Shown here one piece after another: positions 1 to 64,000 of a DNA stretch of 64,000 nt. Origin of the DNA: Macrostomum lignano (Eukaryota); NCBI GenBank assembly GCA_002269645.1, contig NIVC01000975.1, positions 186,001-250,000 on the forward strand, read 5' to 3'. Position 1 is the first letter of the stretch. Every line of letters begins with the position of its first letter. Below the pieces are notes generated by a model that made no database searches, was not told the DNA's origin, and saw only the letters and a program-made list of their open reading frames with translations. The translations under genes and the position numbers were made by a program.

Positions 1-140
1 CAATAGGTTTTCTCCTGTTTTCGTACTGCAAATGTGCGATGATGTGGAGTAGGTGTACCGATCCTTGGGTGCTGAAAAATGGTCCAGGTGGTTGGCGCTG
101 CAGCATTTGTACTGCAATGTGCAGTGTACTGATATCGTTC

Positions 141-735
141 TGTCCAATCAACAGAACCCCAATCAGCCCCCACTCCAATCAACGCCCAACCCAATCAACC
201 CCCACCCCAATCAACGCCCAACCCAATCAACGCCCACCCCAATCAACGCCCAACCCAATCAACCATCACCCCAATCAACCCCCACCCCAATCAACCATCA
301 CCCCAATCAACCCCCACCCCAATCAACCATCACCCCAATCAACCCCCACCCCAATCAACCATCACCCCAACCAACCCCCACCCCAATCAACCCCCACCCC
401 AATCAACCCCCACCCCAATCAACCCCCACCCCAATCAACCATCACCCCAATCAACCCCCACCCCAATCAACCATCACCCCAACCAACCCCACCCAATCAA
501 CCCCCACCCCAATCAACCCCCACCCAATCAACCCCCACTCAAATCAACGTCCCACTCAAATCAACGCCCAACCCAATCAACGCCCACCCCAATAAACGCC
601 CAACCCAATCAACCATCACCCCAATCAACCCCCACCCCAATCAACCATCACCCCAATCAACCCCCACCCCAATCAACCATCACCCCAACCAACCCCCACC
701 CCAATCAACACCCACCCCAATCAACCCCACCCCAA
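141..735 (+). repeat. C-rich intronic minisatellite, ~16-17 bp unit (CCCCAATCAACCCCCA)
   Basis: Visible tandem units; explains the PNQP-type ORFs at 39-848 and 53-595. Confidence 0.95.
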
Positions 736-740
736 CTCAC

Positions 741-3700
741 TCTGCAGCGCTTTCTCCGCAGCTTCCTGCAATTTCCGCTGCGCCTCCTCTTCGCGTCGTT
801 TCGCCTCGTCCTCCGCATATTCGGCCAGACTATCAACCAGGTAGATGACGCCTTCAGCCTCCAGCTCGTTGCCGTCGAGAAAAAGATCGCTGAATCATTG
901 AGAAAGCTCATGTGATGCCATATTGAGGTGAGGGTTTGGTTGGGGTGTGGGTTTATTGGGATGGGGGTTGATTGGGGTGGGGTTGATTGGGGTGGGGGTT
1001 GATTGGGTGATGGTTGATTGGGGTGGGGTTGATTGTGGTGGGGGTTAATTGGGGTGGGGGTTGATTGGGGTGGGGGTTAATTGGGTTGGGGTTGATTGGG
1101 TTGGGGTTGATTGGGCGGGTGGATTCGGGTGGGTGTTGATGGGGGTGGGTGTTAACTGGGGTGGGGGTTGATTAGGGTGGGGGTTGATTGTGGTGGGGGT
1201 TGATTAAAGTCGGCGTTGATTGGGGTGGGGCGTTGATTTGAGTGGGACGTTGATTTGAGTGGGGGTTGATTGGGGTGGGGTTGATTGGGGTGGGGTTGAT
1301 TGGGGTGGGGGTTGGTTGGGGTGGGCGTTGATTGGGGTGGGGTTGATTGGGGTGGGGTTGATTGGGGTGGGGGTTGATTGGGGTGGGCGTTGATTGGGGT
1401 GGGGTTGATTGGGCGGGTGCATAGGGGGTGGATTGGAGTGTAGTCTAATCGTAGGTCCCTTATAGTAGGTTATTACGAGCGTATTAATAAGTCGCTTATT
1501 ATAGTATAACTCATAGTAGTATAGTGTAAATTGAACATCAACTATGAGAGGATGAGCTACGTGAAAATAGCAACTCACACGACAGCCGATTGGCAGAGCA
1601 GAGTGCCCAGGTACTTTCCGCTGAGATAGGTGAGATCGCAGTAGCACAGGCTGAGAGTTTTCAAGTACTTGTTGCCAATCAGCCCGCGGCAGAGCTCCTT
1701 GCAGCCATCGTCTGAAAACCTGCATGTCAGGGTTTTGAAACACAGCGGTGCTTTGCGTTCAGTTTTTCTGAGGTTCGAGCATAGCAAGACTCACTCGTTA
1801 AAGTCCAGCACGATCTCCGTGAGTGTTCTGCAGGCTCTTGTTGAGTCGCCGAATGATTTCAGCGAGTCCGGCTGCAGCAGGCAGTCCATCAGCTCCACCT
1901 TGGTCAGGGCGTAGAAGCCTTTGCCTATGAGGCTGGACTGCAGGTTGGGGGTGGGGAATCTCTGTGTGTCTGTCTGTGTGTCTGTCTGTGTGTCTGTCTG
2001 TCTGTCTGTCTGTCTGCCTGCCTGTCTGTCTGTCTGTCTGTCAGCAGCGATCACTCACAATGGAGTTGAGCTCTATCAGGTCCAGGCACATGTCCCACAC
2101 GTACAGCGCGGAAATCCCGGTGTACCGCTTGGCCCTGAGCGCCTCCATCAGCGGCCGCACCCGCGCCAGAGGCCTCGGCTCGGCGGGCGGCGGCTCCCTC
2201 TTGACGAACCTGTCAATCAAAACCTGGCCGCTCGCCGGTTCGCCCTTTTTCTGAGCTCGCTTGCGCGACTGGCTGCGAGAGCGGGAGCGGCCGGAGCCCG
2301 CTGAGGCCGGCTTCTTCTTCTCTGGCGTCTTCTGCATCTCAGGCGGCCCGAACATCGCAATGAGATCCTCGTCTGCCCACCGAGTGAACTCGCTGCGGTC
2401 TCGGGGGCACACGATGAACTGGGGATGGGCGAGGGGTTTCAGCATTATTTGGAATGGCTTGCTTGGCACTTCTGGGGGACTCTGACTCCTTCATCTCACT
2501 GACTCCTTCAACTCACTGACTCTCTCATCTCTCTGACTCCTTCATCTCACTGACTCTCTCATCTCTCTGACTCCTTCATCTCACTGACTCTCTCATCTCT
2601 CTGACTCCTTCATCTCACTGACTCTCTCATCTCTCTGACTCCTTCATCTCACTGACTCCTTCATCTCACTGACTCCTTCATCTCACTGACTCCCTAATCT
2701 CACTGACTCTCTCGTCTCTCTGACTCTCTCATCTCTCTGATTCTCTAATCTCACAGACTGTCTCATCTTTATGACTCTCATCTCTCTCACTCTCTCATCT
2801 CTATAACTCTCTCATCTCTCTGACTCTCTCATCTCTCTGACTCCTTCATCTCTCTGATTCATCGTTCTGACTCTCTCATCACACTGACTGTCTCATCTAT
2901 CTGACTCCCTAACCTCACTGACTCTCACTCTCTCCTCTCTCGGACTCCCTAATCTCTATGACTCTTATCTCTATGAGTCTCTCATCTCTCTGACTCTTAT
3001 CTCTTTGGATCTCTCATCTTTCTGACTCTCTCATTTCTCTGACTCTCTCATCTCTTTGACCCTATCATGTCTTTGATCCTCTGGTATTAATTTTTTTTCC
3101 AATTTCCGACTCACCTTGGACATGAGCTTCTCCTGCTCGATGGCTTCACGCATAGCCAATCGGACACTGGGGCAGACTCCGCTCACCAGTTCCGAGCATT
3201 TCGACTCGTACTCAGCAAGGATTTGCTTCATCAGCTTCACTGGATCCACTGCCAGGCTCTGGGTGGTTAGAAAGAAGCATAATAAGGAAAAAATATCCAC
3301 TTTTCCATTCATTTCCATTAGTTTGCAGACATATTTTGCTACAGTAATTTCAGATGCAATTTTTAAATTAAACTTCATAATCCACTGTGTAAAAAAATTG
3401 AATACTATTTGCAAGCAAATGATTTAGACTTTGTGCAAATAAAAATTCAGATTATGAATTATGAATTCTAAAATACTAGAAAAAATGATGAAAAATTTTG
3501 TTTTTTCTTTTTATTACTCTGCTCTAAATATTTCAATAATTTATTGTTGTCTGTGAAAATTTAAATTTATTAGAATTTGAGCAAACATTCAAACACAAAA
3601 ATTGTAGTAATTAACTTTATAAATCTGCATATCAAGATATGTCATAAAGCTGGTCAAAGCAAAACACTTACATCTGATGCTCCTTTCTTTTTTCCTCCCT

Positions 3701-3743
3701 TTCCGCCTTTTCCCCTGCCTTTTTTATTGGCCCCAACCGGCAT
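741..3743 (-). CDS. Leucine-rich-repeat (ribonuclease-inhibitor-like) protein; multi-exon gene, 3' end probably continues left of 741
   Basis: Exons with GT-AG borders and compatible phases: 3743-3672 (MPVGANKKGRGKGG...), 3258-3115, ~2457-2059, 1937-1795, 1719-1579, 889-741. The joined translation contains RNI-type LRRs (LTEIVLDFNEFSDDGCKELCRGL, LKTLSLCYCDLT, DLFLDGNELEAEG). The acceptor near 2457 is approximate. Confidence 0.8.
925..1440 (-). repeat. G-rich inverted copy of the 141-735 minisatellite
   Basis: Units GGGGTGGGGGTTGATT are the reverse complement of the left array. A variant block (ACTCAAATCAACGTCCC) is present in both arrays. Confidence 0.9.
1962..2042. repeat. (TGTC)n/(TG)n microsatellite in LRR-gene intron
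   Basis: Direct reading. Confidence 0.95.
2480..3050. repeat. CT-rich degenerate minisatellite (CTCTCTCATCTCTCTGACT-like)
   Basis: Direct reading; lies between LRR-gene exons. Confidence 0.9.
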
Positions 3744-4441
3744 TTTTAACGTAAAAACAGTACAACCTGCTGAATCATAGAAAAATTAACAATATTCTAG
3801 ACAAGCTTTCAGAGACCGAATTATATACGTTTCTTCTACCGGTATTTACATAGCTAATACTAATAGATAGATATTTATGCGAAGGTGTGTAGTAAAATTG
3901 AAATATTGTTTTACAAATTCGAAATTGATTCTGCAAATGACGCTTGCTAGTAACAACAAACTCGATTTCTGAAACGTTTCTTTCATTTTAAAATAAAAAA
4001 CTCGCAAAAAACTTATTCTAGATTTTAGTTCTTTTACTGCATTTTTATTTTAGTGAATTAAAAACATTTTGTTTATATGAGTAAAAAGTTTGCGAAGTAA
4101 AAAACTAGCGCCGATTTAGTTTCATTCTTTAGAAACTTTTCTTGGCTACAAACGAGCGTGGACAGTCAGCGATTAAACTCTAGCATCAAATTTAAAGCAA
4201 TTTCTGTAAGTTGGTCATATGTTTGCGTCCATATATTTTATTTAAATAATAATTCTGTAATTTTGTATTTTTAAGCAAGTATTGAATAAGCAATTTTTCC
4301 CGCTGCATGATGAAACAGTAAAGAAGTCCGTAATATTAAAACTTTCTATTTTTATTGAACAGAAGTTTTTTAATAACAATAATTTAAATAACTTTACTAA
4401 TTTATTATTTAACACTTGTTAGACTCTCCCACAGCTGACTC

Positions 4442-17055
<12,614 letters not shown>

Positions 17056-17109
17056 CTTATTGGCAGGTGAACGAGCTCGAATTCAAACAGTACAGGTGTC
17101 CGAGTTGGG

Positions 17110-18075
17110 AAATCTAGACCCGAGTCCCAATATCTAAATCCGGAGTCCCAATATCTAAATCCCGAGTCCCAACATCTAGATCCCAAGTCCCAATATCTAG
17201 ATCCTGAGTCCCAATATCTAGATCCCGAGTCCCAAACATCAAGATCCCGAGTTCCAATACCTAGATCCCGAGTCCCTATATCTAGATCCCGAGTCCCAAT
17301 ATCTAGATCCCGAGTCCCAACATCTAGATCCCGAGTCCCAACATCTAGATTCGCGAGTACCAATATCTAGATCCCGAGTCCCAATACCTAGATCCCGAGT
17401 CCCAATACCTAGATCCCGAGTCCCAATATCTAGATCCCGAGTCCCAATATCTAGATCCCGAGTCCCAAAATCTAGATCCCGAGTCCCAATATCTAGATCC
17501 CGAGTCCCAAAATCTAGATCCTGAGTCCCAATATCTAGATCCCGAGTCCCAACATCTACATCCCAAGTCCCAACATCTAGATACCGAGTCCCAATACCTA
17601 GATCCCGAGTCCCAATATCTAGATCCCGAGTCCCAACATCTAGATTCCCGAGTCCCAATATCTAGATTCCCAAGTCCCAATATCTAGGATCCCGAGTCCC
17701 AACATCTAGATCCCGAGTCCCAACATCTAGATCCCGAGTCCCAACATCTAGATTCTCGAGTCCCAAACATCTAGATTCGCGAGTACCAACATCTAGATCC
17801 CGAGTCCCAAACATCAAGATCCCGAGTTCCAATACCTAGATCCCGAGTCCCTATATCTAGATCCCGAGTCCCAATATCTAGATCCCGAGTCCCAACATCT
17901 AGATCCCGAGTCCCAACATCTAGATTCGCGAGTACCAATATCTAGATCCCGAGTCCCAACATCTAGATTCGCGAGTCCCAATATCTAGATCCCGAATCCC
18001 AAATCTAGATCCCGAGTCCCAACATCTAGATTCGCGAGTACGAATATCTAGATCCCGAGTCTCAACATCTAGATG
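17110..18075. repeat. 21-bp minisatellite (TCTAGATCCCGAGTCCCAATA) just 3' of the filamin stop
   Basis: Direct reading. Confidence 0.95.
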
Positions 18076-18924
18076 CCGAATTCGCAAGTAATATTTATAA
18101 CGTATAGACTGTGAAGTTTGTATGCCGGCTACCACGGTCAACTCGTATTGCCATTCCAGCATCCTACAGTAAGTCGTTGACTCGTTTAGCTATTTTCATC
18201 AGCCACAAGAACTTTTTTAATTTCTACTAACAAGTAAAGTAAAACACGAATGAAAAATATTATTATAGTATTTACTCATAGCGGGGTTTTCTCTATGTTC
18301 CCGCAAATTTTTGTATCTGTAAGGTCGCACAGCAAACCCATTTAATGTACATTTCAAAGATAATTATTTTTAACGATTTGAAAAAATTAACGTTGATTCT
18401 CAGCCACATTTAACTGCTATTAACCATTTTTTCAAACGATATTTAGCAACCTTCACTAAACTGTTTTGCCGTGAAATTTTGGCCTAATAATCAAAAAGTT
18501 TTTTTTGAAAGCAAAATACCTTTCATTAACTTTCTCACCTTCAAAGGGAAGTGATTAATTAGTATAATGCATATATAGCTCTCTTCCCAGATTGAAACCT
18601 TACTTATCTGCTAGTGAGGACAATTAGTTTGTGCTATTGATAATTAAAATATATGCGACTCACAACCATTTTATTAAGTCACGAATGAACCTCTGGTTTT
18701 TTAGCTAAACGTATAAATCCACTGTTTTAATTTTCTCTGCCAGACACAGAGGTAACATTTCCATTTCCATGTTCAGCTATATTAAATACACTAACGGACA
18801 TTAGAAAGTATCCAACCTGATCTAGTGAACCATTTCTTTCTGATCACAAATACAAGTTACGCATCAGGCATCCCGCGCGGGGAACGGTATTATTCAATTG
18901 CACTACGAGCTCCGTATTGCATGA

Positions 18925-19070
18925 TTTGTCATTGGATGCTGGGACTGACTGGTCATCGGATCTGTGACTGACTGGTCATTGGATGCTGTGACTGACTGGT
19001 CATTGGATGCTGTGACTGACTGGTCATTGGATGCTGTGACTGACTGGTCATTGGATGCTGTGACTGCCTG
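18925..19070. repeat. 24-bp tandem repeat (GACTGACTGGTCATTGGATGCTGT)
   Basis: Direct reading, about 5-6 units. Confidence 0.9.
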
Positions 19071-19668
19071 GTCATAGGATGAAGCGACTGACTGAGTGGT
19101 CTGAGTGGTAATTCGATTAGCTTCTGCGTGAATTACTTTAAGAAAATTCAACAAAGATCATTAATACGAAACGACAACAACTGTTGAACAATTGCGAGCA
19201 ACTTAAAAACGCTTGGCGCACAGGAAGGACCAAGACCGTAATCCACTTCTGCAAATCACGGAGCGCCAAGTTGAATATTCGCTGGCTGAGGCCCTGAGAG
19301 CTGAGCAACTGCAAGTGACAGCAGCTGCATTCAACAGTTTACGTGCCCCATTAAATTCAATAGAAATAACTAACTTATAAAGACAAATATTTAAACAAAC
19401 CAATTAGTAAAACAAACTACAAATAAAGTTTGCAGAACCACCGGTTTAATTTATAAATACAGAAAAAAAAAGTTTTGAGATTAAATTTCAGCTACGCATT
19501 TACCTCCAGACAGGGGAATCTTACGAGTAAATACAGGCTGTGACCAAATTCCATCATGAAAGCAATACTAACGCTTGATTACACAAAAATTGCAAACGCT
19601 TGGTGCACAGTAAGGACCAAGACCGGTGGTTCACTTCAGCAATCACGGAGCGCGAAGTTGAATATTCG

Positions 19669-20118
19669 CTACAAAATGTGTGCTGCTTGGAGTGCTCTTT
19701 CAGACTGCTGCCTTGATTGAGTCTCTTGCCGCCCGACATGCATTCAAACGGCTGCATGTGCAACAAGCCTTAAGTACGTAGTGAGGTTGCAGCTGACACT
19801 GAATATCTGGTTGCACACCTTTCACAGTGCACTGAAACGGCCTCTCACCAGTGTGAGACCAGATGTGCCCGTGAAAATGAGTAGCATCTGAGAAGGTCTT
19901 CCCACACCGCTTGCACTTGTGCGGTTTCGCCTTCTCGTGCACTGCACTAATGTGAGCATTGAGTTCGCTTTTTCTCGAGAATTTCTTTTGGAAAGTGTCG
20001 CACTGGAACGGCCTATGGACACCCTGAGCTCGACGGTGCCGTGTTGCAGCAGTTTTTGTAGCTCGGGTCTTCCTGAATGGCTCGCACTCGTGACGCTTCG
20101 TCACTGCACGACTGCCGT
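19669..20118 (-). pseudogene. C2H2 zinc-finger gene remnant (ZNF-1), 5'-truncated and frameshifted
   Basis: Fingers QCDTFQKKF..H and HKCKRCGK..H, homologous to the other cluster members. Cys lost in finger 1, later fingers broken, N-terminal module missing. Confidence 0.85.
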
Positions 20119-21115
20119 CTCGGAGTCGGATTTTGAGAGCCAACTGCGAGCTCAAGCCGACATTTTTTAATTTGGAGTCTTTCTGAAAGAAGCTCTGAGA
20201 GATCGGTTCGTAGCTGAGCAAGAATTGATTATTGACTACTAAAAGACTCATTGACATTTAAGCTGGAGTTGGAGACTGCTACGGCGCAAGAGCAAGTCAG
20301 TACGTGTGCCTTGACTTCAAATAGACAGGTGAAAGTAGGAAATTTAATGATATGCAGACTGCGACATCAAAGCAGTACTCAAGGCCAGGGACGCATTTCG
20401 GGAAAGGCTACAGTTTCTGTAGGATGAAGCATTCGAAAAACATCCTCGGCAGACGTAACCAAATGTCGAACTGTGGGAGAATGAGCTATTTTGAAGCCGC
20501 CTGCAGGCTTTAAAGACCATTCGTCTCGTGTGGAAGAGCAAAATTCACTTCAAACAAAACCAAGAATTCACTAGGTTGACCTTAAACTGAACAATGAAGA
20601 CGTTGCAACGAAAATCCGCGACTTGCATTTCCAAGAGCCAGGCACAACAGTTGGGACTACTCTGGAGAGATAAAATTGTCCATTAATCCTTATGGGGGAC
20701 AATATCTGCGAATGTTAGACTGCATAATGTTGGATTGGATGAAAGTGATTGCTAACTACCTGTGCTACTCATGGACTTAAAAGCAAAGCCAGTCTTTGAT
20801 CAAAATAGTTCAAGGTTAAGAAGTCGAAGTTAGCAAACGCTGTTGTCAAGCTTCAGTGGTCTTTAAGCGAATCCAATTGGAGAGACCAGCAGTGTCGAGA
20901 GTCCGACCATTCCCGTTTTCGCTTTTACCAGCCGTTAAGGAAAGGTTAAAGGATTTGAAAAGGTGATAAAGAAAAAGTACAATGCAAAGACTTGTGTTTG
21001 CTAACACTATTGTGGTAGTTCTGAAAAGTTCGAGAGTTCGAGTTCGAGAGTTGAAAACTTCGATCATGCTCCGGCTGTTCTCGGAATGTGGTGTTCATCC
21101 TTCAATTGGCCATAA
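20119..21115 (+). mobile_element. Decayed Ty3/Gypsy gag-pol remnant, left part (interrupted by the YR element)
   Basis: Translated fragments DFESQLRAQADIF/EALRDRFVA (gag), a knuckle-like C..CG remnant, and the RT-thumb fragment ..FILQLAI, which continues in frame at 25778. Confidence 0.6.
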
Positions 21116-21337
21116 GGGCTGCGGTTTGCGCTAGGCTTGCCTTGAGCAAACCGGCTTTAGTGCCCAAGCGCGCTGCGTCTGTGGTGCGCCCCCCCGCCGC
21201 GTGTGTACGTTCTGTGTTGTTTACAGTTTGGCTGCCGCCGGCGGGGGGGGGTATTTTACTCCAGCCGCGCTGCTGAGTTGGCAGTGTTTTCGCGCAGTTC
21301 TTTTTTTGCACTGAACTCTAATGCCAATCGCTGAATC

Positions 21338-22378
21338 ATGGCTAGCACTGACACTGTCAAGTCACTGCGCGAGAGGTTGCAATGCCTAGGCCTGCCAACC
21401 CACGGAAACAAAATGGAGCTATTGGAGAGGCTGTCTGCACACATCGACAGCGTTACAGAACTGCAGGACGGCGATGTTCGCAGACCTTCACTGACCCCGG
21501 AGACGACTCGCTCGAAGAACATTCAAGATTTTCTGGCGGCTGCGGCGGACGGCGAAGCTGCGACGGCGGCGTCAGAGTCTGGAGCGGCTGGCGGCCTGGA
21601 CGACGAGGTGCGGGACGTCGAGCAGCGTATACGGCTGCTGAAACTGTGCAAGGAAGAAGCCGAGCTGCAGGCCGAGGTTAACCTATTGCAGCGGCACCGG
21701 GCTCCCTCAACTAACCATGGTGAGTTGTTTGGTCACGTGATATCAGGGAGTGAGTCAGCTAGACCAGCGATCCCGCATGGTACCTACCGCATCCCCGAAT
21801 TCATCTGTAAACGCAAGCAGCAGGAAGCGGGTATCATCCAGTCTGTTGATCGGACAGGTAAAGTTGTCTACAAAGTGAAGGAGGCAGCGTTAGAATCTCT
21901 GACCTTTGGCGACTGGATTGCTGGCAATGCGCGCATAATGCTGAAGATGCTGGATGATGGAGCTCTAGTTAAGAGCGGTGAAGGAGAATGTCCTGATGTT
22001 TCTGAGCTCCGAGACTACCTGCGCTTTAATATTCGGATAGGAGAGCTTTTTGACCTTGGTTTCGAGAAGACCCGCGTCATGAGATTCGACGATGAGTGCA
22101 GAATAAGCCAGACAGCTACTACCTCTTGGGAAGCCAGAGCCACCGACATGGGTCTGGTGGCCGCCTACCTGATGGCACCACAGAGGGGTCCGACTGCCTC
22201 AGAGAGACTATCGAAGCGGAGCCAGCAGCCTGTGTGCTTTGACTTCAATAAGGAAGCCGGTTGCAGCAGAAGAAACTGCAAGTTTGCTCATCAATGCCGG
22301 AGGTGCGGTCTAGGCCACTCAGAAGCGGCTGCCCACCGGGATGGCGTGGGTATCGAGACGGCCAGGCCGTCGCACTGA
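21338..22378 (+). CDS. Gag-like ORF1 of the YR element (N-terminal SAP-like domain, coiled coil, C-terminal CCCH-type zinc finger)
   Basis: 346 aa from a true ATG. LRERLQCLGLPTHGNKMELLERL is SAP-like; CFDFNKEAGCSRRNCKFAHQCRRCGLGH is a Cys/His finger. Confidence 0.85.
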   Translation: MASTDTVKSLRERLQCLGLPTHGNKMELLERLSAHIDSVTELQDGDVRRPSLTPETTRSKNIQDFLAAAADGEAATAASESGAAGGLDDEVRDVEQRIRLLKLCKEEAELQAEVNLLQRHRAPSTNHGELFGHVISGSESARPAIPHGTYRIPEFICKRKQQEAGIIQSVDRTGKVVYKVKEAALESLTFGDWIAGNARIMLKMLDDGALVKSGEGECPDVSELRDYLRFNIRIGELFDLGFEKTRVMRFDDECRISQTATTSWEARATDMGLVAAYLMAPQRGPTASERLSKRSQQPVCFDFNKEAGCSRRNCKFAHQCRRCGLGHSEAAAHRDGVGIETARPSH

Positions 22379-24082
22379 CTAAGTGCCCGTAGTGATTTTA
22401 ACGTCCCCGTTTTATCTACAGATTTGAGGTTCGTGGAGTGGGAGAAGGAGCTGTTGTGTATTGATTTGCCTATGGATCGGAAGAAGTTTATTCTCGATGG
22501 TGTTGCATATGGTTTTCGTATAACTAACAAAACTGTTTCTGACTGCAAGCCAATTGGTGTTAACAACTACCATTTTGTCAATGTTCATTTCGAGGCTGTG
22601 GAAAAGCAGATTAAGAAGGAGCTCGGGTGTGGCAGGTATCGCGAGTGCCCGACCGGCTGGCGTCCGCAAGTGGTCAGTGCTCTCGGAGCCTTGCCCAAGG
22701 TTGGTGGCCGTGTGCGCCTGATTCACGACTGCAGTCGGCCCGTGAATAACTCTGTGAACTCCAGATGGGTCAGCCAGGAGAGGCTGCGCTTCACGTGTGC
22801 CGACAACTTTGCGAGGAAGCTTTCTAGAGGCTGCTTTATGACTAAGGTGGATCTCAGCGAAGCGTACCGCGCCTGTGGTGTTCACCCCGATGATTTCAGC
22901 CGGACAGGGATCAAGTTCCGCTTCGGCGAGTCCAAGGCAGCCACCTACATGTATGACACCCGTTTGCCGTTCGGCGCTGCAGCTTCTGTTACCTGTTTTC
23001 ACCATCTTAGCAATGCTGTGCGTTTAATGATGGTGCGCAGAGGCTTTGTGGGCACCGAGTCCTACCTGGACGATTTCGCCTTCGCGGGCTCGCGTGACGA
23101 ATGCCAGCGGTTTTACGACGAGCTGACAGGCCTGTTGACGCGGCTGGGCTTCACTGTAAACTGGGCAAAGTGTCAGACACCAACTCAGCGCATGACCTTC
23201 CTTGGTGTCGAGTTCGATACAGTGGCCGGCATCAAGAGGTTGCCCGAGGAGAAGGCGAGGAACCTCGCTGAGTTGTTAGCAACTGAAAGGAGCAAAACCA
23301 GGATCCGCAAGCGGGCTTTGCAACGCTTGATCGGCAAGCTTGGCTGGGCAGCACAGGTGATTCGCAAAGGAAAAACTTTTCTGCGTGATCTGATCGAAGT
23401 GTGCAACGCTATGCGGCCTGACGAGAGAATTAAAGTCAGCTTACAGCTCTGTGACCAATTCTGCTGGTGGATTGTAGCGCTGGAGTCGGCCCGGTGGGTG
23501 GAGCTCTGGCCTGTTCTCAAGAACCATGTGGCAATCGAGTCCGATGCATGTGGCAGAGGCGGGGCAGCGGTGCTTCGAAGGTCAGATGGCAGTTGGGACT
23601 GGTGCTACATCAATTGGAGCCAGGATGGGGCCGGAGTGTTCGCTGATCTGCCAATCAACTACAAAGAGGCAGTGGCTCCTTTGCTGTCAATCCTGCGCTG
23701 GAGGGAAGAGCTGAAAGGCTGTAACGTTAGCGTTTATTGTGACAACATGGCGGCCTGTCATATTATCAATAATGGCACTTCGAGGTGTCCTGTCGTGCAG
23801 AGGCTACTGCAAACGATTGCGTTGATGTCTTTACGGCATGGTCTGAGTGTGCGAGCCTTTCATGTGCCGGGAGAGTTTCAAATTCTCGCCGATGCAGCGT
23901 CTCGGTTGCACGAGCGCAGTCAGTTGATTAATTTTTTATTTCGCTGCTATGGCAACTTGTGCCCGTTTGCTTTGCAATCAATGCATCGACATGCTTTCTG
24001 CCCTGCCTCTGCCCACTTTCCTCATTTTCAGGCCGTCCAGCTGCGCCAGACTCTCTCAGCCGCCGGGCCGCGTCGCTGCTAG
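22379..24082 (+). CDS. Reverse transcriptase / RNase H of the YR element (open from directly after the gag stop; no early ATG)
   Basis: Motifs GFRI, VRLIHDCS, KVDLSEAYR, RLPFG, YLDD, FLG; RNase H SDACG, NYKEA, VYCDN, ADAASR. Confidence 0.92.
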   Translation, partial: LSARSDFNVPVLSTDLRFVEWEKELLCIDLPMDRKKFILDGVAYGFRITNKTVSDCKPIGVNNYHFVNVHFEAVEKQIKKELGCGRYRECPTGWRPQVVSALGALPKVGGRVRLIHDCSRPVNNSVNSRWVSQERLRFTCADNFARKLSRGCFMTKVDLSEAYRACGVHPDDFSRTGIKFRFGESKAATYMYDTRLPFGAAASVTCFHHLSNAVRLMMVRRGFVGTESYLDDFAFAGSRDECQRFYDELTGLLTRLGFTVNWAKCQTPTQRMTFLGVEFDTVAGIKRLPEEKARNLAELLATERSKTRIRKRALQRLIGKLGWAAQVIRKGKTFLRDLIEVCNAMRPDERIKVSLQLCDQFCWWIVALESARWVELWPVLKNHVAIESDACGRGGAAVLRRSDGSWDWCYINWSQDGAGVFADLPINYKEAVAPLLSILRWREELKGCNVSVYCDNMAACHIINNGTSRCPVVQRLLQTIALMSLRHGLSVRAFHVPGEFQILADAASRLHERSQLINFLFRCYGNLCPFALQSMHRHAFCPASAHFPHFQAVQLRQTLSAAGPRRC

Positions 24083-25017
24083 GCGTCTCTTATGCACCAC
24101 GGTCAAGGCAGGCGGTGGCAAGGCACATCCGTGAGTGGCTAGCTTACTGCAAGCAGACCCGCTGCAGTCCTGTATCCTGTCCGCTGAACAGCCTGCTCGA
24201 CTACCTGGCCAGCCTAGTCGGGACGCGTTTGCGTGCGTACGGCAGCGTTGCTTCTGTCGCCAGCTTGCTGTCCGTTTGGTTTCGCGTCAACTCTGCACCA
24301 GACCTGACGAAGCATGCCGCCACGACTCTCCTCCTGCGAGGCGCCAAGCGAGAGCTGGGACTTCGGGTGTCGAGAAAACGACCAGTATCGCCGCTCATGT
24401 TGTCGGAGATTCATCAGCGAGTCAGTCGTTCTGACGGGCTTCAGCTGGCATGCTGGGCAGTCGCCATCTGCTGTTGGTGGGGCATGCTCCGAAAATCCAG
24501 CGTGCTGCCGACTTCGGGAAAAGGTCCGGCACGTGTGCGCTGCGCTGACATCTTTCGACACCCGCGAGGTCTGATCTTGCGCCTGGAGCAAGGGAAGACT
24601 CTCCAGTTCAAAGAGCGGGTGCACCAGGTGCTTCTACCAAGGCTAGTGAGGCGGACGTCGCTGTGCCCGGTGTTAGCAATCGAGCAGCACGCAAGATTCA
24701 ATAATCTGCAATCGGCTGATGCGCCTCTGTTCACTTATCGCGACGCCGGAGGCAACCAGAGGCTGCTGACAGGCAGGCAGCTCGATCGCTTCCTAGCGGA
24801 CAAGCTAGGGGCTGCGGGCTTCAGGCGTGAGCACTTCTCAGCCCACAGCCTCCGCCGTGGCGGCGCGACCTGGGCCTCGGTGTTGGGTGTGCCGGTGCCC
24901 GACATCATGCGGATCGGTGACTGGAAGAGCGACTCAGTGCAGCGGTATCTCCCGCAGTCGCAGCAGGGCTTGGCAGCTTCCGTCGTGTTTGCTAGAGGTG
25001 TTGGATCCCTCGTTTGA
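23932..25017 (+). CDS. Tyrosine recombinase of the YR element (frame open from 23932; no ATG before the conserved region)
   Basis: SAM-like N-terminal region, then GMLRKS, GKT, HSLRRGGATW and IG.WKSD...RY catalytic motifs. Confidence 0.92.
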   Translation, partial: FFISLLWQLVPVCFAINASTCFLPCLCPLSSFSGRPAAPDSLSRRAASLLGVSYAPRSRQAVARHIREWLAYCKQTRCSPVSCPLNSLLDYLASLVGTRLRAYGSVASVASLLSVWFRVNSAPDLTKHAATTLLLRGAKRELGLRVSRKRPVSPLMLSEIHQRVSRSDGLQLACWAVAICCWWGMLRKSSVLPTSGKGPARVRCADIFRHPRGLILRLEQGKTLQFKERVHQVLLPRLVRRTSLCPVLAIEQHARFNNLQSADAPLFTYRDAGGNQRLLTGRQLDRFLADKLGAAGFRREHFSAHSLRRGGATWASVLGVPVPDIMRIGDWKSDSVQRYLPQSQQGLAASVVFARGVGSLV

Positions 25018-25777
25018 CGTTGGCATCAGCTTTTCGATGTTCCGTTTCCTTCAATTTTTTTCTTTCGCGCGCTTTCCCGTTGTTGTTTCGGCTTTGGAGG
25101 CCTCGTTACTGCTTTCGCTTTCGCCAACATCGCGTATTCGTGTTTTGCTTTGGGGCACTAAGGCTGCGGTTTGCGCTAGGCTTGCCTTGAGCAAACCGGC
25201 TTTAGTGCCCAAGCGCGCTGCGTCTGTGGTGCGCCCCCCCCGCCGCGTGTGTACGTTCTGTGTTGTTTAGGTGGGCGCCCACCCCTCCGCCGGCGGGGGG
25301 GGGGTATTTTACTCCAGCCGCGCTGCTGAGTTGGCAGTGTTTTCGCGCAGTTTTTTTTTCCTCTTCTTTTATCCTTATTCTTTTAATCAATAAAATATAA
25401 ATAAAGAGGCCTCGTTACTGCTTTCGCTTTCGCCAACATCGCGTATTCGTGTTTTGCTTTGGGGCACTAAGGCTGCGGTTTGCGCTAGGCTTGCCTTGAG
25501 CAAACCGGCTTTAGTGCCCAAGCGCGCTGCGTCTGTGGTGCGCCCCCCCCGCCGCGTGTGTACGTTCTGTGTTGTTTAGGTGGGCGCCCACCCCTCCGCC
25601 GGCGGGGGGGGGTATTTTACTCCAGCCGCGCTGCTGAGTTGGCAGTGTTTTCGCGCAGTTTTTTTTCCTCTTCTTTTATCCTTATTCTTTTAATCAATAA
25701 AATATAAATAAAGAGGCCTCGTTACTGCTTTCGCTTTCGCCAACATCGCGTATTCGTGTTTTGCTTTGGGGCACTAA

Positions 25778-26330
25778 ACTGCGCTATCCTGTATGATTTG
25801 ACGAAGGACGTTGTCTGGACTTGGACGCCAGAACACCAGAGTGCAGTGAAGCAACTGAAGCAGGACATCATATCGAGACACTTGCTGACTCCGTATGATC
25901 CAACTGAAGAGCTGTTCCTGACCACTGATGAGTCGTCCTAACGGCATTGGAGGAGAGTTGAAACAAAAGTGCCACTCGGAGAAAAGCAGATCCAAGATGG
26001 TTTCAGTCGATTGCGATCATGCAAAGATGTGCCAGAGTCGTATCGACAACTTCAGAGTAGACTGAGCTGCACTGAGAATCTCCTGCTACTGGATCACCGG
26101 AGTCTTTCCTGCTAAGCTGCAAGCATTGGTCACAGGCCGGAGAACAATCGTGGGTCTGATGATGCTTCGTGACATTATCAGACAGAGCACAGCGAGCGAC
26201 GGACAATCATCTCGAAGACAACGAGCAAATCAAACCCTTAAGAGCGACAGCACTGAGCACAGATATCCAGTGCGGACAATAGGACTGGTATTGATTGCTT
26301 TGTACCGGTTTTGAATACATCCAGGGGTAG
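25778..26330 (+). mobile_element. Decayed Ty3/Gypsy pol remnant, right part
   Basis: NCAILYDLTKDVVWTWTPEHQSAVKQLKQDII..LLTPYDPTEELFLTTDES matches the RT-RNaseH connection of Gypsy pol; later RYPVR-like C-terminus. Confidence 0.7.
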
Positions 26331-27078
26331 GAAGCGACCCTGCAAACAGTAGGAGTGCGGCATGGACACTTGAAGATGAACTCCGCAGAAAACTACTGCA
26401 GCTGAAACATTCAACCAACCAACTTGCTCAACTGACTACATATTCGCTGACAGAGGCCCTATAAGCTGAGAAAATGCCTGTTGTGACAACTGTTACGTTC
26501 AACAGTTTACGTGGCCGATTAAAGTCAATATGAAAGCAAAAAAACAAACATCAGACAAATACTTAGACAAACTAAAAAACAAAAAACAAGTAAAGTTGAC
26601 AACGCCACCGGTGAAACTTAAATTGCAGGGGAAAAACAAGTTTTGGGATAAAATGTAAGCCATGCAGTTACCTGCTTGCAGCTGCACTTAAGACTGTAAA
26701 CTGCGAACTGTGAAACGACCAAATTTCATCGTGCATAAAAAACGCTTCATCTACACGAAAGTTAAACAGAAGTTAAAAGACGTCGAATGTTTGCTAAGGA
26801 AGAGAGGGCTGAGTACTTCTACAGGGGTAATGAGATGGCTAGAAAACAACAATAAAAGTACAGTGCAGTATAGTATATGCCATGACTATGTGTGCTGTCA
26901 CAAACTGGCCGTTGGATTAGCTTCCGAATGCATTACTCTAGGATAATTTACCGAAGATCATTATTTAAAAAGACAAACAGCGACACAGTAAGAACAGAGT
27001 GACTGTTCACGTGGGCAATGACGGAGCGCGGCAAAGTTGAATATTCGCTACACCATGTGCTGCTGGTAGTGCCTTTTA

Positions 27079-31942
<4,864 letters not shown>

Positions 31943-33439
31943 CCTACTAAGTCTGCTGCTGTCGCTGAATCTTGTGCCGCACACCTTGCATTTAAATGGC
32001 TTTTCTCCTGAGTGCAGCCTTAAGTGCTTAGTGAGGTTGCTACTGTCACTGAATCTCTTGCCGCACACCTTGCACTGAAATGGCTTTTCTCCTGTGTGCA
32101 GCCTTGAGTGCCTACTAAGTCTGCTGCTGTCGCTGAATCTTGTGCCGCACACCTTGCATTTAAATGGCTTTTCTCCTGTGTGCAGCCTTGAGTGCTTAGT
32201 GAGGTTGCTACTGTCACTGAATCTTGTGCCGCACACCTTGCACTGAAATGGCTTTTCTCCTGTGTGCAGCCTTGAGTGCCTACTAAGTCTGCTGCTGTCG
32301 CTGAATCTTGTGCCGCACACCTTGCATTTAAATGGCTTTTCTCCTGTGTGCAGCCTTGAGTGCCTACTGAGATTGCTGCTGACACTGAATCTCTTTCCGC
32401 ACACCTCGCACTCAAATGGCCTCTTTCCAGTGTGAGACCGGATGTGCACGTGCAGATGAGATGTCGCTGAGAAGGACTTGCCACATCGCTTGCACTCGTG
32501 CACTTTCTTCTTTGTGTGCACTGCACTAATGTGAGCTTTGAGGTGGCTCTTGCTGGAGAACTTCTTCTGGCAAGTGTCGCACTGGAATGGCCTCTGGACA
32601 CCCTGAGCCCGACGGTGCCGTGTTGCAGCACTCTTTGTAGCTCGGGTCTTCCCGACTGACTCGCAGTCGTGACGCTTCGTCACTGCACGACTGCCGTCTG
32701 CACACGGCTGCATCGCTGACTCATTGCGAGACGCGACCTGCTCGACCGCCGCCGCTCTGCCAGCTTCTGAGTTGGTCGCAGCCGCCTCCTCTGGCTCCGA
32801 GTCGCAGCCCATTCCGTGTGACCGCACATGACGCAAGTACTGCGCCACTGCCACTCGGGTGCGGCAGAACCGCCTGGGACAAAAGGGGCAGGCGACAGAG
32901 CCCCGGCGCATCTCTGAGAAACTGTGGGGCTGCGATCCGTGCTGAGATGCCGATGCTCGAAGACCGTCACTGCCTGAGCTGCAATGCGGAGCGGTAGACT
33001 TAATTACTTGTGATCATCTGGGTTTGAAAGTCATCTAAAAGCATTGAACAATATTTTCTGAATTTGAAAAGCTTTAGAGGATAGCTGAGTCATATTAACA
33101 AATAATGCGACCAATTTTACTCATTTTATGAACGTGATGGAAATATTGTTGAATATCGAAGCTGCCATATGGATGAAGGTGAAAAATATGGATCTGCCGT
33201 TTTAAGCCGTCTTTAAATGATTAGGTGTGAAGGAAGAGAAGGCCGACAAACTCTCACCCAATACCCACTTTTTTAGGGGTCTCATTGGGGAAGCAGTGTA
33301 TGACAAATTAAAATACGGAACTTGGTCGATGCGGCGAAGCCAGAAGACAAGACACTCGAGAAACTCAAGGATGAAAGTAAAAGCTTGTCACCTCGCAACA
33401 AAACCTATTCTGAGGGAAGGCTACTAATACAAGTACTGC

Positions 33440-34680
33440 GTTCTAAAGCAAGACAGATCTGGACGGCAAATTTTGAGCTCCGTGAGTTCGGTTCGTAGCC
33501 GGTCTGCGCAATGCGTCGTGTTAAAAGAATTTAATAAGAATATTAAAGACCCATTGACATTTGACCTGACGGTGAGACTGCTGCCAAGCAAGAGCACGTC
33601 AGTAAGAGTGCCTTGCTCTCAAATAGAAAGGTGAAAGCAGATAGTACAACAAAGGGCAGAATACGACATCAAAGCAGTGTTCAAAGCCAGGGGTGCATTT
33701 CGGGCCTGCCTAGTGCTCAGGCGAGACCAAATTTCTTTGTACATCCACCTTTCGTACAGTACGTACAATTCATGCACTTCGGTATAGCCAACTTGAACGA
33801 GAAGCTCATGAGTGCTGTGGTGCTTAAAAATAACGCATGGATCAAACCCGAAGTTTAAACATCAAATAAAGCAAGTGTCAGACGGAGTAAAGCAGATCCA
33901 AGACGGGTTTCAGTCCATTGCGATCATGTGAAGATGTACCAGAGTCGTATCGACGACTGCAGAGGAGACTGCGCTGCATTGAGAATTCACTGCTACTGGA
34001 TCATCGAATATTCATTCCTGGGGAAGCCGCGAGCACTGGTGATGTGGTTTCTACACGACCCTCATTCAGGATTACAAGTAATAAAGGCATGGGCGCGGCA
34101 TTATATTTGCTTGTCGAATATCGAAGCCGAGATAGATAAATGCGTGGCGGAGAGTGTTTCATATTTTAAAGCATGAGACCTCAGAAATAGATGCTTAGAA
34201 CAACGGCCAATAACAAAGGGACCATGGTGCCAGGTGCCTGCTGATCTTGGCCAATTAGAGGCAAAAAACTTTCTAGTGATTTCAAATGCTCGCACATGTT
34301 TATTTGCACCAAATGAATCCGTGACATCGACGCAGCGGTTGCTGTCAGAGTTTAGAGAGAGTTGTGCAATCTGACCATCCCGGAAGTACTTGACAATGGA
34401 CCTCAGTTGGTTGCTAAAGAGATAGCAGTGGAGAGAAGGAGCCCTACAAGAAGCTGTGACTGAACAGCTACGGCGAGTCCAAGATCACCAAGGTCGAGAT
34501 CTGATCGAGGCCATATCAGAGACGGAGCTCAGTGATCGACGAACTACCATCTCGGAGACGAGCAAACAAGCCATTAAGAGCGAAAGTACTGAGCGCAAAT
34601 ACCCAGTGAGGACAACGGGACAGGTATTGATTGCTTTGTCCCGATTTTGAATACCGCCACGGGCAAGTAGCGACCGAGCA
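33440..34680 (+). mobile_element. Second decayed Gypsy remnant, paralogous to 20119-26330
   Basis: Shared blocks (CATTGACATTT..GAGACTGCT, GACATCAAAGCAGT, GTTTCAGTC..TTGCGATCATG, ..YPVRT..VLIAL) in the same order. Confidence 0.6.
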
Positions 34681-35863
34681 GTCAGTAAAAGTGCATAATA
34701 TACACATGAAGATGAACTCCATAGAAAACTGCTGCAGCTGATACACTTGTTGTATATGCGCTAAATTGACTGTAAGCGTATACGACGTACGTTATTCATC
34801 AATTCATTTGTGTTATGCATTACAGTGCTCAAGTCTATGTGCTTGACTTGAGTGCTCCTAATAAGCCGTGACTAAAAGAGAAAAAAATAACAAGTCGCGG
34901 CTGCAGGATAAAATATAAAGTACGCTGGTAACTCGCTTCAATTAAGCATCACGGACTTCCACTTTGATGTCGTCGATCTAGATGAGTCTATCGAGACTGG
35001 ATTTATAGTCATAGAAGAAGCAGAAGACATATCAACACTTAACCAACTGGATCAACTGAAGCTGAATATTCACTGACTGAGGCCCTGAGAGCTGAGCAAA
35101 CTGCCTATGACAACAGCTGCATTCAACAGTTTGCGTGGCCTATTAAAGTCAATATCAAAACAATCAACACATCAAGAAAAACATTTAAACAAATCAATTA
35201 TTAAAACAATGCAACCGGTGTAATTAAAAAATTAAAGAAGAAAATAAAGTTTAAGAAGAAATTAAAGCCATTCATTTAGCTGCTTGCAGCTGAACTTCAG
35301 TCTGAGGAAACTCAACAAAAACGACCAAATTTCATTATGCATAAACTAATAACGCTTCATGACACGAAAATTGAATAGAAGTTAGAAGAATTCGAACGAG
35401 TAGGGAAATAAGTGCTGAGTACTCCTACAGTAGTAACGAGACAAGTGGGAAAACAACTGGAAGCCTTTGGCAGCACCAAAAATGAAAAACTGGTCTAGCA
35501 GTAGAGTACACTAAAATTGACGACCCACTGGCAATTAAGTGCTGTCACTAGCTGGGCATTGCATTAGCTGCATTAGCATTAGCTTAGGAGAAATCAACGA
35601 AAAAGATTAATAAAAACGAAAAATGCTGTTAAGCGATTGCGAGCCACTGACGCTTGGCGTACGCTAAGAATCAATATCGATTGTGTTTATCGGCAATTAC
35701 GGAGAGCAGCTAAACTGAATATTCGCTAAACAATGTGCCTTTGCTCGAAGTGCCTTTTCAGATTTGTGATTTGATTAAATCTCTTGCCACACACCCTGCA
35801 CTCAACTGGCCTTTTTTCTGTGTGCAGCCATAGGTGTGCAATGAGGTTTCCGTTGACACTGAA

Positions 35864-37141
35864 TTACTTGCCGCATACTTTGCTCTCAAATGGCTTTTCT
35901 CCTGTGTGCACCCTTGAGTGCCTAGTGAGGCTGCTTCTGTCACTGAATCTCTTGAAGCATACTTTGCATTCAAACGGCTTTTCTCCTGTGTGCACCCTTG
36001 AGTGCCTAGTGAGGCTGCTTCTGTCACTGAATCTCTTGAAGCATACTTTGCATTCAAACGGCTTTTCTCCTGTGTGCACCCTTGAGTGCCTAGTGAGGCT
36101 GCTTCTGTCACTGAATCTCTTGAAGCATACTTTGCATTCAAACGGCTTTTCTCCTGTGTGCACCCTTGAGTGCCTAGTGAGGCTGCTTCTGTCACTGAAT
36201 CTCTTGCCGCATACTTTGCACTCAAACGGCTTTTCTCCTGTGTGCAGCCTTGAGTGCGTAGTAATATTACTGCTGATACTGAATCTCTTGCCGCACACCT
36301 TGCACTCATATGGCTTTTCTCCAGTGTGCAGCCTTAAGTGTACAATGAGGTGTCCGTTGGAACTGAATTTCTTGCTGCACACCTTGCACTCAAATGGCTT
36401 TTCTCCTATGTGCAACCTTGAGTGCCTAGTAAGACTGCTGCTGACACTGAATGTTGTGCCGCACACCTCGCACTCAAATGGCTTTTCTCCTGTGTGCAGC
36501 CTTGAGTGCTTAGTGAGGCTGCTTCTGTCACTGAATCTCTTGCCGCACACCTTGCACTCAAACGGCTTTTCTCCTGTGTGCAGCCTTAAGTGCGTAGTAA
36601 GATTGCTGCTGACACTGAATCTCTTGCCGCACACATTGCATTCAAACGGCCTCTCTCCAGTGTGAGACCGGATGTGCACGTGTAGATGAGACGCCTTTGC
36701 GAAGGACTTCCCACACCATTTGCACTTGTGTGGTTTCTCCTTTATGTGCACTGCACTCATGTGAGCTTTGAGATGGCTTTTTCTCGAGAATTTCTTCTGG
36801 CAAGTGTCGCACTGGAATGGCCTCTGGACACCCTGAGCACGACGGTGCCGTGTTGCAGCACTCTTTGTAGCTCGGGTCTTCCCGAATGGCTCGCACTCGT
36901 GACGCTTCGTCACTGCATGACTGCCGGCTGCACACGGCTGCATCGCTGACTCATTGCGAGACGCGACCTGCTCGACCGCCGCCGCTCTGCCAGCTTCTGA
37001 GTTGGTCGCAGCCGCCTCCTCTGGCTCCGAGTCGCAGACCATTCCATGTGACCGCACATGACGCAAGTACTGCGCCACTGCCGCTCGGGTGCGGCAGAAC
37101 CGCCTGGGACAAAAGGGGCAGGCGACAGAGCCCCGGCGCAT
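35864..37141 (-). CDS. C2H2 zinc-finger protein ZNF-3 (425 aa, 11 complete fingers; degenerate fingers continue to 35726 past an in-frame TAA)
   Basis: Intact [15 protein letters not shown]... with TGEKPF linkers. Confidence 0.88.
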   Translation of the reverse strand: MRRGSVACPFCPRRFCRTRAAVAQYLRHVRSHGMVCDSEPEEAAATNSEAGRAAAVEQVASRNESAMQPCAAGSHAVTKRHECEPFGKTRATKSAATRHRRAQGVQRPFQCDTCQKKFSRKSHLKAHMSAVHIKEKPHKCKWCGKSFAKASHLHVHIRSHTGERPFECNVCGKRFSVSSNLTTHLRLHTGEKPFECKVCGKRFSDRSSLTKHSRLHTGEKPFECEVCGTTFSVSSSLTRHSRLHIGEKPFECKVCSKKFSSNGHLIVHLRLHTGEKPYECKVCGKRFSISSNITTHSRLHTGEKPFECKVCGKRFSDRSSLTRHSRVHTGEKPFECKVCFKRFSDRSSLTRHSRVHTGEKPFECKVCFKRFSDRSSLTRHSRVHTGEKPFECKVCFKRFSDRSSLTRHSRVHTGEKPFESKVCGK

Positions 37142-38801
37142 CTCTGAGAAACTGTGGGGCTGCGATCCGTGCTGAGATGCCGATGCTCGAAGCCGGTCTG
37201 TGCCTGAGCTGCAATGCGGAGTAGTAGGGACTTAATTACTTTGTAATCAGAGATTTAATGATATTGGAATTCGTAAGGAAAAATAGATTTATCCCACATT
37301 TACCGGTAAAACTAAGACTTACGTAGACACGGGGCAAAGTGCAGATCTGTGGAACGCCATTTGTAACTGGGTGTGTCATGGAATCTGTACTGGTAAATAC
37401 CTGGCTTGAAGTTTTGCCTCTTCGCCTCTGACTACATACTCTCTATGACATGAATGATATCTGGTCTAAACTTAGGTCTGTAAGTCTTTTAAAGTAAAAT
37501 TTAAAATAATGCACCATGTCAAATGCACTTTGAAATGAATCAATTGGACATGGTATATAAGTCAAAGAGAGGAAATTTGGGATTATGGTGGTTAGGGTGA
37601 GTGATATGGTGGGTACGGTGAGTCTAACCAGTCAGGGTGGTTAGCGTGGGAGATCAAGAAGATTAGTAAAAATAAGCGGGACACCAGTTTGAAATCAAGG
37701 AGTGTAATTTATGACAAGCACATTAATGTTATAAATGCAGACAGAACATTTGTCCATGTGCCGGGATTTTTTTCAATGTCTTCAACAGACGGAATGGGTG
37801 CAGTGTGCTCAAAGGCGGTCATGCTCAACAAGCCAACTCAAACGGGCAGAGATTCGGCCTACAACCATGCAGTTAGCTGTGCTCAGTCCTAAACTGCAGG
37901 ATTGGAATAACACAACTTGAGTAGCTAAATGCCATGCAGACTGCCAGAGAAGGTGAGCTGTCAGCAGCACTAGCGAGCTGGCAGCCATGAAAATCTGCAT
38001 TGAAGCGGCAGCACAGCTGAAGCATCGCGTGGCTGGCAAAATGCCTTGCGGAGAAGCTCAGTGCGGGAAACACCTCAATGCGAAGCCTCAGAAGAAAACT
38101 GCTGCAGCTGAAACACTCGACCAACTTGATCTGCTGACTGAATACCCGCTGGCTGAGGCCCTGAGAGCTGAGCAACTGCCAATGCATTGCAATGCAATGC
38201 AATGCAGCTGCATTGAACACCCTATGTGGTCTATTAAAGTCAACATTAAAAGAATCAACACCACAAGACAAACATTTAAACTAACGAATTAGTAAAGTTG
38301 TATTAATAAATCAAATCAAACCATTCATAAGTAACAACAAATTGTATTAGTTAGTGGTATTAGTAACAACAAAAAAGTTCGCAGTGCCAAGAATATTAAA
38401 AACTTTAAAACCTTAAAAACAGGCAGTGAAAGTTGAGCAACGACCAAATTGCATTATGCAGACAATAAAAATGCTTCATTACACAAAGGTTAAACTAAAG
38501 TTTAGACACCTAATAACAAGAAGCATTGAGAATAGGAGTGCTGAGCACAACTACAGCAGGTAAGCAGATGAGAGGTAAACAACAATTGGGGACATTTGGC
38601 AGCAACAAGAAGTAAAAATCCGGTCTGCTCTCAGTAACTGGCCATTCGGTGCTGACATTGGATTAGTTTCCGTATGCATTACTTAAGAGAACAGCATGAA
38701 GATCATTAAGTCAAAAAACTGTTAAGTAATTAAAAGTTTACTGCAGTCCAGGATTGGTTGTCTGCATTTGCAATCAAGGAGAGCGAAGTGCTGAATATTC
38801 G

Positions 38802-39879
38802 CTAGACAATGTGCTGCTTGGAGTGCCTTTTCAGATTGCTGCTGCGACTGAATCGCTTGCCGCATATTTTGCACTCATATGGCTTTTCTCCTGTGTGCAC
38901 CCTAGAGTGCCTAGTGAGGCTGCTGTTTTCATTGAATCTCTTGCCGCACACCTTGCACTCAAATGGCTTTTCTCCTGTGTGCAGTCTTAGGTGGGTAGTG
39001 AGGTTGCCGTTGACACTGAATCTCTTGCCGCACACTTTGCACTCAAATGGCTTTTCTCCTGTGTGCAGTCTTAGGTGGGTAGTGGAGGTTGCTGCTGACA
39101 CTGAATCTCTTGCCGCACACTTTGCACTCATATGGAGTTTCCCCTGTGTGCAGTCTTGAGTGCCTTGTAAGGCTGCTGTCTTCATTGAATCTCTTGCCGC
39201 ACACCTTGCACTCAAATGGCTTTTCTCCTGTGTGCACCCTGGAATGCGTAGTGAGGTTGCCGTTGGCACTGAATCTCTTGCCGCACACTTTGCACTCAAA
39301 TGGCTTTTCTCCTGTGTGCACCCTGGAATGCTTAGTGAGGTTGCCGTTGGCACTGAATCTCTTGCCGCACACCTTGCACTCAAACGGCCTCTCACCAGTG
39401 TGAGACCGAATGTGCACGTACAGATGAGATGCATTTAAGAAAGACTTCCCACACCGCTTGCACTCGTGCGGTTTTTCCTTCTCGTGAAACGCACTAATGT
39501 GAGCTTTGAGGTGGCTCTTGCTGGAGAACTTCTTCTGGCAAGTGTCGCACTGGATCGGCCTCTGGACACCCTGAGATCGACGGTGCCGTGTTGCAGCACT
39601 CTTTGTAGCTCGGGTCTTTCCGACTGACTCGCAGTCGTGACGCTTCGTCACTGCACGACTGCCGTCTGCACACGGCTGCATCGCTGACTCATTGCGAGAT
39701 GCGACCTGCTCGACCGCCGCCGCTCTGACAGCTTCTGAGTTGGTCGCAGCCGCCTCCTCTGGCTCCGAGTCGCAGCCCATTCCGTGTGACCGCACATGAC
39801 GCAAGTACTGCGCCACTGCCGCTCGGGTGCGGCAGAACCGCCTGGGACAAAAGGGGCAGGCGACAGAGCCCCGGCGCAT
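38802..39879 (-). pseudogene. C2H2 zinc-finger gene ZNF-4 (9 fingers) with a +1 frameshift in finger 6 (~39084)
   Basis: Two overlapping ORFs, each carrying fingers. AACCTCCACTACC versus AACCTCACTACC in intact fingers. May yield a truncated 5-finger protein. Confidence 0.85.
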
Positions 39880-41198
39880 CTTTGAGAAACAGTGGGGCTG
39901 CGATCCGTGCTGAGATGCCGATGCTCGAAGCCCGTCTGTGCCTGAGCTGCAATGCGGAGCGGTAGAGACTTTATTACATGTACTTTGTAACTCTACTGTC
40001 ATTAGCTGTACTGTCAAATTATTTAGCCTGAAATTTCGCCTTTTTGCCTGACTGTATGCTCTCTATGAAGTGGATTATTATTATGTGGATTATTTTATTA
40101 TCTAAACATGATCGAATACGGGCAGTTTACTGGAAAGGGTTAATGCCAGAGTAAATGAGTTCAGAGAAAGTTGCTGTATAGATAGCAGGGTGGGTAGGGT
40201 GAGTGGTTGTGTAGTAGTGTGTGTTAGGGTTGGTTGGGGTTATGATGGTTAGGGTGAGTGATATGGTGGGTACGATGAGTCAGAGTGGATAGGTTGAATC
40301 AAAGGTTGGTTAGGGTGAGTGATAGAGTGTGTACGTTGATTCAGAGAGTATTTACATGTACTGTGGGAGATCACAAAGACTGGTGCAAATAAGCGGGCAC
40401 ACCAGTTTGAAATCAAGGAATGTCCTATACGTATAACAAACATATTAATGTGATACAAGCAAACAGAGCATTCTTCCATGTGTTTGTTTTTTTCTCAGTG
40501 AAGTCAAGTAGACAGAGTGCAGCGTGCTCAGAGGCGGTAATTCTCAACAAGCCAACTCAAACGGGCAGAGACAACCATGCAGTTAGCTGTGCTCAGTCCT
40601 AAACTGCAGGATTGGAATTACACAACTTGAGTAGCTAAATGCCATTCAGACTGCCAGAGAAGGTGAGCTGTCAGCAGCACTAGCGAGTTGGCAGCCATGA
40701 AAATCTGCATTGAAGCGGCAGCACAGCTGAAGCATCGCATGGCTGGCAAAATGCCTTGCGGAGAAGCTCAGTGCGGGAAACACCTCAATGCGAAGCCTCA
40801 GAAGAAAACTGCTGCAGCTGAAACACTCGACCAACTTGATCAGCTGACGGAATATCCGCTGGCTGAGGCCCTGCGAGCTGAGCAACTGCCAATGACAACA
40901 GCTGCATTGAACACCCTATGTGGTCTATTAAAGTCAACATTAAAAGAATCAACACCACAAGGCAAACATTTAAACTAACGAATTAGTAAAAATTGAAACA
41001 ATAAAGTTGTATTTAGTTAAAGCAAACCAGTTAAAGGTTATTAGTAACAATAAAGTGTGCAAGGCAGCCATGCATTTAATTTAATTAATGAAGAAAATTT
41101 ATAGCCCCACATCAAGACAAACATTAAAACAAACATGGGGAACTTAAACACTGGCTGTGAAAGTTGTGTATCGAGAAAATTCCATCATGCAGACAATA

Positions 41199-42231
41199 CG
41201 AGGGATGCTTAATAAGTTCGCAGAAAATGTAGCTTTTTGTGTTTATATCAGTACATATTAAAACTTCACGTCAATTTTCAGTCTTTTTGCTTAAAATGCT
41301 ACGACGCAATGGTCGAAAAAGTGATACGAACCCAGAACCTGTCCTGGGATTGACAATGTGACAGACGAGTTGCAGTTCTTGTTCAATTTCGACTTGGCCA
41401 ATCTGCCTCTCGAACGCTTGCAGATGCTTTTAAAATCGCTGGGTGATGAAGCCCCATCCCAGACAATGGTGTGCAAGTCGTGAACGCGAAGGCCGTCCAA
41501 AGTCGGTTATTACGAACGCAACAGTGGCCAGTGTCCAAAGACTGCTCGATGAAGATCGAGGAGTGACGGTTGGCGAAATCGAGAAACATGTCGGGATTTC
41601 GGATTCAAGCGCCATTTCCATCTTGCATGATCATCTGGGCATGAGGAAAGCGTCTGCACGCCGGGTGCCCCATCACTTGAACTTCAGTCTTATTCCGGTG
41701 GTGTGGCATCCTGCCACACATTCTATTCAAGAAAGGTGCCACAGTGACTATTACTCAAGTGTCTGCTTGTCCCAGGTGCTGGAGCTCCTCTGTCAGGGTG
41801 CGGCCAAAGATCAGACACCATATACCATTTTCTTGCACCATGACAATGCTCCAGCTCACCGAGCCAGAGTGACACAGGAGTTTCTGGCATTGAATCAGCT
41901 GACTCTGCTGCCACATCCAGCATACTCGCCTGAAATCGCTCCAGCTGATTTCTTCTTCTTCAAGAAGATCAAGAAGAATCTCAAGGGAAAGCGTTTTGAC
42001 TCACGCAAGAAGCTTAAAGAGGCGTTGAAAGCGAAGCTGGAAGCTGTCCCTTAGGTGAAATTAAGGGCCTGTTTTGCAGAATGGTTTCATGCGATGGAGA
42101 AATGCAGAAATCTGTCTGAAAACTATGCTGAGAAGTCTCATTAATTGGGGGGGGGATACATTCAAAAAAATTTTCAGGTGGCAGCATATTCAGAAGTGTC
42201 TTTTTTCCGCGAACTTATTAAGCATCCATTG
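41199..42231 (+). mobile_element. Internally deleted mariner (DD34D-type) DNA transposon
   Basis: Left TIR CGAGGGATGCTTAATAAGTTCGCAGAAAA after TA (41197-98); imperfect right TIR 42203-42231. Transposase remnant with GRP-HTH, RVPHHL (WVPHEL-like), HHDNAPAH and YSPEIAPAD; the region with the first catalytic Asp is missing. Confidence 0.9.
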
Positions 42232-42589
42232 CAACAACTCTCGGTTTTACAAAACTCAAAGAACAAATGTTAAGAAGTAGAAACGATGCACGAGTGCTGA
42301 GTAGTGATACAGACAGTAATGCTATGAGAAACAACTGGAAACCTTTAGCAGCAGTATTGTATATGCCGTGACTAACTAGTCATTGACTGCTGTCGCTAAC
42401 AGGTCATTGAATTAGCATCCGCATGTATCGCTCTAGAATAATTCAGCGAAGATCATTAAAGCTCTAAAAACAAAAGGACAAGACAAAAACGCTCTTAAAC
42501 GACAACAAGCAAACAGTTGGCGGACAGTATGGACCAAGACCAATTGTTCATATTGGCAATTGGCGGAGTGCAGCAAATTTGAATACTCG

Positions 42590-42930
42590 CTACACAACGT
42601 GCTGCTCGGAGTGGCTATTAAGATTGCTGACTTGATTGAATCTCTTGCCGCACACTTTGCACTGAAATGGCTTATCACCAGTGTGTAGCCTTGAGTGGGT
42701 AGTGAGGCTGCTATTGACACTGAATCTCTTGCCGCACACCTGGCAAACAAATGGCTTTACTCCGGTGTGCAGCCTTAAGTGCTTAGTGAGACCGCTGCTG
42801 TCACTGAATCTCTTGCCGCACATCCTGCACTCAATTGGCTTTTCTCCCGTGTGCACCCTTGAGTGCCTAGTAAGGCTGCTGTTTTCATTGAATCTCTTGC
42901 CGCACACTTTGCACGCAAATGGCTTTTCTC
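42590..42930 (-). pseudogene. 5'-truncated C2H2 zinc-finger fragment (4 fingers)
   Basis: Fingers and terminal QHVV-stop are homologous to the other copies; the upstream part is replaced by spacer sequence. Confidence 0.85.
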
Positions 42931-43219
42931 CCGTTTCATTACACAAAACCCAATTTTTTTAAAGCACTCCTACAGCAGGTAAGCAGATGAGACGGAAACA
43001 ACAATTGGGGACCTTTGGCAGCAACAAGTAAAAATCCGGTCTGCTCTCAGTAACTGGCCATTGGCTGCTGACATTGGATTAGTTTCCGTATGCATTACTT
43101 TAGGAAAAACTCCAAAAAAATTATTAAGACATAAAACTGTTAGGTAATTAAAGCTTACTGTCAATCCAGGATTGGTGGTCTGCCCTTGCAATCACACAGA
43201 GCGAAATGTTAAATATTCG

Positions 43220-44213
<994 letters not shown>

Positions 44214-44365
44214 CTCTGAGAAACTGTGGGGCTGCGATCCGTGCTGAGATGCCGATGCTCGAAGCCGGTCTGTGCCTGAGCTGCAATGCGGAGTGGTAGG
44301 GACTTTGTCATTTTGGTAATCTATCTAGGTTTGAATGAAACTCAAAGCTTTTTACACACACATAA

Positions 44366-45236
44366 TCTCTCTTAATACTAAAACTGACGCGATGTTTGTC
44401 TGTCTGTCTGTCTGTATGTTGCAAGTGAACTCCTACAATTCTGCCAAGTCAGCGTCGAAACTTATACGGGAAAACTGCAAATTTTCTAACTATAAAAATC
44501 AAAACTCTGTGTGTCTGTCTGTGGACAATTTTGATCGCTATGGACTCCCAAACCGCTCAACCAAATTACACCAAACTTTACACCCACCCTAAACTTACTA
44601 CGGAGAATGTCTTAGGCTACCTTTAATTTTCCCAGACTCAAGTCTTCCTACCTAAAAGTACAAAAAACTGCTCAAAATGCGCGATTTTTTTCACTAAATC
44701 CTCCATAGCGCCGCTCCACTTCTACCGATTCTCTTCAAATTTGACACAGACAATCTTCAACTATTTTGGCACAATCATATAAAATTTCAAGTCTCAAAGT
44801 TAATCCTGAACGGCGCTGTGCACTTTTAAAGTTAGGCTGTTTTTTTTCAGCGAGGCAGCCACCCCAACCTCCGCCCGCCTGCCTCTCTTGCCCGATCTGG
44901 GCAAAGGGTTTAAATAGGGTTTTAAAATGCCTAACTTTCGGCTGCCATAGTTTTGCTCCACGTGAAGCGATTGACTTCAAATTTGACACAATTCTTTATT
45001 GACTCATTCTCTGCCTACATGTAAAGTCTCAACTCTGTATCTCAATCAGGACAGAAACTGTAAGCATGTGAAGTTTGTCTGCTTTTTCTGTTGTTTGTGC
45101 CGCTCACTCACTCATTCCCCCAGCCCAGACGAAGGGTCAGGCGATAGGGCTCAATGTAAATAGCGAGTGTACAGTGTTTTGGAATAACTTTTTAATAGCC
45201 TTCTCTGCACCCCGCGCGCGGAGAGGCTACGTTTAG
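44366..45236 (+). mobile_element. Candidate non-autonomous Helitron-like element
   Basis: Starts A|TC, has a (TGTC)n tract near the 5' end and a GC palindrome CCGCGCGCGG near the 3' end. No clean terminal CTRR is seen. Confidence 0.35.
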
Positions 45237-45689
45237 CCATGACAGTTTAGCGAGAGATTCAAACCAGTGTCCTCTGTATAGACAAGTCTGCAGCAGTTTA
45301 ACAGTGGATGGCAAATCAAGGCGATGTGGGATGGTTTGTAAAAATAGCGAAAAATTAATGAATAACTGATTAGTAGTGATTACAATGCAATCCTACTAAA
45401 TTAGTTACACCATGAAAATTTTAACATTAAGATTCGCATAAGGTACTTTAAAATTTAAATGGCTCCTAAGAAATACGTATTTCCTTGGTTGCTAGACTGC
45501 TGCAGACTGTGGTGGTGGAGCTGGGCTGGAGGGAGATACAAAAATTCCTCTCAGGGCTGCTAATTGGCCAGAAATATAATGTGGTTAAAGCATAACAACC
45601 ATGAGAGTACTACGTCCCACAAACGCTTTCGAAGCGGGGATTGGCAGACTTTAACCTCAAATGCCAGATAAAGAATGCAGCTCATGGCT

Positions 45690-46970
45690 GATGAGATGAG
45701 AGTTAAAAGGAGAAGCAATAGACTATAAGAAGAGAGGAGAAGCGAGAGGAGGATAAGAGAAAAGATAGAAGACAAGAAGAGAGATGATGGGGTAAGGATA
45801 AGGAGTGAGCAGATAATATTGGAGTAAGAAGCGAGAGGAGAAGAGAGAGAAGAGAGAGGAAAGAGTAGAAGTGAGAAGAGGGAGAGAGAAGATGGGAGAG
45901 ATGAGACAGGATCGATGACAGAGGAGAGTAGAGAAGAGTGAGAAGAGAGTAGACATGAGAGATGAAGGAGGAGAGAGCAGAGTGCAGAAAGGCGAGAGAA
46001 GAGAATAGAGGGGAGAGAGTATAGTAGAGAGAAGAGGAGTAAGGAAAGAGAGGAATCAGAAGAGGGTAAAGAGAAGAGTACACTGAAGATTGGAGAGTAC
46101 AGATGGCAGAAAAGAGAGGGGATGAGAGTGAACACGATATCTGAGAGGAGAGAGGAGAGAGGAGTCAGATGAGGGGAAAGAGAAGAGTACAGAGGAGAGA
46201 GGTGAGAACATACAGTAAAGATGACAGATGAGAGAGGGAAGATAAGACTGAGAGAGCAAAGACGAGAGATAGGAGAGTAGAGAGAAAAGAGGATAGATAA
46301 GATATAAGAGATGAGAGATGAAAGGTGAGACAAAGGGAGAGAGAGAAGTGAGTGAGGAAAGAGGAGGGGAGGGGAGAGAATCGAGAGGACAGGGGAAAGA
46401 GGGGAAAGGATGAGAGAGGGGAGAGGAGAGAGAGGGAGAGATAGAGGTAGAGAGCATGCAGAGAGAAATGAGAAGAGATAAGAGAGAAAAGATAAAAGAA
46501 GAGAAAGGAGAGATAGATAAGAGAGCAAAGACGAGAGAGGAGAGGTGAAGGAAGAGACAATAGAAGAGAGGAGAGAGAAGAGAGGAGAGGAGAGAGACGA
46601 GAGAGTACAGAGTACAGAGGAGGGAGGAGAGGAGAAAGGAGAGAGGAGAAGTGTTCGGAGAGGGTAGAGTAAGGAGTGAGAAGAGGGGAGAGGGAAGAGA
46701 GAATAGAGAGCAGAGAGAAGAGATTAGATAGCAGAGAGAAAATAGAGTAGAGAGGAGAGAGAACAGAGAGTAGAGAGCAGAGGGAAGATAGAATAGAGAG
46801 AGTAGAGGAGAGAGATGAAACAGGAGAAAGGGAGAGATAAGAGAGCAGAGAGGAGAGGAGAGGAGAGAAATTATTAAGAGGGAATAGACGAGAGAAGAGG
46901 GGATAGAGGAGAGAGAGAAGAGACCACAGACCAGAGAGAAGAGAGAAAATAGAAGAGAAGGTAAAGATAG
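45690..46970. repeat. 1.3 kb purine-rich (GA) low-complexity tract
   Basis: Direct reading; source of the LSSL-type ORFs. Confidence 0.95.
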
Positions 46971-47544
46971 AAGTTTCTAAGGATCCAACTTCCAAGGGAC
47001 ACAAGGAGAGGCAGAGGCCATGAGTTTGCCTGACATTCTGTGCAGCACCCCAACCAACAATATTAATGTTTGCTTCAAATACTAATTGTACATGAATGTA
47101 CTCTATTTTATGTTTAACTCTATCCTAAATTCCTAACTATTAAAAAGTTTTTGTTTAAGTATGGGCTCAGATTTCAGAATACATGCAAAAATAGTTCCGG
47201 GGATTGGAATTCCCCGGGTTCAAATTCCGCGGGTTTCAACAGCTTGTATATATATATATTATGTATGTATTATATAAATATATATATAGATATAGCATAA
47301 AGCTTTAGGATGAAATGTGGAGACTGAAAATGTTTTGTGAGAAGATTCTCTTTGATGATAAAGATAGTCGGTTGTTCAGATTGGAGACAAAAAATTCAAG
47401 CATTCAATTTGCTTTAGCACTCGTATTTGCATATAGTCAGACCCCAGATACCTCGGAGGCGATTGCTAACAAGGCTCAATATTGGCAGCTATGAGAGTGG
47501 CTAGGGACCTGCAGGCAGTTGAGTACGAATGACAAAGGTGAAGA

Positions 47545-49540
47545 GCCCTCCAGATCAAGAGCCCTCCGAGATCGAGAGCCTTCCCAGATGGAGAGCCCTC
47601 TCATATCAAGAGCCTTCCCAGATCAAGAGCCCTCCCAGATCAAGAGCCCTCCCAGATCAAGAGCCCTCCCAGATCGAGAGCCCTCCCAGATCAAGAGCCC
47701 TCCGAGATCGAGAGCCTTCCCAGATGGAGAGCCCTCTCATATCAAGAGCCCTCCGAGATCGAGAGCCCTCCCAGATCAAGAGCCCTCCCAGATCAAGAGC
47801 CCTCCCAGATCGAGAGCCCTCCCAGATCGAGAGCCCTCCCAAATAGAGAGCCCTCCCAGACAGAGAGCCTTCCCAGATCAAGAGCCCTCCCAGATAGAGA
47901 GCCCTCTAAGATCGAGAGCCCTCCCAGATAGAGAGCCCTCTAAGATCGAGAGCCCTCCCAGATAGAGAGCCCTCCCAGATAGAGAGCCCTCTAAGATCGA
48001 GAGCCCTCCCAGATAGAGAGCCCTCTAAGATCGAGAGCCCTCCCAGACAGAGAGCCTTCCCAGATCAAGAGCCCTCCCAGATAGAGAGCCCTCCCAGATC
48101 AAGAGCCTTCCCAGATCGAGAGCCCTCCCAAATAGAGAGCCCTCCCAGACAGAGAGCCCTCCCAGATCGAGAGCCCTCCCAAATAGAGAGCCCTCCCAGA
48201 CAGAGAGCCTTCCCAGATCAAGAGCCCTCCCAGATCAAGAGCCCTCCCAGATCAAGAGCCCTCCCAGATCGAGAGCCCTCCCAGATCAAGAGCCCTCCGA
48301 GATCGAGAGCCTTCCCAGATGGAGAGCCCTCTCATATCAAGAGCCCTCCGAGATCGAGAGCCCTCCCAGATCAAGAGCCCTCCCAGATCAAGAGCCCTCC
48401 CAGATCGAGAGCCCTCCCAGATCGAGAGCCCTCCCAAATAGAGAGCCCTCCCAGACAGAGAGCCTTCCCAGATCAAGAGCCCTCCCAGATAGAGAGCCCT
48501 CTAAGATCGAGAGCCCTCCCAGATAGAGAGCCCTCTAAGATCGAGAGCCCTCCCAGATAGAGAGCCCTCTAAGATCGAGAGCCCTCCCAGACAGAGAGCC
48601 TTCCCAGATCAAGAGCCCTCCCAGATAGAGAGCCCTCTAAGATCAAGAGCCCTCCCAGATCGAGAGCCCTCCCAGATCAAGAGCCTTCCCAGATCGAGAG
48701 CCCTCCCAAATAGAGAGCCCTCCCAGACAGAGAGCCCTCCCAGATCGAGAGCCCTCCCAAATAGAGAGCCCTCCCAGACAGAGAGCCTTCCCAGATCAAG
48801 AGCCCTCCCAGATAGAGAGCCCTCTAAGATCGAGAGCCCTCCCAGATCGAGAGCCCTCCCAAATAGAGAGCCCTCCCAGACAGAGAGCCTTCCCAGATCA
48901 AGAGCCCTCCCAGATAGAGAGCCCTCTAAGATCGAGAGCCCTCCCAGATAGAGAGCCCTCTAAGATCGAGAGCCCTCCCAGATAGAGAGCCCTCTAAGAT
49001 CGAGAGCCCTCCCAGACAGAGAGCCTTCCCAGATCAAGAGCCCTCCCAGATAGAGAGCCCTCTAAGATCGAGAGCCCTCCCAGATCAAGAGCCCTCTAAG
49101 ATCGAGAGCCCTCCCAGATAGAGAGCCCTCTAAGATCGAGAGCCCTCCCAGACAGAGAGCCTTCCCAGATCAAGAGCCCTCCCAGATAGAGAGCCCTCTA
49201 AGATCGAGAGCCCTCCCAGATCAAGAGCCTTCCAAGATCAAGAGCCTTCCCAGATCGATAGCCCTCCCAAATAGAGAGCCCTCCCAGACAGAGAGCCTTC
49301 CCAGATCAAGAGCCCTCCCAGATAGAGAGCCCTCTAAGATCGAGAGCCCTCCCAGATAGAGAGCCCTCTAAGATCGAGAGCCCTCCCAGATAGAGAGCCC
49401 TCTAAGATCGAGAGCCCTCCCAGATAGAGAGCCCTCTAAGATCGAGAGCCCTCCCAGATCAAGAGCCTTCCAAGATCGAGAGCCTTCCCGGTTCCCAGAT
49501 CGAGAGCCTTTTCCAGATCAAGAGCCCTCTCAGATCGAGG
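47545..49540. repeat. 2 kb 17-bp minisatellite (GAGAGCCCTCCCAGATC) with higher-order duplicated blocks
   Basis: Direct reading; identical 74-aa antisense ORFs at 47657 and 48252 show a 595-bp internal duplication. Confidence 0.95.
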
Positions 49541-50039
49541 GCATTCTCAATTTTAGTTGACTCAATTAATGTAGTGCCAGACATTTGGAGACTAATAAAA
49601 CGTCGATATATAGCTGATATGCTCTCGATTTAATTATGAAATTTCTAGGACCCAAATTTAGTTAACTACACAACGGTTTCTAGAAAAATAATCAAGTCGT
49701 TTTTTTATTGAGTTTATATTTATATTGTTTTACATTATAAACAGATTTACAATTTGCGAGCATGCATACGTACAATCACAGAATCAAATTAATGTGGAGG
49801 CATTTGTCTGCTTAGTACAACAGTGCTACCTAGTGCTAGTTTAGCAAGGAAAGATTTTTATTCGTATTGCTTTTGATCTGAATTTGGCAGCAGAATTAAT
49901 TAAATACTCGTAGTTAAAGAAACATTACCAAACTTGAACAAAAAAAATTAACAAAATCTTTTTGCTTGGCTGTTTAGCTGGAATTATGTAGCATGTCACT
50001 CCCGGTGGTACGTTTTACTACGTGGGATGTCATCTAGAT

Positions 50040-50370
50040 AAAATGTCACTCTAGGTGAAATGTCACTCTAGGTGAAATGTCCCTCTAGGCGAAGTGTCAC
50101 TTTAGGTGAAATGTCACTCTAGGTGAAATGTCACTCTAGGTGAAATGTCCCTCTAGGCGAAGTGTCACTCTAGGTGAAATGTCACTCTAGGTGAAATGTC
50201 ACTCTAGGTGAAATGTCACTCTAGGTGAAATGTACCTCTAGGCGAAGTGTCACTCTAGGTGAAATGTCACTCTAGGTGAAATGTCACTCTAGGTGAAATG
50301 TCCCTCTAGGCGAAGTGTCACTCTAGGTGCGATGTCACTCCAGATGGGATGTCACTCTAGGTGAAATGTC
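50040..50370. repeat. 17-bp minisatellite (AAATGTCACTCTAGGTG)
   Basis: Direct reading. Confidence 0.92.
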
Positions 50371-53300
50371 ACTCCAGGCTTCCAGCTTCACCGTTCTCGC
50401 GGCCAACCGGAAGCTCAACGCCGAACCGCAGCTGCCACGGCTCAGCCAATCGGCGGCGAAGTTCGCGCCTAGCGGCTCCGGTTGGCATGACAACCGACCA
50501 GGAGGCAACGCCATCCTCTGGGAAGAAGTCGAGCCGAACCGGCGCACCTGCCGGCGAGCTGGCATCCCTATCCAGAATGGTCAGGGACTGCAGCGAGGTG
50601 AGTGGAGCCGAGTTAATCAGCTGACATTTGGCTCGCCAGTCCAGCTGCTGGCAGTCAGCCAGAGCTTCGGCCAAGTCAGCCGGTGGCAGCGCCAGCAGCC
50701 GCAGCATCTCGGCATCTCCATCGTCGGCGGCTTCGTCAACGACAAGAAGCGCTGAGGTGCACGAATCTGCCAGGGTGACCCAGTGGCAACGGTCCCGCCC
50801 GCCGTCATCGACGCCGGCATCAACGTCTGGACGGTCGCAGTGTCGGCGCAGACAGTCAATCAGACCGTCAAGTTTGGCGCGGTGCCCCATCGGCGCCAGA
50901 AGTTGCGCCTCGGAGGTCCAGCGAAGCAGGACGAAGCCGCCAGCCCAGTGGCCAAGGCGGACGGTCTGCAGAGCGGCCAGCGGCCATTTCTGGAGTAGCG
51001 CCAGGCTGCGGCCGAGGTCTTCGTCGGCCACTGCCAGACTACGCGGGCAATAGTCCAGCAGCAGGAGCTGCCGCGTGGTGGCTACGAGAATGGCGGCTCG
51101 CTTGGCCTCCCAGTTGGAGTTGCGCTTGCCAGACAGGAAGTGACAGCCAGCCAGCAGCACGGTGAACTTGGCGTCCTCTCCGTCACCAAGCAGCGACAGA
51201 TCTAGGTGCAGTTTGAGCCGATGGTCCATGACCTCCGGGCTGGTTGGGTCGAACATTAGAACATTGTCTGCCAGCATCTCCTTGGTGTCGTCATCATCGG
51301 GCACGCCTGCAGTCACGTCCGTGGTAGCATCCGCGTTGGCGGTCACGAAGGCCTCCGTGTCGGTTGGTGCAGCGGTTGAGAGGCTAAGGGCTGGGCTCTG
51401 CAAACAGGGTGAGACGCTTGACTAATTACCACCGAGTGTTAGCGACTGCTCATGTACACAAGTGCCTGTTTGAGTAGGGACTGCTCATGTACACAAGTGC
51501 CTGTTTGAGTAGGGACTGCTCATGTACACAAGTGCCTGTTTGAGTAGGGACTGCTCATGTACACAAGTGCCTGTTTGAGTAGGGACTGCTCATGTACACA
51601 AGTGCCTGTTTGAGTAGGGACTGCTCATGTACACAAGTGCCTGTTTGAGTAGGGACTGCTCATGTACACAAGTGCCTGTTTGAGTAGGGACTGCTCATGT
51701 ACAAAAGTGCCTGTTTGAGTAGGGACTGCTCATGTACACAAGTGCCTGTTTGAGTAGGGACTGCTCAAGTACACAAATACCTGTTTGAGTAGGGACTGCT
51801 CATGTACAAAAATGCCTGAGTACGGACTGCCCCGTGTCTGTCGCACAGATAACAGAGCTCCAGTGACCCGTGACAGCTCACCTCTTCGCAGGCGTCCATC
51901 GTGCCAAGAGCAGTCGCTGACTCGCTGACTGTCGCTGACTGTCCGACATTGAAGTCAGCAGTTAAAGTCGGTCCAGCGGCACCTTGAGTGTCCATGGACA
52001 CTATTGAGGGTGTCCGAGCAAACGCATCGGTAGAAGCGGGGCCTTCGGCAGCCGCTGCGTTCGCCGAAGACGGATCTGGCGAGACAGACTCTGCATCTAG
52101 CGACGGCGGCGACACTCTTGGGGCCGATAGCTCAGTGCCGACGCTGCCGACAAAGAACCTGGCAACAGCAGCAGCCGGTGGATCCAATGACGAAGCCTGC
52201 AGCTGTGCAGCAGCGGTGGTGGCGGCGGCGTCAGTGGACAAAATAAACTCGGAGCCGCAGCTCGGACACACCGGAGCCTCCCGAATATCCGACAGGCTGT
52301 GCGCGCTCTCGCAGGGCAAAATCGACCGGCTGGCTTCGGCAATGTCGAACGAGTGCTCGCAGCGGGCGCAGCGGTACCTGTCAGGCGGGACGGTGGCGGC
52401 GAAGGGGGACAGCAGCGATGCCAGCTGGCCAGCATCGGCTGGATCGTCTTCTTGAAGCTGGAAGCTGCGCACCAGCTGTTGCTGATCGAATCGAAGCCTC
52501 ATCTGCAGGCCTGAGTTCGACGCCGACGGCAACTCCAAAGCGACGAGCTTTCGAAGGTCGATCTCTTCGGCCAGCCGGCCGTCGGGATGTCGAATAGTCA
52601 GCAGATGGCCGGCCAGGCTGAGCATCACCGCGGAGCCGGTGTCGCCCTGCACAGCCAGGAACTGGTGACCGCGGATCAAGCCGAGCTCCTGTTCCACGGA
52701 GGCTGAGGCGGCAGCAGCAGTGTCAGAAGATTTAACTGGCTCCGGCTGCGGCATCCGGGACGTCGGCAGAACGAAGACATCAGAGCCGATGGAGTCCATC
52801 ACAGGCGTCGGATCTCCGATGTTGGCATCGGCGGCGGCTAGCAGCGGGGCTGCTGAACTTGCGGCGGGAACAGCCAGGTTGGCTGACTTCGCCTGATTCT
52901 GCTGCACAACCGATGTCGGTGGTGGTGGTGGCGGCGGCGGCGGCGGCGGTTCCAGCGGCGTGGAAGAGACAGCGACAGGGAACTCATCGGAGGCTGTCAT
53001 CAAGGCTTCGGCATCCCTTAGTTGCTGCTCCTCTTGTCGCTGCTGCTGCTGCTGGCGGAGCTGCCGATGCTGTCGCTGTTGCTCATTCAGCCGCACAATG
53101 TAGCCGTCTCCGTATCGCTGCCGCAGCCCGGCCAGGTACTCGCGCATGTTCTGCTGCCCCCCAGTGGGCGATGGAGCGGAGGCTGGACGGGTTGCCAGGG
53201 GGGAGGGGATCTTCCATTAGCAATAGAATACGGGATTTCAATAGAAATGGAAGTCCTTAACTCGAGTCCTTAATCTTAACATTAATTACTGAGGTCCTCT

Positions 53301-56300
53301 TGACCAAACTAACTGAGGTCCCGAGCTCAAATCCTTAATCTAATCAGGCGCCACTCAATGAGGTCACGAGCTTGAGTCCTCAATCTGAATACACTGGATC
53401 CCAAGTTTAAATCCTTAACTTTTAAGACCTAAAGTCTTCAATTCGAATCAGTAATCTAAGACTTAAAGGTACCAGATTTGAATTCCCATTCTGTAGTGCC
53501 GAGGTCCCAAGTTCTAATCCATAATCTGAGACTCCAAAGTGCTGATTTTCTGATTAAAAAGTTAAACACGACCTCTAGCCCAGTATAGCGGTTCGAATCC
53601 CAATCCAAGCTACGACCGTTAAAATTCGAATAGTCGCATGAAAATCTAAATTTTTCCAAGATTCGAACCCAAAACGAACCTTTCTTCTTGTTGGAGCCGA
53701 TCTTCTGCCGCTGGCCCTGCTCGGCGGGTTCGTCAGCCGAAGACACGTCGGCCTCGCATTCGATGGTGAAGTTTCCAGGTGCCGGACAGCCGTCGCCTTC
53801 GCCTCGACCGCTGATGTCGCAGGAGTCGGCGAATCGGTCTTCGACTGGTCGATTATTGTCGTCGTCGGCATCGACGTGAACTAAAGCGACAGCGCAAGCC
53901 GGCGCCGTCGCAGTTGTCGTTGTCGAACCAATCGAGTTTGAGTCCGGCCATTCGTCCGCCGTTGAATAGCCAGCGTTGACGCTGCCTCTGGCCAGCTGCT
54001 GCTGCTGCTGCTGCCGTCGATGAAGCTGACGGTGCTGAAACGAGTCATCGGCCGAGACGCTGCGCGGATAAGCCTTCATAACGTGGACGAGGTTGCGCAC
54101 CTCACCGGAGGTCAGTCGGCGACCGTTGAGCACCAGGCGTTTGGGCTCCCGGCTGTTCAGCAGCGGCAGCAGCTGGGCGCGGTGGTCAGGCGCGGTCGCT
54201 GCCGGGTTGCCTCGAAGGTCCAGCTGAGAATGCAACGGCGGGCAGGGGCAGGTTGGAGCATCAGGCCCTAAACCGAAAATCCCTAATTCCTATAAACAGG
54301 TTGTAAGTTCTTAAGCCTATGAATTTTATGATTTGCTGCAAACCCCTGAACCCTCAGGTTGGCTGAAACTCTCGAACCTTCAGGTTGGCTGAAATCCCTG
54401 AACCTTCAGGCTGGCTGAAATCCCTGAACCTTCAGGCTGGCTAATATGCCTGAACCTTAAGATTGACTATTAAACTCTAAACTTCAGGTTGGCTGAAATC
54501 CCTGAACCTTCAGGTTGGCTGCTGAAGTCCCTGAACCTTCAGGTTGGCTGAAACCCCTGAACCCTCAGGTTACCTGAAACCCCATGAATTATTTTCGAGT
54601 GAACTCACACTCAACAGTCGACTCAAGCGTCGCAGGTCCCCAATAAGAGCCAGATGGCAGATGACATTATTGCTAGCGTCCAGCACTTCCAATCGTCGCA
54701 GATCCTCCAGACCGACCAGGCTTTCCAAGAAATTGTAGGCCAATCGGATTCGTCGAAGGTTGCGCAATGAGGCCAGGCTGGGCAGACGGTGCAGCCGGTT
54801 GAAGCTCAGGTTCAGGTTTTGCAGACTTTTCAGATGCTGGTCGAAAAGGGCGAGTGAGGAGAGAATACTTTACTAACTGTGCGCTTAGCGCCAGTATTTA
54901 AAGATGATTTCTATAAATAAAAACAACAATTACCTGCAACTCGTCAACTCTGACAAGCTGATTATAGCTCAGATCTAAATGGGTCAGCGCCACCAGGTAC
55001 CTCTGCAAGTTATTGCGAGTGAATAAAATACTGCTCTTCAGTTAGAAATTCGGCCAGACATTGTCTCTGCTCTCATCCACACTCTACTCTCACCCACGCT
55101 CTCTACTCTCACCATCGCTCTCTACTCTCACCATCGCTCTCTACTCTCACCCACGCTCTTTACTCTAACCCACGCTGTCTATTCTCATCGACACTACTCA
55201 CCCACGCTCTCTATTCTCACCCACGCTCTCTACTCTCAATCAGGGTCTCTACTCTCATCCACACTCTACTCTCACCCACGCTCTCTACTCTCAATCACGG
55301 TCTCTACTCTCATCCACACTCTACTCTCACCCACGCTCTACTCTCACCCGGCTCACTACTCTCACCCACGATCTCTACTCTCACCCACGCTCTCTACTAT
55401 CACCCAGGATCTCTACTTTCACTCCGGCTCTCTATTCTCCCCTACGCTCTCTATTCTCCCCCACGCTCTCTATTCTCCCCTACGCTCTCTATTCTCCCCC
55501 ACGCTCTCTATTCTCCCCTAAGCTCTCTATTCTCCCCCACGCTCTCTATTCTCCCCTACGCTCTCTATTCTCCCCCACGCTCTCTATTCTCCCCCACGCT
55601 CTCTATTCTCCCCTACGCTCTCTATTCTCCCCCACGCTCTCTATTCTCCCCTACGCTCTCTATTCTCCCCCACGCTCTCTATTCTCCCCTACGCTCTCTA
55701 TTCTCCCCCACGCTCTCTATTCTCCCCCACGCTCTCTACTCTCACCAAGGCTTTCTTTTATCACCCACGCTCTCTACGCTTACCCTCTCTAAAATCCCGG
55801 CTCCCAACTCACCACAGACAGGTCCAAGTGCCGAAGCCGGCAGCCAGAGAAGCGCAGATGCCTCAGTCTCGGCCATTCAGCGCCAGTTGTTCTGTCGCCA
55901 GCGCACAGCTCAATAACCGACTGGATGGCAAATATTGGCGACACAAGTTGTTGCATTTGATTAGCTTAGAAAGCGAAAAAATAGGAACACTAGAAGGGGG
56001 CGGAAGAACAGTAGGAGGGGGCGGAAGAACAGTAGGAGGGGGCGGAAGAGCACTAGAAGGGGCGGAAGAACAGTGCAAGGGGGCGGAAGAACACTAAAAT
56101 GGGGGCGGAAGAACACTAGAAGGGGCGGAAGAACACTAAAAGGGGCGGAAGAACACTAGAAGGGGCGGAAGAACACTAAAATGGGGGCGGAAGAACACTA
56201 AAAAAGGGGCAGAAGAACACTTAAATGGGGGCGGAAGAACACTAAAATGGGGGCGAAGAACACTAAAATGGTGGCAGAAGAACACTGAAATGGGGGCGGA

Positions 56301-57986
56301 AGAACACTAAAATAGGGGCGGAAGAACACTAGAAGGGGCGGAAGAACACTAAGAGGGTCGGAAGAAGAGTAAAATGGGGGCGGAAGAACAGTGGGAGAGG
56401 GCGGAAGAACTCTAGAAGGGGCGGAAGAACACTAAAATAGGGGCGGAAGAACACTGAGGGGCGGAAGAAGAGTAAGAGGGGGGCGGAAGATCAGTAAAGC
56501 GGGAGGAAGAGAACAAGTAAGACAGGCTCACCATGAGAGTAGCGGCGCAAGAATCCACATCCAAAGACCTGAGGGCATCACGCCGCTCGCTGAGATTGAG
56601 CAGCAGATGCATTGGCACGGATTTCAGGCGCAATCGGACCAGCGAGTGAAACCGAGCCAAGTCCAACTGGCCCTCGATTGTGGCGTCGTTGTGGACCAGC
56701 TGCGAGTCAGTGCGAGATTCGATTTTAAACACGAGCGTAAAGGGACAAAAATTTCTAATACAATCGTTGGATCTAGTGGTAGTAGGTTAGTTCGGCATGC
56801 ACTGATCTTGGGAGATATTATTGGGAGATATTATCACATGGATATTGGGAGAAATTATTAAGGGGAATTTGGAGATATTATCAAGGGGAATTGGAAGATA
56901 TTATCAAGGGGAATTGGAAGATATTATCAAGGGGAATTTGGGGATATTATCAAGGGAATTTGGAGATATTATCAAGGGGAATTTAGAGATATTATCAAGG
57001 GGAATATGAAGGTATTATCAAGGGGAATTGGAAGATATTATCAAGGGGAATTAGGAGATATTATCAAAGGGAATTTGGAGATATTATTAAGGGGAATTGG
57101 GAGATATTATCAGGGGAATTGGGAAATATTCTCAAGGGGAATTGGGAAATATTCTCAAGGGGAATTGGGAGATATTATCAAGGAGAATTTTGAGATATTA
57201 TCAAGGGGAATTAGGAGATATTATCAAAGGGAATTCGGAGATATTATCAAGGGGAATTTAGAGATATTATCAAGGGGAATATGAAGATATTATCAAGGGG
57301 AATCGGAAGATATTATCAAGGAGAATTTTGAGATATTATCAAGGGGAATTAGGAGATATTATCAAAGGGAATTTGGAGATATTATCAAGGGGAATTAGGA
57401 GATATTATCAAAGGGAATTTGGAGATATTATCAAGGGGAATTGGGAGATATTATCAGGGGAATTGGGAAATACTCTCAAGGGGAATTGGGAAATATTCTC
57501 AAGGGGAATTGGGAGATATTATCACATGGATATTGGGAGAAATTATTAAGGGGAATTTGGAGATATTATCAAGGGGAATTGGAAGATATTATCAAGGGGA
57601 ATTAGAAGATATTATCAAGGGGAATTAGAAGATATTATCGAGGGGAATTGGGAGATATTATCAAGTATTATCAATAAATCATATATTGATTAAACAGCTA
57701 CATGAAAAGAATATTAAATTAATAAAACAATTTCAACAGACCTCGAGATTTTCCGCTTTACTAATAGCAATCTCAACAATTTTGGCATGCTCAGTGGCAG
57801 ACGCGGCCGATGCAGTGAGGCCAGCAAGCGGCGCATGATTAGCGGATGAGACCGACGACACGGACACGAATTCGTCATCCTCAGCATCAGCAAGAAGAAG
57901 CTGGGATTGGCGCGGTAGGCAGCGCAGGATGCGAGCGCAGACTGGCGTGTCCAGAACTAAGCAGCTGGACGGGCCCAGAGATGACG
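50369..57986 (-). CDS. STK11IP: Serine/threonine kinase 11-interacting protein-like (LRR, Cys-rich and PH-like regions); first exon not located
   Basis: Exons 57986-57742, 56699-56532, 55920-55813, 55002-54934, 54836-54609, 54223-53680, 53182-51882, 51397-50369, with GT-AG borders and matching phases. Motifs FHSLVRLRLKSVP, LTHLDLSYNQL, LDLRGNP....DHRA, LRQRYG, CARCEHSF...PVCPSCGSEFI and W.LRFGVELP agree with the STK11IP family as recalled; not database-checked. Confidence 0.8.
51445..51830. repeat. 35-bp near-perfect tandem repeat (CTGCTCATGTACACAAGTGCCTGTTTGAGTAGGGA)
   Basis: Direct reading; no spacers. Confidence 0.95.
54345..54580. repeat. ~26-bp minisatellite with internal palindrome CCTGAACCTTCAGG
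   Basis: Direct reading. Confidence 0.85.
55070..55790. repeat. CT-rich ~19-21-bp minisatellite
   Basis: Direct reading (GCTCTCTATTCTCCCCCAC). Confidence 0.9.
55985..56500. repeat. ~21-bp minisatellite (GGGGCGGAAGAACACTAAAAT)
   Basis: Direct reading. Confidence 0.9.
56810..57665. repeat. ~21-22-bp minisatellite (GGAGATATTATCAAGGGGAATT)
   Basis: Direct reading. Confidence 0.92.
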
Positions 57987-60465
57987 CTGCGTTTGCACAG
58001 GTTTGGGTAGGGAAGTTATGATCTCTCAGTGTAACTAGATTACTACTAGACCACTACTAGATTAAATTTTTGCTGCATGCCACTGTGAAGTGTGATCCAG
58101 AGACAGTAAGAAATGTTTGAGATCAGGTAGCTTTCGTGGCCAGAAGTTCCTTGGAGCATGAAATGCGCAATTGCCAGCCAACCCAGCCAATCTGGCTGGC
58201 ATAAATTGTGGCAACTTGCAATTTTTCAATTAAAACTAAATCACATAGCCAGTGTGATTTCAGAGGTTGCGCAAGTATGACCAAAAAGGCGCCAGACCAC
58301 CTTGGAAATTTGACTTGGGATTAAGTCAAGGAGTTATTCAACACCAATCCGATGACCTTTATTGCACAGGCAATTCCAATGTAAGCTGTAGCGCCATGTT
58401 GCCAGCCATCAAGAGTGCTAGAGTGTCTTTGCGCAACGAATTGAGTGCCCTGAATATCAATAGAAAAGCACCTCAATTACAACACAAAGATTTTCTCTAA
58501 CAAGAATACTTTTATCATCAACCCCAATGCATAACTGGCAGGACACAGACAGGTAGCTAAATCATTTTGACAAAGCATTGAGTGTCATCAGTGTGTCAGG
58601 GAATGTCATACTTACAGTGTGGTTTCCTAAGGGTTACTGTCTCATTAGCACTGACTACCAATGTATGTTGGCAAACACATTGCTACCCCAGTTTGTTGGG
58701 AAACTAATAATTAAACAAAAACATTTTCTAACAAAATAGCACTCTAGAGAGCACACATTAAACTTAGTCTAGACTTAGATGGTTAATTAACAATGTGTGC
58801 CTATAGGACAAGTCATTGTTGCCTCCTCAAAGTCTAGACCTAAACACATTAAACAATGTCAATAGTTTGCAGGTAGTCTATTTGCTCAATTTGCTCTTAA
58901 TAAATAAATGATAGTTGTGTATATGACATAGTAAAACAATTACAAATTATTTAAGCAATAAGTCTATACTGTACTATCTGTACTATATGGAAATTATTTA
59001 TGAAGTCAGTTTAATATCTTAGTTGTATAACTAAAAACATATTATAGTTCCTTATTAGCCCCTAATAGCCTAATGTTTTTTCTCTATCCCAGTATATTAT
59101 ATCATATATTAGTTTCATAAAAAAGTCAATCTAATTTTCCCTAAAGCTTATATCATTAGATTAGAAATTTGCTAGATTAGTTGATTTGCAGTCTTATTTG
59201 ATTAAAATATATAAATAAATTAAACACAAAGGCCATAGAACATAAGTTGATTCCTATATTTTTCAATTTTAGCCTTATTTATTTAACATAAAAAGCCAAT
59301 AAGACATAAATAAATGAATGAATAAATAAATCTTCCTGTAATAATTATACATTAATTAAGTTTGCTTTGTTCTGAATCAACTGTCTAAAGTTGCTTTTTT
59401 TAAAACCTGTCTAGCTGACTTTAAAAAAAAGCTTTTAATTAATAGTCATTTTGATGATCTAGGGGGGAGTGGTACTAATCTAAATCAAATGGTGCTGATC
59501 TAGGGGGGGGGGGGCGATGCAAACCTAGAAAGAGAATAAGCTACATTATAACTTTGATATTAATACTTTCAAGTTGGTTAATAAGAGATGTTCATGAGGT
59601 TGCTTATTACTGCAAAGCATATCTTATATTCTTTTCTAATTTGGATATTATAAACAGTCACCAAAAATAAACCGAAGCATTAAAAAACAAATTATTATAT
59701 TAAAGCTAAACACTTTAGTATTAGTACTTTAGATTTTGATGTAAGATGCTTGATTTTCTAGTCAATTCAGGCTTAATTGTACTATATATTAGAGTGATAA
59801 TAACTGGTTTAATTGGTTTAATTTAACTTTATTGTATTTGTTTAATGAGTGGCTTTGATAATATATAAACAATTCTAGTCTATAGTACTATGCCATAAAT
59901 ATATGCTGCTTCAATGTAACAATTCTATTTTTTAAATCTATATAAAAAACTATGTAAATATCTTTTAAAAAATAAAAACACATTCTTTGCAAACCTAGAC
60001 TTCCAACCACAATCCAAAAGATATATACAGTGTATGCCAGAATTTTATAGTGTGCATTCTAAAACCTAAGTGTAGGGTACCAGTTGTTTTAGTGACAAGT
60101 TTTTTCTTTGACAAACACATTTTACCTTTGGTAAAAAATGGAAGATTCTGTGACTAATAGTCATTTTAATGACAAGAGGCATTGCATAATATCAGTTTTT
60201 AGTTTTCTAGTTCTTTTGTTAAGATTTATTTTTGGTGTATACTTGGAAAACTTGGTTGAAAGATTTAACATATATATTTGTATTTAGGAAATTTAGGAAA
60301 TAAATCTAACTAATTCTTTTGTTTTATTTTTATGCAGATTATTTTTTAATTTTCCTAGAATATTCAGACATATAAACAATAAACATATAGAAGATCCTCA
60401 TCATAAAATGCCAATTACAACAACAACAACAACAAAATACACTGTCAGGATGGCAAAAGTCAGCG

Positions 60466-60774
60466 TCACAGGGCGCACTTCATGGCTTGGGTGTGAACAA
60501 AGGCCACACCACTGGCAGTGTCTGGGGCACTGGCATCAGCCAGCAGACAGTCGACATAACACCAAGTTTGCGCTTGACCTTGCTGGTAGGGTGCCTGCAG
60601 CATGAGCAGCAGCACCTCCTGCACCGGCTGTGGGCAGTACAACTCGGTGCGGATGAGATGGCCTGCAAGCTGGAGTTGCAAACGGTGCAGTAGATCACTT
60701 GGACATGGCAGGCCAGCGCGGCAATAGAGTGCTGCATTGGTGACTTGCTTGACACCAATGTTGAAGGTGAGCAA
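60466..60774 (-). mobile_element. 3' fragment of a non-LTR retrotransposon (RTE-like ORF2 C-terminus), mutated
   Basis: L..LAGHLIR....G.A.T..YVD.L..D resembles the RTE-clade C-terminal signature (RRL.LAGH..R...RGRP..TY.D.L..D). Confidence 0.6.
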
Positions 60775-61202
60775 ATTACAAGAAAAGCAAAAAGAAATAT
60801 TTAAAATAAAAAATAAAAAGAATAATACTTACTAATTTAGAAAACATCTGAAATTTTAAGTTTCATAGTACTTATAATTGGCAAGATAATTTTTTTATTT
60901 GTAACCACAAAGGCTACCACTAAACAGATCTTTTTTATCACCAAGATGACTTTTGCTTGTCACCAAAAAAACTGTTACCAAAATGTCTTGTTACTAAAAT
61001 GACTATAATAATCTTTAGTGTACATGGTGTAAAAATAAATAAAATTGTTGTGAGCATGCACAATTGCTATATAATATATAGCACAGTGTGCCAGTATACA
61101 TGCATACATACATGCACAACAGTTGGCCGAGTTGGCTGATCAGGCTGACCAAATTGGCAGCCAACTAAGGTATGTTGCTAAAATTCCCACTCAAATAAAT
61201 AC

Positions 61203-62382
61203 TAGTGATGGATCCAAAAAGTCTTACTTTTATAGGAATCCGAATGATTCGGATTCGGTAATTTTTTTTTTCTGAATATTTCCGAATGTGCTTCTAAAAT
61301 TCAAATCTAAAATAAAAATTGCAAATCAAGAAACCAAAGCATACAACCCGTTAAATAAAGAAACTAAAAACTAAAAAGAAAGAAAATTACAAGGCAAAGA
61401 GCAAAATCTATCATGTTATTCTTTTTTACTACGATTGTCTATTTTTGCAGCAATATATGTTTAAAAAAAGTTAAATAAGTAAATTTACTAAACCTAGGGA
61501 CCCGTAAGACAATAAACCTAAAGTTAGGGAAATATTTTGGTAATTATTGTTTAAGTGTAATAACAGGTTTTTTCAAAATGCAAAACTGCAACTGAATGGG
61601 TCACATGGACTGTATGTACGGTAAAATTATCATAATTGCACTGTATATATATATGTCACTCATTAGCTATAGTCAGTAGTACTAGAATTAGATGTTCATG
61701 TAACACGGTAGAAGTAGAACTGAATTTCCTATCTAAGTCTGTCTCTTTAAATTTGGTTTCGCGATAGATATTAGTAGAGGTCGGACAAGCAGAAGATTTT
61801 GGTCATGCGTGAATTTTTCAAAGTCAGGGGTGATCGTAATCGTGAATTTATATTAGCATACATGTATATTGAGCTTGTAAGTTACAAGTGTTGAAAATAA
61901 CAAACAAGAAAAGAAATCATACTCGTATATTGATAATAGCTACTGGGCCGTAATGCTATCAAGTCAACAAATTTAAAATTTATTAATTCTTTACTCATTC
62001 GTGTTCACGTTTTTTGGTAAATCAAGTAGAAAAGTTGTATTTCTAATAAAAACGTAAGCAGAAATTCACAACTGTTGGAACAGGTTTCAACAAAATTACT
62101 ATTGTGAAAAAATGGTCCTGAGTTCACGATTGTGATCACATCCGACCCCTAAGATAAAAGTACGAGTACGAATATAAGCCCAGGAGAGATGGAATCTTGT
62201 CAGTCAATTTATGTGCGCACTAATTAGATGACGAGAAATTTTTGTAAATTAAAAGAGTCATAGTTACACCCCGCTGTTTACCTTACACTTTTTGCTTACA
62301 TTCAGATTCGGATTCAGATTTTTTTTGTACATTCGGATTCGGTTTCGGAAACTTGCAAAAATCCACATTTGGTCCATCACTA
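61203..62382. mobile_element. Non-autonomous hAT-like DNA transposon
   Basis: TIRs TAGTGATGGATCCAAA / TTTGGTCCATCACTA, exact 8-bp TSD ATAAATAC (61195-61202 and 62383-62390), and subterminal ATTCGG repeats at both ends. Confidence 0.85.
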
Positions 62383-62854
62383 ATAAATACCAAAGTAGTA
62401 CTAAGTAGATAATGAGGCATTTTGCTTTAATAAGACAGTCATAGTTACCCCTGTTGTTTACCCAAAGTTGCATTAATTTTGCTGCTTTAGGGTTTCTTTT
62501 ATATGTAAGTTGCAATTTTGGCCAAAAACTACCTATGTCACATTTTTTGTCAAAACTAAGTTGCACTGTTGACCAAATTTTGGAATTGGCACATGTATGT
62601 ATTCATGGCATACATAATTGGATTTGTTTTGTTTGTAAATTTTATAGCATGTTTGTTTGCATTTATGTATATCTGCTTAGTAGTACCATGCATTTATAAA
62701 TTTGGTTCAACACATTCTGGTATACATTTAGCATGATCTAGACTATACTATATGCTTCTAACTTGCTTCTGTATCAAACTGTCTTGGCCCCAGAATATTA
62801 AGGGGTCTAGGAATTTAGCACCAAAATGCCTAGCACTAAAAGTGTCTGGCTACC

Positions 62855-63542
62855 CTAAACTAGACCAATTGTTTTAGATACTAGAAATATAAATGGACTC
62901 AATAGAGACCAAAATATTATATGAATTAGAATTAGCATTACTAAAAATCAGAATGCTTAGGCTATTTATAAACAATTGCCTAGTAGTAATACTAGGCCTA
63001 TTGAATAATTATTAAAAACATTAATAAAAATAAAAACTTTTAGCTTAATTTAAAAAGCATTTAGCAAGTTGGATTAAAAGATCTTTTTCTGAACATTTCA
63101 TATGTTGGCTGCTACTTAAAGATTCCATTATTTTAATAGTTGACAATTCTTTGAATAGGATTTTTTGATGTGAATACCACCAAGATTGCCACACATTAGC
63201 CCCCAAATAGACCAATTGTTTTGGATAGGCCTACTAAGAAGTATAATTAGATACAATAAAGACAAAAATATTGTCATTAGCATTACTAAAAATCTTAATG
63301 CTTATTTGTAGACAATTGTCTAATAGTAATACTAGGCCTATTGAATAATTATTAAAAACATTGTAAAAAATAAAAGCTCTTAGTCTTACCATTATTTGTG
63401 AAGCATTTAGCAAGTTGGATTAAAAGATCTTCTTCTGAACATTTTACATGTTGGCTGCTACTTGAAGAGCCCATTATTTCAATAATTAACAATTCTTTAA
63501 ATGGGATATTTGATTTGAATACCACCAAGACTGCCACACATT
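62855..63542. repeat. Diverged ~345-bp tandem duplication
   Basis: 62855-63198 and 63200-63542 share ordered blocks (AGACCAATTGTTTT, GTAATACTAGGCCTATTGAATAATTATTAAAAAC, AGCATTTAGCAAGTTGGATTAAAAGATC, GAATACCACCAAGA.TGCCACACATT). Confidence 0.85.
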
Positions 63543-64000
63543 TGAACTACTACACATGTGAGAGGAGGCCGGTAGGAATTCAGCTCAACCTTTTATGTTA
63601 ATTTTCAATAGGTTTTATAGTACAATACAGAATAGACAAACTACAAACAATATCATTTTATATCTCAAAAAGCATTAAAGCTTAGGCATTTACTAGTTGA
63701 AACAAAGGCGTAGACAAAATATATATTTGACTTTTCGGTGCCGCTGCTGTTTTTTAGACAATCGGATAAATCAGCTATTAACTTTGACTTAAAATTTAAA
63801 TTCCAGCCAGTCAAGGTTTGATTTCATGTTAGTTGAATGTGTTGGCCGTCAATTCAGTGGGGCTATAAGCTCTATATAGTCGCTGTTAATATTAATTACA
63901 ATGGAATATTAAAAACGACAGATCTTTTTACTCTCAAGAAGAAAAATTAAAGCTATATATATCGCGCAGGCATAGTTTCAAAGAACGCGATTGCAATTAA

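What the first reader, a model, noticed from the sequence alone, without database searches (positions are those of the whole stretch)
21338..25017. YR retrotransposon with a one-donor, two-acceptor splicing design that would put the same SAP plus coiled-coil Gag leader on RT/RNaseH or on the recombinase
Seen: a consensus donor CATG|GTGAGT at 21719/21720 lies right after the gag coiled coil, in phase 1. A strong acceptor (TTTTAAC...CCCCGTTTTATCTACAG|, ending 22421) lies just before the RT domain, in phase 1. A second strong acceptor (~35-nt pyrimidine tract ...CACTTTCCTCATTTTCAG|, ending 24031) lies just before the conserved YR start, also in phase 1. Neither downstream ORF has an ATG ahead of its conserved region. 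Splicing gives in-frame products of 680 aa (Gag127-RT-RH) and 455 aa (Gag127-YR), while unspliced RNA gives the 346-aa Gag. A second phase-1 donor (CAG|GTAAAG, 21857/21858) is also available. Inference: alternative splicing sets stoichiometry, and the shared leader recruits both enzymes into Gag particles or onto DNA, in a retrovirus-like strategy that I do not recall being described for Ngaro/DIRS elements.
Basis: partly seen in the sequence, partly recalled or inferred. Interest (0 to 1): 0.85.

Follow-up and report, generated by a model that had tools for sequence, protein, structure and literature searches.

The report
Ngaro retrotransposon: readthrough plus one splice
This is an intact Ngaro-type mobile element whose reverse transcriptase is most likely made by reading through a leaky stop codon, while its recombinase is most likely made from a spliced RNA that joins the first 127 codons of Gag to the recombinase. 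That second route differs from the frameshift the field has assumed.

Summary
In my ranking, the donor at 21719|20 is the best GT in the element, and the two acceptors are its best two AGs.

**Gag to RT splice: not supported.**
- gag and RT/RH are in the same frame, separated by one UGA followed by CUA.
- The 15 codons after the stop are conserved as protein in relatives.
- The AG of "acceptor 1" is missing in all four relatives that cover that site.
- Three relatives with RT in the -1 frame carry A_AAA_AAY just before the gag stop. Gag-RT/RH is therefore made by recoding.

**Gag to YR splice (21719^24032): supported by comparison.**
- A pyrimidine tract plus YAG sits exactly at the start of YR conservation in 13 of 13 loci, and it is the top acceptor of the element or contig in 9.
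- A phase-1 GT[GA]AG-type donor lies in gag in all 11 loci that hold both genes.
- Three RefSeq models (limpet and two amphioxus) join a Gag leader to YR at the homologous sites.
- No conserved slippery heptamer exists at the RT/YR overlap, where the -1 frameshift has been assumed.

No RNA reads could be examined, so the splice remains an inference.

The parts
21117..25777 (+). Whole Ngaro-type YR retrotransposon. All three ORFs are uninterrupted, with no internal stops or frameshifts apart from the gag UGA.
   Evidence: Repeats. ORFs. Pfam domains.
21117..21305 (+). A1 copy of the split direct repeat (5' end)
   Evidence: About 92% identical to A2 (25162-25359) and A3 (25471-25666).
21338..22378 (+). 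gag ORF, 346 aa. It has an N-terminal SAP domain, a long helix, and a C-terminal Cys/His-rich zinc-finger-like motif (by eye).
21353..21445 (+). SAP domain (Gag residues 6-36)
   Evidence: Pfam PF02037, E = 6.9e-07, above the curated cut-off.
21596..21694 (+). It ends 8 residues before the donor.
   Evidence: Single-sequence AF2 model. The helix has pLDDT about 67-76, but the rest of the model is low confidence. Oligomerisation was not tested.
21717..21725 (+). 5' splice site ATG|GTGAGT. The border is 21719|21720, in phase 1 after Gag codon 127.
   Evidence: Best of 232 GT in the element. Conserved in phase 1 in L001, L002, L003 and L011.
21720..24031 (+). Proposed 2312-nt intron. It holds the rest of gag and all of RT/RH, and is removed to make the leader-YR mRNA.
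   Evidence: Inferred from the conserved donor, acceptor and phase and from RefSeq models of relatives.
22376..22381 (+). gag stop UGA followed by CUA, the proposed readthrough site giving Gag-RT/RH
   Evidence: A single in-frame stop. UGA followed by C is found in 7 of 7 same-frame loci. The post-stop codons are conserved as protein.
22379..24082 (+). RT/RH reading frame, open from the codon after the gag UGA. Stop at 24080-24082.
   Evidence: RVT_1 E = 3.1e-11. RT_RNaseH E = 1e-3, which is below the curated cut-off. 51-60% identity to P0001-P0003.
23996..24031 (+). Pyrimidine tract plus CAG, the 3' splice site for the YR exon. The border is 24031|24032, in phase 1 of the YR frame.
   Evidence: Best of 275 AG. 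The 30 nt before it are 83% pyrimidine against a 50% background. The homologous site is present in 13 of 13 loci.
24031..25017 (+). YR (tyrosine recombinase) coding region from the acceptor codon to the stop at 25015-25017. By eye it contains the LR.S, H-x-x-R and Y motifs typical of the family.
   Evidence: Phage_integrase E = 1e-3, below the curated cut-off. HMMER found 4647 relatives, the best at 56-60% identity.
25097..25777 (+). 3' repeats B1-A2-spacer-B2-A3-spacer-B3. This is 2.2 copies of a 309-nt unit, one unit more than the canonical B1-A2-B2.
22380..22421 (+). It is real as a motif but lies in conserved coding sequence, and its AG is specific to the window.
   Evidence: The AG is replaced by TG, GG, TG and CG in L001, L002, L003 and L011.
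21855..21863 (+). Not conserved.
   Evidence: No GT at the homologous codons of L001, L002 or L003.
23932..23938 (+). T_TTT_TTA heptamer in the RT frame, the only candidate -1 slip site in the RT/YR overlap (rival explanation)
   Evidence: It arises from the conserved N-F-L codons. It is imperfect or absent in L002 and L003. The YR frame is closed between it and the acceptor in L003. There is no downstream structure, z = +1.44.

Best explanation
The region 21117-25777 is an intact Ngaro-type tyrosine-recombinase retrotransposon with the layout gag, RT/RNase H, YR and split direct repeats.

I propose three products from one primary transcript.

1. **Gag (346 aa).** Made from unspliced RNA by termination at UGA 22376.
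2. **Gag-RT/RH fusion.** Made from the same RNA when ribosomes occasionally read through that UGA. The context is UGA-CUA, the RT frame is the same frame as gag, and it is open from the very next codon.
3. **Leader-YR fusion (455 aa).** Made from a spliced subgenomic mRNA. The intron 21720-24031 is removed, so Gag codons 1-127 (SAP domain plus long helix) are joined in frame to YR.

**What is shown directly:**
- the frames, motifs and phases;
- conservation or non-conservation of each signal in relatives;
- the existence of public gene models with the same exon structure.

**What is inferred:**
- that readthrough and splicing actually occur;
- that splicing efficiency and readthrough efficiency set the Gag : Gag-RT : leader-YR ratios;
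- that the shared N-terminal leader brings YR to Gag assemblies or to DNA.

Separate likelihoods: Ngaro identity about 0.95, readthrough for RT/RH about 0.8, splicing for YR about 0.7.
For: **Identity.** SAP, RVT_1, RT_RNaseH and Phage_integrase domains are present with no methyltransferase. Repeats are A1 then B1-A2-B2-A3-B3.

**Readthrough.**
- gag and RT share a frame across a single TGA.
- The same layout, with UGA followed by C, occurs in L001, L002, L011, L006, L007 and L017, so in 7 of 7 same-frame loci.
- The post-stop codons are conserved as L-x-x-x-x-[DNG]-F-N-...-[VI]-L-S-[ST]-D-L, with third-position changes.
- Where RT is in the -1 frame instead (L003, L012, L016), a canonical A_AAA_AAC or A_AAA_AAT heptamer lies in the gag frame inside the overlap.
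- UGA CUA(G) is a documented leaky context (bioRxiv 10.1101/2021.04.18.440353).

**Splice to YR.**
- The acceptor is the top-scoring AG in the window, L001, L002, L003, L004, L006, L012, L015 and L017. It ranks 3rd to 5th in L007, L013, L016 and L018.
- It is always in phase 1, and it sits at the point where conservation switches from the RT frame to the YR frame.
- The 30 nt before it are 63-83% pyrimidine against a background of about 50%.
- The best donor inside gag is in phase 1 in 10 of 11 loci. The eleventh, L003, has the homologous T|GTGAGT in phase 1.
- The border codon is NGT in 10 of 10 loci, across different amino acids (G, C, S) and different gag types.
- RefSeq models XP_050388701.2 (Patella vulgata), XP_078682739.1 (Branchiostoma hybrid) and XP_035659582.1 (B. 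floridae) join a gag leader to YR across one intron that contains the rest of gag plus RT/RH. Each uses a phase-1 donor and a phase-1 acceptor.
- GT[G/A]AG and CAG are the cis-splice motifs of Macrostomum lignano, the nearest named host of relatives (PMC8629364).

**Against the alternative for YR.** There is no perfect X_XXY_YYZ heptamer in the RT/YR overlap of the 8 loci scanned other than the window and L001. The YR frame is closed 7-14 codons before the acceptor in six loci. YR is in the +1 frame in L013.
Against: - No RNA evidence of any kind was reachable. The contigs I retrieved are unspliced.
- The XP_ models are computational predictions, and I could not check their transcript support.
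- The relatives are partly non-independent. Five loci belong to one family.
- The splice-site matrices are my own approximations and serve only for ranking.
- The pyrimidine tract also encodes a conserved RT-frame tail (H-[AM]-x...F-L-x-x-Q), so part of its conservation could be protein constraint.
- No stimulatory RNA structure was found after the UGA. Readthrough would have to rely on the immediate context alone.
- The window does carry a T_TTT_TTA heptamer in the RT/YR overlap, so a -1 frameshift cannot be excluded for this particular copy.
- The host species is unknown.
Confidence: 0.6

Rival explanations
1. One donor (21719) is spliced alternatively to two acceptors (22421 and 24031). That gives Gag127-RT/RH and Gag127-YR, and the RT product needs no recoding.
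For: Both acceptors are the two best AGs of the window element, and both are in phase 1. TTTTAAC lies upstream of acceptor 1 as a possible branch site.
Against: The AG of acceptor 1 is absent at the homologous site in all four relatives that cover it. The codons it would remove are conserved as protein, with synonymous variation. gag and RT are in frame across a single UGA-C in 7 loci, and show -1 with A_AAA_AAY in 3 loci.
Confidence: 0.07
2. YR is made by a -1 programmed ribosomal frameshift from the RT/RH frame in the overlap, giving a (Gag-)RT/RH-YR polyprotein. This is what Poulter and Butler (2015) proposed for Ngaro elements. No splicing is involved, and the splice-like motifs are by-products of coding.
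For: YR overlaps the RT/RH end in the -1 frame in 12 of 13 loci. The window has T_TTT_TTA at 23932-23938 in the RT frame, with the YR frame open from exactly that point. L001 has T_TTT_TTG at the homologous place. The frameshift proposal is quoted in PMC13003380.
Against: The heptamer comes from conserved N-F-L codons. It is imperfect in L002 and absent in L003. The YR frame is closed by a stop 7-14 codons before the acceptor in L003, L006, L007, L012, L013 and L015. No perfect heptamer exists in those short windows. L013 has YR in the +1 frame. No structure follows the window heptamer, z = +1.44. In the same elements, true -1 sites at gag/RT do carry canonical heptamers. This model does not explain the conserved phase-1 donors in gag.
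Confidence: 0.15
3. The YR acceptor is a spliced-leader trans-splice site, assuming the host is a flatworm. The element RNA would be processed like an operon, and YR would be translated from an SL-capped mRNA.
For: The nearest named relatives are from Macrostomum lignano. [quoted passage not shown] The window's TTTCAG matches it (PMC8629364).
Against: The SL given in that paper ends in ATG. Joined at 24032, that ATG would be in the RT-frame tail, which stops after 16 codons, and not in the YR frame. The next YR-frame ATG is 366 nt downstream, inside the conserved region. A strong cis donor lies upstream and is conserved. The same architecture occurs in limpet and amphioxus models that are cis-spliced. 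The host has not been established as a flatworm.
Confidence: 0.05
4. The splice-like signals are not used. YR is translated by some other route, such as internal or non-AUG initiation or a separate internal promoter. Or this family makes YR so rarely that no dedicated mechanism exists.
For: There is no RNA evidence either way. L007 has an in-frame ATG 6 codons before the acceptor. Many ORF-called YR proteins in the databases start near the acceptor.
Against: Most loci have no ATG near the YR start. The top-ranking donor and acceptor, with matched phase, are conserved across phyla, which is hard to explain without use.
Confidence: 0.08

Closest known systems
Ngaro retrotransposons (DIRS order; Goodwin and Poulter 2004, as summarised in PMC8547959, PMC4157794 and PMC7192593)
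   Same: gag-like ORF1, RT/RH ORF2 and YR ORF3. No methyltransferase. Split direct repeats A1-[ORFs]-B1A2B2. The YR ORF overlaps the RT/RH end in the -1 frame.
   Different: One extra 309-nt B-A unit at the 3' end. Gag carries an N-terminal SAP domain. The review literature I could reach attributes YR expression to a -1 frameshift (quoted in PMC13003380). The signals here point to splicing instead.
Gammaretrovirus-type Gag-Pol synthesis by in-frame stop-codon readthrough, and UGA-C / UGA-CUA leaky contexts of alphaviruses and cellular genes (my knowledge; context data in bioRxiv 10.1101/2021.04.18.440353)
   Same: A single in-frame stop between gag and the polymerase ORF. The frame is open immediately after the stop. 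The context is UGA followed by C or CUA. The expected result is a minority Gag-enzyme fusion.
   Different: No downstream pseudoknot or stem-loop was detected. The stop is UGA rather than the UAG of murine leukaemia virus. The fusion carries RT/RH only, with no protease or integrase.
Retroviral subgenomic env mRNA, especially avian leukosis/sarcoma viruses where the splice donor lies inside gag so Env starts with a few Gag codons (my knowledge)
   Same: One 5' splice site near the start of the genome, inside gag. One 3' splice site just before a downstream ORF that lacks its own start codon. An in-frame fusion to the Gag N-terminus. The unspliced RNA serves as both genome and gag(-pol) mRNA.
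   Different: The leader is long (124-312 codons in the gene models, 127 here) and includes a folded domain. The downstream gene is the recombinase, not an envelope protein. The element is not an LTR element or a retrovirus.
-1 frameshift sites A_AAA_AAC / A_AAA_AAU of retroviruses and LTR retrotransposons (my knowledge)
   Same: Relatives L003, L012 and L016 have exactly this heptamer in the gag frame within the gag/RT overlap. In L003 and L012 it lies within five codons of the gag stop. L003 has a possible hairpin starting 7 nt after it.
   Different: The window element does not use it at gag/RT, where the two genes share a frame. It also has no conserved equivalent at RT/YR.
Spliced LTR retrotransposons (copia gag mRNA, Ogre intron; my knowledge)
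   Same: Host spliceosomal splicing is used to set the ratios of element proteins.
   Different: Those splices remove or separate pol to enrich Gag or to restore an ORF. Here the splice would skip gag-C and RT/RH to express the integration enzyme as a fusion protein.

Membership tests
Ngaro (YR retrotransposon, DIRS order) | Encodes RT/RNase H and a tyrosine recombinase on the same strand | tested here: met
   RVT_1 E = 3.1e-11 (above cut-off). RT_RNaseH and Phage_integrase E = 1e-3 (below the curated cut-offs). Supported by 51-60% identity to RT and YR relatives.
Ngaro (YR retrotransposon, DIRS order) | No methyltransferase domain (this distinguishes Ngaro from DIRS1-like and PAT-like elements) | tested here: met
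   No such Pfam hit. The RH region ends about 100 nt before the YR start, leaving no room for one.
Ngaro (YR retrotransposon, DIRS order) | Split direct repeats A1-[ORFs]-B1-A2-B2 | tested here: met
   A1 at 21117-21305. B1-A2-B2-A3-B3 at 25097-25777, which is the canonical pattern plus one extra unit.
Ngaro (YR retrotransposon, DIRS order) | gag-like ORF1 upstream of RT/RH | tested here: met
   A 346-aa ORF with a SAP domain and a C-terminal Cys/His motif. It is homologous to the ORF1 of relatives.
Ngaro (YR retrotransposon, DIRS order) | RT and YR group with reference Ngaro sequences in a phylogeny | not tested
   No named reference Ngaro sequences were available from the tools. The relatives found are unnamed contigs and uncharacterised gene models.
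Gag-polymerase fusion by stop-codon readthrough | gag and the polymerase ORF share a frame and are separated by exactly one stop | tested here: met
   TGA at 22376-22378, with the frame open from 22379. Six relatives have the same layout.
Gag-polymerase fusion by stop-codon readthrough | Leaky stop context | tested here: met
   UGA CUA in the window. UGA followed by C in 7 of 7 same-frame loci. The context is documented as leaky in the literature.
Gag-polymerase fusion by stop-codon readthrough | Codons immediately 3' of the stop evolve as coding sequence | tested here: met
   A conserved peptide with third-position differences in the window, L001, L002 and L011.
Gag-polymerase fusion by stop-codon readthrough | Downstream stimulatory RNA structure, as in gammaretroviruses | tested here: not met
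   The 120 nt after the stop fold no better than shuffled sequence in the window family, z = +0.1 to +2.4.
Gag-polymerase fusion by stop-codon readthrough | The readthrough protein is observed | not testable with these tools
   No proteomic or ribosome-profiling data are available here.
Retrovirus-like spliced subgenomic mRNA (leader-YR) | Consensus 5' splice site in the gag leader, conserved in relatives | tested here: met
   G|GTGAGT is ranked 1st of 232. The homologous phase-1 GTGAG is present in L001, L002, L003 and L011. The best gag donor is in phase 1 in 10 of 11 loci.
Retrovirus-like spliced subgenomic mRNA (leader-YR) | Consensus 3' splice site immediately before the downstream ORF's conserved region, conserved in relatives | tested here: met
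   Pyrimidine tract plus YAG in 13 of 13 loci. It is the top-ranked AG in 9 of them.
Retrovirus-like spliced subgenomic mRNA (leader-YR) | Donor and acceptor phases match, so the fusion is in frame | tested here: met
   Phase 1 with phase 1 in all 11 loci that hold both genes. This includes loci whose gag, RT and YR frame relations differ.
Retrovirus-like spliced subgenomic mRNA (leader-YR) | The spliced RNA is observed | not testable with these tools
   Only computational RefSeq models with this exon structure were found. No reads were available.
-1 programmed frameshift for YR (proposal of Poulter and Butler 2015, quoted in PMC13003380) | YR ORF overlaps the end of RT/RH in the -1 frame | tested here: met
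   -1 in the window and in 11 other loci, +1 in L013.
-1 programmed frameshift for YR (proposal of Poulter and Butler 2015, quoted in PMC13003380) | A slippery X_XXY_YYZ heptamer in the overlap, conserved among relatives | tested here: not met
   Perfect heptamers occur only in the window (T_TTT_TTA) and L001. None is found in the other 8 loci scanned (L002, L003, L004, L006, L007, L012, L013, L015). The YR frame is closed 7-14 codons before the acceptor in six loci.
-1 programmed frameshift for YR (proposal of Poulter and Butler 2015, quoted in PMC13003380) | Stimulatory structure 5-9 nt after the heptamer | tested here: not met
   Window 23939-24040 gives z = +1.44.
   No AG at the homologous position in L001, L002, L003 or L011.

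The most novel reading that the evidence does not exclude
Across bilaterian Ngaro-like elements, the tyrosine recombinase is not made by frameshifting. It is made from a spliced subgenomic mRNA as an in-frame fusion to the N-terminal module of Gag, while RT/RH is made as a Gag fusion by readthrough or -1 frameshifting. Elements from a probably flatworm-like host, from a limpet and from amphioxus share this layout. YR retrotransposons would then have a retrovirus-like two-RNA expression programme. The Gag N-terminus would be a shared address tag on both enzymes.
Probability: 0.6. Interest if true: 0.75.

Novelty: new variant of a known kind. Interest (0 to 1): 0.7.

Why it matters
How YR retrotransposons express their recombinase has never been shown. 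The standard review assumes a -1 frameshift.

If the splice is real, three things follow:
- The assumed frameshift would be replaced by a testable mechanism.
- Ngaro elements would show a retrovirus-like division between genomic and subgenomic RNA. To my knowledge this has not been described for the DIRS order, and it was not found in the papers I could search.
- It would explain why YR ORFs in these elements lack start codons.

It also matters for annotation. ORF-based TE pipelines would miss the true YR protein, and gene predictors already emit 'uncharacterised proteins' that are really leader-YR products.

The clade also uses UGA readthrough and A_AAA_AAY frameshifting interchangeably at gag/RT. 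That is a tidy natural example of recoding signals being swapped.

Tried and rejected
- **Other copies in the window.** None found.
- **Metagenome scan with an RT alignment.** It returned only 6 distant or decayed loci.
- **Gag protein search.** It returned only 2 hits.
- **YR word-index search.** It returned only 6 hits. The full HMMER search was needed to find the leader-YR proteins.
- **Contig for P0109** (M. lignano SAP-gag/YR model). Not on record. DNA for P0108 and P0109 could not be examined.
- **MAFFT alignment of gag.** It first misplaced the L002 donor, which made it look like GC instead of GT. PWM scanning showed the true G|GTGAGT 20 nt downstream, at the real G-E-L codons.
- **RNA structure after the gag UGA and after the T_TTT_TTA heptamer.** Nothing better than shuffled sequence.
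- **Hairpin after the L003 A_AAA_AAC.** It is well placed but not significant, z = -1.07.
- **Rfam scan of the whole window.** No hits.
- **M. lignano SL sequence** (taken from PMC8629364). Not in the window.
- **Single-sequence AF2 model of Gag.** Low confidence, mean pLDDT 41. I used it only for the helix at 87-119.
- **Literature.** I found no description of natural splicing in DIRS or Ngaro elements in the papers I could search. The Poulter and Butler review itself is not held.
- **Patella annotation.** The Ensembl annotation was BRAKER2 in protein mode. The model I used is the separate NCBI XP_ record.
- **Tool consensus line.** align_proteins prints a majority-consensus line by design. 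I did not use, save or reproduce it.
- **Check of the three RefSeq models.** I verified exon borders by translating the annotated exons in memory and comparing with the public protein.
- **Decayed relatives.** L004 (RT with three frame changes), L011 (gag with two frame changes) and L007 (two in-frame stops) were used only for the junctions they still cover.

Full report
**1. What is there**

Window 21117-25777 (+) holds one complete YR retrotransposon. No other copy is in the window.

- ORF1 (21338-22378, 346 aa) has an N-terminal SAP domain (Pfam E = 6.9e-07). It also has a long predicted helix at residues 87-119 (low-confidence model) and a C-terminal Cys/His-rich motif.
- ORF3 is open from 23932 to 25017 and is a phage-integrase-type tyrosine recombinase.
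- There is no methyltransferase.
- The ends are split direct repeats. A1 is at 21117-21305. B1-A2-B2-A3-B3 is at 25097-25777, one 309-nt unit more than the canonical Ngaro pattern.
- All three ORFs are uninterrupted.

This is a Ngaro-type element as defined in PMC8547959, PMC4157794 and PMC7192593. It sits inside a decayed LTR-retrotransposon fragment, within a region rich in C2H2 zinc-finger genes and minisatellites.

**2. The observation**

I ranked the sites with approximate generic splice-site matrices of my own. Donor 21719|20 (ATG|GTGAGT) is the best of 232 GT on the sense strand. Acceptor 24031 is the best of 275 AG, acceptor 22421 is second, and donor 21857 is fourth.

**3. Relatives**

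Protein searches and contig look-ups gave these loci:

| Group | Loci | Notes |
|---|---|---|
| Close family | L001, L002, L003, L004, L011 | 51-60% RT identity; SAP-type gag where gag is covered; from JGI sample 3300040801 and Logan SRR31628392 |
| More distant | L012, L006, L007, L013/L014, L015 | 34-39% RT identity |
| Chromosomal | L016 (Patella vulgata), L017 (Branchiostoma hybrid), L018 (B. floridae) | carry RefSeq gene models |

The nearest named proteins are gene models of the flatworm Macrostomum lignano. One of them is annotated as a SAP domain-containing protein. The host of the window itself remains unidentified.

**4. gag to RT/RH is recoding, not splicing**

- *In-frame stop.* L001, L002, L011, L006, L007 and L017 have the window's layout: gag and RT in one frame, a single UGA, and C as the next base. 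That makes 7 of 7 same-frame loci.
- *Coding after the stop.* In the close family the codons after the stop read L-x-x-x-x-[DNG]-F-N-...-[VI]-L-S-[ST]-D-L, with third-position differences. They evolve as coding sequence.
- *Acceptor 1 is not conserved.* The window's AG comes from ACA GAT. The relatives have ACT GAC, TCG GAC, TCT GAC and ACC GAC, so none has the AG.
- *Frameshift sites in relatives.* L003, L012 and L016 have RT in the -1 frame. Each carries A_AAA_AAC or A_AAA_AAT in the gag frame within the overlap, and in L003 and L012 it lies within five codons of the gag stop.
- *Leaky context.* UGA CUA(G), and UGA followed by C, are documented leaky contexts.
- *No structure.* I found no stimulatory structure after the stop, so any readthrough would depend on the local context.
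- *Donor 2 is not conserved*.

**5. gag leader to YR looks like a real splice**

*Acceptor.*
- A pyrimidine tract plus YAG lies at the homologous point in all 13 loci that cover the RT/YR junction.
- It is the top-scoring AG of the element or contig in 9 of them, and 3rd to 5th in the other 4.
- The 30 nt before it are 63-83% pyrimidine against a background of about 50%.
- It is always in phase 1 of the YR frame.
- In the close family, the better-conserved frame upstream of it is the RT frame (0.51 against 0.35 amino-acid identity, and L003 has a stop in the YR frame).
- Downstream, the RT frame ends at variable distances, from 11 to 280 nt.

*Donor.*
- The window's G|GTGAGT lies at the codons G-E-L.
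- The same place reads G|GTGAGC in L001, G|GTGAGT in L002 and L011, and T|GTGAGT in L003. All are in phase 1.
- Elements with unrelated gag N-termini also have a strong donor in phase 1. It is the best in gag in L012, L006, L013, L015, L016, L017 and L018, which brings the total to 10 of 11 loci.
- Among all other GT sites scoring 6 or more in those gag ORFs, only about 40% are in phase 1.
- The codon at the border is NGT in 10 of 10 loci, although it encodes Gly, Cys or Ser.

*Phase matching.* The phases match in every locus. This includes loci where gag, RT and YR have different frame relations: RT is in the -1 frame in L003, L012 and L016, RT is in the +1 frame in L015 and L018, and YR is in the +1 frame in L013.

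*Independent gene models.*
- XP_050388701.2, XP_078682739.1 and XP_035659582.1 each consist of a gag leader (124, 173 and 312 codons) joined to YR.
- Each spans a single intron of 2.2-3.1 kb that contains the rest of gag and RT/RH.
- Each uses exactly these phase-1 sites.
- These are computational models, and I could not see their read support.

**6. The standing alternative**

Poulter and Butler (2015), as quoted in PMC13003380, attribute Ngaro YR expression to a -1 frameshift in the overlap.

- *In favour.* The -1 relation holds in 12 of 13 loci. The window has T_TTT_TTA at 23932-23938 with the YR frame open from there.
- *Against.* That heptamer comes from conserved N-F-L codons. It is imperfect in L002 and absent in L003.
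- *Against.* Six loci close the YR frame 7-14 codons before the acceptor and have no heptamer in between. L013 is in the +1 frame.
- *Against.* No structure follows the window heptamer.
- *Internal control.* The same elements do show canonical heptamers where they really need a -1 shift, at gag/RT.

*SL trans-splicing (possible in a flatworm host).* The acceptor fits the M. lignano trans-acceptor motif. However, the SL's terminal ATG would be out of frame with YR. The architecture also recurs in limpet and amphioxus.

**7. Mechanism proposed**

One primary transcript would give three products:
- Gag, by termination at the UGA.
- Gag-RT/RH, by occasional readthrough of the UGA.
- After removal of 21720-24031, a 455-aa protein consisting of Gag 1-127 (SAP plus helix) fused to YR.

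The signals, their conservation and their phases are shown directly. That the events occur, that they set the stoichiometry, and that the shared leader takes YR to Gag assemblies or to DNA are all inferred.

**8. Novelty and limits**

I found no paper describing natural splicing of a DIRS or Ngaro element. I rate this a new variant of a known kind, namely retrovirus-style subgenomic splicing plus recoding in a YR retrotransposon.

The main limits are:
- no RNA data;
- partly related loci, so the evidence is not fully independent;
- home-made scoring matrices;
- an unknown host.

Noticed in passing
window 25097-25777: The 3' repeat block has one extra 309-nt unit, giving B1-A2-spacer-B2-A3-spacer-B3 instead of B1-A2-B2. 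Each spacer carries AATAAA motifs just before the next B copy.
   Followed up: partly
window 25756-25938 (+) and flanks of 21117/25777: The Ngaro element is embedded in a decayed LTR-retrotransposon fragment. An RT_RNaseH_2 remnant starts right after the last B repeat (Pfam E = 1.2e-07).
   Followed up: partly
window 27640-31623 (+): An uninterrupted 1327-aa ORF with RVT_1, RT_RNaseH, Integrase_H2C2 and rve domains. It is a Ty3/gypsy-type pol that looks intact.
   Followed up: partly
window about 19.7-20.3, 27.0-27.4, 31.8-32.9, 35.8-37.1, 38.8-40.0 and 42.6-44.2 kb (-): A cluster of tandem C2H2 zinc-finger genes on the minus strand, visible as 84-nt periodicity. Pfam found up to 11 fingers per ORF in the two ORFs that were scanned.
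   Followed up: partly
window 150-18100 and 47500-57700: Many long minisatellite arrays with periods of 16-44 nt and up to 58 copies, plus a 226-copy ATCT microsatellite at 5906-6807.
   Followed up: no
window 8298-9284 (+): A 328-aa ORF with a calponin-homology (CH) domain (Pfam E = 7e-14). It is possibly an exon-rich host gene fragment.
   Followed up: no
L003 1050-1056, L012 1068-1074, L016 7002-7008: Relatives with RT in the -1 frame carry A_AAA_AAC or A_AAA_AAT in the gag frame within the overlap. In L003 and L012 it lies within five codons of the gag stop. Same-frame relatives use UGA-C instead, so the recoding signals have been swapped within one clade.
   Followed up: yes
L015 1012-1187; L018 4487-4626: Two relatives have RT in the +1 frame relative to gag, with overlaps of 140-176 nt and no recognisable recoding signal. 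How RT is made there is unexplained.
   Followed up: no
P0108 and P0109 (UniRef, Macrostomum lignano): Flatworm gene models join gag, RT and YR pieces. P0109 enters YR exactly at the homolog of acceptor 24031. P0108 passes from the RT frame into the YR frame a few codons after it. Their DNA could not be retrieved.
   Followed up: partly
RT-frame tail before the YR acceptor in all loci (window 23989-24031): A motif H-[AM]-x...F-L-x-x-Q is conserved in the RT frame from the window's family to the limpet element. It is unclear whether this reflects protein constraint or simply the branch site and pyrimidine tract read in that frame.
   Followed up: partly
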